Assembly: GCF_964204865.1 (NCBI RefSeq)
Contig: NC_135260.1
Location: forward strand, 20,274,001-20,338,000
DNA length: 64,000 nucleotides
From: Styela clava
Lineage: Eukaryota
Direction of reading: 5' to 3'
The notes under the pieces were generated by a model that worked only from the letters and a program-made list of their open reading frames with translations, had not been told where the DNA came from and ran no database searches. Numbering within the stretch: position 1 is the first letter of the stretch; the number at the start of each line of letters is the position of its first letter. Positions 1-64,000 of the stretch are shown piece after piece. The position numbers and the translations under genes are program-made.

Positions 1-144
1 ATTTCATGTTATTTTACATGTCCCCGCTTTTTACATGTTTGTAGATACAAATCTATACATTCTTTGCTCATACTCATAACTGTGTACTCTAAAAATAACA
101 TGATGATACATGGTATCAGCTGTTGTACAATTGTTTATACCCAC

Positions 145-571
145 CTCCTTTCATGACGCATCTGCAGTCGTGAACGCAGCAATGCATATTATCAGGATGT
201 TTATTGCAATCTTCAAATTTAACCAATTTTTGGTTACATAAGTTGTAGCATGGTACTAAATCACCTTTGAAGCCTCTTTCTGTAACAACAAAAATGTTAT
301 TAAGAATGGCTGTTGAGAATTGCTAAGTGTGACACCTCATAAGTTGATATTATCATAGATATTATCATATCGAGCCCCGCTAGATGTCTTATCTTTTCTC
401 AGAAAGAAAAAAAACTGTTTAAAATAAAACTGAGACAAAATTCTTACTTGGTTCGCATTGCTGCTGTCCCAATTTGTAGCGAAACTGAAAACATTTGAGT
501 TGACTGAATGGTGCCGCTTCACTTTCAAACAAGCTTACCATCAGAAGTAGAGAGACTGTTGCCACATTCAT
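145..571 (-). CDS. Cys-rich secreted protein family, copy 1 (exon 1 571-448, exon 2 279-145; exon 3 lies left of the window)
   Basis: ATG at 571; exon 1 MNVATVSLLLMVSLFESEAAPFSQLKCFQFRYKLGQQQCEP then GTAAG donor; TTACAG acceptor, exon 2 KRGFKGDLVPCYNLCNQKLVKFEDCNKHPDNMHCCVHDCRCVMKG then GTGGGT donor; exon sizes 124/135 bp identical to copy 2 and phases consistent. Confidence 0.75.
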
Positions 572-1319
572 GTTTGATCTACAGAGCTAAAATTGGCAAA
601 CACCAATTAATATTCAAAAATTCATATTGCAAAAATACCAATTTGGCAAGTGAACAATTGCTGGTCGTACAATGAAGGGAGTCATACACTAAATATCCCC
701 ATTCTCCGAATAGAAAAGGTCATGATATACATTTGCTTCCTGGTGTAATAAAAAATTCAAGCTGACGGGGTTCGAGCACCGGTTGCGTAATCAGGAATTT
801 TCAAAGAGGGGAGGGGATTCTGAAATTTGTAATTGTGAATTAAAACCGTATCAGCTGGTGGGTCAAGCAGGCTACGCCCCTGGGGGACGCACGTTGTTCT
901 GGATGAATATCAAACAGATACGATTATAATCTTGAGAATGCTGCCTCGTTAATTTTTTTGTAATTGAAGACATTGGAGATGGAATTACTAATTGTGCCGT
1001 AAATTATACCTGTGTAAAAATAGTTGGAACAATATTCAACCAAAGTCTAAGCGACTATAGATAGAAATCATAAGCAACCTTTTTATCGTCTCCGTGTTTG
1101 GTTGTCTCTTGTTGTGTTTCTGCAAGATGCTTGATGTCCCCAACTTTTCGTAGCACTATTTATACTATCTCATGCATCACCTCAAGCGTTTTTTTTTTAA
1201 ATCAGTGTGTAGATAGAACAATCGCATATGAGCATAATGACATTTAATATCACAGTGACATTTAAAGCCGCCTTCAGGATGCATAGGTAGGTTATTGTGA
1301 GAGAATGACATCGAGTGAA

Positions 1320-4300
1320 ATTGCTGATTACCTTCATACCGTTATGACGTCAATATGGTCTTACGGTATACCCCGATTTAAGAGAGTTCAAAAACCAACA
1401 TTGTTATTAGTAAATTTGCTCTTAATTTGAATAATTTTCATCAAGTCATCATCATCAAGTGCGATTTTTATTCTAATCTTCTATAAATAGATTTTTTCGT
1501 CGGAATTTGCTTATACTTTCAATTTATTTGAATGCAAATTGTAATACATACAACAATGACTGCAATAATCTTGAAATGTACGACCCAGACAGATTTTTAT
1601 CTGATAAAATCTTTGAAACTGAATAAGACAAGAACTGACAAAAGTGAAATCCTTACTTTCTTCAATATTGTGACTGTTTCAAATATACATTTTGCTAATG
1701 GATAGTAACTGTTTGAATAGGTGATTCTACAGTAATTCCAATTTGGTAATAGCTTGTCGTAATAAATGCCAACACGTAGTATATATAATTATTTATTTCG
1801 TATTGATTTGATTCATACTCACCCAAATACGTAATTTAGTATTAACTATCCTGAATTTTTTTCTTCCTTGGTCGTTGTTTTAATTAATCGCTTTGACATT
1901 CTACATGGAAATCATTTTCTGTCTTCATGGAATGCTGATACAGAAAACAGTTGCAATTAAGAAGATACGTGTATATGATATACGATATGTAACCGTTGTA
2001 AATTCACCATTTTGTTATACAATATAAATTAGACGTCCATTATAATTTAATAAAATTTTCAAATAAATATTCACGTAAAAATGAGTGTGAACCATTGTGG
2101 AATATCTGATGAAGTTGAATAATATTTTAAATTACAAAAATCATTGATTGGATTTTTATTAGAAAGTAATTTTTTTTAGGAAGGTGTCGTAGAACACAAT
2201 TGAAATTGAATTGCAGGATACACAAACTGCTTTGGGTATATGAAATGTAGTATTTATGATAAAGCATGCCATTTACAAATCTGTCAACTAGATTTTGTAA
2301 AATAACAAATGTAATGAATGCATCTTATTACACAACGGAAGCATCAGCTAACCACTTCTATTCCGATGTGACGTCCATATGGTGTTGCGGTATATCTCGA
2401 TTTGAATCGGAAGTTTTAGAAACCAACATTGTTGTTACTAAATTGTTTCGTAAGTTGAATAATTTATTCATCAGGTGCAATTTTTGAGATCATGTGCGAG
2501 GGCGCCTATTTTAATCTTTCGTAAATAGATTTTTTGATGTCATAATCCACCAAAATCTGCGTCATCTGTAATATGTGTTTATATGTATATATGTTTATAC
2601 GTATAATTCATTTACATGCAAATTTTATTGCTAAACAACTTAGTATTCAAATAGTCTTGACAAGTGTATACCTGGCCCACTCTGAATTTTATTTTTCCGT
2701 GATTAATGAAAATTGAAGTTGTATGTTGTTTTAGCTAATCTCTTTGACATTATTGAAACCGTCATAAAAAAAGTTTGGTCGAGTTTTTATGACCTAATCA
2801 AGAATATATCTAATCTAGAATATATTTTAATAATGGCTTTTATCACTTTACATAACACGCATGGCGTTGAATACTTCACTATTTCGAGTGCGTTGATTTT
2901 GTCCTACAATGCAAATTAGTTTTAAATTAGGAGTTAATCTGAAATTTATTTTAATTAAATGTGTATACAAAAAGTCGCAATTATAACGATACGTATTTGT
3001 TGCACGATACGTAACGTTGTAAGTTTACCCATTTATCATACAATGAAAATTAGACTTGGATTGAAAAAAACTTTCAATTGAATAATATTGTGAAAATGAG
3101 TGTGAAGCATGTTGGAATATCGGATTGAAGTGTTTTAAAGTGAAAGGCTCCTAAAAATTGATTTTTATTTCAAATTGCAAAGATCATTGATTAGATTTTT
3201 ATTAGAATAAAGAAACTTTTAGAAAGTTATCGTCGAATACTATTGAAATTGGATTAGTCTGCAGGATTCACAAACTATTTGGTTATATATCAAATGGGAT
3301 ATTTATGATGAAGCACGACATTTATAAATCTGTTAACTAGATTTTATAAAATAACAAGTGTAATATTGTGCCTGAATGCATCTCATTGTCAGAGAAACAC
3401 AACGGAAGCAGGGGTAACCACTTCCATTCCGATATGACGTCCATGTGCAAGTCTATTTTAATCGCTTATAAATAGAATTTTATATGTCATAATCTACTAA
3501 AATTTGCGTCATATGTTTGTATGTATGGCTTTACGTATAATTCATTTACATGCAAATTGTAATGTAACAATGACTTAATATTCATAACTGGACCAGATGA
3601 ATTTTTATTTTTTAAAAACGCAGGAAACCGAATAAGACATCTTCGATTTCATCAATGTTGTGAATGTTTCTGATATATATTTTGATAACGCAGCTGTTGG
3701 TGAAGTTGCTATTACGTATATATTTACAATATCTGGGAAACCGAGGTTACAATAAAAAGACAAAAATTCTCACACTTATGCGATTTTGTTAATGGTTTTG
3801 TCAATAATTCATTACATAACTCAGTTTGTTCCTACTTCAGCATGCTATCAGTATTTCGCACCTGATCTTATATAGTTAGTTTGTGCAATTAGTAATAAGA
3901 TAAATGGGTAATTTATTACTTAATACACGCATACTTCACTGTTTCAAGTGCGTTTGTTTTGATGTACAATGCAAATCAGGTTTTAATATGGAGTTAATCA
4001 GAAACTCATTTTAAGTAAATGTTGACAGTTAGTCAGTCACAATTAACACTATACGTAAAAGTTGTGAGGTCGCCGCTTTGTTGCATAAAAAAACTAGATA
4101 AAAAGAACTTTCAAATAAATGATCTAGTAAAATGGATGTGAACCATGGTGAAATATTGGATGAAAGCGTATTAGTGTAAAAGTTGTCGTCGAACACTATT
4201 GAAAGCGAAATAGTTTGTAGAATACCCAAACTACCAGGATTCTACGAAATAGTAGCCTATAAGTTAAAACACGTGATTTACAAATATTCGCAAGTAGATT

Positions 4301-4320
4301 TTGTGAAATATAAAATGGTA
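1320..4320. repeat. Three degenerate ~1-kb tandem subunits inside the duplicated upstream region
   Basis: Motifs GTYRTCGTMGAAYACWATTGAAA (about 2184, 3225, 4182) and CCGWTRTGACGTCMAT (about 1339, 2363, 3429) recur with about 1 kb period; same subunits occur in units 2-4. Confidence 0.75.
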
Positions 4321-5199
4321 TAAAGTTCGACGCGCTTACCGAAGCAAGATCGATTTTTGGTACATTTTCAATATTTGTTTTTTCTGTAGCTTTGATAATC
4401 CACATAAATTGCTAATAACCAGCCCCATTGGAATACATTCAATTCAATAAAAATTGGTAAATTTAGGTTTGGGGTCCACTAAATAGGATTATGCTACATT
4501 ACAATAAGACATGAAAAACGACAAAATTTATTGACTTTTTTAACTTTAAAAATTCAGAACTTATATGTAACTAACTAGAAATAGCTATGGTCAAATATAT
4601 GTACACGAAGTCCATAACGAAATGTTTCACCACCAATTCCCCGAAAATCATACGGTATCCTGAACAAAACTGAACAGCCACGGTATCTGGGTACCGGTAA
4701 CGGTACGCGGACTGTGCTAACTTTTCGAGGCCATGTGAAGATGATCTATCTAAACTACATGATTCAGTTTTGTAAAACTGTATTCCCGTGAGTAAAAAAG
4801 AATACAGCAAAAGTTTGAATGAAATATCAGATCTCATAGGATTCATAGAATATTTAGAGATAAATAAAAGTAATAGGCTTGTAGCGAAAAATGAAATCTT
4901 TAACCACTGAAAATTTCAAAGCATTTGATCCAGTAATTAATAAAGAGAAAGGCGATTTTTCCATAACCATCTTCTTCTTCAAACACAGAATCCTTAACCA
5001 CTATAAGCGAATTTGTGACGTATTAATAGCTCGTTTAACTTTCTTTTTTTCAGCCCACTCAAGCGCACTGTCGTGATACCGCGTTACCACGCCATCGCCG
5101 GTAAAGACATAATGATGGACAAAACGTACTCTTGTTTAAAAATGGGCGTCTCAAAATATCTCGTGTCCCATGGGAAATACAAATGTGTGCTGTCCCATC

Positions 5200-6776
5200 C
5201 AGTGGCGTAACTACCCATTGGATCTTGTGGATAAATCCAGGGGCGGCACGTTGCTGGAGCCTGGAGGGCGGCAAAATGTGGAAAAACGTTTTAAACGAAG
5301 CGAAAAAAAGTTTTCAATGAACCAAGGCAGTCACATTAAACAACCTAACTACCAATGAAGCCAAAATATTACACAAGATATACGTCTAAACCAGGTGTTT
5401 TATGGCTCGTGGCCCCCTTCCAGCGCCTATTCGCACTCGCGGTCTCCGTGTTCGGCATTCCAAAAAAGAAACGTGTTGGGTTGTATTATGTGTTTACGAC
5501 CTATTAGGGAATGCAAAAGCAAACCACAGACAAGAAAGTAAACGCTCTCCAGTATACAATCAAAGGGAATCTTGCGCTTAGGACTGTCTGACGCGGTTTA
5601 TCGTATTAGGCGCAGTCTTTTTTATAGCTAGACGAATGTCAACATCAAGACGGTTTATAAATTCTGTTTTTGTGGTAAGAAAAATTGGCTTTTGCTCTGA
5701 CAGAAAGCCGAACTTAGTCAATGTGCGTTCCTGTCAAATCTAACTCGCTTGGCAGCAAAGAAACGTTTTTCACCGGGGGTGGTTTTTGTTGCGGTATTTT
5801 GGAGTTCAGATGGACGTAATGATTTATTGCTCATTAAATACGAGCAATGCCAGCATTAATCACATTCTCTGACATCTCAATTTACTTTGGTAAAGTCAAC
5901 GGAACTGTTGTTGTTAGTACATCTTTCTGTACTTGAAGGCCCAGGAACGCAGCTATTCATGTGTTCATCCAAAACGGTACTGTGGTTCAATTTTCGTAAT
6001 TACGTCTATAATACGCTAGCGAAGGTTATCTCGCAGTCGAGTGGAACTGCCATTCTGTAGGTTAGGCCAGACGGCCTACCGGCGAACTATTTTCATTGGT
6101 AGATTTCAAATTCCCTTATGATCAAACAATTCACGCACAAAAAATGAATACACCCTGACCCTGTGATCGCAAATAATCCTATTCAGGTAATGAAACTACC
6201 GTGAAAAGTATGCAAACAAAGTCGCTATATAATAAATTATTAGTCTTGTGTCGTGGTCCCCCTCGAACTGCTTCGTGGCCCCTGTAGGGAGCCCTCGGAT
6301 GAGAACCACTGCACTAGTACAATCAAGTGATTTTACATTTAAAAATGACGCTACAGCGCTGGACGTAATGCAGTGGTTTGCAAACATCGTTTATGTGAAT
6401 CAACACCTTATTTATTCATGAGTCTCAAGCTTTACCTCACTGTTGCCGTTTCTTTCACAAGCTGCGAATAACGAAGTCAAAACCTAAGCTGGTAAAGTTT
6501 TACTTGAGATCGACTATGGGAGAAAGCAGGCTGCCTGTGCCAGCAATACTGCTCATTGAAAGTGATTTAGTCGAGACATTATCTTTTGACATATATATTT
6601 TCTGAATTTGCTCCAATGAAAACTAGACATTGAATTTGGAGCTTTCGAAAAAATTTACTATTCACTGCTTTAATTCTTCTGTTGTGTAGAATTTTATCCA
6701 GCTTTTACGACGGTGTTGAGGGGGCGGCATTTCGCGCAAAGATCCAGGGGCGCCACATTGCGTTGTTACGCCACTG
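5200..6776. mobile_element. Non-autonomous hAT-type DNA transposon
   Basis: TIRs CAGTGGCGTAAC / GTTACGCCACTG; perfect 8-bp TSD GTCCCATC (5192-5199, 6777-6784); right end repeated at about 45330-45683. Confidence 0.9.
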
Positions 6777-7297
6777 GTCCCATCCCATGGGACATTTTTA
6801 CCATGGACAAGCTTGCAAATAACCCATAGCAGTTTGTTTCTTCATAATGACATTGGGCGAAATCAACGCCAAATTTCCGCAAATTATCTAAGGCACACTT
6901 TGATTATTTGAAACGTGTTTATTATGTCATTAGCTGAATATTGAGTGCCGGTTTCAAGGTTTGATTGATACGTGCGGGACGAGTATTAGTGCCCTGGCGA
7001 CGACTTTTTGCTTCCGATTCACCGCGAAAGCGCTCCGTCAAATCTCGCATGATTTAGAAACCTGAAAACGAGATAACGACCGGAGACCGCTGACTTATCG
7101 ATCTGCAAAAAAAAATATTTAATCAATAACTCGCTAATTATAAAAAAAAAATTGAAAAAAAGAAAATTTAACTTGCTAATTATACGACATAATTCATCCA
7201 AAATCAATAGCCTGCCGATCAAGATCGATAAGTAATCAGCATGCGTGCTTTTTCCGTTCTGATACCTTTCTTGATTAATATTACCATCCATGTAAAA

Positions 7298-7740
7298 CAG
7301 GGGTCGGCAACATTTTGTCGCTCGCGGGCCAAAATTAAAGGTTGCAAGTCATTGGCGGGTCGCACATATTTTTAGAAAGTTAAAAATCGAATGGATGACC
7401 GATGAATCACAATTTTTCACACAGATCAGAAGCTAAATTTTAAGCAGCGCGCGAAGACTGACCATTTGAATATTTTTTGCGCCATTAAACCATTTGCACA
7501 TAGCATCAGCTTTACTGCGTTTTATTGCCATTTGTCTAATCTAAATCATAATTAAATTATAGGCTCATTAAACGAGTAATTGTGAATTATATACTTGTTA
7601 CCTTATAATATAATTTAGTCTACACGTAAATTCTTTTGCGTAAAGAATATAATCGACAAAACAGCTATAATTTGTTACTATAATTCAGTGAAGCGTCGCG
7701 GGCCGGATCCGGCCCGGGGGCTGTAGGTTGCCGACCACTG
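7298..7740. mobile_element. hAT-type MITE
   Basis: TIRs CAGGGGTCGGCAAC / GTTGCCGACCACTG; perfect 8-bp TSD ATGTAAAA. Confidence 0.9.
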
Positions 7741-9405
7741 ATGTAAAAGGTTATGAATATTTCTTTGTTTAAACCAGATAACTGTCAAGAACAGAATAAT
7801 ATTCCAGAGCTTCGCCTTGACATTCAGCTAGATATCACCTTGGTACGCAACGCTGCAGGTGGTCACGAGACGTGCAGCAAAAGCACAGGCCGCTGAAATC
7901 TTTTCCGGGTGATTCACACATTGTATTGTGAATTCATTTTCATTTGATCATCTGAAGAGGGATAAATAAAACAGCAGCAAAATTCTTGCTAGAGTTAATT
8001 CTGTTTGTACACAATTTGGCATGTACATGTTTAATATGTGAGATGTTTTCAGTGTGCCTTTTTACGCACAATGGGTGAAAAACGAAATATACGCAAATAT
8101 ATATATGTTATTATTTTATGTTCCACCCATTTCAATTTTTGGCCGGCACATTATTTGGTAGTTATTCTTCATGTGAAATGTTTCTAAGTGTGCCTTTTTT
8201 ACTAGAAGCATACTGAGTGCCCGACATTGCACTATATCACGCAAATATATGATATTTTTGTTCCACTCATTTCAATTTTTACCGGTCAGCGACAACGATG
8301 ACTCGTGGCAGTTTCAAATTGAAATGAAGCCGGATCATAAGAAGCGGGTGGCATAGCCTTAAGCGTATCATCCTCATTAAGTAATATGATGGTTGAAAAA
8401 TAAATTTGTTTCGACTTTTTTGTGAAGGGGGCGTTCAGCAATCGCTGAGTTGTCTAAGTGGGCGCTGTGAAGTAATGTGATTACTCAAATGATGAGTAGC
8501 GCGACAACTTTTAATTGGTTACATTGAGCAAAGTTAAAATCAATAGGCAACATGATACCACAAATCAAAACCACTTGGTGCCTGGCCTTGAACAAACAAC
8601 AGACACGCAACAACAGATGGATTTTACAAAATATGTGTGTCAATTAAAGCTACTCAGACAGGCCGTCAGTTGCGATCATATAATCTGCTTGTTGTATCTG
8701 GTTCTCTGAAGAAATTAATAGGTGAATGCAAAAATATCCATTCACCACCTTCGGACGACTTGCTCGTAAAATGCGCCACAAAAAAGCAAGTTAACATCTT
8801 GATTGCATATAATGTGTAGCGTACCGACAGTCTATGAAATAATTATCCAAGTTTAGAATATCTTCCAATATGATCTGACGTCAAGTTTCTTCTCAATATT
8901 CACTTCAAGTTATGCTATTTTATTTATTTATTAACAATCTCTCAATACAACCAAATACCAAACAAAACGACAAGCATACAATAACGCGACATGTACCAGG
9001 CAGCACAATGCAAGAAAACAGAATATACACAATAAAAACACCTTGAACAGTACTGATGATAGATAATTCCCTGACAACAATCAAAAATACAACGCTAAAA
9101 TAACTGCAATGGCACTGGACTGAAACAATATTATCAGCCTACTGTCTAGCATAAAAACATCCAACAAATCCCCATCCCGCAGTCACAAAACCACGAACAA
9201 ACATCCCTGATAACCCACCGGAGACCAGAGTCACTCCCACAGACACTCATGACCAGAATCCAACCGAAAACCAACCACACTGTACCGGTACCAACCACAT
9301 CACACGCTGACAGCCACACCCCAAAAGAACAGAACCGACAGCGCCCCCAGTGTCCCCAATGCAAAAATGCCAAATAATGCAATAATATCACACGACAGCA
9401 TTTGA

Positions 9406-10330
9406 CAGTAATCAGTAATCAGTAATTTATTTTTTCACCAAACAGAAAAAAACACTTCATGCAAATAAATATAAAAAAGGAATTTAAATACGGCATTTCA
9501 GGGCTAAAGGAATCGCGAAAAACCAAAACTGGTTAACGAGCAGCGACACCCGTGAATTTATCTAACAGAAATATAAACAGGAGAGAGAAAGAAGTCAAAC
9601 ATTATATCATGAGAAAAAAAAAGACAGCAAAATTCAAACCAAATACGTACAACACTTGACAGATAAAACAAGGGTCGTCACAAATGATTTAGGAAACGCT
9701 TCAGCGTTGATTCCCGTCAAAACAGAAAAGTAGGGATTTTTCTGCCAATTGCGTTATCCAACACGTTCCAGAAGATCTGACAAACAACGAAATAGCTTGC
9801 TCTCTTGCTAAATTCCGTGTTGTACAAGCAAAGTGATTAAACGAAAAACAAGCTCAGGCTCTGAACTTTGCTCTACGGACATATTAAATTTCAGCACAAA
9901 TATTTGGCCTTCTACGGTCGAGATTGGATTCCTAAGGTTCAAGACTCATGAATGCCGATACGGTTGAATTGTAACAGATATGTGCATATTATTGGTAAAC
10001 ATTGCCGCGGTACGAAGCGCTGCACCCGTTGTGGTGGAGAACACGAATAGGAGTCATGCAATGCTACTCCACATTGTACAAATTTCGGTCTTTCTCATAG
10101 TGCTGCATATGCTGGATGTAAGATATATAAAGAAGAGAGCAGATTAGGATCCTTCGTAAAAACCAAAATTTGAATTACTCCGACGCTCGCAACCTTATAT
10201 ATCTTTTAAAAAAGGAAGCATATGGTCAAGTAAATAAAAACCTTGTTTTGTCCCCTGATAAATTCCCATCTTTAAAAACAAAGAAAAGACAGGATGTTAG
10301 GGCTTCCACACTATTCATTAGTCAGAGAAA
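9406..10330 (-). mobile_element. Decayed 3' end of a CR1/L2-type LINE
   Basis: On the minus strand: broken ORF2 C-terminal-like peptides (PIRVLH..ALRT, FWNVLDNAI), then AATAAA followed by an (ATTACTG)3 tail at about 9406-9432. Confidence 0.55.
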
Positions 10331-10614
10331 GCACCAGACTATACTAGAACTTTAGAAAGGGTCCTGCTGACATTTCTTTGTTTGCCAGTGCTCAGCACTC
10401 ATGGTTGTGCTCAGCATGCGGTCAACAACGACAAGACGATATTTTCTATTCTTTATCTGAATCTGACCAATCAACGGCAGATCTTCTTGATAGAACAAAA
10501 AAATAATCCAAAACAAAGACCTCAAATCACAGTAGATTCCATTCAAGTCTTTGCATTTCTAACCGAGGTTATACAAAATACTATCGTTGCTAGTTCGAAA
10601 GGAGAAAGTGTACG

Positions 10615-10881
10615 ATGCTCCATGGACGATGGAAAACCCAGCTGTTGATTACGAACTTGTTAACATACCTAAACCAGTTGCAACAAACAATATCAAGATT
10701 GCGAGTAATGATTATACTTAATCTTGCTTTGCACACTGTCGAACTATGTGCGATAAGTATGGCAATGGAATGGATAAACAAAAATCGCCCTCCCTCAGTA
10801 CTGATTCTTTCAGATTGTCTTGGTGCTCTTAAAAGTATTGAATGTTTTATCAGTTCACCTCACCATCTGGTTGCCGATTAA
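10615..10881 (+). pseudogene. RNase H fragment of a non-LTR retrotransposon (I/Nimb-like)
   Basis: TVELCAISMAMEWINKNRPPSVLILSDCLGALKSI matches the AEL.AI..AL....vlI.SDS.saL RNase H pattern. Confidence 0.65.
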
Positions 10882-11181
10882 TTTATATACTTGAGATTTT
10901 TATAATTTATCATGATATTCATAATTTATATACGAATTTGAGAAAAATAATCGTTTTAATTTTCTGTAGCATTTTAACAGTCCGTCTTTCATAATAACGT
11001 AACTTATACCAGGTTATTGGAATTATTTTGCGTTTTAAAAAAGAGCTGGTGAAGATCACTACTACATCATTTCCTATTTGGTTAGGTCTGTGACTGCGAA
11101 ACCTGCCAATACACGCAACTCCATCGGACTTCTCTTGCTTTGGTGCTAGTGATTCGTATTTAACATATTATGGGCTGGCAT

Positions 11182-12480
11182 CAGCGCCGGATTAACCATT
11201 AATGATTAAACAATATGAGCACGTGCTTAGGGCACCAAGCAAAGAGGGGCATCACAGAAATTTTTATAGCAAAATTTTATGTAGTTTATCGGTGTTTATT
11301 TAAAATATTACGAGTTCACCATGCGACTCAAACTTCAAAATGTTCTCTTATTTTTCATCTTCAAGTATCATATTATCCTTCTTTACCAAAAGTAAACACT
11401 TAAACTTATTTATCGGACACGAAATTGGCCTATGAGTCGTTTTGTAAAATTGTTGTTGTTTTTTCTTCCTAGTATTCTCCTTGTCGCTGCATTTTTGTTT
11501 TAAAAAATTTCGGTACTCTTGAAGTATACGCACCAAGATGTCGCACAACCTGAAACCTAACTTGGTACACAGCCTGAGTTCAGATTGTGCACCATCTTGG
11601 TACGCATACTTCAGGAGGTCCTGAAGGTGCTGATACATTCCGTTCGGCCCACAAAACAATTTTAGCGTATATTTTTATCTAATAGCAGAGCGTTTTTGAG
11701 TTTTTACAGATATCCCAACTGGGGTTGGAATACCGAGAGTCAAACAATTTTTTTTAGCGCTTTGTGCCTTTCTTTTAGTAAAAACACTTCTCTGTTTTCA
11801 AACATATTTCCTTGCTCCTCACACAGTGTCTGGTTTGATTTCAAGTAATATATGTCACGAAAGAATATAATTTGAAGCGACATCGAACGCGAGATGCAAA
11901 AATACAACGTTAATTTTAGGGAATTAATTTTTGAATAACTGAAGGCTTTATATATCTTCTTTAAATGAACGCCACTCATGCAACATAATAATGGTCTGAT
12001 TAGAACGATGAACTCTCGTTGTTTATTAAATTAAAGTATGTAAAATCGCGATATTCTGATCACTTTTGGGTTTTCTTCGATTTGCGGCCCGCGAGACCTC
12101 CTCAAAAGTTTTTGCGGTCCTTCAACCTAGCAACCTTGGACCACCCCGAGGTAGACTAGGTACCGGTATAATTGCAAACTACAGTTGTGACTTGTATCCT
12201 TTGGTATTTCGCTTCATGTTGAGACTGGAGGCATGAATCTTTATTGTCACACTCCTTCAGGATTAGAGCTCAACCGTTATATCGGCCCGATGTTATGTGT
12301 TTGCCGGTATATCATATCGACAGTAAACGGCCGATATATATATTATTTTTAATTATAATTGATTATTTTTAATGGATAATAAATACACTTATGTTTATTG
12401 TTTTTATAATTTTAATTACACATAAGGGGGCACCAAAGTCTTCAGTGCTTAGGGCACCAAAGGGGCATAATCCGCCCCAG
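11182..12480. mobile_element. Degenerate hAT-type non-autonomous element
   Basis: Ends CAGCGCCGGATTA / TAATCCGCCCCAG; subterminal GTGCTTAGGGCACCAA at both ends; imperfect TSD GCTGGCAT/CCTGGCGT. Confidence 0.6.
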
Positions 12481-14794
12481 CCTGGCGTATAGTGTTCATT
12501 TTATTTACTCAGTATTTACCGGATATGACAGTATTTACTATGCAGTTACGATATTTTATTGCGTTTTTTTTTTCTTCTATAAATATTAGTGCCAAATTTT
12601 CAATATTGTATCTTGATTTACTGATTAACATTAAATTTATCAATACTTGTTTGTAATTTCTTCCACGATCTGTGCACAATTTTTGTTGAGCGTTCATATT
12701 TTGGGTTGGTAGTAAACTTTTGTACAAGAAAGAAGGTAAATCGTGGCTTTCAATCAAAAGGCAAATGTTCTTTCAAGTAGCCTCAGGTTGACTTTCGATA
12801 TAAGTGTGGTAGTTTGATTTTAAGACGTATGATCAAGAATGCTTAGGCCAATATTTGTTAATGTATATCACCTAATTGTCCGTAGCCCCGCAGATCCGAC
12901 GAGTATGTCTCAAGCTTAAGCTCGATTTTAGAGTTACTCCATCATGTTTTTACACGTGCTATTTGTAATGTTTTTGCCAGTCAATCAACCTGGTTTGTAA
13001 ACGTTTCCGTGCCCAAGCAAACAAGTCCTCTATCAAGTCATTCAACCATCAATATATATATGTTCTTTAAAGTAATAGTCTTTTCACTCTTGCCTTTATA
13101 TGCAATTATTGAAACATCTATACCCGTAGATTCATTTTGCAGTGTTCAGGTTGCTTCACAGCGATCAAATGAATTCAACAGCTCGCTTCTTCGTCAAATA
13201 TGGTTTTTATGGAATGTATGAAGACTTTGATGAGTATTCTATGCTATTTTCAAACTGACCACACAAACAAAAACACCTATCTGAATTTCATGGCTATAAA
13301 TAAAAAGCCAGACTTTTGCCCTTGATATCTAACATATCTTTCTACCAAATTTTTCCAACTCGGTACGATAATTCAATCATACTCCCTGATTTTATTAATT
13401 GGTATGATCTGGACTTTAATTTGGTTAGTTATGGAACAGGTGAAAAGGTGGTCTGGTCTAGCGTAGCACAGCTCTTCCTGCATCCAGCTAACAGCAAATT
13501 GGCATTAGAGAGACTACACCAATGATAGGCTTGGCGATACTTTTTATTACATAATATTTCTTTATTTTTCATTCTGTTCATCAGAATTGAATTCGGCAAT
13601 ACTTACAGTATTGTTGACATGACGTGACCAATACCCGTGTTTTATTGTTGTCTGGTTCTCTTTTTGTTTACCAAGTAATTTATTAATTTGTTACTACGTA
13701 AGTTTTTCTCGTTGTTTATTTTTATTCAATATATCGTTCTGTTTGTATGTGAGCGTGCGGGTATGTATAAATCAATATCATATATAATTTAAGTTAAGTG
13801 AATTCGAATCACTTCTTTCAACAAAATTCTCCAAATTCTATAGGTTTACTAAATATATGTAACATAGACTCAAAGACATTCGAGAAAATTGCCTTTGACT
13901 GCCTTGCGTTTACAATTCCAACTTCACATACCACGCTTATCCCATTGAAATGATTCCGTTTTTGTTAATACTTATATATTTCAGAACATATATCAGATTT
14001 ACATGCAGCATAGTCGAACGATACTTTGTCGGTAAAGGAATATATATATACCAACGGCGCACAACCTGCGGCCGTCGCGAAAAAAAAAATGCGGCCGTCC
14101 ACATACAAAATCCTATGAAAAAAAAGTTCAAAATATAGGATTTGGCGGCTATGCTGGCGTATATTGAAGCAAAACAGAAGCACTGCAAAAAAGTCAGACG
14201 ACACGATGCGTCACAATCTAGATTCTAGATGGTGTATTTGCTGCCAGTTACCTCACTTTGCAAGTTTATCTGCCCACATGCAAGATCAAAGGAGTCATTA
14301 AATTGCTACAATTCTTTGCAAACTTTTATAGAATAAATTCATAAAAATATTTGACATTTTATTATACTTTTGGGGACAAGAAAATGGGGGCGACCGCCCC
14401 TCCCCGACTTTGGATTTTTTCCAAAATTGTGCAACCATTATGCAACTTGCTGAATATATCTGCTCTAGAATAGGTCCACCGACAAAAAAAATCCTTTTAA
14501 ATTGCGAATATTATACTTTCAAGTAGTCCTACATACTTCATAATTGGGCAGAGTGCACCTCGCACGGGTCAAACACGCGGTTATGACGTCATAAAGCCAA
14601 AAAATTTCGCGCGCCTTCGCCGCGATATTAACCTCCTGGCAGCCGTATTGTATAAAAATAAATGCAATGTGGCCGCCAATAGCAAAAAGGTTGTGCACCC
14701 CTGATATATACAAATAGAAAGATATCGACAGACACGAATATTGGATTGAAATGAAAATTCGAATTTCATACTGATGGAGTATAAGTAATATATA

Positions 14795-15730
14795 CTAATT
14801 ACAGCCATCTTCGACGCCCATTTCCCATTTCATACCCATCTGCTCGAATATTGCATTCATTTTTTTTGCAAATTGCGATACAAAGTGATCATTTGCAATA
14901 CATTTGGTCGCGGGTGGCTTTTTTTCATTTTGTTCAGTTGTCTCGGCGTTTGTTTTGCTTGCAACAGTAGTTTCAGATTCTCTAATCTTCCCGAAAATGG
15001 GATATTTCTCTTCTGGTTCACATCCTTCTTTTACTTCGGTCTTCATCCACTGCGATAACTTTTCATCGTCGAGAGTAAGTGTGTAGTTTTGAGGAATTTC
15101 AACAAATCCGGCTAGAAAGAAATGCAGAAGAGTATCAGATACCATGTCATTTAACATGCCCCCGCTTTTTCAAATTTGTGGCATAAAAATTCATACATTC
15201 TTTGCTCATCGTGTATATCAATACTTATAACGGTGTAGTATAAAGATAACATAATGAGACATGGTATCATCAGTTGTTGTGTTATTGTTTATACCCACCT
15301 CCTTTTATGACGCATCTGCAGTCGTGAACGCAGCAATGCTTATTAGCAGGATGTTTATTGCAATCTTCAAATTTAACCAATTTGTTGTCGCATAAGTTGT
15401 AGCATGGTACTAAATCACCTTTGAAGCCCCTTTCTGTAACAACAAAAATGGTATTAGGAATGGCTGTTGAGAATTGTTGTGTAACACCCCATAAGTTGAT
15501 ATTATCATAGATATTATTAAATTATCATATCGAGCCCCGCTGGATGTCTTATCTTTCCCCAGAAAGGAGAAACCTTGTTTAAATGAAACTGAGACAAAAT
15601 TCTTACTTGGTTCACATTGCTGCTGTCCCAATTTGTAGCGAAACTGAAAACATTTGAGTTGAGTGAATGGAGCTGCTTCAATTTCAAACAAGCTTACCAT
15701 CAGAAGTAGAGAGATTGTTGCCACATTCAT
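14795..15730 (-). CDS. Cys-rich secreted protein family, copy 2: complete 3-exon gene, 191 aa (exons 15730-15607, 15433-15299, 15111-14795)
   Basis: Hydrophobic N-terminus MNVATISLLLMVSLFEIEA-AP; both introns GT-AG and phase 1; spliced CDS 576 nt with no stop until TAG at 14797-14795; 12 Cys. Confidence 0.8.
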
Positions 15731-15936
15731 CTTTGATCTATAGAGCTGCAATCGGCAAACACCAGAAAATACTCAAAAATAGTGCTAAAATATCATTTTG
15801 GCAAGTGAATGATTGCTGCTCATACAATAAGGGGAATCATACACTAAACATCCCCTATTCTTTTAATAGAAAAAGGTCATGGTATACTATTGCTTTATGT
15901 TGTAATAAAAATTTAAGCTGTAGCTAACGGGGACAC

Positions 15937-16037
15937 CAGTTGCGTAACCAGAAATTTTCAGAGGGGGAGGGGGTTCTGAAATTTTAATTGTGAATTGAAA
16001 CCGTATCAGCTAGCGGGTCCGAAATGCTACGCCCCTG
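15937..16037. mobile_element. ~100-bp hAT-type MITE about 200 bp upstream of the ATG; orthologous copies at about 780-882, 25713-25804 and 58013-58116
   Basis: Ends CAGTTGCGTAAC / GCTACGCCCCTG with TSD GGGGACAC/GGGGACGC. Confidence 0.7.
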
Positions 16038-18563
16038 GGGGACGCACGCTGTAGCCTACTGGATGTATATCAAACAGTAAAACACAATAATCTCGAGAAT
16101 GTTGCATCGTTAAATTTTTTTTTATTTGAAGACCTTGAAAATGGGATTAAATATTGTGCCGTAACTTATACATGTATAAAAAATCAATGGAAACAATATT
16201 CAACTAAAGTCTAAGCGACTATAGATAGAAATCATAAACAACCTTTTTATCGTCTCCGTGTTTGGTTGTCCCTTGTTGTGTTTCTGCAAGATGCTTGATG
16301 TCCCCAACTTTTCGTAGCACTATTTATACTATCTCATGCATCACTTCAGGCGTTTTTTTTAAATCAACATCCGCTGATCACCTCCATACCGTTATGACGT
16401 CAATATGATCCTACGATATACCTCGATTTCAGAAACCAACATTGGTATTAGTAAATTTTTTCTTACTTTGAATAATTTTCTCTAATCTTCCACAAATATA
16501 TTAGATCACAATCCATCGGAATTTGTTCATACTTTCAACTTATTTGAATGCAAATTGTAAAACAACAATGACTGAAATAATCTTGAAATGTGCATAAACG
16601 ACCCAGACGGATTTTCATCTGATAAAATCGTTTGAAACTAAATAAGACAGAAACTGACAAATGTAAATTCCTCACTTTCTTCAATATTGTGACCTGTCAG
16701 TATTTTGCATCTGATCTTATATAATTAAGGTTAATGGAAGACACTGGTGTTCAGGTAGTTCATAAAATAGGCAAATGCGTATTACATACCCTCATTTTTA
16801 TTCTTTCTTAGCTGTTGTTTTAGCTAATGTCTTTGACATACTTCATGGAAATCAGTTTCTGTCTTCATGAAATGCTGATACAGAAAACAGTTGTAATTAA
16901 GAAGATACGTGTATGATGTAATATGTAACCGTTGTAAATTCACCATTTTGTTATATAATAACAATTAGATGTCAATTATAATTAAATTAAATTTTCGAAT
17001 AAATGTTGAGTAATATAATAAAAAGTTGAATAATAGTTTAAATTACGAAGATGCTTGATTGGATTTTTATTAGAAACTAATCTTTTTTTTCAGGAAGTTG
17101 TCGTCGAAAGTATTGAAATTGAACATCGGCTAACCACCTCCATTCCGATATGACGTCCATTCGCAAGGGCGTCTATTTTATTCGCTTATAAATGGATTTT
17201 TTGATGCCATAATCCGCCACAATTTGCGTCATTTGTTTTATGTATGGCTGTACGTATATTCATTTACATACCAATTGTAATGTAACAATGACTTAATATT
17301 CAAATATTTTTGACAAGTACTTGGCCCAGACGGATTTTTATCTTTTAAATACGCATGAAACCGAATAAGATAAACAAAAATTTTCTATTTCATGAATGTT
17401 GTGAATGTTTCTGATATACTTTGATACCGCAGCTGATGGTAAAGTTGCTATTACGTACATATTCACAATATTTGGGAAACAGAGGTTACAATAATAAGAC
17501 AAAAGTAATCCAGCACATAACTTATCTTGTTCATACTATACCATGCTATCAGTATTTTGCACCTGATCTTATTTAGTTAGTTTGTGTAGTTTAGTAATTA
17601 GATAAATGGGTAATTCAATATTTAATACTCTGAACTGTATGCCTCTTTGACGAATGAATATTGGTGTTTTAAATTTTAGTGAGTTCTTGCGACATTATTC
17701 TAAGCAAGAATGTTTTTTCAATTTTGGTAATGAAGTCTATCACTTAAAACAACACACAGGACAACGCTTTACTTTACTGTTTTCGAGTGCATTTGTTTTT
17801 TTGTTGTATAATGCAAATCAGGTTTCAATTTGGTGTTGTTCAGAAATTCATTTTAAGTAAATGTTGATACAGTAGACAGTCACAAATAATACGATACGTA
17901 AAAGTTGTGAGGTCGCCGCTTTGTTGCATAATGAAATTACATAAAAAGAATTTTCAAATAAATGATCTAGTAAAATGAATGTGAACCATGGTGAAATATT
18001 GGATGAAAGCGTATTAGTGTAAAAGTTGTCGTCGAACACTATTGAAAACGGATTAGTTTGTAGGATACCCAAACTACCAGGATAGTTTATAAAATTAAAC
18101 ACGTGATTTACAAATATCGGCAAGTAGATTTTGTGAAATATAAAGTGGTATAGAGTCCGACGCGCTTACCGAGGCAAGATAAATTTTTGGTACATTTTTT
18201 AATATTTGTTTTTCTGTAGTTCTAATAATCCCCATAAATTGCAAATAACCAGCCCCATTGGAATACATTCAATTCAATAAAAATGGTAAATTTAGGTTTA
18301 GGGTCTACTAAATAGAATTATGCTACATTACAATAAGACAACAACAAAATGTATTGACTTTGTTAACTCTAAAAATTCAGAACCAATATATAACTAACTA
18401 AAGACAGCTATGGTCGAATATATGTACACGAAGTCCATAACGAAATGTTTTACCACCAATTCTACGAAAATCCTTCGGTTTCCTGAACAGCCACGCTATC
18501 TGGGTACCGGTAACGGTACGCGGACTGTTCTAGCTTTTCCTGGCCATGTAAGATGATCTATAC

Positions 18564-20520
18564 CAGGGGCGTCAAACTCGTGGGTTTTCAAGGGCCGCAT
18601 TGCATTTTGGGAATTGTGCAAAAGCAAACAGTTTTTGATATATTTTGATAATGTATACTTGAAGCATATTTTTAGATATGTGTATTTTGTGACATATATT
18701 GTGATGCAATCAAATAGCCGAATAAAGTTTTGTTATTTTCTGAAATTTTAAATGACATTTGAAGCAATTAGGTTTGAGACATCACTTCTCAAAGCAGAAG
18801 AAGACCACATTTGACCAATAAGGAAAAAAATTATTCAACATTTTAGCTGGCTTTTTGTAAAGACAAAATTAATTTCCCGAACAACTTTTTCTTTGATACA
18901 ACAAACATTTATAACGCAATCTGAATCAGTATAGGACATCGCCACCAATAAAAGTCCTTCCGCCAACTATGCTCGCCACAGGCCGAATGATCTTCTCCTC
19001 AGTTAATCTTTCACGTTGACAACGAAGGACACAAAAATCAGAAAAGCGATTGGACGTCATTGATGAGCGCAGCCATGTCTTCACCCGCTTCATACAGGAA
19101 AAAGAACGCTCAGCTTCGACAGTTGTTGCTGGTAGCGTCATAACGATCTGCATTGATGTGTGCACGCTTGGATAAACTCGGCTGCTCAGACGAAACCCTT
19201 ACAAACATTCGTCGTTGACGTTGGAGCTCAAAGAAGCTCTCCACAGTCTCACTTCATTCTGGAGGTTATCCAACAAATACAAACGCTCAATCTCAACCAC
19301 TCGAACTGGTTCGTTCAGAGGAAGAATTGATAGTAAAGAAAAAAGAGGGGTTGTCAATGAAGTGTTCCCGGATAGAGCAGCTCAAGCCGTCGATGTATGG
19401 AAGATATACGGAGCGTTGGAAATACTTGGATGCTGAATCAGCACAGAAGCCTCTTTGTAAATATTCGATGCAAGGTCTAAGTCATTGCGTTCTTCAGTGA
19501 GAACGCTTTGGAGGATGTGGGGCTCTTCACTGACGGCACACTGACTCCGACCGTCTGAAGTGTGCGCGCAGTGCCGAATATCGACCAATTACACATACAT
19601 CGTAGATAACAGAAGACTTCTCTAGAGCAGATTTTAGAGAGAAAGCCTTCGCCCTCGTCTCACTGTTGGCTTCTTTCGCTTCTTTTCGAGAGCCTCAAGT
19701 ACTCGTTTGAAGTTGCAGTTGATTATTGCAACTTTACTTTGGTCATTTATGACCAAATTCAAACAATGAGAGGCACAGTGCACAACGCTCACGTGACCTG
19801 CCATTGTTGTTGCACAATCATAACCCTGCCCCACAAGTTTTTGCAAATCCACTCCTATCCCAGTGAGGTGGGCCAAAATATTTGATGAAATTGATTCGGC
19901 GGAAACGGAATCCATTTCCACAAATCCTGTGAAGCGCAGGCACACTTCGCTATCGCTCACATACCTCAAAACAATGCTTAGTTTTTTCCCGGAAATATTA
20001 CACGATTTATTAGCCTCCATAACGATATCTTGCACTATCATATTGCTTGATACACTGAGAATCTCATTCTGTATCATCGGGCTTGTATACTTGGCGTTTC
20101 CGGCCATGCCTTTTCATATCTTCATCCCCGGCGTCGATACGAAATGGAAGAAGCTCCGCAAAATTTCCGCTATCTCCGGAATGTCCGCGCAAAGGTATGT
20201 TACTAAAAGCACAGAACATACCCGTTTTGACAATAGAAGCCATTATTCGCCTGTTTTCTTTCGATTGCGTAGAATATTAGGCTTCCAACTTTGTACGCAC
20301 ATTTGAATCATTTTCCATGCTTTTGACAAAATTTTTCGCAGCTGCAATTGATTCTTCGTGGTGATTTGAGTCTCGGTGGGCTACAGCCTTTTCAATAAAT
20401 TTTTTGTAGTCAATGAATGGTCTTGTGACAAAAGCAGTGTCCCTGAAACCTCCATGCTTTAAACGCGCTCGCATCACGACGCATAGCTTACACAGGCCAC
20501 TCCCACCAGAGAGTTCGGTG
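18564..20520 (-). mobile_element. Decayed hAT transposase (ZMYM1/DUF4371-type) with a hAT-like terminus at 18564 that truncates duplicate unit 2
   Basis: Fragments NAKYTSPMIQNEI, LVGQGYD.A.TMAG, VHCASHCLNLV, LPATTVEAERSFSCMKRVKTWLRSSM (hATC dimerisation); many frameshifts; CAGGGGCGTCAAAC at 18564 may belong to a separate MITE. Confidence 0.85.
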
Positions 20521-22528
20521 TAAACTAACCAACTGCTGAAAATAATGATGCAAGACATTTAGTGACAGTGATTGCAGTCATGTCCGCACATGAGTATACA
20601 AAAGGGAATCTACTATACTCGTCCAATACCACGAGTAAATATCGCCGTTTTCCCGCGACGGGACCTTCAAATAAAATCAATACTAATTCTCTTTCACGGC
20701 CGAGTAGCTTTGACCACGTGATGGCTTCCATCGAATCTATAAAAGTTGGGGTTTATTTAGGTACATTGTCGGCAACTAGCGCATTCCCTCTTTACATCGC
20801 CAACAGAAAGGGGCAAAGATTTAGTGCGTATGAAATGAAGTATTCGACGGACACCAGGATGACCCAATTGAGTACGAACTTCTCTAAGACGAATGGTGCA
20901 ACAAGTGTTGCTAGCACAGATTCTTGACAATGCGTCTAGTGCCACATTTTCCACACCCGGACGATGGACAATTTCATATTCAAATACAGAAAGTTCTAGT
21001 TTCCACAATTGTAACTTCGTATTCCCAATTTTGATTTTTCCGAAGAATGTATGCCAAAGCTTTTTGATCAGTTTAAACTTTTTCCCATGCAAAAGATATC
21101 CCCATTTTCCCACAGCTTCAACAATCGCCGCCGCTTTTTTTTTTATCTACGGCCGGATGTCTTAATTCCGACTTACCGAGTGTTCTAGAGTTAAAGGCGA
21201 CCGGCCTCCCTTTTTGACTCAAAATGGCGGCAATCGCAAATTTGGACGCATCGCACTCAATAACAAACGGTTCATCTTCATATATGCACCCTAAGCACGC
21301 TTTTAACAAATCGGCTTTCAATTGATTAAAAGAAGATAAAAGCTTTGCCTTTCAGGGGAAACGATGTATTAGTTGAAAGTGGCTTTAATTTTTCACAAAA
21401 TTTAGATATATATTTCGGATAGTATAGGCAAAATCAATCGTAAATCAATGGTACTGTAGATCTTCTCTTTAGCAACCTCGTTGATTATATTGTCTATGCG
21501 AGGTAAGGGATACGCGTCAAGAGCAGTGTATCTATTAATTGTTTGTTAATAGTCAATAACAAGACGTTTTTTATGTCTTTGGTCTTTTGTGACCAATACT
21601 TGAGCGCGCCACGGCGACTCTGACCGTTCTATAGTGCATTCCGCAACAAACGAGCAATCTCATATTTAATGAACTTCAGATTATCGGAACTGTAATTTCT
21701 GGACCTGACAGCAATGGGCTTACAGTTATCGTCAATAAAGGTTTACTTACTTTTGCGCTAGCCAAATTGCAAAATGCTTTACCAACGTACAAGGAGTCGC
21801 GGTCTCCGTTGAATTTGAAAACAACTTTTCGATGTTTGCTCAAAAAATCTTGGCCCAGTATGATGTCCGTACACAGATTTTTCACAACACCAATCTTCAT
21901 TGCACCATAAACTCTCGTTCTAATCATTAGATCGTCGTTTGTGCAACTGATTCGTTCGAAGCAAGTTCAATTACATTTTTAGTAACTCTGTGAAGCGCTG
22001 GAGTCCAGGAGACCCACCAGAGGGTTATCCGCAATTTTAGCAGTAATCGTCGATCGTGACAACGAAGTATGAATACCAGCCATAATTGAAGTCAGGTGCG
22101 AATCTTTTACGTAGCAACCGATTTCTTCGCTTTACGGCAAACCTGTGCAAAATGTCCTCGGAGGCCACAATCAAAACACTCTGCGTTCCTAGCGGGGCAC
22201 CTCAGTCGATTTAAAGCATGAGTTCGTCCGCAAAAATAACACCTTCCACGGTTAACTTTTGTTCCGTAAGTACTTCTTGCAGCAGCAACGTGTTGGTCAC
22301 TATCAGAGCTAAACTTAGAAAATTGGTCTCCTTTGTTTACCGACAATTGATCATTCATTGAAGTAACGGCTGCTTGACGAGGCAATGATTGCTGGTACGA
22401 ATGCAAAAATTTCTCGGCTCGTTCCAAAGAATCAGCAATTTGAATAGCCTTTTCCAGTGATAATTCATCATATTCTAGCAATCTTTGTCGAATATTACCG
22501 GAACATAGCCCTGTTATAAGCGCATCTC

Positions 22529-24064
22529 TTAGCGCCTCATCTCTTTGTTGTTGGGCGCTGACGTCTTTGAAATTACAATCTTTCGCAAGTGACCTGAGTG
22601 CTTGGGAAAATTCAGACATAGTTTCACTGCTCGATTACAAATAATCGAATAATCGATTACAAACCTTCGTTTCCCATTTTCACCCTTTACGACGACAACT
22701 TGAGCTCTCCACGGAGATCTGCTAGGCGTTACAATTCCTTCCTGTAACAAACGGTTGACCTCCATTTCAATAAACTTTCTGTCATCTTTGGAATACCAAC
22801 GAGACTTTGTAGCAATAGGATGGCAGTCAGCAGTCAGATTTTTGAATGGTTCTGGTGGCAAACTTTTGAAAGTTGAAAAGCCACATACAGACATTGGAGG
22901 TCGATCGCCGCCGTAATTATAAGTTACACTTTGATGTTGTCCTTGAAAGTCTATTCCAAGTAAAATGTCACAACATAGATCATCCATTACTCTCAATATG
23001 AATTTTCGATAGTGTCGGCCCTGATATTCAATATCAGCTGCTGTGCAACCTTTTATAGGCATGGAACACGCCAGAGAAGCCATTGCTACCTTGTCCTTAA
23101 CTGTGTCCCTTTTGATTGGGAGGTTACACCTTTCTATGAGACGAGGGTGTATGAAACTCTGACTACTGCAACTCTCAAAAACTGCGCATACTTTGTGTCC
23201 TTCAATATGAATCACAGACGACGACCCTCTCAATGATTTCGGGGTATTGTCAAAAGCCATTCCTAATATATACGAGTTAGAACATGCAGTGACTTTGTCA
23301 GGATTTTGTGGGTTGAAAACGGTTCCTCTGCAGACTTTTATGAAATGTCCTTTTTTATGACATTTGAAACAAAACACATTTCGGGCTGGACATTTTGAAC
23401 GAGGATGTTTCTTTCCGCCACAGAAAAAGCACGCGGAATTTGCAGTAGCAGATATTTTCTCGATATCACACGATGTCTCATCGTTTTGAGTTTCACTGTT
23501 TTGAGCAGCCGCAGACACAGTAGAAGGATCGGATATTCGATAAGCTTCAGCATTCTTAATTGCTACTTCTAAGCTTCTGGCTTGATCGTATGTCGTATTA
23601 AGATCAAGGTGTTTGTTTTCCAACAAACGCTGTCGTATCCATGTGGAGTTTAACCCCCGGATAAAAGCGTCTCGGACATAAGCATCTCGGTTTTGAACAG
23701 CAGATACAGCTTTGAAATTACAATGTTTGCTTAACGATTTCAATGCTTGCATGTATTCGTCTACATTTTCAGATGCTTGTTGGTTCCTGGTTGCCAGAAC
23801 ATGCCGAGAATAAACTTCATTGAGAGGTTTGACAAACATTGTTTTCAGAATCTCAATCGCAGTATCGTACGATTCTGCCTCCTCAATGTTTTGGAATATA
23901 CGAGGAGATATGAAATTCACCAGTACACCAAGTTTATCAAGGCCTTCAGACGGCAAGGCGTTTAGAAAATTATCGAAAGTCTTCTTCCAGTGCAGCCACT
24001 CACAGGATGCTTCACTAGAGTTAGGATCTACCTCCAGTCTCTCTGGTCTCAGAATCTTGTCCAT
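22529..24064 (-). CDS. gag-pol: Gag-protease-truncated RT of Gypsy element B (last ~37 aa are out-of-frame read-through)
   Basis: 511-aa ORF with CFFCGGKKHPRSKC, CFKCHKKGHFIKVC and ILLGIDF; protease active site reads FESCS rather than D(S/T)G. Confidence 0.85.
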   Translation of the reverse strand: MDKILRPERLEVDPNSSEASCEWLHWKKTFDNFLNALPSEGLDKLGVLVNFISPRIFQNIEEAESYDTAIEILKTMFVKPLNEVYSRHVLATRNQQASENVDEYMQALKSLSKHCNFKAVSAVQNRDAYVRDAFIRGLNSTWIRQRLLENKHLDLNTTYDQARSLEVAIKNAEAYRISDPSTVSAAAQNSETQNDETSCDIEKISATANSACFFCGGKKHPRSKCPARNVFCFKCHKKGHFIKVCRGTVFNPQNPDKVTACSNSYILGMAFDNTPKSLRGSSSVIHIEGHKVCAVFESCSSQSFIHPRLIERCNLPIKRDTVKDKVAMASLACSMPIKGCTAADIEYQGRHYRKFILRVMDDLCCDILLGIDFQGQHQSVTYNYGGDRPPMSVCGFSTFKSLPPEPFKNLTADCHPIATKSRWYSKDDRKFIEMEVNRLLQEGIVTPSRSPWRAQVVVVKGENGKRRFVIDYSIICNRAVKLCLNFPKHSGHLRKIVISKTSAPNNKEMRR

Positions 24065-24419
24065 GCTTGTACCAGAATACTCTTGTGAAATGATTTAAGT
24101 TGAATAAATTGTAATGAATAAGAAATATAGTACCTTGATATAAGGCTTTATTCAACTTAAATTTAAAGCACTCTTAGAATGAATCTAAAATAATATAAGA
24201 CAAGCAAATGTTATTAAACAAGAAAACAAATACGTATCGAATTGCTGATGCTAACAGTAAGCGGCTCAATAGTTAAATGAATAAAGTTGAAAGAATTAAC
24301 ACACTACATCTACAGCACAGCAATGATTGGTGTCTGATTTAAAACGCCACAGCAATCATCGCTTGACTGCAGCTGTATAAACAAATAGATACATTGAGTT
24401 GCATTTCCAAGTTATCACA
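22640..24419 (-). mobile_element. Ty3/Gypsy element B nested in the gag of element A; 5' LTR 24419-24110, 3'-truncated in early RT
   Basis: LTR TGTGATAAC...TCATTACA; ORF 24064-22529 has gag, two zinc knuckles, protease and RT start SPWRAQVVVV..RFVIDYS, then switches to element A sequence. Confidence 0.85.
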
Positions 24420-24979
24420 AACTGAACCCGTGTAGCCAGCGTGTGTCTTGCATATATGATATTCTTCTTTTTATGATAATGGTTGCGCAAAATCACCATA
24501 GCTTCATCATACACATCCATCACAAAGAAAAACACGTTAGTAATAAAATCCACCAATGATAGCACATTTGTTAATATGCCTTGAAACACCTTCCTTGGAT
24601 CTGTTAGATTCCACAGCTGTTAAGTAATTTGCAAGCATCCTGTCCCAATGGGAAAATACTTTTAGAGCTCCAACTTCATTTAGCAAGACATAAAGCACTG
24701 GCACCCGAATAAGTTTTTCGTCGGAAGTTGCCATTGCTTTCGGAAAACCAGTTAATCGTTTCAAGTTTTGAGCTAATAAAATTGTGGTGAACCTAATACA
24801 GAAAGAAACAAACTTGTATACTAGGCTTTTATTAGCTCGAACGTCGACTAAGAGTCTTAAAGCAGCACAAACCAAAGAATGACTTTCAAATCAAAACACC
24901 ATGCTATTAAAGGACGAACAGTATACGTCAGCAAGGTCAAATGTCGTGGCTGTTTTAGGTGTTGCTAGATTTCAAGACA

Positions 24980-25497
24980 TATCTGGCTAGAAAGAAATGC
25001 AGAATGGCATCATATTTCATGTTATTTTACATGCCCCCGCTTTTTACAAGTTTGTGGATACAAATCCATTCATTCTTTGCTCATCGTGTATATCAATACT
25101 TATTATAAACTGTGTACGCTAAAGATAACATAATGATACATGGTATCAGCTGTTGTGTTAAAGTTGTAGCATGGTACTAAATCACTTTTGAAGCCCCTTT
25201 CTGTAACAGCAATATGGTATTAAGAATGGCTGTTAAGAATTGTTTAAGTGTTACACAAGTTGAAATTATCATAGATATTATCATATCGAGTCCCGCTAGA
25301 TGTCTTATCTTTCCTCAGAATGGAAAAACCCTGTTTAAAATGAAACTGAGACAAAATTCTTACCTCACCCCAATTCTTTCGCATTGATGCTGTCCCAATT
25401 TGTAGCAAAACTGAAAACATTTGAGTTGACTGAATGGTGCTGCTTCAATTTCAAACAAGGTTACTATCAGAAGTAGAGAGATTGCTGCCACATTCAT
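24980..25497 (-). pseudogene. Cys-rich secreted protein family, copy 3 (pseudogene)
   Basis: ATG at 25497; +10-nt change before the exon 1 donor shifts phase; most of exon 2 and its donor deleted at about 25161; exon 3 cut after about 7 nt by the Gypsy A LTR. Confidence 0.85.
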
Positions 25498-28400
25498 CTT
25501 TGATTTATAGAGATGCAATCGGCAAACACCAAAGAATATTCAAAAATTCATATTGCAAAACCAGTGCTAAAATAGCAATTTGGCAAGTGAACAATTAATG
25601 GTCATACAATAAGGGGAGTCATACACTAAACATCCCCTGTTCTCCGAATATAAAAGGTCACGATATACATTTGCTTCCTGGTGTAATAAAGAATTCAAGC
25701 TGACGGGGGCACCAGTTGCGTAACCAAGAATTTTCAAAGAGGGAGGGGGGTCTGAAATTGTTTAAAATCGTATCAGCTGGTGGGTCAAGCAGGCTACGCC
25801 ACTGGGCGACGCACGTTATTCTGAATATCAAACAGATACGATCAAAATCTCGAGAATGCTGCATCGGTCATTTTTTTTCAATTGTAGACATTGGGAATGG
25901 AAGTTAAACTGTGCCGTAAATTATACCCGTGAAAATAGATGAAAACAACATTCAACTAAAGATTAAGCGACTATAAATAGAAATTATAAGCAACCTTTTC
26001 TATTGTTTCTGTTTTTGGTTGTCTCTTCTTGTAATTCTGCAGGATGCTTGATGTCCCTAACTTTATGGTCAATATGGTCTTACGTTATACCCCGATTTAA
26101 GAGAGTTTCAGAAACCACCATTGGTATTAGTAGTTTTTTTCTTAATTTGTGTAATTTTCGTCACCAAGTGCAATTTTTATTTTAAGCTTCTATAAATAGA
26201 TTTTTTCGTCAAAATTCATCAGAATTTACTTATACTTTCAATTTATTTTAATGCTAAATGTAATACAACAATGACTGCAATAATGAAATGTACGATCCAG
26301 ACGGATTTTCCAGACGATAAAATCGTTTGAAACTGAATAATATAGAAACTGACAAAAGTGAAATCCTCACTTTCTCCAAAATTGTGACTGTTTCAAATAT
26401 ACATTTTGCTAATGGATAGTAACTGGGTTGATAGGTAACTAATATTTACAGTTAGTCCATCTTGGTAATAGCTTGCGGTAATAAACTCCAACACGTAGTA
26501 TATGTATTTATTCCATATCGATTGATTCCTACTTACAAATCCTGTCAGCATTTTGCACCTGATCTTATTTAATTAAGGTTAACGCAAGACACTGGTGTTT
26601 AGGTAGTTCATAAATTAGGCAAATGCGTACTTTAGTATTAACTACCCTGAATTTTGCCCTCAGCCGTTGTTTTAACTAATTGCTTTGGCAGTGTTCATAA
26701 AAATAAGTTTCTGTCTTCATGAAATGCTGATACAGAAAACAGTTGCAATTAAGAAGATACGTGTATATGATATACGATATGTAACCTTTGTAAATTCACC
26801 GATTTAGTATATAATAAAAATTAGACGTCACTTATGAATGAATGAAATTTTCGAATAGATGTTCACGTAAAAATAAGTGTGAACTATTGTGGAATGTCTG
26901 ATAAAATTGAATAATATTTTAAATTACGAAGATCGTTGATTGAATTTTTATTAAAAAATAATTTTTTCAGAGGTTGTCGTTGAACACTATCAAAATTAAA
27001 TTTGTGTGCAGGATACACAAACTGCTTTGGTTAAAGGAAATGGCATATTTATGATAAAGTACGTCATTTACAAATTTGTCAACTAGAGTTTGTAAAATAA
27101 CAAATGTGATGATGTGCCCGAATGCATCTTAATGTCAGAGAAACACAACGGAAGCATCGGCTTACCACATCCATACCGATATGACGTCCATATAGTGTTG
27201 CGGTATACATCGATTTGAATCGGAAGTTTTAGAAACCAACATTGTTATTACTAAATCGTTTCGTAAGTTGAATAATTTTATTCAATCAGGTGAGTTCATG
27301 TGCGAGAGCGCCTATTTTAATCTCTCGTAAATAGATTTTTTGATGTCACAATTCACCAGAATCTGCGCCATCTGTAATATGTATTTATATGTATGTATAT
27401 ATAATACCTGGTCCAGACGGATTTTTATCTTTTACAAGCGCAAAAAACTGAATAAGATAAACGAAAATCTTCGATTATTGTTGTGAATGTTCCCAATATA
27501 CATTTTGATACTGAATTGTAACTGTTGGTAAAGTCACTATTGCGTACATATTACATAGTATTTGGTAAACCGAGGCTGCAATGAAATGACAAAAATTCAT
27601 AAAATTTGTCAATGGATTGGTCTAATAAACCAGCACATAACCCATTTGGTTCATACTTCCCCACACTGCCAGTATTTTTCAATTGATCTTATATAATTAG
27701 GGTTAAAGTAAAAGACTTGGGATCAGGTAGTTTATGAATTAGCCAAATGGTTATTTTAGTACTCAACACTCTGAATTTTATTCTTCCGTGATTAATGAAA
27801 ATTGAAGTTGTATGTTGTTTTAGCTAATCCCTTTTACATCACTGAAACCTTCATGAAAACAGCTTGGTGAGTTCTTGTAACCTTGTTCTAAGCAAGAATA
27901 TATTTTATTTTAATAATGGCGTTTATCACTTTACATAACACGCATGACGTCGCATACTTTACTGTTTCGAGTGCGTTGATTTTGTCCTACAATGCAAATT
28001 AAGTTTTAATTTGGAGTTATTCTGAATTTATTTTATTTAAATTTGGGTACAAATGGTCGCAATCATAGCGATACGTATATGTTGCACGATACATAACATT
28101 GTAAGTTTACAGCTTCATTATACAATGAAAATTACACTTTGATTAGGATTGAAATAACTTTTAAATGAATGATCATATAAAATGAGTGTGAAGCATGGTG
28201 GAATATTGAGTGGAAGTGTTTTAAAGTAAAAGACTTCTAAAACTTGATTTTTATTTTGAACTGCAAAGATAATTTATCGGATTTTTATTAGAAAGAAGAA
28301 ACTTTTAGGAAGTTATCGTCGAACACTATTGAAATTGGATTAGTCTGTAGAATACACAAACGGCTTCGGTTATATCCAATGGGATATTTATGATAAAGTA

Positions 28401-28661
28401 CGCTATTTACAAATCTGTTAAATAGATTTTATAGAATAAAAAATGTAATGATGTGCCTGAATGCATCTTATTGTTAGAGAAACACAACGGAAGCATCGGC
28501 TAAATACCTACATTCCGATATGACGTCCATGTGCAAGCGAGTCTATTTTAATCTCTTATAAATAGATATTTTAAATGTCCTAATCCACCAAAATGTTCCT
28601 CATATGTTTATATGTATTGCTGTACGTATAATTCATTTACATGCAAGTTGTAATGTAACAA

Positions 28662-28936
28662 CAAGTAAACGAGAATATCGGTCGGAGACCGAAGACTCAT
28701 CGATCGAAAGTTAGGGGATCCCCCAATACAGAAACTGCGGTTTCTATAATATAACTATAACTCTATAATTATACGACATAATTCATCCAAAATCAATAGG
28801 CTTCTGGTCTGAGATATGATAAATGCACATGTAATTCAACCTCGCTTTCGTGAGATATCGCGTGTATCTAACAGACAGACAAACAAACAGACAAATACCT
28901 ATCAACATACTTACCGATCTTAAGATCGATAAGTAA
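28662..28936 (+). mobile_element. DINE-1/HINE-like non-autonomous element (related pieces at about 7065-7235 and 62315-62480)
   Basis: Absent from paralogous units 1 and 2 (TAACAA|TGAC); internal (ACAG/ACAA)n microsatellite; 3' hairpin ACTTACCGATCTTAAGATCGATAAGT; no TSD. Confidence 0.65.
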
Positions 28937-30149
28937 TGACTTAAAATTCATACTTGGCTCAGATGGATTTTTATTTTTTTTAAATTCAGGAAACCGAATA
29001 AAACAAACGGAAATCTTCTATTTAACCAATGTTGTGAATGTTTCTGATATATAACTTGATACCGCAGCTGTTGGTAAAGTTGCTATTACGTAGATATTTG
29101 CAATATTTGGAAAATCGAGGTTTAAATAAAAAGACAAAATTTCATCAAATTATGCGATTTTGTTAATGGTTTGGTCTAATAATCCAGTACTTGACTCATT
29201 TTGTTTATACTTCACCATGATATCAGTATTTTGCACCTGATCTCATTTAGTTAATTTGTGCAGTTTAGTAATTAGATAAATGGGTAATTTAATACTTGTT
29301 ACTCTGAATTTTATGCCTATGTGATGAATGAATGTTTGTGTTTTAGATTTTAGTCAGTTCTTGCGACCTTATTCTAAGCAAGAATGTTTTTTAATTCTGG
29401 TAATGACGTTTACTTCTTCATACAACACGCATGACAACACCTTACTGTTTCGAGTGCGTTTGTTCTGTTGTCAGGTTTTAATTCGGTTCTGTTCGGAAAA
29501 TCATTTTAGGTAAATTTTGATACAGAAAACAGTCACATTAACACAATACGTAAAAGTTGTTAAGTTATATGCATATATAGCCAACTCAATATACAAATAC
29601 TGTACAGCCATTACGGTGATGTACGTATACTGCCAGATCATTACATAGGAATACAGTTTATATATATGCGATTGCATCTACGAATTATATGCACATTACG
29701 GTTGGCCATGTAATTAACGCATTAAAAAGCATAAAAAACTTGAAAGCTAGTGATCGATACGGTATTAGCATTGATTGTGCGAAAAAAGACAAAAAACTAC
29801 CAGTTTTCGTAGTACATGATATAATAGGTAGGATACCAATCTATAATATCATAATACCCACAACAGCTGGTTGTTGATAACACGAGAAATGCGCTGGCTG
29901 AAAATCCTTTTGCAGTGAACTGCTACTGGCAATAAACTGTCTACAAACTAATCAAATTAACGCATGGTAGAAAATATAAAACTGCCGGTGCGCGTAGTTC
30001 TTGATAAATAAACAATTGGCGCCAATCTATGATGTCATAATACCCCACAACAGCTGACCGTTGATAACACGAAAAATGTGCTGGTTGAAAATCTCTCTTC
30101 AGTCCCACTGATTTGGTGGGTGCATTCAAACACATCCTGGTACACAATG

Positions 30150-31500
30150 GGGCCTTCTATTAAATTCAACGAAATATATCGTTACAAAATTAGCAACGAG
30201 TCAGCATCACCATCTAACGAACTGTGAGACTTCAAATTTAGAGATTTAAAAATTTTGAAATTAATGTTCAACTGAAATATGTTAGATCTTCTTCCAAAAA
30301 TATCTTTAACATAAAACTGCCTTGGAGACATGTGTATCTAAGGAGTCATTGTATAATTACTCTTGAATATTTTAGATTCTTATGATTAATTCTGGAATAC
30401 ATTTATTGTTTACTTTTAGTTTGTGCCTAATTTTAACCGAAACTGAGTTCTGTAACTTTCGTTCTCGATAATAACAATTATTTGTTATTAAGGCCATAAA
30501 CATCAAATACGGGTTTTGATCGAAAATGTTCACTGTGTTCAATAAAACAACAAAATAACATGTAAAATGTCCAATTTCGACCAAAAGCAAATAACTTACT
30601 CTCTTGAATACTCTGTGAAAAAATATTTTTGAATCTAGAATATATTTTGAATTGGGCCATGGACCGTAAGAAAGCCTAATATAACACCAAACATAACGAA
30701 TTTCTAGGCCTCGAAGTACTGAATAGATAAATCACTATCGTGTTGTGCGGAATGAGCATGTCCCATCGAACCCCGGTCCCATTGTTCCCCACAACCGTCA
30801 AGCATTTTCAGACTGCTCCATGTCAGAATTAAAAAGGTACATCAACTCGGCAATCGCTAATAATATTTCACAGTGGACTAAAGATAAAATATGTCAAACA
30901 GTCGTTTGTCCTGCAAAAAAAGAAAAGACTGAGATGACGGAATTTTTGTTTAAACCCCCTAAAACCAATATCATTTCATATCTTGCGTTGCTCTACACGG
31001 CCTCTGTCCACATGTGGAAACGTCGCAACTCACCGAAAGGCGGATTTAAACTTCAAAACGTATGACTGATTATGGATATAGTATGAGCACGGGAGATGAT
31101 TTTCCACTGTGCTCCATGTCCCACCTTCCTCTATTGGATATTGGCAATGACTTACCACAAATTTATCAAATTGAAGTTTGTTTGATTTAAACAATTTCAT
31201 CTCTCCTACATCTACGGAATCACAATAATCCTCTCGTACGTATTATTTCTTTTAATTTCAGATGTGAAAAATCAAAAATTGAGATTGAACATCGGTGTAA
31301 TATATTTAAAAAACTTATGCCACATTTTTTAAGCAATAGTTAGAATAAGTTCAAACCAGATACCAATTTTTCATTGGATTAGAAATAACTGGAACTGAAT
31401 GAGAAATTACTTAAAATGGCCCGACCAGTAATTCATGAATATGAAACATCAATGCTAAAATATATTGGCAACAAGATCACGTATTAGGCCTTAGCTGACC
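30150..31500 (+). pseudogene. Probable decayed Toll-like receptor (LRR - LRRCT - TM - TIR remnants)
   Basis: Ordered peptides: DLKILKLMFN*NMLDLLP (30231-30296); FSDCSMSELKRYI...C....CP; IISYLALLYTASVHMWKRR; GYSMSTGDDFP (31074); ILAMTYHKFIKLKFV*FKQFHLSY...VLFLLISDV; RNYLKWPD (31402-31425); YW-NKI..AL. Confidence 0.5.
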
Positions 31501-32282
31501 ACTGGATTTGTTAATAGAAGATCGACGGACATGCGTGATAAAATGACCCATTCTCTTGCATCTTATAAAAGTGTACTTTTGAATTAAATACGACATTAGC
31601 ATTTAGATAAAATATCTGGCCCTACATGGGTCTTAAATACAATTTGGTATAATGAAGGTTTTACTAAGCTCTCATGTCTCATAAGGCTTACTCAACTTGG
31701 TTTTCGGTTTCTCTATCATTTTGTTTTCATATATTTTTTGAAGGTGTGTGGCATGCCTATGTGGAGTTTTTGCAACACAAAAATTTGAGAACCATTGATT
31801 CACGACATCTAAATTTCCATGTTTTTAGTTGCAAGAATTGGTGTATATAAAACCTATTTCAGCATTATCACCGTGTTATTCTCATGTTAATGTTATTTTC
31901 CACATTTTTCTGTTACAATGGTCTTTGCGCATGAAAAGTGACATTTTCAGTTGAATCGTTTTTATTTTATTTAACAAACTGATAGCTTGACATTAATTTC
32001 TTAATTCAATTTCTTTCTTAACCACGTGCACTGGCAACTCTATGTCGTAATATACGCAAGCAACATATAGATGCTTATCACTGAATGATGCTCATGATGC
32101 GATACTTTCATGATTTATCGATATGTAACGTGAGTAATGAGTTTGAGTGAGTTTGCACAAAACTTCAACCTGATTGGTTTGTCGACAGTTACAGCCAATG
32201 GCCAAGGAATAGTTCACTGAAAACAGATTTTCAATGTCGTCTTTGGCAGCAACACATTCCTCATGTTATCACAATCAGCTGT

Positions 32283-32889
32283 TGTCGGCAGTCCGTGTGG
32301 TCCTAAAGTTTAGTTTAGTTAGGATTCCTTCAGTTGTACATCGTCATCGTGATGATTATCGCTATCTCGTCGTCGTCATCATCACTGTGTTGTTTTCTCG
32401 TATTCGACGTGTCGCATTTTTCTCTTTCACGTGTTATCGTGTTACGTATTTATTTTATTATCGTCCCCTAAGCTCAGCAAGATGTTTAAGATTGCATTTC
32501 TGGTGGTAGCAGTTTAGGATTTCATTTCTTGTTATGGCAGTTTAAGATTACATCGCCTTTATAACGTTGAAGTTTGAATTCATTCAATAGTCTTCTTTTA
32601 TACCGTATTTCGAATCGTTCGATATAACATTATGATATTTGCATGTCTACAGCTCGTATGGTATTGCATTTATAGTTACTGTTTTACCTTGGTTGTATAT
32701 CTGTCGTTTTGGGACTATGCTGTTATATGGAGTTGTTTTGTGTAAGTATTAGTTTTGTATTCTGTATCATTTGTCTTTGATTTATTTGGTGCTAATTATT
32801 TAATTTGTATTTTAGTCAACCGTTTTGAATACTTTCAATAAAACGAGTCTGGCAAATCGACTTATCATTTCCGGGTCCCAAAAGTGACA
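32283..32889 (+). repeat. 5' LTR of BEL/Pao element (607 bp)
   Basis: Direct repeat of 38885-39490; I see 3 substitutions and 1 indel. Confidence 0.97.
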
Positions 32890-32917
32890 AAGTTGAACAA
32901 AACTCCTTGCGACGACG

Positions 32918-35900
32918 ATGAACGAAGCAGATGAATCAATTACACAAGATTTGAATAGACGAGAAGCTTCTTCTTCGCCTGCAGTTCCTCTCGCGGAAAC
33001 AGACGACGGTAACTCTGAAACTATTGGACGCAATGTATTATGCCACGAAAGAGTCCGACTACAAAATGAACTAAATGGTTTGTGCGACAGAATTTCAAAA
33101 TCGATTACTGAAAATGCTCAAAATTCTATCGTTACTGATCTTAAAATTAAACTTCATGTTAAACGAATTGCTTATGACCAAGTGATGGATAAACTCATTC
33201 CGACTACCCGTAATCCAAATGTTTTGAAGAAATATGAAACTGGAAGGCAAATGATGTTATCGAAAATCGATCAAATTGAAAGCAGAATTAATTCTTACCT
33301 TGACGAGGAGATCGTTTCTGATCACGGGTCTGTCGAATCCAATACAAGCAAATGCAGTGTTGAATCACTGAAGCGATTGCAACTTGAGCAAGAACGAGAG
33401 GTAGAAAGAGCCGATTCTCTTGTACGTATGGCTAAACGAGACTTTCTCACAGAAGAAGATACCATTCGCAATAAAATATCAGCACTAGAGCGTCGCCTTG
33501 ATACCAAACGTCGAGACATAAACGAAAAAGAACGAATGGCAGATCTAACACGTCGCCAAGCTGACTAACTTATGCGTGAAATTGAACAAGAAAAGACTGA
33601 ATTGGCTACCAAAAAGATGCCTAAAGATAACTTCCGTGGCGTCAATATTGAATATCCGTTAGAGTCAACACGCAGACGAAGTGCAGCGAACTTTTTTGTT
33701 CCGACGAAGAGTCAAGTGGCAACAAATTCAGAAAAGACCAAAGAATTGCACTTCCCGACAGCACGAACTTACAAACGCCCGTCTCCTTCAAACAGAATGC
33801 TCATACCACAAGAAGCAGTCGACGCGTGGATTAACCACTTGGAACCTAACCAGTCTGGTAAATTTTCTGTTAATTCTTTTAATATGTCAGTAGAGGAACA
33901 AACTATGTTATCATTACAGTTGAATTCTAGAATATTGTCCCAGCACCATTTATCGCCGATTACGATTCCTAGTTTTAGCGGAACGCCCCTAGAATAGCCA
34001 AACTTTATTGAGTTATTTTTTGATAATGTACACAGTTCTCTTGACGACGACGGTTCGCGTATGGTTCGCTTAGTCGCGTCTTTGACGGGGGTGGCTAAAC
34101 GACATGTCGATGGCTTAGGCACGGTGGGAAGTAATTATATTGTCGCGTTGAGTGAATTGAAACATATATTCGGCCAACGGGTGACGATTGCTCGGGCCTT
34201 TCTCGAGAAGGTTGTAGATGGTAGACGAGTAACAGAATTCAGTATCCGAAAAATATCCGATTTTCATTCTGAAGTTCGCGACATTGTGATAAATTTGAAG
34301 AAAATGCGATTGCTTGCAGATTTGTATAGTATTGAAAATGTTAGAAAGACAGCAATGCGAATTCCGGCAGAACTGACCTCGAGTTGGAATAAGTTTGTGA
34401 CTGATATGATTCGTGCCGACGAAATGCCGAGTTTACTGGACTTCGAGCAGTGGTTGTGGGAACGATGCGAGGAATTAGGAAATCCTTTTTCACCAAATCT
34501 TTTCAGTACTAAAATAGATCGTGACGATCGCAGACAGGCATTTCCTAAGAAGAATGTGGTATACCCTTTATCGGGTCATTCAAATCAGCCGCTCGAACAA
34601 CCGCGAATGCAATGTTTCTATCGCAATGGTTTTCATTCTTTAAGTAACTGCGATAGCTTCAGGTTTAGTGCCAATGACACGAAAAGAAGATTTCTACTAA
34701 ATTCACGCCTGTGCTTTAACTGTCTCGAACCTGGACATTTAGCTATTTCGTGCCGGTTCCGCAATATGTGTCGTGTTTGTCCCGGTAAGCATCATTCAGC
34801 CATCCATGGTTTGAGAGTCGTTCCTAATAGATTGAGTGATAACAATCAGCCTGATCTCCCTCCTCATATGAGCGGCGTTGCCAATTCTCATGTTTCAGGC
34901 TTTAATGGTGTTCAGTTTCAGCTTTTGCCAGTCGTAGTAAAAGGCCCATTGGGATCCTCTGAATATGCTATCGCTGTTCTAGATTCTGCCAGTCAAATCT
35001 CAATAATACATCCCAAATTAAAACAAAAACTTGGTTTGAAAGGAAGTCCTAGGTGTCTAACCATTAACACCTTATGCAATAAGGGCGTTTCGCAAAATAC
35101 GGAGGTGGTGAAATTGTCGATGCGATCTGCTCACGACGAGAGTGGTCAAATTCTGATGTTAAGCAACGTGTTTGTGGTCGAGTCACGCATACCACATCCA
35201 GCTAGAATCCTTAAGAACGATCACAATATGACTCACCTGCAGGATATTCCGTTAACCGACATTGAAGCGAACAAAGCCATGATTTTAATCGGAGCCGATA
35301 ATCCCTTGGCGCATTTCCAGCTTGAACGTAGAGTCGGCCAGCAACATGAACCAGTGGGTATTAAAACTCCTCTCGGTTGGACTTTGATCGGGTCTTCAGG
35401 CGCGACTAATGAAGATGAAACTGTTTCAAATATGCTGTGTTGTGATTTGCGTGACCAGTATAACATGCTGCAAGAACAAGTTGAGCGATTTTGGTCCACT
35501 GAAGCTGTAGGCACGGCGTACAATTTGACCCGTAGCGAGTCGATTGAAGATAGACAAACTGATAATTTGATGGAAAGAAAAATTAGATTTATCGACGGTC
35601 ATTACGAGGTTGGGTTTATGTGGAGAAATGAAAATTGCGAAATGCCGCAAAACGAACACGTAGCGCTTAACAGGTTCGAAAATCTCAGAAAACGACTCCA
35701 AGGAAACGAACGTTTGCGAAACTTATATTGTAAAGAAATGGCAAAGAATATTGAAAGGGGTTGGGTGCGTAAGCTAACTTCAGATGAAAAGGCGTTTCGC
35801 GGTCCTCGAACTTGGTTTCTGCCTCATCATGGCGTTGAAAATCCCAACAAGCCAAATAAACTAAGAATTGTTTTTGACGCGGCATCTACTTGCTGCGGCC

Positions 35901-38856
35901 GTCAGTCTGAACAGTCGATTGATGTCCGGGCGCGATTTGATCAATAATCTAGTCGGGGTGCTTTTACGTTTTCGGGAGAGACCAATCGCTATAAGCGCCG
36001 ATATAGAAGCCATGTTTCATATGATTCGATTGCCGGAAGATGATACGGATTCTGCACGTTTTCTCTGGTCGGAAGACCTTTTTTCAACCAAACGGCCAGA
36101 TGTGTATAAATTCTTAGTTCGTATTTTTGGAGCTGTGGATTCACCTTATGTCGCAAACTTTTGTTTGAAGAGAGCTGCGTACGATAGTAGAAACAAGTTT
36201 CCTAGAGACGTAATATTAACTACCGATAGAGACTTTTATGTCGATGATTTACTTACTTCGAAATGGAATGTTGATTCCGCGGTATCGACAGCTAAAGATA
36301 TGATTAAGATGTTACACGATAAAGGATTCAACTTGACCAAGTGGGTTTCGAATTCTAAATCGGTTTTACGTGAAATATCCAGTGGACGTGTCGTCACTAA
36401 TGTTGACTTAGATCTGGACAGATTACCTGTTAGAAAAGCTCTGGGCTTGCATTGGGACATCGAGAAGGATTGCTTTATATTCGACCACCAGAAATTTACT
36501 GATTTTACCACGAAAAGAAAGGCCCTTAGTGTAACCAGTTCAATATTCGATCCATTAGGATTTGTAGCACCAATCATTTTGTATGCCAAATTATTACTGC
36601 GGGAATGTTGGCGTGACAACTTAGCTTGGGACGAAGTATTTGATAATAAGAGATTGAAGTGTTGGGAAAATTGGATAAATTCGCTGAAATGTTTAAAGAG
36701 TTTTTCGATTCCACGTCAATTTAAAGGTGTTAAATGTGAAAGTTCCTCGTATGAAATTCATATATTCTGTGATGCATCAGAAGTGGCATATGGCGCGGTA
36801 GCATACATAATATCGAAGCATTCCCGGGAGAATTTTCAGTGTAGTCTTATCGCGGCTAAAGCAAGAGTCGCACCTATGAAAGGTATGACCGTGCCTCGTT
36901 TAGAATTGCAAGGTGCTCTCTTGGCCGTGCGATTGTTAAATTTTCTCCGAAAAGAACTATCCCTTCCACTAGGCGACGTACATATGTGGTCCGACTCGAC
37001 TTGTGTATTGAGATATTTAAAAAATAAAACTCGAAGATTTAAAACATTTGTAGCCAATCGCGTTCGCGAAATACTCGATCACACTCGGCCACACCAATGG
37101 AAGTACGTCGACTCCGCACAGAATCCCGCTGATTACTGCACTAGGGGAATGACGGTTTCCAAATTTCTAGAAAATTCTGATCGATGGCTACATGGACCAG
37201 AGTTTTTGCTCATGCCCGAAAGTGATTGGCCAAGCCAGATAGCGTTACGTGCAGTTGACGACCACGACCAAGAGATTAAATATCAAACATGCATACTAGC
37301 AGATTGTTTTATAACTACGGATAACAGCGATGGAGTACTTGATTCGGAAATCGAAAAGGTCGTCGATGTCGAACGTTTTGATTCGTGGTTTTCCTTATGC
37401 AAACGAACTGCCGTGGTTTTGTTGGCAGCTCGGTATTTTAAGAATCTTTCTGTGAAATGTCCGACGTATAGCCCGCTGCCAGCTCAACTTGTGACTCCTA
37501 AACAGTTGGAACTCGCGGGCCGGTATTGGATAGTTTCTGCTCAAAACAAGCATTTCCGCGTGGAGCGCAAATGCATAACTAACCGAGAAGATTTATCATC
37601 AAAATCAACGTTACTTAATCTGACGCCATTTTTCGATGGACAAGTGATCCGCGTCGGGGGCCGTCTTGAAAATGCCAATATCCCACTGCGTTCGAAACAT
37701 CCTATTATACTGCCGTATTTAAGTTTGAAATGTGATTCGAACTGCCCATGTCGAATTTCATGGTTGATAATGAAAGCTGCTCATATTCGACTCGCACATG
37801 CCGGTCCAGAGGCCACGCTTAGCGCATTAAGACAGCGCTACTGGCATATAAAAGGGAGAACTTGTCAAACGAATAATTGATAATTGTTGGGAATGTAAAA
37901 GACGCCGAGCAAGTTGCAGAACCCCACTGATGTCGAATCTGCCCAAAGTTCGTGTTACTGAAGCAAGACCGTTCGAAAATGTCGGGCTGGATTTCTTCGG
38001 CCCGATCCAAACAAAGAGAGGCAGGGTTTTAGAGAAACGATGGGGGTGTTTGTTTTGTTGTCTTTCAATGAGAGCTGTACACATTGAGATGGCATGGACT
38101 ATGGATACTGATTCCTTCATATGTGTACTTTTGTCTTTCATTGCGATACGAGGACCTGTATCCCAAATATGGTCGGACAACGGATCAAATATAGTTGGTG
38201 GTTCCCGAGAGCTGAAAACCGTCCTTAACTCGATAGATGAATCTCGCGTGGCAGAACTGTGCTTAAAACACAATATTGAATGGCATTTCACTCCACCTTA
38301 CGCTCCCCATTTTGGTGGCGTTTGGGAAAGATTAGTAAAGTCCGCAAAGCGTGCTTTGAAAGCAGTTCTGGGGAATGTGCGTGTAACCGACGAAGTCTTG
38401 AAGACCGCGTTTGCGAGGGTTACCGACATTATGAATAGTAGACCCATTACAACAGTGAGCGACGAACCAACCGACTTTAGTGCCATTACATCAAATTGTT
38501 TGTTGAAAGGGCATTCGGCCGAAGTGTTTCCACTGGATTCAGACGTGATGAAATTATGCTACAGAAAACGATGGAGGCAAACCGAAGCTATTTGTAATCA
38601 GTTTTGGAGAAGATGGCGAAAAGATTACCTACCGAATTTGATGACACGATGTAAGTGGCGGAAGGAACAACGAAACTTACAAGAAGGAAATCTGGTGCTC
38701 GTTTCTGACCCCGTTGCACCGAGAGGACGTTGGCAACTTGGTCGTGTTATTCAAATTTACCCTGGTTCTGACGGACGAGTCCGAACTGTCGCGGTTAAAA
38801 CTATAAATGGCATACATATTCGACCCGCATCGAAAATCTGCCTCCTAGAAGAATGA
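32918..38856 (+). pseudogene. gag-pol: BEL/Pao gag-pol polyprotein with 2 in-frame stops (33566, 33995) and 2 frameshifts (about 35900, about 37860)
   Basis: FSGTPLE*PNF, CFNCLEPGHLAISC knuckles, LDSAS protease, WFLPHHGV..KLRIVFDA, FYVDD (RT), FCDASEVAYGAVAY (RNase H), GLDFFGP..SDNG..GGVWERLVKS (integrase). Confidence 0.93.
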
Positions 38857-38884
38857 CTTTCTGCGGATAGTCATGGGGTGGCTT

Positions 38885-39490
38885 TGTCGGCAGTCCGTGT
38901 GGTCCTAAAGTTTAGTTTAGTTAGGATTCCTTCAGTTGTACATCGTCATCGTGATGATTATCGCTATCTCGTCGTCGTCATCATTACTGTGTTGTTTTCT
39001 CGTATTCGACGTGTCGCATTTTTCTCTTTCACGTGTTATCGTGTTACGTATTTATTTTATTATCGTCCCCTAAGCTCAGCAAGATGTTTAAGATTGCATT
39101 TCTGGTGGTAGCAGTTTAGGATTTCATTTCTTGTTATGGCAGTTTAAGATTACATCGCCTTTATAACGTTGAAGTTTGAATTCATTCAATAGTCTTCTTT
39201 TATACTGTATTTCGAATCGTTCGATATAACATTATGATATTTGCATGTCTACAGCTCGTATGGTATTGCATTTATAGTTACTGTTTTACCTTGGTTGTAT
39301 ATCTGTCGTTTTGGGACTATGCTGTTATATGGAGTTGTTTTGTGTAAGTATTAGTTTTGTATTCTGTATCATTTGTCTTTGATTTATTTGGTGCAATTAT
39401 TTCATTTGTATTTTAGTCAACCGTTTTGAATACTTTCAATAAAACGAGTCTGGCAAATCGACTTATCATTTCCGGGTCCCAAAAGTGACA
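38885..39490 (+). repeat. 3' LTR of BEL/Pao element (606 bp)
   Basis: Direct repeat of 32283-32889, preceded by short G-rich tract GGGGTGG. Confidence 0.97.
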
Positions 39491-40099
39491 GCTGTTGTGG
39501 GGCGTTATCTCATGGCATCATAGATTGCAACCTATGTTATATATGCGACTGACATTGTACACATCGTTGCGCACAAATAACATGTGGAGACATGTCACTA
39601 AATGATGCTTGTCACTTAATTTTTCAGTCTTGAAGTAAATTCCGAAAATTGTCACGGCGATCGTTTTGGCGGCCGACATCCCAATTACGGTTGTTTGAAA
39701 TGACAATACTCATTATGTTGCGTTCGTTGAAAATATTCGAATAATTTGACTGAAGAAAACTATTTGCCTACCACTAATTACGGCGCATGGTATTTATTAT
39801 TGAACGGCAGTTGAAAATCAACTCGTTTAACATTAAAATTCAAGTAATAGTTTCACATTTAATGCATTTGATCGGCGCTGCATGTGAGCGTACTTATAAA
39901 CGATTTTGACGCTACTGACATCCGCGAGTTATACTTCTCTCCAAAATTAATTTTCTCGTTTTTTAATGTTCTATTTTCAAATGCGGGTACTGCTGACTGT
40001 AGATTAATGGTCGATATTTGAAAAAGGACTTGCGAAATATTCACCATAAACCGCCAGGCAAAGAGAGGCGGGCTACACGTAACTGTGGAATTTCGCTGT

Positions 40100-41150
40100 G
40101 AACGATGCATTTTTTTCAGTTTATTAAACATTTTACGTCGTCGTGAATTGCACTTTGGGTGCTCTGTTTCAATTTCACCAAAAATTTTGGCTGCGCCCTA
40201 TCCGTTATCAACCCGGCTATATTCCGGCACTGATAAACCATGTAATAATTTGTCACCAATGTCATCAAATAAACATTCGGATCGGACGACGAGATTGCGC
40301 TCCATACTGCAATCACCAATTCCTTCACCAGCTCTGGACATACCCTATGTTGTAGGCATTTAAGGAATAACCTTGTTAGATATTTGATAGACAAAGTGGG
40401 GGCAAGTGTCAGCCTTCGCAAGACGGTTGTAACTGCCGTATTTGATGTTGAAATTATCTATCGAATCAAGAAATTATTGCCCCATCTAACAGGAATACTA
40501 CCATATTATTTTATGATATTTTTATCATTGTATTGTATTTTTCTTTCCGATTTTATATGTAACTGCAATACCTTATATTTTTTCTTCCAAGATGTTTGTT
40601 ATTTTATTGCAAGCATCGATTTCATTTACTATTTTATACCAATTTCCTTTTATTTCTATGTTAAATTTCCCTATTTTTTCATCTTCAAGTCATTCGTACT
40701 TAATGATACTAGCCCAATTGAAAAAAATACTACAATCACAATTTCTTAAATCATTGTAATCATATATTTTTGGCGCATTCTCTACAAAAAAACATGAAGT
40801 CATGTTTTTGATGGAATTAGTCTGCTTCACAAATGCGTCTTTCTAACACAAATAAACGAGTTGTTTCAATTGGGCATTGACTGATTGAGCATATACTATA
40901 TGTGAAGATAGTATATACTATTTATTACGCAATTTGTCTACTAATATCTCATTCATTGGGGGCACGTTTTCCAAACTGGAAAAAAATTCATCCCTGGCGA
41001 GTAACTTTGTCCTTTTGAAGAGGAATCGGCTTTGTATTTGCTGTAGCATTACTGATTTCGCAAAGTTCGTTATGTCTACTATAATACAATGCACACATTC
41101 AATTAGAAAATACTGGTACTGTACAAACAGCTCATTCGTGAAATGTTTTC
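40100..41150 (-). mobile_element. Very decayed hAT/ZBED-like transposase remnant
   Basis: CPELVKELVIAVWSAISSS followed, after a frameshift, by SECLF resembles the P.L.KL...LS...SS..SER.F dimerisation motif; otherwise fragmentary. Confidence 0.35.
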
Positions 41151-41770
41151 TTTTCATACATGTCATTCAGGGGTTTTGTCCACATTTATCTCATTCGCCA
41201 GATATTTTGTCCATAAACTTCTCGTTTCCCTGATGAAACAACAGCTCATTCGCGAAGTGATTTTTCTTCATACATTTCGTCCCAAGGTTTCGTCCTCATA
41301 TATCTCATTCGCCAGATATTTTGCCCACGTAAATGTCGTTTATCATACATCTGATTAACCATATATTTTGTCCATGGTTCCATTACATTTGAACCCACGT
41401 ACATTTGAACCCATGACAATTGCACCTGTATGCTATTGCACCTATGGAATTTTTTTTGTTTCACGGATAGTTAAACCCATACTAACCCTAACCCATGGGT
41501 TTTAGCGCCCGCATATAGATTGAACCCGTGGATATACGCATGGGTTCAAATGTACATGGGTTCAAATGTACGGTCACCTTTGTCCATATATATCTCGTTT
41601 CCCTGATGAAACAACAGCTCATTCGCGAAGTGTTTTCTCTTCATACATTTTGTCCGGGAGTTTTGTCCACATATATCTCATTCGCCGAATATTTTGTCCA
41701 CATGAATCCCGTTTATCATACATCTCATTCACCAGATATTTTGTCTATATATATTTCGTTTCCATCATAA
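41150..41770. repeat. Degenerate ~30-bp minisatellite with a ~150-bp higher-order duplication, interrupted by a MITE at about 41375-41578
   Basis: Repeated TTTGTCCACATWTATCTCATTCGCCAGATAT; block CTCGTTTCCCTGATGAAACAACAGCTCATTCGCGAAGTG at 41221 and 41594. Confidence 0.75.
41375..41578. mobile_element. MITE with TACATTTGAACCC subterminal repeats and internal CTAACCCTAACCC; partial inverted copy at about 47010-47145
   Basis: (TACATTTGAACCCA)2 on the left and (TGGGTTCAAATGTAC)2 on the right. Confidence 0.7.
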
Positions 41771-42039
41771 AACAGTTGCCGTGATTATTCACTCGTTAAA
41801 AAAACGACTTTCTCAGTGAGACTCTTCTGTGGCGTATAATATTCAATCCATGGTAATTAAGTTAATTGTGTCTAACGTAACTCGCGGTGGCGACTTTTAA
41901 ATACATTGCTACTCTAAAAATACAGATGTGATATGTGGACATAAACACATGAGATAAACTTTCTAATACTATTTAGTTTTGATAGGTATGGTATAGGTAT
42001 GTTTGCAATCTTGCTAATTCTTTATCGCCGTTAGGAATC

Positions 42040-42262
42040 CGTACATGTGGTACACGTAGAACACGTGGTACAAGTGGGACACGTTGGGCAAGTGGTACAC
42101 GTGGTGCAAGTGGCACACGTGGGGCAAGTTGTACACGTGGTACAAGTGGGACCTTTGGTGCAAGTGGGAGATGGGGTACAAGTGAGACATGTGATGCAAG
42201 TGGGACATATGGTACACGTGGGGTATGTGGTACACGTGGGTCAAGTGGGACAAGTTGGACAC
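42040..42262. repeat. 9/18-bp minisatellite (GGTACACGTGGGACAAGT-like)
   Basis: About 24 degenerate 9-mers; generates repetitive ORFs in three frames. Confidence 0.9.
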
Positions 42263-42299
42263 GACATTTTTGAGACACCGTACAGTAAGTGCATGGATA

Positions 42300-42790
42300 T
42301 CAAATGAATTGGCGGTGTAGGTCCACCCCCTAAATAGCTGTATATGTATATCAAGTTGATTATATTATAAGTACATATGACATTCGTTGTATATGTACAT
42401 TACATGAATGGTTTCATATATATATATTACATTTTTTGTATATGCCTATGAAATTGTATGACATCGCTCAAATGCTGTCTTAAGTTTATAAGGTTGACTA
42501 TACATACAGATGACATTGGCTGATTGTGTACATTACCTGAGTGGCTGTAAGTATATTGCGTAGTCAATATGAGCATATTGCATCGGCTGTGTATGAACAT
42601 TACTCGATTGGCCATATATGTATATTAATTTGGCTGTATATGCATATGATATTGACATTGGCTGTGTATGTACATCACCAAAATGGCGGTATATTTTTAT
42701 TAATTGGCTGTATATGCATATAACACTGGGTGTACGTATATGCATATTTAGTTGCCACTATATGTATATTTGATTGGCGCTATATGTTAG
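42300..42790 (-). repeat. Dispersed repeat with TATACAGCCAA subrepeats (relatives at 29570-29710, 44470-45100, 54435-54778, 59765-59960)
   Basis: Shared subrepeat and shared unique segments, e.g. GCATTTGRGCGATGYCATACAA. Confidence 0.7.
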
Positions 42791-43821
42791 TGCAAACCAT
42801 TCAAGTACACTCTAATTATTTCAAACATGTAATTAGTCAAATATTGAGTGCATGGTTTGAATGATGAACCAACCATAATACACACTACATGCACAGGCTC
42901 ACAGGCTGTAACCAATCTTGCAATCAATTCGGAAAAAATAGTTTGTTCAACTGTTGTATTATATTAAATAATAGTTATATGTGTTTGTAGTAGTTTTATT
43001 TAATACACAGTGTTGTTATTCAAATTACATAGTACATTATTGTTAATCAAAGTTTTTTTTTGTTTGAATGTGCGTGATGAAATTCGAAAATGACAATCAG
43101 CGTGCGACTCCGAGAAATGTAATATTCCAATCGAAGATGAATTATATTGAGAAATGTTGTGATACCTGATACTTAGAATGGAAACTTCTTTGTACTAGTC
43201 ATGCTAAATTTTTACAAGAGGAATAATATTCTATATTACAGTACGTTATTCAAATCAGAGAGGAAAACTCTTCGATAGCACAAATAAAATAAAATTTAAT
43301 AGTAGATATGCGGGAAGCGAAAGATTTATAATTTTTTCATATATCATCCCATACTATACAGTTTACAGTTACACCATCATATACCATTCTACTTACTATG
43401 TGTCCGCGATCAAGGTAGTAGAAGTGAGAATAACCATATACATGCAACGTAAAACGAGGAAGTATTAGCGACTGAAGTCAGTGATTACCACCAACTGGTG
43501 GCTATCCTAACTACAATGCCAGCGCAAAAAAAGTAACTAGCTCAATATATAACCTCCACCAAAGTTCGTTTCCACCAAACGTTCTGCAAATATCCATTTA
43601 CGCAATAGTTTGTTCCCATTCCTACTTTCTTTTGCCAAACTTTTTCTCAACAAATTAGCTGTTCCATCAACTCCGAGCCACTTTCAAAGTAGACTTTATC
43701 AAAAATAATACGTTTGACTTCTACCTATCTTTAGATTTTCTGTTCATATTTTTATTTTGTCATGACTCCCACTGACTCTAATGAAATAAATACTGACCAT
43801 ATTTTGCTGAAACCTCATAGG

Positions 43822-43822
<1 letters not shown>

Positions 43823-43852
<30 letters not shown>
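43823..43852. repeat. (TA)n microsatellite
   Basis: About 15 TA units. Confidence 0.95.
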
Positions 43853-43854
<2 letters not shown>

Positions 43855-44001
43855 TTGTAAGCGAGATAACGGTCAGACAATAGACGCTACTTTGGGGTGA
43901 AGGGATTTCGATCACGTATCAATTGGAAATGGACTCACTCACAAGTTCACAACATCCAAAATATGACTTGAGATCAAACATTTGGTTCCTCTGCTCTACA
44001 A

Positions 44002-44344
44002 CAGTGGTTCCCAACCTTTCTACTCTGGCGGACCGGTAAAATTGAATTGCCGATTAAAATGCCGATTTTTAGGTTTCTGAATCTTGCGAGATTTGATGGA
44101 GCGTATTCGCGTTGAATTGGAGCCGAAAAAGCGAAAGAAAAGTGTGATTACTCGGCGCCAAGATGTCGCGAAAGACGTCGCAATATGACGACGGAAGAGA
44201 AATTGCGTAATAAACTAACGCAACCTCGTCTTCGGTAAAGCGACTCAGACGGCAAAAAACAACAAAACAACGAAATTTCTGCGGACTAGCAAAAAAACTT
44301 CGCGGACCGGCAACCGTCCGTGGACCGGCGGTTGGGAGCCACTG
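44002..44344. mobile_element. hAT-type MITE
   Basis: TIRs CAGTGGTTCCCAACC / GGTTGGGAGCCACTG; perfect 8-bp TSD CTCTACAA. Confidence 0.92.
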
Positions 44345-45129
44345 CTCTACAAAACGTCCGTAATCGCGTCGAAAAGTGGCATACCTATATATAAATCTAA
44401 GAATTTGCCACTTTACCCTGGCCTTTCATATGCATCATTGAAAACATTGGGTGGGGTTGGTAACGTGATATACATATACAACCAGAAATATACATATAGC
44501 CCTAACTAAATATACATACAGCCCCAATTAAATGTGCATATACAGCCAATGTCATATGCATATACAGCCAATTAATATACAAATACAACCATTTTGTTGA
44601 AGTACATACACAGTCAATATCATATTTATGTATAGTCACTCAATATACACACAATAAGACATGTAAAGCACATGCACATGCAGTCAAATTAATATATATA
44701 TACAGCGACTCAAGTAATGTACACAATCACACAAAATCATATGTATAGTCAACTTTCATGTATTTATGAAGGCATTTGGGCGATGCCATACAAACACCGC
44801 CAATCCATTTTATATAGACGCACTTACTATATATCATGTATCTATGCGTTGCATCTATAAGTCGCAAGCTTGGAAGTCATGTTTATATAATGAGTGCGTT
44901 AAAATGACCCTCAGAAACTACTTAAAGGCTTTCGATAGGAGTTTCCTACAATAATTGTAAAGTATAATTATGTAATAAATTATTGTGATAGCAGCATCAT
45001 TTGGTGACAACATTCTACATGTTATTCGTGCGTAACGATGTGTACAATATCAGCCGCTCGTGGTACACGAATATTTACAATGGGTTGCAATCTATGATTG
45101 ATAAGAAAATCTTATGACACTCAAAAATA

Positions 45130-45683
45130 TTTACATTGAAAATGTCTGTCTCTAGAAGAGTGTACCTACAAGATGAAAGCAATCATTTTATTTTTTTTTA
45201 ACAATTAGCGCAATGTTCTGGTACAGCAATGCATTGGAAGAGCGATCAAGATCTGCGGAGAGCAAGAAATACCGATTGAAGAGAGACGGATCAGAAGGAA
45301 GAAAATGATGTGAATCAACACCCTATTTATTTACGAGTCTCAAGTTTAGCCCACGGTTGCCGTTTCTATCGCAAGCTGCGAATGAAGTTTTTCAAAACTA
45401 TAGTTAATAAAATCTAGCGATCATGTGAGAAAGCAGGCTGTCTGCGCTAGCAATACTGTCCATCAAAATTGATTTAGTTCAGACATTATCGTTTGACGAT
45501 ATAATTTCTGAATTTGCTTCAATAAAATATATACGTATATTGAATTTGGAACTTTCAATAGAATTAAACAAACACTGCTTTATTTCTTCTGTTGTGTGGA
45601 ATTTTAATCAGCTTGGACGGTGTTAAGGGTGCGGCATTTCGTGCAAAAATCAAAGGGCGGTATATTGCATTGCTACGCCACTG
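45130..45683 (+). mobile_element. Right-end fragment of the same hAT family as 5200-6776
   Basis: 45310-45683 aligns with 6395-6776 ending CTACGCCACTG; EERRIRRKKM peptide resembles a hAT transposase basic motif. Confidence 0.7.
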
Positions 45684-46052
45684 GTTCTGACTTGAACTGA
45701 TGCATGTTGAAGGGTCGAGAGGCAGCCGAGATGCGCTGTTCAGGAGGCGTCATTTGACTTGGCCGCACGCTCATGTGCAATTATAGCTAAATGCTCGTCA
45801 CAAAATTAGGTAGTGGAATTGTTGCACCGATTTTCAATAAAAATAGCTGAGATTTGGAAAGCACATCGCTTTACGACTTTATCGACAATAAGTGTTCGAA
45901 TGCGAATTTATTGACTTAGAAAGAAGCTGACAATAGAATTATGGATAATGCATAAAAGTCGAAATTGTTGAGTTTGTAGCTAGTTTGATTATGCCCGAAC
46001 AAATAATCCATTGACAAACGATTGTCAGTACGCAATTGATCATCTCCTAGGA

Positions 46053-47008
46053 CAGGGTTGGGCAACCCCTGCTCATTTATTCGGCACGCGAGCGAGGTCT
46101 CGGAAACGGGTTCATTCTCCTTCAGATAGAAAATTTCAAGACTCTGAATTATCTGATGAAACTAGGTGTTCATTTATTCATAGTCGTTCGTTAACAATCC
46201 GGTATTATCGTATGTGAACTCTTTTTGTCCTTTCGTGACATATGGCTACAAAGACGTAACAAATGAGTGAGCTCTCGAGAAATTTTATCGAGAAGGGCGC
46301 AGCATTCATTTGACTACACTTTACGTAATATAGTTCGTTTGTTCCACCCTTTTTCTTCATTTCCGCTTGATTTATTTAGTTACTTGCTAACTTATAAATT
46401 GATTTCGAAAGGAATATAAGCGATTAGGGAAGGGAATACAAGAGAGAAATGCAGAAAACGAACTATTGCGCGATTAGGATGCCATTCCTGAAAATTCTTA
46501 GTGTCTTTAAAAAACTTTGCAACTGCATTAATCTCCATGTTTTCATCCAGAATCAATCAATCATCATTTATCCGTCAGCACAAAATAAACGTATCATAAG
46601 AAAAAACATTTCAATCACACATATGCTTGTGATTCTATGATCTCAGTTGTGAAATTCATAAGTCTCGTAACAGGAGTAGCCCGAAAGATGAAGCCAGTAG
46701 CTTGTGTATTTTTTTGAAAGTTGCAAAATCTAAACTCTACACAAAATCTCTATCAACTGTAATAATGCAGCAGCAGAAGTATCGCTGATATAGAATAAGA
46801 AAAGTAATCAAATCTATTTGTCGGACTGACAGACTGATATTTTCCTGAATAGTGAATCTGTCTGTACACGTTTAAAAGGTTTATTCTTGTGTATTTTTGT
46901 TTTTAAAGTAGGAAAGCATTGTTTTTAATTTTGATCGGCACGCAGAAGAATTTTGTCTTTAAATTCATTCGATTTTGGCACGCGAGCCGAAAAAGGTTGC
47001 CCACCCCT
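46053..47008. mobile_element. hAT-type non-autonomous element
   Basis: Ends CAGGGTTGGGCAACC / GGTTGCCCACCCCT with subterminal GGCACGCGAGC; right flank disturbed by a second MITE. Confidence 0.75.
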
Positions 47009-47821
47009 TATATGCGGGTGCTTAAATCCATGGGTTAGGGTTAGTATGGGTTCAAATATTAGTAGGTGCAAATTTCCATAGGTGCAATTGTCGTGGGTTC
47101 AAATTACGGGTTTAAATGTACGTGGGTTAAAATGTGATGGAACCATCCTAAGCAATAGTCTTGCAATAGGGTGCAGCTACCAGAACGATTAGCTATTTTC
47201 AATTAACAGCAAATCAGGAAGTTACCGCATATAATATGTTGTATTTATATATATTAGCTATATAAGAGAGCATATTAGGTAGTTTTATGGTGACATGACA
47301 ATCCTACATCATTCATGAGAGAGAAGGACAAACCGTCTGTCTGCCTCGTGCTTTCAGACGGAAAAAAGAGGGGAAGAACGTATCGATATCCTAACGGATT
47401 CTCTGAATAAATAAAAATCAGTAGAAAAATGCATATCGAGTTGGCAGAAGTATAACTGTCGTAGTGATTGTCACTGCTCAAAAGCCGTAGCTCAATTAGG
47501 TTTGTTTAGGTCACCGGGGGGTTATTTAAAATAGTTCTTGTAATATTAACTGGCGAAATAAATTGAGTTTTTGATCAAGTTGTGGTGGATAAAGGTCTCG
47601 TCCTTTTTTATTGCATATGACAACTCATTGGTACATTAACGAATGAAATAATTAATTTCACGATTACGAGCTGTTTAGTTGCTGTTCAATTTGACGTTAT
47701 TCGTGCTATGTGCCGTTATTATTGATTTTAATGACATCGATTTAAAATTTTGTTTGTGTAAAAAAATTTTATATATATTATCCCTAACGTAAATTATTAG
47801 AGCAAAAATTAGTCATAAGGA

Positions 47822-50800
47822 ATGGAATCAGCAAATTCATATTTACTTCCTGTTGACTTTGTAATATTTGGAGGTGAGCTTGCATTATTTTTATTTGCAA
47901 TTGAAAGTAGGAATTTTGCGAATGGAAATTACCAAAGTATCAAAATATGCTACTGTATATTATTTAAACGATGGACGAGCATTGAAAGCCAACTTCTCAT
48001 TATATGAAACTTCTATAAAATAAACCGTACCACCATATTAAATATTGGTACAAATATGTGACTAAGGCACAGGCAAATGCTCTACTACAGCTGATTGAAA
48101 TAAAAATAAGGTAACATCGTCACAAAACAGCGATTCACAAATTCGCGAGTAAGTATATCATTTCAGATAATATCATGTCCCTAATTGTTTCAGGAACACT
48201 GTTTGTCTGCGCTTCGATTGGCGTGTACTTTGCTTACAAGGACAGGAAAGTTCAAACAACGGAAAACTACTATTTTGGACGGAGAAATGTGAACCCGGTA
48301 AACATGCACTTATTTAAACATAATATGAAATGACTTAAAAGTTCGGTGTTATTGCAATTATTCTGAAAACTAATATGAGGCTTATGGAAATAATTACCTG
48401 CCTAAATGTCATTCACTCTAGTGACAGTCTATACAAGTCTTGACATTCTTTACATCCTCGACATTCCGAATTATTACATGAAGCTAAAATACAGTACTGA
48501 GATCGCATACTTGCCAATAATTGAGGCAAGCTTCAAAACATTTTTAAACAAACTTTTTCGATTTCAGATTATTGTTGCAATGTCATTATCAGTGTCATAC
48601 ATATCAGCGCTTACTGTCATTGGCAATCCAGTCGAAGTATATCTTTTTGGTAGCGTATATGCATGGACCGTGGTTGCAAACCTCATAGGATTTATTGCTG
48701 CTTCAATATATTACATTCCATTGTATCATCGGCTTCGTATAAATAGCGTATACGAGGTTAGCTTTTCATTTTGACGACAACAATTTTTATATTCGTATTA
48801 ATTTTAACGAGTTATACTCTCTAAATTTTCATGCCAATCTATTTACTATGTAATATATATATTTAGGCTGAAATTATACGATGAAATTTGCCTTATTATC
48901 TTTCACAATAAGGACCACAACTCTATATCATCTCAAATTGGAATTTCTTACGATATTTGCATCAAAACATTACTATGTTCATTAGCCTACTATTTTGCGC
49001 CATTTCGAACTTGATATACATCAAAGTGTATCCTATAAGAGCAATAATATTAAGATTTGTATTCGGGATTATATAAGATAAATTTATTTTATACGAATTA
49101 TTTACCTTTCTATATATATTACATTTCAACAGTATGTGGATCGACGTTTTCATCCTAGAATACGATCATTTGCTTCATCAATGGCGATGATTAAATTGGT
49201 AAGTTATTCCAAGCTATAATTAGAAAATACGACAAGATTTAGGCTTCCTTAATATCAAAAAGCAGTCAGTTTGATTAACCGTCTAATAAACAAAGCGCTG
49301 TTTATGGTGAATCGCCTGCAAATACCATGTGATTCCTTTGACACCGATTTGCGAATAAACGTACTATTAATTGAATGGATCAACAGCAACAAGCTATACT
49401 AATAAATGCGAGATAAACTTAGAAAGGATTAAATATAACCTAAAATTTATTTCAGACATTTTACCTGGGGATAACTGTATATCTTCCTTCTCTTGCGTTG
49501 AGCGCAGTGACACCTCTTGGACTAAACTGGACAATTGCATTGACAAGTATCCTCTGCACATTTTACACTAGCATCGTACGTTGATTTTTGAACAATCAAA
49601 CAAATGAAATTACTGATTTAAGCACAATGAAATGAAAATTATTAAAAAAATAGTATATACCGTACAGAAGAATAAACAAAAGTCAAACAATGAAAATTAA
49701 TCGAAATTATCGTCAAATTTAATATTGTATATCATAAAGGAGATTGCTGAATTTATTTTAACGGCCGCTTTATTTTTCATTGTACGTTTTGATTATTTCA
49801 TTATCTGCATGGTTACAGGGAGGAATGAAAGCAGTGATATGGACGGATGTTCTGCAAGCTCTTATAATGATTGCAGGAATGCTTGCAATTTTCATCCAGG
49901 CAATAATGATGTATGGAGGCTTCGGACCAATAATGGATGCCGCAGACCGTGGAGATAGAAACAATTTGTTCAAGTAAAAGTTTCTTACATGGATTTGTCC
50001 AGCGCTTGTCTACAATATTCAATATTTTATAGTTTAACTCTTTTTACAACATCTCTGATCTTCGATACCTAGAAGTCAATAGCACCTGCGTAAATTTAGC
50101 GTCATAGTAATGTATGCAAGTCGTGTATGACGGTGTAAAACTGAAATTGTCATTATTTTTACTAGATTTTATTCACAGTCCTTCCTACATAACAGCTATC
50201 AGAAGTAATTAATAAAAAAGCCTTCGATTTTCACAATAAAATCTCCAATTTAATTTGGAATTCTTGCACATCATGAATGAAATAATAAATATATTTTTTG
50301 CGCATTGTTGACTCTACTAGACTAGACATTGATCCCAGAATTCGAAGTACCGTGTGGACAATTGGAGGTGGATTGGCACTCAATACTTGTTATTTGAGTT
50401 GTTGTAGTCAAGTCACAACTCAGAGATATTTGTCATGTAATTCAGTTCGATCATCTAGAATGTAAGTATATATTGGGAATTGTAGTTGAGTGCGTTTTTC
50501 GGAGATACGTTATCATCTCACTAATTTAAACATTTCTGATTGAAAGTTGGATCCCAAAGAAGTCTACCTTTGAATATAAAATTTTAAACATCACATTAGC
50601 GACGATTAACCTAAGTCAGGTCACCTTTGTAATATTACTCTTCCGTACGTAACACCTCATTCTTGTCTATATAAACATGAAGTATTCACTAACTGATTAC
50701 ATATTTAAAAGTAGAACAGATTCGATTTTGTAGCATCATTTTAGATATGTGGTAAAATTGATATGAATTGTATTCAACATAATAAACGCGAAGTACTTTA

Positions 50801-53219
50801 AGGTGAATCGGCTATAGCGATACAATGTATGCGAGTTACGTTTTGTGAGATAATTGCACAAATCTAGTTCTCGTTGGTGACTGAATACAATTTAAATAAA
50901 AATACAGGATCAGGCTGGGAATGTAAACGTGAAATTACATATTCAATAAATTGTTAAAAATTTATTGCAAAAATTGCATCATATTTATAAAGCGCATTTT
51001 TTATAGAGTTACATAACAATACAAATTGCTGGCTTCCAAATTTCACCTGCACAACAATTGTTCAAATAAGTCAAATAACAAGATTTCAACCATGAAGGGT
51101 TAAAAAGAATAGCCACTGTACCATGTGACGCATATAGAAATCGCACCTGAAAAACTAATAAAATACAGCACGCAAGCTTTTTAATTTCGTGCTTTCCATG
51201 CATTGTTAATATTTTTTAATTTCATTCATCGTTCTGTTCATTCTAATTAGAGCTGCATTGTTACAATGGATTCCTGGCACAATCATGGTCCTTCTCTCCA
51301 TTGCAAATGGTTTAGTCATGTATGCTTATTATGAAGGATGCGATCCACTGTTATCGGGTGCGATTGATAAAAATGACCAAGCAATGCCTAGGATAGCCCT
51401 GGAAATATTTCGAAATTTGCCTGGAATGGCCGGAATGTTTGCGTCGGCTGCATTTAGTGGAACGCTGAGGTGAATTCAAACACAAAAGTTTTGATAGTTA
51501 TGGTTTCAAAAACACGAAAAAAGTGGGATAAAACACATATCGTATTCAAAACAACTGTATTTACATCCTATTTAAAACTTGAGAGGCTAAAATCTAAAAA
51601 GGTTTTTGTTTTACCGGTTTCATCTATTTCTGGCTCATGCGGAATTTTGAGGCTGTTATAACCCATTTACGTTGTTGGGCTTGAGTTACATGCGTTTTTT
51701 ATGTATAATGGTTGTAAATAAAAAAAAAAATAAATAAAACAAACACAAACAATTTTTGTGATCATTGTAGATTTTTGTTTCGAACTTGTCACGTCACATT
51801 ATAAATGAGTCTGATTGCAGCTCAATATCATCGGGAGTCAACTCTCTATCAGCCCTGGCGCTGGAAGATTTTGTCATTCCATGTTTTCCAGCGATGTCGA
51901 CAACAAGAAAAATGGTTTTCTCCAGACTATTAAGTAAGCTATTTTACTCATATGCCTTGTAGATTCCAACGCATTGTATGCACAATTCAGAAAGACAATA
52001 ATGTAGTTCAATGATTACACACATTATATTACGCAATGATATTGACAAAATTGAGATCTGTTTGTTTTGAATATCCCTGAGGTTATCGCGATTTTGAGCG
52101 CATCTACACATTCATTCATAATTTAAGTAAGACTAATCAAACAGCTTCTACTAATATGTTAACTACATTTTATGTACAATTCGGCTATTTTCATTTCTGC
52201 CAATCTTGGACACAGCTGTAGTATTTGGAGGAGTGGTTATGGGAATAGCGTACACCGTTTCGCTTTTATCTTCAAACATTATCCAAATCAACCAGATAAC
52301 TGTGTCTTTCGGAACACCAATTCTAAGCGTTTTCACAATGGGCATGTTTATGCCTTGGATTAACAGTTGGGTACGCATGTTTTCTAGCTAATTACCATTA
52401 CTTGAAACTTGCCTGACTTACAGAGGCCCTGCTTGAAAGCAGAACAGACTTTCATTTGTGGTTCATCGAGTCACCATTTTCTGAATGCCAGGACTTCTAA
52501 AGAGTCCTACAGACCACAATGGTCCTTTGAATTAATTATTGTCGTCCAGGGAGCGTTGTCAGGAATGATAAGTGGCATTGTCTGCGGAAGTTGGATCGCT
52601 CTGGCTTCGATTAATCAAGCAACCTACCCAGCTACAAGTGAGTCCTTACCCGTGTCCACTAGCAATTGCACTTTGACGAATTTTCTACATAATGCCACAA
52701 CTACGTCATCTACCGATATACTCGAAGATACCACTACACTCGAATCAATGTCTACGATATATGACGAATACGGGTATTTATATCTTTTTTGTCAGTTCTG
52801 CATTCTAACTACTTAAACAGCATGAGAGAGTAGTCACTAAAACAACACCGTCATTCTTGTTGACTCATGTAAAAACAAAATTTGGAGTTTGTCTCTGCAA
52901 TTTTTCTAGTTGTTCATTTTCCCTACCTCAACAATCACTATGATTCTTTTCTGTCAAGAAAAATCCACACTTATCATTCAATAAAAAAAGTAAAAGATTG
53001 AAATATATACTTTAATTCATTTACATTTAAAACTTTCAACGCACATATCAGATTCAAACATCTCTTGCTGATTATTCTTCCAACTTATTTTAGATATTTT
53101 TTTTATTCATTCTAGATCTGTTTTACAATATACTCTGTATTCTATGTCGCCGTTTTTATATGGGACATTTGCATTCTTCGTTTCTATTATCGTCGGGCAT
53201 ATCGTCTCACTATTTACAG
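47822..53219 (+). CDS. SLC5 sodium:solute symporter (SLC5A5/6/8/12-like). Exons 47822-47873, 48194-48297, 48568-48756, 49133-49198, 49456-49575, 49819-49973, 50321-50461, 51251-51469, 51821-51933, 52216-52370, 52550-52773, 53116-53219; terminal exon unresolved
   Basis: All introns GT-AG with compatible phases; motifs MSLSVSYISALTVIGNPVEVY, SVYEYVDRRF, GGMKAVIWTDVLQ, QRYLSC, LPGMAGMFASAAFSGTLSSISSGVNS. Confidence 0.92.
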
Positions 53220-54099
53220 GTCAGAATTTTCCTCTGTTAGATAGAATTGCAAAGATTGCCTTATGTAAAAAAAGTATTGGCAACTACCAGTGCCATAAAT
53301 TATGCTCGTATATAACATGCTCGGCGTTGTGAACATGCTTGCATCCGCTAAGCAAATCACTCTCATGCCCTCCTTCACTGGGGATTTTCCCACTAGGGAC
53401 TGTTGCAATTAAGATTAAATATCGTGGATTCGATTCGAATCATAGAAGATCCAAATCGCGGCCCATCTTCAATAAAAATTACCGTACATTACATATTTTT
53501 ATGAGTTGAAAAGTGTTTGGAAGGGAATTCCACTCCATAAAAATATATTTAATTTTCGATCGGCGTTCTAAGGCATTAATCTTCCGCTCCATTGATATAA
53601 AAAAAAAATAATGATAAAATAACATTCTGCGACCACACTGGTTTGAGAACATCCGAAATGAAACTGCAGTTGAAAGACAAGTTGCAAAAAATGAACAGAA
53701 CAATTTTATTCTGTGAACGTGAACAGAAGCATATCAATATATTATAGTAGCCGTAAAAGCCGGATTCATCATCAATTTTTATTATTGAAAATGTTTTTTG
53801 CATGAATTAGTGCCGGTGGGGTCACTTTTGACCCGTGGTTCAATGGTTCGCCCTGTTATGGGGAGATTATTATTAACTTTTGTGCAACGCGTTAAATATC
53901 AAAAAGTATGTTCCGTCTTTAACTCGGATCCTTCATTTCGGGATTTAACAAAATATCAGAAGCTGATCCGGATCTATTTGTTCCTGTTATAAATTGCAAA
54001 ATATTACGTTTCGGCATTCCCGAAAAATCGCACAATGAAAAAAAAGAAACTGTCTTTTAAAATATTAATTGATGCATGCTATGATCGTCGATGTTATTA

Positions 54100-54262
54100 A
54101 AATTTGTTAGACATCTTTTGCATTCTTATTAACAAACGGCAAATTGCTTTTTAGGTGTCGAAATTGCTTAAACGATTGTAACGAATTGTTGAAGAATATA
54201 ACAAAAACATATACATGTATATAAATATCAAATTTTCGCGTCACAGTGTGCTATTCCAGCCG
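54100..54262 (+). repeat. ~170-bp direct repeat, second copy about 56600-56763
   Basis: TGTTAGACATCTTTTGCATTCTT...CGCGTCACAGTGTG nearly identical at both sites. Confidence 0.85.
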
Positions 54263-54778
54263 TTATAACTACCGTTATTCAAATTTTTTGTCAGCCGGTT
54301 CCATTATACAAATGTCGAATTTTCAGGCAGTTCTGTTACAAAAAGTCATGTAATGCTAATCGGTTCGCTGATCTCCTAAAATTCCATGAGACGGTTCTAT
54401 AGAACCGGGGCGAACCGGCTGAATCCCACTACTGCATACAGCGCCAATTAATATACAAATACAACCATTTTGTTGAAGTACATACACAGTCAACACCATA
54501 TTTATGTTCAGTCACTCAATATAATATACGTATACAGCGACTCAAGTAATGTACACAATCAGCCAAAATCATATGTATAGTCAACTATATGCACTTATGG
54601 AGGCATTTAAACGATGCCATACAAACACCGCCAATCCATTTCATATAGACGCACTTACTGTATATTACTATACTGTATACTATTTGAGCGTAACGACGTG
54701 TACAATATCAGCCGCTCGTGGTGCACGAATATATACAATAGGTTGCAAGCTATGATGCCATACGATAAAGCCCCACAA

Positions 54779-55673
54779 CAGGGGTGGGCAATTACTTTCC
54801 TGAGTGGGCCGGATGCGGATAACAGAATTGGTTACTGGGCCGGATGATCAAAATTCAGTATAATCAGAAACGGTTATTTGCAAATACCTAGAGTCCTAGA
54901 CACAATGATCAATGGGCCGTTATTACAGGGGCTGGCAAATTACCGCAGCAGCGCAAAGAAAGTTGATAGAAAAAAAAGCTTAACAGCTGGGCTATTGAGC
55001 TAGGATAACGTTAATAATAAAGATAGCACAATGTAACAATTGCGGTCATGATGGCCGTATTTGATAAATAAATTATTGAAATCAAAGAAAATAAAAGGTG
55101 CGCATTCCTGTCGTTTACGAACAAAATTACTGTAACTTGGGATTTAGGAGGCAAGTGTTATTTGATTGATTTTATTTTGAATCCAAAATAGGAAACGGGG
55201 ATTTCAATGGCAACAGTCGTCGTGATTACCCATTTGTTGAAATTGCCGACTTTTTCACCGTTGATGATTTTTCTGTTGCGCAAAATATTCAGTTCAAGAC
55301 TATTACAAGAATTAAAAATGTCTTGCCATATCAATTTAATATGTAATATAATTAATTTAATTATATATTAAGAAAACGAGCGATCTTGGTCATTTGATTA
55401 ATTTGAGCCACTTAAGATTATTTTTAAGAAATCACCATTTGCAAAATTCCATGGTCGGTCATAAAATCCCACGAGTACAATTCAATACGATAAAGTAAAA
55501 GCATTGCAACTTTGAAATAATGCGGCGATATGACGCAGCACAAACACATATTTGGGATCCGCTGGGATTTGCTATAGTTTCCGATCCGATGAAAAATAAT
55601 GAAATTTTTGGAATTTACCAGGTCAAAAATAGAGCTTTGAAAACGAAATTTATGATGTTCTGCATTATATTTT

Positions 55674-55708
<35 letters not shown>

Positions 55709-56234
55709 TATGACTCCGCTCCTTTCTTACAATAATCACTTCCTCATTTTCAGTCGCTAATTGGATTTGCGGATTAATTTTTTAGTTTGTATTTAGTCTC
55801 TCGTTTCGGATGATCACACAATAAGGAGTTTTGCACACTTCACGCACAGTTCCAAGTAAATCCTTTCCTCGGCGTCCTCATAATACAGGGATAATTCCCT
55901 GTAATATAGTTTATCGATATATTACTGATGTTCACGTCTTAAATACCCATGACATGCTGAAGTAACTATCAGCGATTTCAACTCAATCCCATGAGGAGGA
56001 GCTGGCGTTTTTGAATTATTATACAGAAATTATTCAGATGTTTATATTCAGGGCTGATAGTACGTGTGGAATTACAATATTTACATTTGCGGACGATTTG
56101 CTGTTTCTCCGATCTCTTCAACGATAATTTTTAAGCATGAAAACTATAGCCTAATTTCAGCACGAACAAGTGGGCCGGATAAAACACTAAAGTGGGCCGG
56201 ATCCGGCCCGCGGGCCGTAATTTGCCCACCCCTG
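54779..56234. mobile_element. hAT-type non-autonomous element containing a (TA)n tract at about 55678-55705
   Basis: TIRs CAGGGGTGGGCAA / TTGCCCACCCCTG; flanking duplication CCCACAA (7 bp exact); subterminal TGGGCCGGAT repeats. Confidence 0.88.
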
Positions 56235-56814
56235 CCCACAATATCTTATTGTGATAACATGAAGAATGGGTGGCTGCCAACGACGACATTGAAAATCTCT
56301 TTTCAGTGAACTATTCTTCGGCCATGTGCCAAAGATAAACTAACCAAATTAAAGTTTTGTGCAAACTATCATTATTCACGTTACATATTGATTAATCAGG
56401 AAAGCATCGCCAAATTACGTTTATAAAACGAAGCCATGTTCGTTGACGAATTGAGGCAGTGTGGATACGCTTACAGAAACAATAAAACCGCTGTTGATTG
56501 AAATATGAAAAACGACCTGCATTTATCGTAAAGTGGATGTAATAAAATTAAATGTTATGATTTTATATGATTCAGAAGAATCAATCCTCGATATTAATAA
56601 AATGTGTTAGACATCTTTTGCATTCTTCTTAACAAACTGCAAATTGCTTTTTAGGTGTCGAAATTGCTTAAACAATTGTAACGAATTGTTGAAGAATATA
56701 CCAAAAACATATACATGTGTATAAATGTTAAATTTTCGCGTCACAGTGTGATTTTCCAGCCGTTTTAAAAACCATATTGTTTCCTAACAAATTTCAAAAA
56801 GTTGGTAAGAGTTT

Positions 56815-59760
56815 AGTATTTAATTAATTGCAACTATTTTCTGTATCAGCTTTTCATGAAGACAGAAACTGATTTCCATGAAAAATATCAAAGAGATTAG
56901 CTGAAACAACGACTAAGAAAAAATAAAATTGTGGATAGTTAATACTAAAGTACGCATTTGCCTAATTTATGAACTACCTAAACACCAGTGTCTTGCAACC
57001 TCAATCAAATAAGATAAGGTGCAAAATACTGACGATATGGGTAAGTAGGAATAAATCAATGTAGAATAAATAACTACGCTAAGTGTTGGCGTTTTTACCG
57101 TAAGCTATCACCAAAATGGAATTATTGTAGATATTAGTTACCTATCAACATAGTTACTATCCATTAGCCAAATGTATATTTGAAATAGTCTCAACTCTCA
57201 ATATTGGAGGAAGTGAAGATTTCACTTTTGTCAGTTTCTGTCTTATTCAGTTTCAAACGATTTTATCAGATGAAAATCCGTCTGGGTCGTTTATGCACAT
57301 TTCATGATTATTTCAGTCATTGTTGTATTACAATTTACGTTCAAATTAATTGAAAGTATAAGCAAATTCTGATGAAATTGGACGAAAAAAATCTATTTAT
57401 AGAAGATTAGAATGAAAATTGCACTTGATGACTAAAATTATTCAAATTAAGAAAAAAATTACTAATAACAATGTTGGTTTCTGAAACTCTCTTAATTTCG
57501 AGGTATATTGTAAGACCCTATTGACGCCATAACGGTATGAAGGTGCTCAGCGGATTCAGCTCAGCGATGTCATTCTCTGACAATAACCTAGGAATCCTGG
57601 AGGCGACCTAAAAATGTCACGGTGTTGTGACGTTATGGAAAATATCCTTTTTTATTTCTGTAATTTCATAATGTTGAAAATTTGGCGCAATTGATAGATA
57701 AACCACTCATATGCGATTGTTCTATCTACATGGGTGCAATACGAAAAGTTCGGGACATCAAGCATCTTGCAGAAACACAGGAAGGGACAACCAAAAACGG
57801 GAACGATAAAAAGGTTGCTTATGATTTCTATCTATAGTCGTTTAGACTTTAGTTGAATATTGTTTCCATCCATTTTTACACAGGTATAATTTACGCCACA
57901 ATTTGTAATTCCATTTCCAATGTTTTCAAATGAAAAAAAAAATTAACGATGCAGCATTCTCGAGATTATAAGCGTATACTGCTTGATATTCATCCAGAAC
58001 AACGTGCGTCCCCCAGGGGCATAGACTGTCGGACCCGCCAGCTGATACGGTTTTAATTCACAATTACAAATTCCAGAATCCCCCTCCCACTTTAAAAATT
58101 CCTGGTTACGCAACTGGCGTCCTCGTCAACTACAGCTTTAATTTTTATTAGAACAGACGGCAAATGTATATTATGACCTTTTTGTTTTCGGCGAATAGGG
58201 GATTACAGCTCTGTAGACCAAAGATGAATGTGGCAACAGTCTCTCTACTTCTGATGGTAAGCTTGGTTGAAATTGAAGCAGCACCATTCACTCAACTCAA
58301 ATGTTTTCAGTTTCGCTACAAATTGGGACAGCAGCAATGTGCACCAAGTAAGAATTTTGTCTCAGATTGTTTCAGTTATCAAATTAAAAGGTCACACTTA
58401 AACAATTCTCGGCAGCCTTTTTGAATACCATTTTTGTTGTTACAGAAAGAGGCTTCAAAGGTGATTTAGTACCATGGTACAACTTATGTAACAAAAAATT
58501 GGTTCAGTTTGAAGATTGCAATAAACATTCCGGTAATATGCATTGCTGCGTTCACGACTGCAGATGCGTCTTGAGAGGAGGTGGGTATAAACAATAACAC
58601 AACAGCTGATACCATGTATCATCATTTTATCTTTGGAGTACACAGTTATAAGTATTAATTAATATACACGATGAGCAAAGAATGTATGGATTTGTATGCC
58701 ACAAATTCGAAAAAGCGGGGTCACGTGAAATAACATGGTATTTGACACTCTTCTGTATTTCTTTCCCGTCGAATTTGTTGAAATCCCTCAAAACTATACA
58801 TTTTACCTCGACGATGAAAAGTTATCGCAGTGGATGAAGACAGAAGTAGAAGAAGGATGTGAACCAGAAAAGAAATATCCCATTTCCGGAAAGATGAGAA
58901 AATCTGAAAGTACCAATTACAATTCTGATCCACAACCAAGATAAAGATTTGACAATCCAGGAAACAGATTTAGTTAAAAGTTCAGTTAACGCGGTCCCAG
59001 AAACTACTGTAGCAAGCAGCAAATGGAACGTTTCGCGGCGTATTGATAGTGATAAATAGAAATGTTTTGTTGAAAGAAGTGGCCCGTATTCATCTAACTT
59101 AAATTATGATATTGATTTATACATACTCACACATACTATACTGTAATGACTAAAAATAAAACGAGAAAAACCTAAAAAGAAAACAGAAAGAGAGAACCAG
59201 AAAAACTGTCAAAATGGTTTTTGTTACTCATATTAATAATATTGTAAGAACTGCCATTGAATACCGCGAAGTAAACAAACAAACATACAGAAGTAAACGA
59301 TGAAGAAAAAGAATTTATTAAGAAGTATCGCCAAATATTTTTGATGCAAAATTTCCGAGAATTTATACAAGTTGAATGCACGAAGAGACGAGCTATACGC
59401 TATTCACCTGTTGCATAAGTAACCAAATCAGATTTCAGATAATATGAATTAATAAAAGCGATCAATGAGTATGATTAAATTATGGTACTGAGATAGGAAA
59501 ATCTGGCAGGAAGATTATGTTAGATATTAAAGGCCAAAGTCGGGCTCATTATTTATAGCCATCAAATTCTGATGGGAATACGTGGATAGAGCCTGACGTT
59601 AGATATGGTCAATTGGAAATTAGCATAGGATAGTTATCAAAGTCTTCATACACGTTACAAACATAATTGACGAACAAGCAAGCTGTTAAATTAATATTTG
59701 ACCGCTGTGAAGCAACCTGAACATTGAAAAATGAATCTACGGGTAAATGTTCTCAATAAG
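56815..59760. repeat. Segmental duplicate unit 4 (inverted)
   Basis: Reverse complement of about 1-1960 / 14950-16900, plus downstream homology to 13100-13460. Confidence 0.88.
58224..58944 (+). pseudogene. Cys-rich secreted protein family, copy 4 (exons 58224-58347, 58446-58580; exon 3 acceptor lost)
   Basis: Exons 1-2 open but C52 changed to W; exon 3 acceptor TTCTAG changed to TTCCCG; exon 3 frame stops at 58944; about 100 bp deleted just upstream of the ATG. Confidence 0.7.
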
Positions 59761-62700
59761 GTCAGTAGCGTACCATACGTATACTGCCAAGAATATGCAT
59801 ATACGCCAACTCATATACATATACAGCCAACCAAATATACATAATTATACTGTCATATGCATATATAGCCAACTCAATACACAAATACAGCCATTTTGGT
59901 GATTCACAAAACTGCCAGATCATTTCATAAGAATACAATGTATGTATATGAGGTTGCACCTAACTGCGGTTAGATCGTTAAGTCGGCGATCTCTGATCGC
60001 TATCTTGTATTCAATGTTCTCCAATTTCGCTGCGCCAACTTGAGTTAAACAACGACGTTCACTAATTATTTCGTTACGCAGTGACGTTACGCAATTACGT
60101 TGCAACGTAGCAGCTCTGCGTTCATGATGAAAACACATATCGCTTTCCCTCGCAAGTGTCAAACTTCATTAACCTAAAGCATACGTTTAAAGCAGGTATT
60201 ATTTGAACTGGTATTGAGATCGGGATTAAATTTAGTTTTGGCACGAGGATTATTGTTTTCCACTTTTGCTTTTGTAACACTGTAAATATTGTGCTTAAAA
60301 TGTACCTTTTACGTCACATTTACATGGCCCGCCAGTCTGGACGGGCAAATTTTTGGCCCCCTTGTCCAAAAACCTTGCCCACCCCTTCCCTAACTGATTG
60401 AAACGCATGTTAAAAACTATTGATCGCTCATAACAATGATGTCGCCGCCAGTCGCCTCAAAAAACTATATATTCATTTTGGTATACACGTGAACAATAAA
60501 ATATGCAATATTTTTGAGTCTTCGATTCGCGTAAAAATGAAACATGCTCTGGATCAACTCAGGGGGGATTCACCATTATCTCTTTCGAATCGTGTTTATT
60601 ACGTGCAATCATTTCCCTAAAAAGAGAGCAATTGAAAACATGGAGAATTTTAGAATTTTTACATGCACTACTAAATTGCATGTACCACATTGTATTGTAC
60701 CACATTGTATTGACGAGTGACATCTATCATTTGTGCACGCGACATAGTAAGAAGTATATGGAATCATGTAGAAGCATTGTAGTCAAAAGATTTTTCTTTT
60801 TCTTATTGATATGTAAGAATTTCGAAATAGCCGCCTAGAATTAACGGTGGGTGGTGGCTGGAAATGCAGTTCACAACCAAGGTGCACATTGACCCATGTT
60901 TACGTTTGTATAATGGCTGCCCAAAAATAGGAATTATAATTCAACAGCTACCTGCAAACCATTAGGCGAAAAATATGAACTACGGTGTATATTTGTGAGC
61001 ACATGTTGCTGTAGCATGGTCAAAAACGTATTTTTCTGCTTTTCAATTATGACGTCACGGACTCGGCAGATTCGATTCGAGTCCTTGACCTATTACTCGG
61101 ACTCGTCGAATCTCTGCAATGCCGGACTCGTCCCATTCCTAATTACAACGCATAAAATTTAAAGGTCGCCGCGGCTGGTGTTTTCTCTTATCAACTTATT
61201 GGCAGGATATTTCGATTTTGGCCTTTGTTTTTTAGGAATTATTATCTATGTTTAATCAAGATGCATATATATTTTTCTTTCTCAAGAATCAAGGCTCAAA
61301 CTTCTTGAATTTGAGTCTTACTACCAACGGATATATGTATTGTGTGCCAAACAGATCAGATGATACATGGTTTATATACATTAACTGTGATTCTTTGATA
61401 GTGAATTTAGGGGGAGCTGACTTCGATCTCTCCAGTCTATACCGAATTGATATATATTTTGCATATATTTTATTGTACCCTTGCTTGTTTTCTGGTTGAC
61501 GAAATAATAAATCTCTCTCTCTCTCTCATTCGAATATAGCGTTCAACCGCGCCGATGCTGATAGAATTGGAACTCCAGCTGTGAAAGACAAAATTCAGGA
61601 TTGCGTAATATCTCGTAAAGCGTTCCGCAGAACAACGTCGCCTGAACGTCAATGACTAATTGTACTTTGCGTCGTTAGGAAGTTTTTTACGTTTTTCTCA
61701 AAACTGCTAAAAATGACTTACGCAATTCGGTTTTTAGCGTGACGATATGTATGTAGAATATTATTTCGCGCCAATATTGATGCCTTTCATAATATAAATT
61801 TGTTTCCCAGTCACTTTTCTGACAGATAAAGTTGACTGCTGGAAACATAATTTCCCATCTTGCCACAACGTCGCTTTTAAAATTTTGAAACGTTTTCTTA
61901 ATATAACGTTAAATATTCACGCAAAAGAGGAGACAAATGAAATTATTGAAAAACAGTATGTTAGTAAAACTGCAGCAAAAGCTCAAGTCAAATAGATAAT
62001 ATATTATTTTACACACTCCCGATTATTAGATGTTCCTGTAACCTTGATATATATGTGCCGTTATGCTTCATTCCATGCCAGTAGTAAATTTTTGTTAAAT
62101 ATTTTGGCAATGTACGCACCTTGTTGAAAATTTGCGATACGCATGTTTTAATATCATGACATGTACGAATAGTTGTAAGTTTTGTATTGTAATTTGTATT
62201 GTAGTTCTGTCAGTTTGTTAAAATAAGTTCTGTTCAATTAGCGATACTTACATCAGGAATTTTCATATTGAAATGTGTATCTCTTTGTTTAATATTTTTG
62301 GTCTTATTGGGCGTTGACTTATCGAGAAAAGTTGGATGACTTTGAAAGAAGCTTATTGGTTTTGGATGAATTATGTCGTATAATTAACGAGTTATCAATT
62401 AACTAGTGATGGGACACACGGTGTCGCTATGGAGTAAGAGCGGATGAATCGAAACCGCAGTTTCTGTTTTGGGAGTTCCCCTAACTTTCGATCGATAAAT
62501 TTTGGCTCGATTTTTTTGGTACGTCGCGCAATTCAAAATAAATATGTAAAATATACATATAATAAATACTTAGCGACGATTTGTGAAGATGTCGCTGCGA
62601 TCATGACACTCGCTGATAATACCGCCTACTTTGTCAGTTGATAATAATTTTTCCATTGCGCAAAATATTCAATTTGAGGCCGATTCGAGCATTTTAAAGT

Positions 62701-63164
62701 GTCTTTCCATAATAATTTCGTTCAACATATTTCGCAATTGCGTCGACTTACGTTAAAATAAAAGCACTTCTACTGTAGATATGAAAATACGTGGTGAGCT
62801 GCACGAATAAATCCAGCTTTTTGATTCGTATTTTTGCGATCTTGCGAATTTATTAAATTTGAGCTAATATATATTGCAATTCCAATGAGTATGATTTATT
62901 AAGTACAATAAATGCAGATATTAATAAATCAAAATATTCGGGAGAAAAGTCGGGTGCGGTCTCGTCGGTATATAACGCCGAAAATTATTTTATTTTGCCC
63001 GGAACTGGAATCGCCGTTATCTATCGTCGTACTTATCTATTTCAGCAAAGTTTAACTTGACAGACTTTGTATGGTGTCATGTTTTTCATTTACTCACCTA
63101 GAGTGATAAGTAAAGTTGTTCAAAAACTGGTGCAACATTATTTTGGCTCTGTTAATTTAGTTTA

Positions 63165-63752
63165 AAAGGTATTTGATATTTTTATACTCTATCCAACTGT
63201 AGTAAAATTATGCGTGAAATTTAGAAATTAGTAATATATATTACTAAATATTCCAAATCTAATTTGCATATTAACTCCCCAAAGAGGTCAAGTTTATTTT
63301 ATCATTATCTGAAAGGTATTTTTATACTCTATCCAACTGTAGTAAACTTATGTGAAGCAAGTCTTCAGAAAATAGTAATATATACTACTAAATATTGACC
63401 AAAAAAATCCTTTCGAACTTGGCAGAGGAATATTTCAAAGCTAATTTGCCTATTAACTCCCCAAAGAGGTCAAGTTTATTTTATTATTATCTGAAAGGTA
63501 TTTTTATACTCTATCCAACTGTAGTGAACTTATGCGTGGCAAGTCTTTAGAAAATGGTAATATACATTACTAAATATTTACTGAAAATAAATCATTTCAG
63601 ACGTAGCAGAGCGCTAATTTGACATTTCAAAGCTAATTTGCATATTAACTCCCCACAAAGGTCAAGTTTTATTTTTCATTTTCAGTAAGGTATTGTTATG
63701 TTTCGTTCAACTATATTAAACTTATACGTGGCAAGTCTTCAGAAAATAGTAA
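63165..63752. repeat. Tandem repeat, about 3.5 units of 135-190 bp
   Basis: TTTTTATACTCTATCCAACTGTAGT and TATTAACTCCCCAAAGAGGTCAAGTTT recur. Confidence 0.88.
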
Positions 63753-63837
63753 TTTTTGTTTGTGAATTTCGAGAGCACGAAATGTAATATTGTTAGTAAA
63801 TCCTCTTTATGTCTTCTATATCATAGCCTACTTGTTG

Positions 63838-64000
63838 CGCGGCGGTGTGGCTCAACGGGCTAAGCGTTAGGAATACGCTCGCCACCGCACCTCTAACTAC
63901 TCTGCGTGGGTTTGCAGGTTCGAATCCCATGCAGGGATGGTTATGTGTGAGAGGATTGCTGGACTCCTCGCCGTCGTTGGGTGGTTCACGTAACCGCTGG
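63838..64000 (+). mobile_element. tRNA-derived SINE (runs off the window)
   Basis: Pol III A box TGGCTCAACGGG (63848-63859) and B box GGTTCGAATCC (63917-63927) with long spacing and no tRNA acceptor stem or T-run terminator. Confidence 0.7.

What the first reader, a model, noticed from the sequence alone, without database searches (positions are those of the whole stretch)
14795..15730. Unrecognised family of small Cys-rich secreted proteins, visible only after splicing
Seen: a 3-exon gene splices to 191 aa with a signal-peptide-like start and Cys spacing C-x11-C-x12-C-x3-C-x9-C-x8-CC-x3-C-x-C, then a Glu/Thr/Lys-rich tail with 3 more Cys (12 in total). The Cys-rich exon 2 is missing from the ORF track. 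A KR dibasic site forms at the exon 1/2 junction. Inference: C-x3-C-x-C...GF loosely recalls TIL protease-inhibitor domains but the spacing does not fit. It may be a lineage-specific defence, recognition or extracellular-matrix protein.
Basis: partly seen in the sequence, partly recalled or inferred. Interest (0 to 1): 0.75.

Follow-up and report, generated by a model that had tools for sequence, protein, structure and literature searches.

The report
Sea-squirt-only secreted cysteine-rich protein family

Summary
On the minus strand, 15730-15607 / 15433-15299 / 15111-14795 splice through GT-AG introns into 191 aa with 12 Cys at the stated spacing. The genome is Styela clava. RefSeq already has the gene as 'uncharacterized protein LOC120348046' (P0001, 181 aa), with the same two junctions but starting at Met11.

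A fourth, non-coding 5' exon exists (joint 15745/16243). The spliced RNA-like contigs come from the neighbouring paralog, not this copy (19 of 19 variant letters).

The gene belongs to a family of about 26 copies in clusters on three contigs. All full-length members share a signal peptide, a ~99-aa domain with 8 or 10 Cys, a variable Ser/Thr/Pro/Lys linker and a Cys-closed C-terminal loop.

No Pfam or PDB sequence match was found. Only 10 of 1.84 billion representatives match: 8 S. clava, 2 unnamed. TIL and WAP fail profile comparison. This is an orphan secreted family of moderate interest.

The parts
16321..16328 (-). TATAAATA box upstream of the 5' non-coding exon
   Evidence: Read. It lies about 37 nt upstream of the furthest 5' base covered by the paralog's transcript contig (record 8). 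Promoter function is inferred, not tested.
16243..16284 (-). 5' non-coding exon (minimum extent), with no ATG; donor GT at 16242-16241
   Evidence: Joint 15745>16243 (skips 497, CT..AC on +) in run X1; 42 letters of that contig lie beyond the joint. The contig itself derives from the paralog L002. This copy's 5' exon is 98% identical to it. Sequence read.
15746..16242 (-). intron 0 (497 nt, GT..AG), in the 5' UTR
   Evidence: by homology with the expressed paralog.
15607..15745 (-). Exon with the start codon (ATG 15730-15728). It encodes the signal-peptide-like MNVATISLLLMVSLFEIEAA and the start of the Cys domain (Cys27, Cys39), and ends in phase 1.
   Evidence: The ATG and the MNV... peptide are conserved in 7 of 7 C14 copies. 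Mean Kyte-Doolittle hydropathy of residues 3-15 is 2.48.
15434..15606 (-). intron 1 (173 nt, GT..AG)
   Evidence: joint 15433>15607 in X1 (paralog-derived); same junction in RefSeq protein P0001.
15299..15433 (-). Phase 1-1 exon of 135 nt encoding the core of the Cys-rich domain (7 Cys: 52, 56, 66, 75, 76, 80, 82)
   Evidence: 28 matches in the genome, 26 of them at E<0.001. Holds 8 of the 10 invariant family columns.
15112..15298 (-). intron 2 (187 nt, GT..AG)
   Evidence: joint 15111>15299 in X1 (paralog-derived); same junction in P0001.
15014..15111 (-). First part of the last exon: the end of the ~99-aa N-terminal domain (AGFVEIPQNYTL...EGCEP, with the nearly invariant Cys117)
14903..15013 (-). 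Linker of 37 aa (30% Ser/Thr/Pro, 19% Lys/Arg, 19% Asp/Glu), the shortest in the family
   Evidence: linkers of the 12 full-length members are 37-196 aa.
14795..14902 (-). C-terminal Cys-closed loop (Cys157...Cys190, CIANDHFVSQFAKKMNAIFEQMGMKWEMGVEDGCN) plus the stop codon TAG at 14797-14795
   Evidence: The motif is conserved in 12 of 12 full-length members. Maximum helical hydrophobic moment over 18 residues is 0.49 here.
14673..14794 (-). 3' UTR, minimum extent
   Evidence: X1 record 3 covers 14673-14911 with 3 differences in 239, against about 91% identity for the paralog over this stretch. This is the only RNA-like contig attributable to this copy.
5..601 (-). 5' part (exons 1-2) of the neighbouring intact paralog, which straddles the window start (L002; closest to P0004, LOC120347699)
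   Evidence: This is the copy whose spliced transcripts run X1 holds.
24969..25527 (-). Decayed family copy: exon 1 altered before its donor, and most of exon 2 deleted
58201..58913 (+). Family copy with Trp at the invariant Cys52 position and a premature stop or frameshift in the last exon, with no C-terminal loop: a probable pseudogene

Best explanation
Shown: this is an intact four-exon gene of the tunicate Styela clava (RefSeq LOC120348046), with one non-coding and three coding exons. It encodes a 191-aa precursor with three conserved parts after a hydrophobic N-terminal signal-like peptide. (1) A ~99-residue domain with 10 Cys (eight family-wide plus one subfamily-specific pair). (2) A short Ser/Thr/Pro/Lys/Glu linker. 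(3) A 34-residue C-terminal loop closed by two Cys. It is one of about 26 copies of a family in tandem clusters on three contigs. The family is under purifying selection and has no detectable relatives among known protein families. Inferred: the protein is secreted. The eight core Cys form four disulfides, Cys27-Cys56 form a fifth, and Cys157-Cys190 close the C-terminal loop. The N-domain is the constrained binding module. The linker is a disordered, probably O-glycosylated spacer that changes length freely. My preferred mechanism, held at modest confidence, is an abundant extracellular coat or matrix protein of the tunic, mucus or an epithelial surface. The folded N-domain would dock onto a matrix or surface ligand, and the amphipathic C-terminal loop would mediate a second contact or self-association.
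For: Gene model: canonical GT-AG sites and an open frame. RefSeq protein P0001 equals the three window exons in order, with K and A at the split codons. Homologous joints appear in RNA-like run X1, which has zero depth in the introns. Start codon: the MNV... ATG is conserved in 7 of 7 C14 copies; the hydrophobic core VATISLLLMVSLF has mean hydropathy 2.48. Family: exon 3 has 7 copies on C14 and a weak one on C19. Exon 2 has 26 matches at E<0.001: 7 on C14, 1 on C19 and 18 on C18. Constraint: exons are 84-97% identical, while the introns of L007-L009 align over only 13-92 of 173-497 bases. dN/dS is 0.37-0.51 against six C14 copies and 0.13 against the C19 copy. Architecture: 10 invariant columns (7 Cys, 2 Gly, Tyr) and a nearly invariant Cys117 and C-terminal Cys. 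N-domain length is 92-101 aa in 12 of 12 members; linkers are 37-196 aa with 29-48% Ser/Thr/Pro. Extra disulfide: Cys27 and Cys56 are both present in 7 members and both absent in 6, which needs one change on the tree (support 94/93). No known kin. Bulk-product argument: near-identical ~9.15-kb tandem units on C18, and the linkers are mucin-like or Pro/Lys-rich (older NCBI names 'proteoglycan 4-like' and 'repetitive proline-rich cell wall protein 1-like').
Against: No read-level RNA evidence exists for this copy's own junctions: all 19 variant letters of the spliced X1 contigs match the neighbour L002. Only one low-depth contig (depth 3.7, 3' end) fits this copy. X1 is labelled RNA only by a guess. 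No signal-peptide predictor was available, and the -3 residue of the most obvious cleavage site (EAA|P) is Glu, which is atypical (from my own knowledge of the -3/-1 rule). The Cys27/Cys56 co-occurrence rests on a single evolutionary event. Tissue, stage and abundance of expression are unknown, so 'matrix or coat protein' is an argument from architecture and gene dosage only. This copy has the shortest linker and sits among two decayed copies. dN/dS of 0.4-0.5 is only moderate constraint. Linkers of the C14 subfamily are near neutral (pI 6.5-9.6) whereas those of C18 and C19 are very basic (pI 10.4-12.0), so the subfamilies may not share one ligand.
Confidence: 0.5

Rival explanations
1. Humoral defence effector. 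The cationic disulfide-rich N-domain and/or the amphipathic C-terminal loop bind or permeabilise microbes. Tandem expansion and linker turnover would reflect an arms race.
For: The family is lineage-restricted and tandemly expanded. N-domain pI is 8.2-9.6 in 9 of 12 members, and linkers of C18/C19 members have pI 10.4-12.0. The C-terminal loop has a helical hydrophobic moment of up to 0.66. S. clava blood cells are a known source of helical, Phe-rich antimicrobial peptides (PMC10608444, passages read).
Against: There is no sequence relation to any known antimicrobial family in Pfam. The proteins are large and modular (181-346 aa). dN/dS is below 1 throughout, with no sign of positive selection at this resolution. 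There are no expression data after challenge. The C14 C-terminal loops are acidic in 3 of 5 members (pI 4.9-5.6).
Confidence: 0.22
2. Protease inhibitor of the TIL or WAP type: a divergent member whose spacing has drifted.
For: A local motif resemblance only. C-x3-C-x-C followed by G..GF recalls the TIL C-terminal half, and DC...CC-x3-C recalls WAP.
Against: Pfam TIL and WAP give no hit at E<=10 for any of the 16 members or for P0001. The same Pfam models find 57 TIL and 5 WAP domains in this genome, none at a family locus. hhalign probability is 0.5% over 8 columns for TIL and 1.9% over 16 columns for WAP. Cys number and spacing differ: 8 core Cys over ~80 residues, against 10 in ~55 for TIL and 8 in ~40 for WAP.
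Confidence: 0.04
3. This particular copy is a silent or decaying duplicate. The family is real, but LOC120348046 contributes little or nothing.
For: It has the shortest linker, missing about 30-40 residues that its closest paralogs have. X1 depth over the one contig assignable to it is 3.7, against 18-67 for the neighbour's contigs. Two decayed copies lie in the same window.
Against: The open frame is intact. All 12 Cys and all 10 invariant columns are kept. Splice sites are canonical. The TATA box and 5' exon are 98% identical to the expressed neighbour. dN/dS is 0.37-0.51. The linker difference is in frame, and linker length varies family-wide. Contig depth is not a measure of expression (tool's own caveat).
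Confidence: 0.12
4. Reproductive protein, such as an egg-coat or sperm-surface recognition factor, evolving by tandem duplication.
For: It is a species-restricted, tandemly duplicated, secreted Cys-rich protein with a rapidly changing linker. From general knowledge, this is a profile shared with gamete-recognition genes.
Against: There is no similarity to any known gamete protein family in Pfam. There are no tissue data. The binding domain shows purifying rather than positive selection.
Confidence: 0.08

Closest known systems
TIL (trypsin-inhibitor-like cysteine-rich domain, Pfam PF01826)
   Same: Both are small secreted disulfide-rich modules, and both have a C-x3-C-x-C stretch followed a few residues later by Gly and an aromatic residue.
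   Different: There is no HMM hit at E<=10, and hhalign gives 0.5% over 8 columns. TIL has 10 Cys in about 55 residues. This domain has 8 core Cys spread over about 80 residues, including a CC doublet and a last Cys 34 residues after the C-x-C. It is not a member.
WAP four-disulfide core (Pfam PF00095), as in crustin-type defence proteins
   Same: Both have eight Cys and a DC...CC-x3-C stretch. The modular layout of signal peptide, low-complexity region and Cys domain is reminiscent of crustins (recalled, not tested).
   Different: There is no HMM hit, and hhalign gives 1.9% over 16 columns. The spacing before and after the CC differs, and the domain is more than twice as long. It is not a member.
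Mucin-like or lubricin-type secreted proteins ('proteoglycan 4-like', the name older NCBI annotation gave three C18 members)
   Same: Both have a folded Cys-rich N-terminal module, a Ser/Thr/Pro/Lys-rich repetitive spacer of variable length and a small C-terminal module. This is what the family most plausibly works like.
   Different: The name reflects linker composition only. Pfam finds no somatomedin-B, hemopexin or any other domain. This copy's linker is only 37 aa and is not repetitive. This is an analogy of architecture, not homology.
RefSeq models of the same family in Styela clava (LOC120347848, LOC120347699, LOC120347698, LOC120347690, LOC120334349, LOC120341535, LOC144432183, LOC120340917, LOC120341099, LOC120340422, LOC120340883)
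   Same: These are true homologues: 86-93% identical over the N-terminal 80 residues for the C14 copies, with profile E-values of 1e-23 to 1e-111 and the same three-part layout.
   Different: All are annotated 'uncharacterized' or given composition-driven names, and none has a described function. This copy has the shortest linker. C18 members lack the Cys27/Cys56 pair and have very basic Pro/Lys-rich linkers.

Membership tests
TIL (PF01826) | Match to the Pfam TIL profile at or near the gathering score (24.5 bits) | tested here: not met
   No TIL hit at E<=10 for the three exons, for P0001/P0002 or for the 16 family members. Positive control: the same model finds 57 TIL domains in this genome at E<=1e-5, none at a family locus.
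TIL (PF01826) | Profile-profile similarity to genuine TIL domains | tested here: not met
   hhalign of A2 against 12 S. clava TIL domains (A3): probability 0.5%, 8 aligned columns.
TIL (PF01826) | Ten Cys in about 55 residues with the spacing seen in A3 (C-x8-C-x3-C-x3-C-x8-15-C-x3-C-x3-4-C-x-C-x9-13-C-x5-C) | tested here: not met
   The family core is C-x12-C-x13-C-x7-8-CC-x3-C-x-C-x~34-C (8 Cys). This copy adds Cys27 and Cys56.
TIL (PF01826) | TIL fold and disulfide topology | not testable with these tools
WAP four-disulfide core (PF00095) | Match to the Pfam WAP profile (cut-off 20.8 bits) | tested here: not met
   No hit at E<=10. Control: 5 WAP domains found in the genome, none at a family locus.
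WAP four-disulfide core (PF00095) | Profile-profile similarity to genuine WAP domains | tested here: not met
   hhalign of A2 against 5 S. clava WAP domains (A4): probability 1.9%, 16 columns.
The Styela Cys-rich/linker/C-loop family defined here (no public name) | N-domain with invariant C39, G44, C52, Y53, C66, C75, C76, C80, C82, G86 (191-aa numbering) and the near-invariant Cys117 | tested here: met
   All are present in this gene; profile E = 6.3e-68 for P0001.
The Styela Cys-rich/linker/C-loop family defined here (no public name) | C-terminal Cys-closed loop with the F..F[AF].[KR][ML]...G[FMLV] motif | tested here: met
   Cys157-Cys190 loop present.
The Styela Cys-rich/linker/C-loop family defined here (no public name) | Phase-1 introns after 'C-x-P' and after '[KR]-G' | tested here: met
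   The same positions are implied by the read-through translation of the unnamed foreign contig protein P0015 (inference).
Secreted proteins (classical signal peptide) | N-terminal hydrophobic core followed by a small-residue cleavage site; no other membrane span or anchor signal | tested here: inconclusive
   A hydrophobic core is present and conserved, and there is no hydrophobic C-terminus. No dedicated predictor was available, and the -3 residue is Glu for the EAA|P site.

The most novel reading that the evidence does not exclude
The ~99-residue N-domain is a new disulfide-rich fold confined to styelid sea squirts. The family would be a dosage-amplified, modular surface-defence or tunic-coating system. 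The N-domain would dock onto a tunic glycan or a microbial surface. The mucin-like or polycationic linker would act as spacer or polyanion binder. The Cys-closed amphipathic C-terminal loop would be the membrane- or interface-active end. That would make it a lineage-specific invention contributing to the tough, fouling-resistant tunic of an invasive species.
Probability: 0.12. Interest if true: 0.6.

Novelty: new variant of a known kind. Interest (0 to 1): 0.36.

Why it matters
Taxonomically restricted, tandemly amplified secreted proteins are where much lineage-specific biology sits: tunic, adhesion, immunity and fertilisation. They are invisible to domain-based annotation. Here about 26 genes of an invasive fouling species share a well-defined ~99-residue disulfide domain and a C-terminal loop, and no database recognises either. 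Defining the family gives a handle for a Pfam-style entry, for correcting the RefSeq start codon of LOC120348046, and for targeted expression and proteomic work on the tunic. The find is solid but of a common kind: orphan Cys-rich secreted families turn up in most marine invertebrate genomes, and nothing yet ties this one to a specific function.

Tried and rejected
- **Pfam, exon by exon and on database proteins.** Only noise came back: RBD_RDR6 E=0.093, DUF1823 E=0.021, DUF4097 E=0.049, WDCP E=0.25, DUF2981 E=0.33. All are far below their cut-offs, each in only 1 of 16 members, and all fall in linker regions.
- **PDB sequences with the protein and with the profile.** 0 matches at E<=10.
- **ESM Atlas.** P0001 is not held. 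P0004 is held, but there is no model and no usable feature hit.
- **Literature.** None of five LOC identifiers appears in any paper. 'Styela' plus 'proteoglycan 4-like' returned 0 papers. I read only the listings, and nothing in them was relevant. In the S. clava genome paper PMC7540406, a term search found only the two Hsp70 tandem-duplication passages. Supplementary tables of S. clava transcriptome and proteome papers were closed and could hold expression values for these loci.
- **Antimicrobial-peptide lead.** I recalled a resemblance between the C-terminal motif of the C14 subfamily and the helical haemocyte antimicrobial peptides of S. clava. The review I opened (PMC10608444, passages) prints their sequences only in a figure. 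The resemblance is therefore untested and I do not rely on it. The motif is in any case not conserved in the C18/C19 subfamilies.
- **KR at the exon junction as a convertase site.** Rejected as not conserved.
- **Cys27/Cys56 covariation as independent proof of a disulfide.** Downgraded: it needs only one change on the tree.
- **Earlier scan notes.** The three notes near this place concern Gypsy elements and a TLR fossil, not this gene. A word search gave nothing.
- **Origin of P0014 and P0015.** Not resolved. They are at most 48-49% identical to any copy in this genome, so they are foreign, but their organism is unknown.
Full report
**1. The observation**

Reading the minus strand of 14500-16100 shows an ATG at 15730-15728. 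There is a GT donor right after 15607 and an AG acceptor right before 15433. A second GT donor follows 15299, an AG acceptor precedes 15111, and a TAG stop sits at 14797-14795.

The three pieces translate to 41, 44 and 104 whole codons. The two split codons are AAA (Lys) and GCC (Ala), which gives 191 residues.

Cys stand at 27, 39, 52, 56, 66, 75, 76, 80, 82, 117, 157 and 190. The middle exon shows up in the mechanical ORF list only as a 32-aa TTG-started ORF, so at the usual 60-aa threshold it is indeed invisible.

**2. Identity of the gene**

A word-indexed search with the last exon alone found a 181-aa NCBI protein with 100% identity. The query was the unaltered 120-aa ORF, scored over the exon part. 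The hit is 'uncharacterized protein LOC120348046 [Styela clava]' (P0001).

So the genome is the leathery sea squirt, and both coding junctions already stand in RefSeq.

- The upstream ATG and the peptide MNV(A/V)T... are conserved in 7 of 7 copies on this contig, each about 15 nt after an AG acceptor.
- The more distant copies have no Met at position 11.
- Only the long form has a hydrophobic core (VATISLLLMVSLF, mean hydropathy 2.48).

No signal-peptide predictor was available, so secretion is inferred.

**3. RNA evidence, and its limit**

One reads call was allowed. In run X1 the depth is zero in all three introns, although the run is labelled RNA only by a guess. Its contigs carry joints at 15111/15299, 15433/15607 and 15745/16243, all CT..AC on the plus strand, which is GT..AG for this gene.

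It ends at 16243, contains no ATG, and is preceded by TATAAATA at 16328-16321.

However, those contigs differ from the window at 5-8 letters per 100. All 19 listed variant letters match the neighbouring paralog L002, which straddles the window start. The spliced transcripts are therefore the neighbour's, at homologous positions.

Only one X1 contig fits this copy: 14673-14911, with 3 differences in 239, at depth 3.7. The paralog is about 91% identical over that stretch. X6 shows faint paralog signal and X9 none.

Run X2 carries perfect contigs through the introns and behaves as DNA. It may be the sample the assembly came from, so it is not independent support.

**4. The family**

In the window's own genome:
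- The last exon has 7 copies within about 110 kb of contig C14, three on the minus strand and four on the plus strand, plus a weak one on C19.
- The middle exon has 28 matches, 26 of them at E<0.001. That is 7 on C14, 1 on C19, 4 at C18 12.81-12.84 Mb and 14 at C18 14.35-14.41 Mb.
- The last group lies in near-identical ~9.15-kb units, each with a plus-strand and a minus-strand copy.

The exhaustive HMMER search used a profile of six database proteins plus unaltered single-exon translations of C19/C18 copies (A1). It found only 10 of 1,835,955,588 representatives at E<=0.001. Eight are S. clava RefSeq proteins. All are 'uncharacterized', or in an older annotation 'proteoglycan 4-like' or 'repetitive proline-rich cell wall protein 1-like'.

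The other two (P0014, P0015) are unnamed products of short Logan contigs.

A last word-indexed search with the broadened alignment A2 found 9 proteins among 1687 candidates, all already known.

**5. Architecture**

The alignment of 14 members has ten invariant columns. In 191-aa numbering these are C39, G44, C52, Y53, C66, C75, C76, C80, C82 and G86. P41, P51, H74, C117 and the C-terminal Cys are nearly invariant.

The Cys-rich domain therefore spans the end of the first coding exon, the whole middle exon and the first ~32 residues of the last exon. It is 92-101 residues long in 12 of 12 full-length members.

The rest of the layout is as follows:
- A linker of 37-196 residues follows the domain. 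It is 29-48% Ser/Thr/Pro and 14-37% Lys/Arg.
- Linker charge differs by subfamily: near neutral in the C14 subfamily (pI 6.5-9.6) and very basic in C18/C19 (pI 10.4-12.0, with PTPKKP-type repeats).
- A 34-40-residue loop between two Cys carries a conserved aromatic and amphipathic motif.

This gene has the shortest linker of all.

Cys27 and Cys56 are both present in 7 members and both absent in 6. This fits an extra disulfide. On the tree, however, it needs only one change (support 94/93), so it is a single event rather than repeated covariation.

The K-R pair at the exon junction is not conserved and sits between invariant domain residues. I therefore do not read it as a processing site.

**6. 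Constraint**

Exons are 84-97% identical across the C14 copies. The introns of the three more distant copies align over only 13-92 of 173-497 bases.

dN/dS was counted exon by exon and summed without joining. It is 0.37-0.51 against the six C14 copies and 0.13 against the C19 copy. The coding sequence is under moderate purifying selection.

Two other copies in the window are decayed:
- 58201-58913 has Trp at the invariant Cys52 position and a premature stop or frameshift in the last exon.
- 24969-25527 has lost most of the middle exon.

**7. Comparison with known families**

Pfam gives nothing meaningful for the exons, the database proteins or the 16 alignment members. PDB sequences give nothing at E<=10 with either the protein or the profile.

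The Pfam TIL model finds 57 domains and WAP finds 5 in six-frame mode, none at a family locus.

Profile-profile comparison of the family with 12 of those 57 TIL domains (the best-scoring ones for which loci were returned) and with all 5 WAP domains gives:
- TIL: probability 0.5%, 8 columns, just the C-x3-C-x-C stretch.
- WAP: probability 1.9%, 16 columns.

The family is a member of neither. The Atlas holds no model.

**8. What it most likely is and does**

Shown: an intact, constrained, spliced gene for a modular Cys-rich protein of a Styela-centred family with no detectable known kin.

Inferred:
- The protein is secreted.
- The core has four disulfides, with a fifth between Cys27 and Cys56 and a sixth closing the C-terminal loop.
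- The linker is disordered and probably O-glycosylated.

My preferred reading is an extracellular coat or matrix protein of tunic, mucus or epithelial surface. The N-domain would bind a ligand, the linker would act as spacer, and the C-terminal loop would make a second contact. This rests on the mucin-like layout and on the dosage-type tandem amplification, not on any expression or binding data.

A defence-effector role is the main rival. It is supported by cationic domains, an amphipathic loop and lineage-specific expansion. Protease inhibitor, reproductive protein and 'this copy is silent' are lesser rivals.

**9. Novelty and score**

The gene model itself is public. What is new is:
- the recognition of a ~26-gene family with a defined domain and C-terminal loop;
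- the four-exon structure;
- the likely RefSeq start-codon error;
- the exclusion of TIL and WAP.

No paper in the searchable library names these loci. Supplementary tables were closed and may hold expression values.

Orphan secreted Cys-rich families are common in marine invertebrates, so a specialist would not be very surprised. Interest is moderate (0.36). I class it as a new variant of a known kind: lineage-specific secreted modular proteins.

Noticed in passing
window 58201-58913 (+): Another copy of the family with Trp in place of the invariant Cys52. Its last exon stops after ...KSESTNYNSDPQPR, with the following sequence readable only in another frame. No C-terminal loop was found. Probably a pseudogene, and not represented among the RefSeq proteins found.
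   Followed up: partly
window 24969-25527 (-): Decayed family copy. Exon 1 is altered just before its donor, and exon 2 is cut after ...PCYN and joined to intron-2-like sequence.
   Followed up: partly
window 14300-14703: Depth in the DNA-like run X2 jumps to 1500-6500, against 50-200 over the gene, and many contigs break at 14703-14705. This is a high-copy repeat abutting the gene's 3' UTR. It was not classified.
   Followed up: no
G000:C18:14350000-14410000 (loci L017-L019): About 9.15-kb tandem units, near identical, each holding one plus-strand and one minus-strand family copy (14 exon-2 matches). This is a very recent segmental amplification, or possibly partly an assembly expansion.
   Followed up: partly
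window 15701-15730 (-): The RefSeq protein for LOC120348046 starts at Met11. The upstream in-frame ATG with the MNV... signal peptide is conserved in 7 of 7 C14 copies, so the RefSeq start is probably 10 codons short.
   Followed up: yes
proteins P0014, P0015 (Logan contigs of 1.5 and 2.5 kb): Two unnamed foreign sequences carry the family's Cys core. P0015 reads through what look like introns at the same two positions as in S. clava. The source organism is unknown, presumably another ascidian.
   Followed up: partly
G000, genome-wide: The genome holds at least 57 TIL-domain exons, many in tandem on C16 19.68-19.80 Mb and C3 14.36-14.41 Mb. They are unrelated to this family.
   Followed up: no

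What the first reader, a model, noticed from the sequence alone, without database searches (positions are those of the whole stretch)
24770..24838. Gypsy element A shows the same hairpin with a different sequence (covariation)
Seen: the LTR ends ...CACCACA, followed by ATTTTATTAGCTC, which is complementary to GAGCTAATAAAA 45 nt upstream in the LTR. A and B have unrelated LTR sequences, yet both place the arm 1 nt after the LTR end, both arms include AATAAA, and both are followed by GCCT. Position and pairing are conserved while sequence is not, which argues for a functional RNA structure rather than chance.
Basis: partly seen in the sequence, partly recalled or inferred. Interest (0 to 1): 0.7.

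Follow-up and report, generated by a model that had tools for sequence, protein, structure and literature searches.

The report
Self-priming hairpin in animal Gypsy retrotransposons
Two broken jumping genes here, and 22 related families, carry at the spot where a host tRNA primer should bind a sequence that pairs with their own terminal repeat, with matched changes on both sides, so this animal lineage likely starts copying itself with its own RNA, as fission-yeast Tf1 does.

Summary
Gypsy element A (minus strand) and element B, nested in A's gag, both have a stretch starting one base after the LTR's terminal CA that pairs perfectly (12 and 16 bp) with the LTR 45 and 38 nt upstream. It sits where the primer-binding site belongs, and there is no TGG. 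In 24 families (6 in this genome, 18 elsewhere), 305 of 312 positions over 13 bp are Watson-Crick, with 81 compensatory cells and a single G-U; five tRNA-primed relatives reach 6 of 11. A second stem (RCC:GGY) stacks on the arm's 3' end. AATAAA lies in the arm in only 5 of 24 families, so poly(A) masking is not the core role. Best reading: Tf1-like self-primed reverse transcription (0.8) in a clade without chromodomain, so not a Tf1/sushi member by that test. Transcript start and cleavage are not shown. This scan noted similar hairpins in Gypsy elements of other genomes (e1-7805419, e1-7786827). I found no paper on this lineage in nine library searches.

The parts
24783..24981 (-). Element A, 5' LTR (about 10 nt missing at its 5' end; family LTR about 210 nt)
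   Evidence: alignment to copies with two LTRs, L039 and L042
24827..24838 (-). A: LTR arm, predicted self-primer; predicted cut after 24827
   Evidence: 12 bp perfect complement of 24770-24781; 15 bp in other copies
24790..24826 (-). A: inner stem starting at GCC, predicted to stack on the primer duplex
   Evidence: MFE fold; 19 of 24 families have 4 bp or more here
24770..24781 (-). A: primer-binding site, one base after the LTR end, no TGG
24420..24734 (-). A: first piece of gag, frame-disrupted and interrupted by element B
24110..24419 (-). Element B, complete 5' LTR (310 nt), inserted in A's gag
   Evidence: 98.4% identical to the LTR of L031
24147..24162 (-). B: LTR arm, predicted self-primer
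   Evidence: 16 bp perfect complement of 24093-24108
24132..24146 (-). B: inner 5 bp hairpin directly after the arm
24093..24108 (-). B: primer-binding site, one base after the LTR end, no TGG
22647..24064 (-). B: gag, protease and start of RT; the rest of B with its 3' LTR is missing in this copy
20528..22632 (-). A: remainder of gag and decayed pol with internal deletions; no 3' LTR found in the window

Best explanation
[quoted passage not shown] Shown: position, pairing, covariation, absence of TGG, a second stem at the junction. Inferred by analogy with Tf1: that the arm lies at or near the transcript's 5' end, that the element's RNase H cuts between the arm's last A and the following RCC, that the stacked RCC:GGY stem helps place the cut, and that plus-strand synthesis copies the primer back into the primer-binding site, which would explain the strict Watson-Crick covariation.
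For: (1) Place: the second arm starts one base after the terminal CA in 24 of 24 families, with the invariant CA-A-T-Y-T junction, where five tRNA-primed relatives in the same genome have TGG after 0-3 bases. (2) Pairing: 305 of 312 cells over 13 positions are Watson-Crick; 18 and 16 of 24 at positions 14-15; 6-9 of 24 from 16 on. RNAalifold on an unguided MAFFT alignment predicts the same 13 pairs, 11 with changes on both sides. 81 compensatory cells against 20.6 in shuffles, 0 of 500; slid registers give 31-47% paired against 94%. Arms swapped between families average 7.1 of 11 against 10.8; no permutation of 20000 reached the observed total. (3) Controls: five TGG-type relatives reach 6 of 11 with a wider search. 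(4) One G-U in 360 cells of the main duplex against G-U at the first pair of the inner stem in 14 of 24 families: the main duplex behaves like a templated copy. (5) Inner stem: 104 bp in total against a shuffled mean of 86, maximum 101 in 1000; formed in the MFE fold of 19 of 24. (6) G at -10 in 22 of 24 and A at -11 in 17 of 24; two families stop pairing at exactly 11 nt, the primer length reported for Tf1 (PMC7175516, passages). (7) Young copies with identical LTRs, 5 bp target duplications and a polypurine tract exist, so the lineage has moved without a tRNA site. (8) Hairpin-bearing elements form one side of a 100/100 branch against tRNA-primed ones.
Against: No transcript start, cleavage or primer was observed. 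Pairing runs 13-15 nt in most families, with compensatory changes at positions 12 and 13, which does not fit a strict 11 nt primer starting at -11; no TATA box at a fixed distance in 9 LTRs read. The two flanking duplexes of the Tf1 pretzel are only weakly above shuffles (29 and 17 of 500). The 24 representatives were picked by me from loci in which a junction was found by a search that maximises pairing, the better-paired copy being taken for two decayed families; the same search on shuffled LTRs reached the observed score in 0 of 200 for 23 families and 5 of 200 for one. Families are related, and many metagenome loci are near-copies, so counts are not independent events. 12 of 48 outside loci with a readable 5' end scored under 12 of 15; see full report.
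Confidence: 0.8

Rival explanations
1. The hairpin's main job is to hide the poly(A) signal in the 5' LTR, leaving it free in the 3' LTR, and priming uses something else.
For: AATAAA or ATTAAA falls inside the arm in 12 of 24 families, including A and B; the partner exists only behind the 5' LTR.
Against: 12 of 24 arms have neither hexamer; F4, F6, L072, L073, L074 and L087 have a hexamer in the loop. It does not explain the fixed start one base after CA, the loss of TGG or the near absence of G-U. It may still be a side role in some families.
Confidence: 0.06
2. The primer is element RNA, but not a piece cut from the 5' end: for example the 3' LTR copy of the arm, or a short LTR transcript acting in trans.
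For: The arm is present in both LTRs in all 20 two-LTR copies compared; sequence alone cannot tell which copy primes; pairing beyond 11 nt fits a primer with a longer 5' part.
Against: Strand transfer needs RNA downstream of the arm at the 3' end (established mechanism), which a 3' end at the arm would lack; the conserved stacked stem needs the sequence after the arm in the same molecule.
Confidence: 0.09
3. A host small RNA or tRNA fragment primes, and the LTR match is incidental.
For: Half-tRNA priming is known in some copia lineages (PMC6317226, passages). Host tRNAs were not screened here.
Against: The site differs from family to family within one genome and each version matches its own LTR.
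Confidence: 0.03
4. Chance complementarity in AT-rich LTRs.
For: The arms are AT-rich; swapped arms reach 10-11 of 11 in 38 of 552 pairings.
Against: Shuffles, permutation, slid registers and TGG-type controls.
Confidence: 0.01

Closest known systems
Tf1/Tf2 (S. pombe), Tj1, Tosmo and the Tf1/sushi chromovirus group: self-primed reverse transcription
   Same: Ty3/Gypsy elements whose primer-binding site is complementary to their own 5' LTR rather than to a tRNA; in Tf1 the first 11 bases pair and RNase H cuts between bases 11 and 12 (PMC7175516, PMC4600332, passages).
   Different: No chromodomain in 4 of 4 full ORFs, while the fission-yeast elements all have one (10.1101/2022.12.06.519325, passages). 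Duplex 13-15 bp. The accessory fold is a stem stacked on the arm's 3' end inside the LTR, not clearly the three-duplex pretzel. Hosts by protein names are tunicate, cnidarian, echinoderm, crustacean, moth and spider; the papers read name fungi, vertebrates and mosses.
Mag-lineage Gypsy elements
   Same: Gag N-terminus related (TGG-type relatives retrieved at E 1e-7 to 1e-3); two zinc knuckles; short LTRs; single ORF. Calling those relatives Mag-like is my recalled label, consistent with Leu/Ser/Arg primer sites in PMC3286476 (passages).
   Different: They have a TGG site and no LTR pairing; RT separated by a long branch.
Plant TAR copia and moss Tcn1 lineages, predicted self-priming
   Same: Self-priming predicted from LTR-PBS complementarity (PMC6317226, passages).
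   Different: TAR is Ty1/copia; Tcn1 is a chromovirus clade; both are in plants.
Cigr-1 clade (ascidian and mollusc Gypsy elements)
   Same: A lead only: an ascidian Gypsy clade listed beside Mag and also found in molluscs (PMC6238403, passages and supplement rows).
   Different: No Cigr-1 sequence was available, so identity with this clade is untested; that paper's main text has no occurrence of PBS or primer binding.

Membership tests
Ty3/Gypsy LTR retrotransposon | Domain order Gag-protease-RT-RNase H-integrase | tested here: met
   Pfam on 4 full ORFs of the clade
Ty3/Gypsy LTR retrotransposon | TG...CA LTRs, polypurine tract, target-site duplication | tested here: met
   5 bp duplication in 5 of 6 copies checked (the sixth had a wrong end coordinate in my script)
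Tf1/sushi group | Primer-binding site complementary to the element's own 5' LTR, no tRNA TGG | tested here: met
   24 of 24 families
Tf1/sushi group | Chromodomain at the integrase C-terminus | tested here: not met
   no chromodomain hit at E 0.01 in 4 of 4 ORFs
Tf1/sushi group | RT phylogeny inside the chromovirus branch | not testable with these tools
   No Tf1/sushi sequence could be fetched (blank). Indirect: RT-RNase H of B scores 195 bits against Ty3, two TGG-type relatives 253 and 218, so no special closeness, but long branches blur this.
Tf1/sushi group | Primer is the 5' end of the transcript | not testable with these tools
   only assembled contigs were offered
Tf1/sushi group | 11 nt primer | tested here: inconclusive
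   pairing to 13-15 nt in most, exactly 11 in L079 and L104; A-G at -11/-10 common
Tf1/sushi group | Three-duplex pretzel with both PBS flanks paired to the LTR | tested here: inconclusive
   97 against 88.9 (29 of 500 shuffles) and 125 against 115.3 (17 of 500); not kept in most MFE folds
Tf1/sushi group | Cleavage by the element's RNase H | not testable with these tools
   bench test; RNase H domain present
Mag lineage | tRNA-complementary TGG primer site | tested here: not met
   0 of 24 families
Mag lineage | RT groups with Mag-like elements | tested here: inconclusive
   separate side of a 100/100 branch, but the tree has no outgroup and long branches meet
Cigr-1 clade | RT groups with Cigr-1 | not testable with these tools
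   no sequence in the supplements searched

The most novel reading that the evidence does not exclude
An unnamed, animal-wide Gypsy clade (tunicates to insects and corals) dropped tRNA priming independently of Tf1/sushi and uses its own geometry: a 13-15 bp primer duplex with a stacked RCC:GGY stem marking the cut, and a primer site rewritten from the LTR in each cycle.
Probability: 0.45. Interest if true: 0.68.

Novelty: new variant of a known kind. Interest (0 to 1): 0.52.

Why it matters
Self-priming has been shown only for Tf1 and predicted for chromoviruses and one plant copia lineage in the papers I could read. A large invertebrate clade without chromodomain that does the same would show that the trick is either much older or arises repeatedly, and 24 natural variants define a minimal substrate (strict duplex plus one stacked stem) for asking how an RT-RNase H cuts an RNA-RNA duplex. 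It also matters for annotation: tRNA-based PBS finders will miss this clade, and such elements would escape control by tRNA fragments aimed at the primer site (inference).

Tried and rejected
Transcript ends: no RNA holder on record was listed, and all runs are contigs; laying four runs on the whole element and four on the 5' LTR showed no start, poly(A) end or fold-back joint at the arm; no evidence either way. One contig ending at the arm's edge is explained by a variant 30 nt away. Splice-acceptor-like motif 16-43 nt upstream of the arm: 10 of 24 against a shuffled mean of 5.2, maximum 11, but AG after a pyrimidine tract is no commoner than AT or TA (14, 16, 15), so rejected as T-rich background. 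TATA box at fixed spacing: none in 9 LTRs. A strict 11 nt primer from an initiator-like motif (label recalled): only partly fits. Viral contigs: no relatives in two scans. Chromovirus reference in the own genome by PF24626: nothing, and the control rang nowhere. Rfam: only a sub-threshold mir-15 match. No tRNA gene in the window. Four primary papers on Tf1 were not held. The element at 32282-39490 is BEL/Pao, not element B.

Full report
What is in the window. The finding lies at the 5' end of a decayed Gypsy element, A, on the minus strand. Alignment to copies with two LTRs puts A's 5' LTR at 24981-24783 and shows a second element, B (24419-22647), inserted in A's gag; B has a full 310 nt LTR but lacks its 3' half here. 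The genome is a 377 Mb animal assembly, probably a sea squirt: a protein named by its source as ascidian is almost identical to one family's RT, and earlier notes say the same.

The observation. In A, 12 nt beginning one base after the terminal CA pair perfectly with the LTR 45 nt upstream; in B, 16 nt pair across 38 nt. Both folds have z-scores below -5.5. Other A copies pair over 15 nt; the window copy has one unpaired change.

Own genome. A gag search gave 109 matches; I examined 30 returned loci and fetched 40 stretches, some overlapping them. Six families carry the hairpin (A, B, F3-F6). Of 47 copies of five families with a recognisable junction, 44 keep at least 12 of 13 pairs; departures are one-sided, as expected from decay after insertion. 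Seven further loci (L036, L040, L048, L061, L063, L065, L067) were left out of that count because the 5' end is lost or rearranged; L065 keeps a 13 bp pairing 430 nt upstream of gag. More distant relatives (L052, L055, L056, L058, L059) have a TGG site and reach only 6 of 11 pairs.

Other organisms. Metagenome and genome scans gave 66 loci. 13 lacked a match to the gag N-terminus and 5 had too little upstream DNA. Of the remaining 48, 36 score at least 12 of 15. Of the other 12: L079 and L104 pair 10 of 11; L102 has a 17 bp pairing but a changed LTR end; L088, L092 and L121 are decayed copies of a hairpin family; L078 appears to have lost the arm; L090, L091, L103 and L112 have no gag start; L133 looks like a different lineage. 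None showed TGG at a recognisable junction. I grouped the positives by eye into 18 families.

Covariation. Over 24 families, 305 of 312 cells in positions 1-13 are Watson-Crick, pairing fades at 14-15 and is at background from 16. An unguided alignment puts the arms in register, and RNAalifold predicts those 13 pairs. There are 81 cells with change on both sides against 20.6 in shuffles; slid registers fall to 31-47%. These shuffles ignore relatedness, so they are not probabilities. Swapping arms between families never reached the observed total in 20000 permutations. A and B lie on opposite sides of the clade's deepest split in a midpoint-rooted RT tree, and all 13 hairpin rows fall on one side of a 100/100 branch against 4 TGG rows; the tree has no outgroup and long branches meet. 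Protein relatives carry source names from crab, anemones, coral, sea cucumber, ascidian, moths and spider; their LTRs were not seen.

Anatomy that points to priming. The second arm occupies the primer-binding position, and TGG is absent. The register is fixed: CA, one A, then the arm. The main duplex has one G-U in 360 cells, whereas the inner stem has G-U at its first pair in 14 of 24 families. In LTR elements plus-strand synthesis copies the primer back into the primer site (established; for Tf1, cDNA retains a single-stranded PBS copy, PMC11042837 passages). If the primer is the LTR arm, changes in the arm would be written into the site as exact complements (inference). Directly after the arm comes RC(C/T/G), with C at +2 invariant, pairing with a GGY or similar later in the LTR: at least 4 bp in 19 of 24, total 104 against at most 101 in 1000 shuffles, a modest excess.

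What does not fit neatly. The poly(A) hexamer is in the arm in 12 of 24 families counting ATTAAA, so masking it is at most a side role. G at -10 (22 of 24) and A at -11 (17 of 24) suggest a start that would give Tf1's 11 nt, and two families stop there, but compensatory changes at 12 and 13 say the paired piece is usually longer. The Tf1 pretzel's flanking duplexes are only weakly supported. Transcript start and cleavage could not be examined.

Comparison with what is known. Tf1 pairs its first 11 bases with the PBS and is cut by RNase H between 11 and 12 (PMC7175516, passages); the Tf1/sushi group are chromoviruses with a three-duplex pretzel (10.1101/2022.12.06.519325, passages); self-priming is implicated from fungi to vertebrates (PMC4600332, passages) and predicted for Tcn1 and TAR (PMC6317226, passages). 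The present clade works like Tf1 but fails the chromodomain test, so it is not filed as a member. Its relation to Tf1/sushi, and its name (Cigr-1 or a MolGy clade are leads from PMC6238403, passages and supplement rows), remain open. Also seen as passages only: PMC3601003, PMC6934838, PMC3286476, PMC5006619, PMC5341516, PMC3670739, PMC13524379; none of those passages describes this pairing in an invertebrate Gypsy lineage.

Not found in print. Searches (plus the supplement search) on self-priming or self-primed with Gypsy, Mag, Tf1, invertebrate, metazoan, pretzel and Cigr found no paper on this lineage. The library lacks most subscription journals, Repbase reports and GyDB; Butler et al. 2001 and the Levin papers were not read; one supplement of PMC6238403 was an unreadable PDF. 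An earlier mention is therefore possible. This scan's notes e1-7805419 and e1-7786827 report a like hairpin in Gypsy elements of other genomes; they are not independent evidence, and my reading was set before I saw them.

Verdict. A real, conserved primer-site hairpin; likely Tf1-like self-priming (0.8) in a chromodomain-less animal Gypsy clade; new variant of a known kind; interest 0.52.

Noticed in passing
window 32282-39490 (+), LTR intron 32742-32815, primer site about 32892-32903: Young BEL/Pao element (LTRs 99.3% identical) with no TGG site. Twelve bases starting two after the LTR end pair perfectly with the joint formed only if a 74 nt GT-AG intron inside the LTR is removed.
   Followed up: partly
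L079:61-121, L104:556-626: Two different families share a C-A mismatch at pair 6 and stop pairing at exactly 11 nt; tolerated mismatch or editing site, untested.
   Followed up: no
L041, L010, L011: Single copies in which the primer site carries a change that extends pairing with the LTR (to 20 bp in L041, pair 17 in L010 and L011); would fit templated rewriting by a primer longer than 15 nt, but three cases only.
   Followed up: partly
L038: The same arm change is present in both LTRs while the primer site is unchanged, so a mismatched copy arose in one replication round.
   Followed up: no
L051: A TGG-type relative appears to lie in ribosomal DNA-like flanks (recalled resemblance).
   Followed up: no
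window 1-4750, 15100-18560, 24970-29560, 56200-58800: Several diverged copies (75-90%) of a multi-kilobase AT-rich repeat or segmental duplication.
   Followed up: no
window 19600-20520 (-): Decayed ORF pieces that look like a hAT-type transposase, abutting the end of A's integrase (label recalled).
   Followed up: no
window 42005-42279: Degenerate 9-nt tandem repeat, about 30 units.
   Followed up: no
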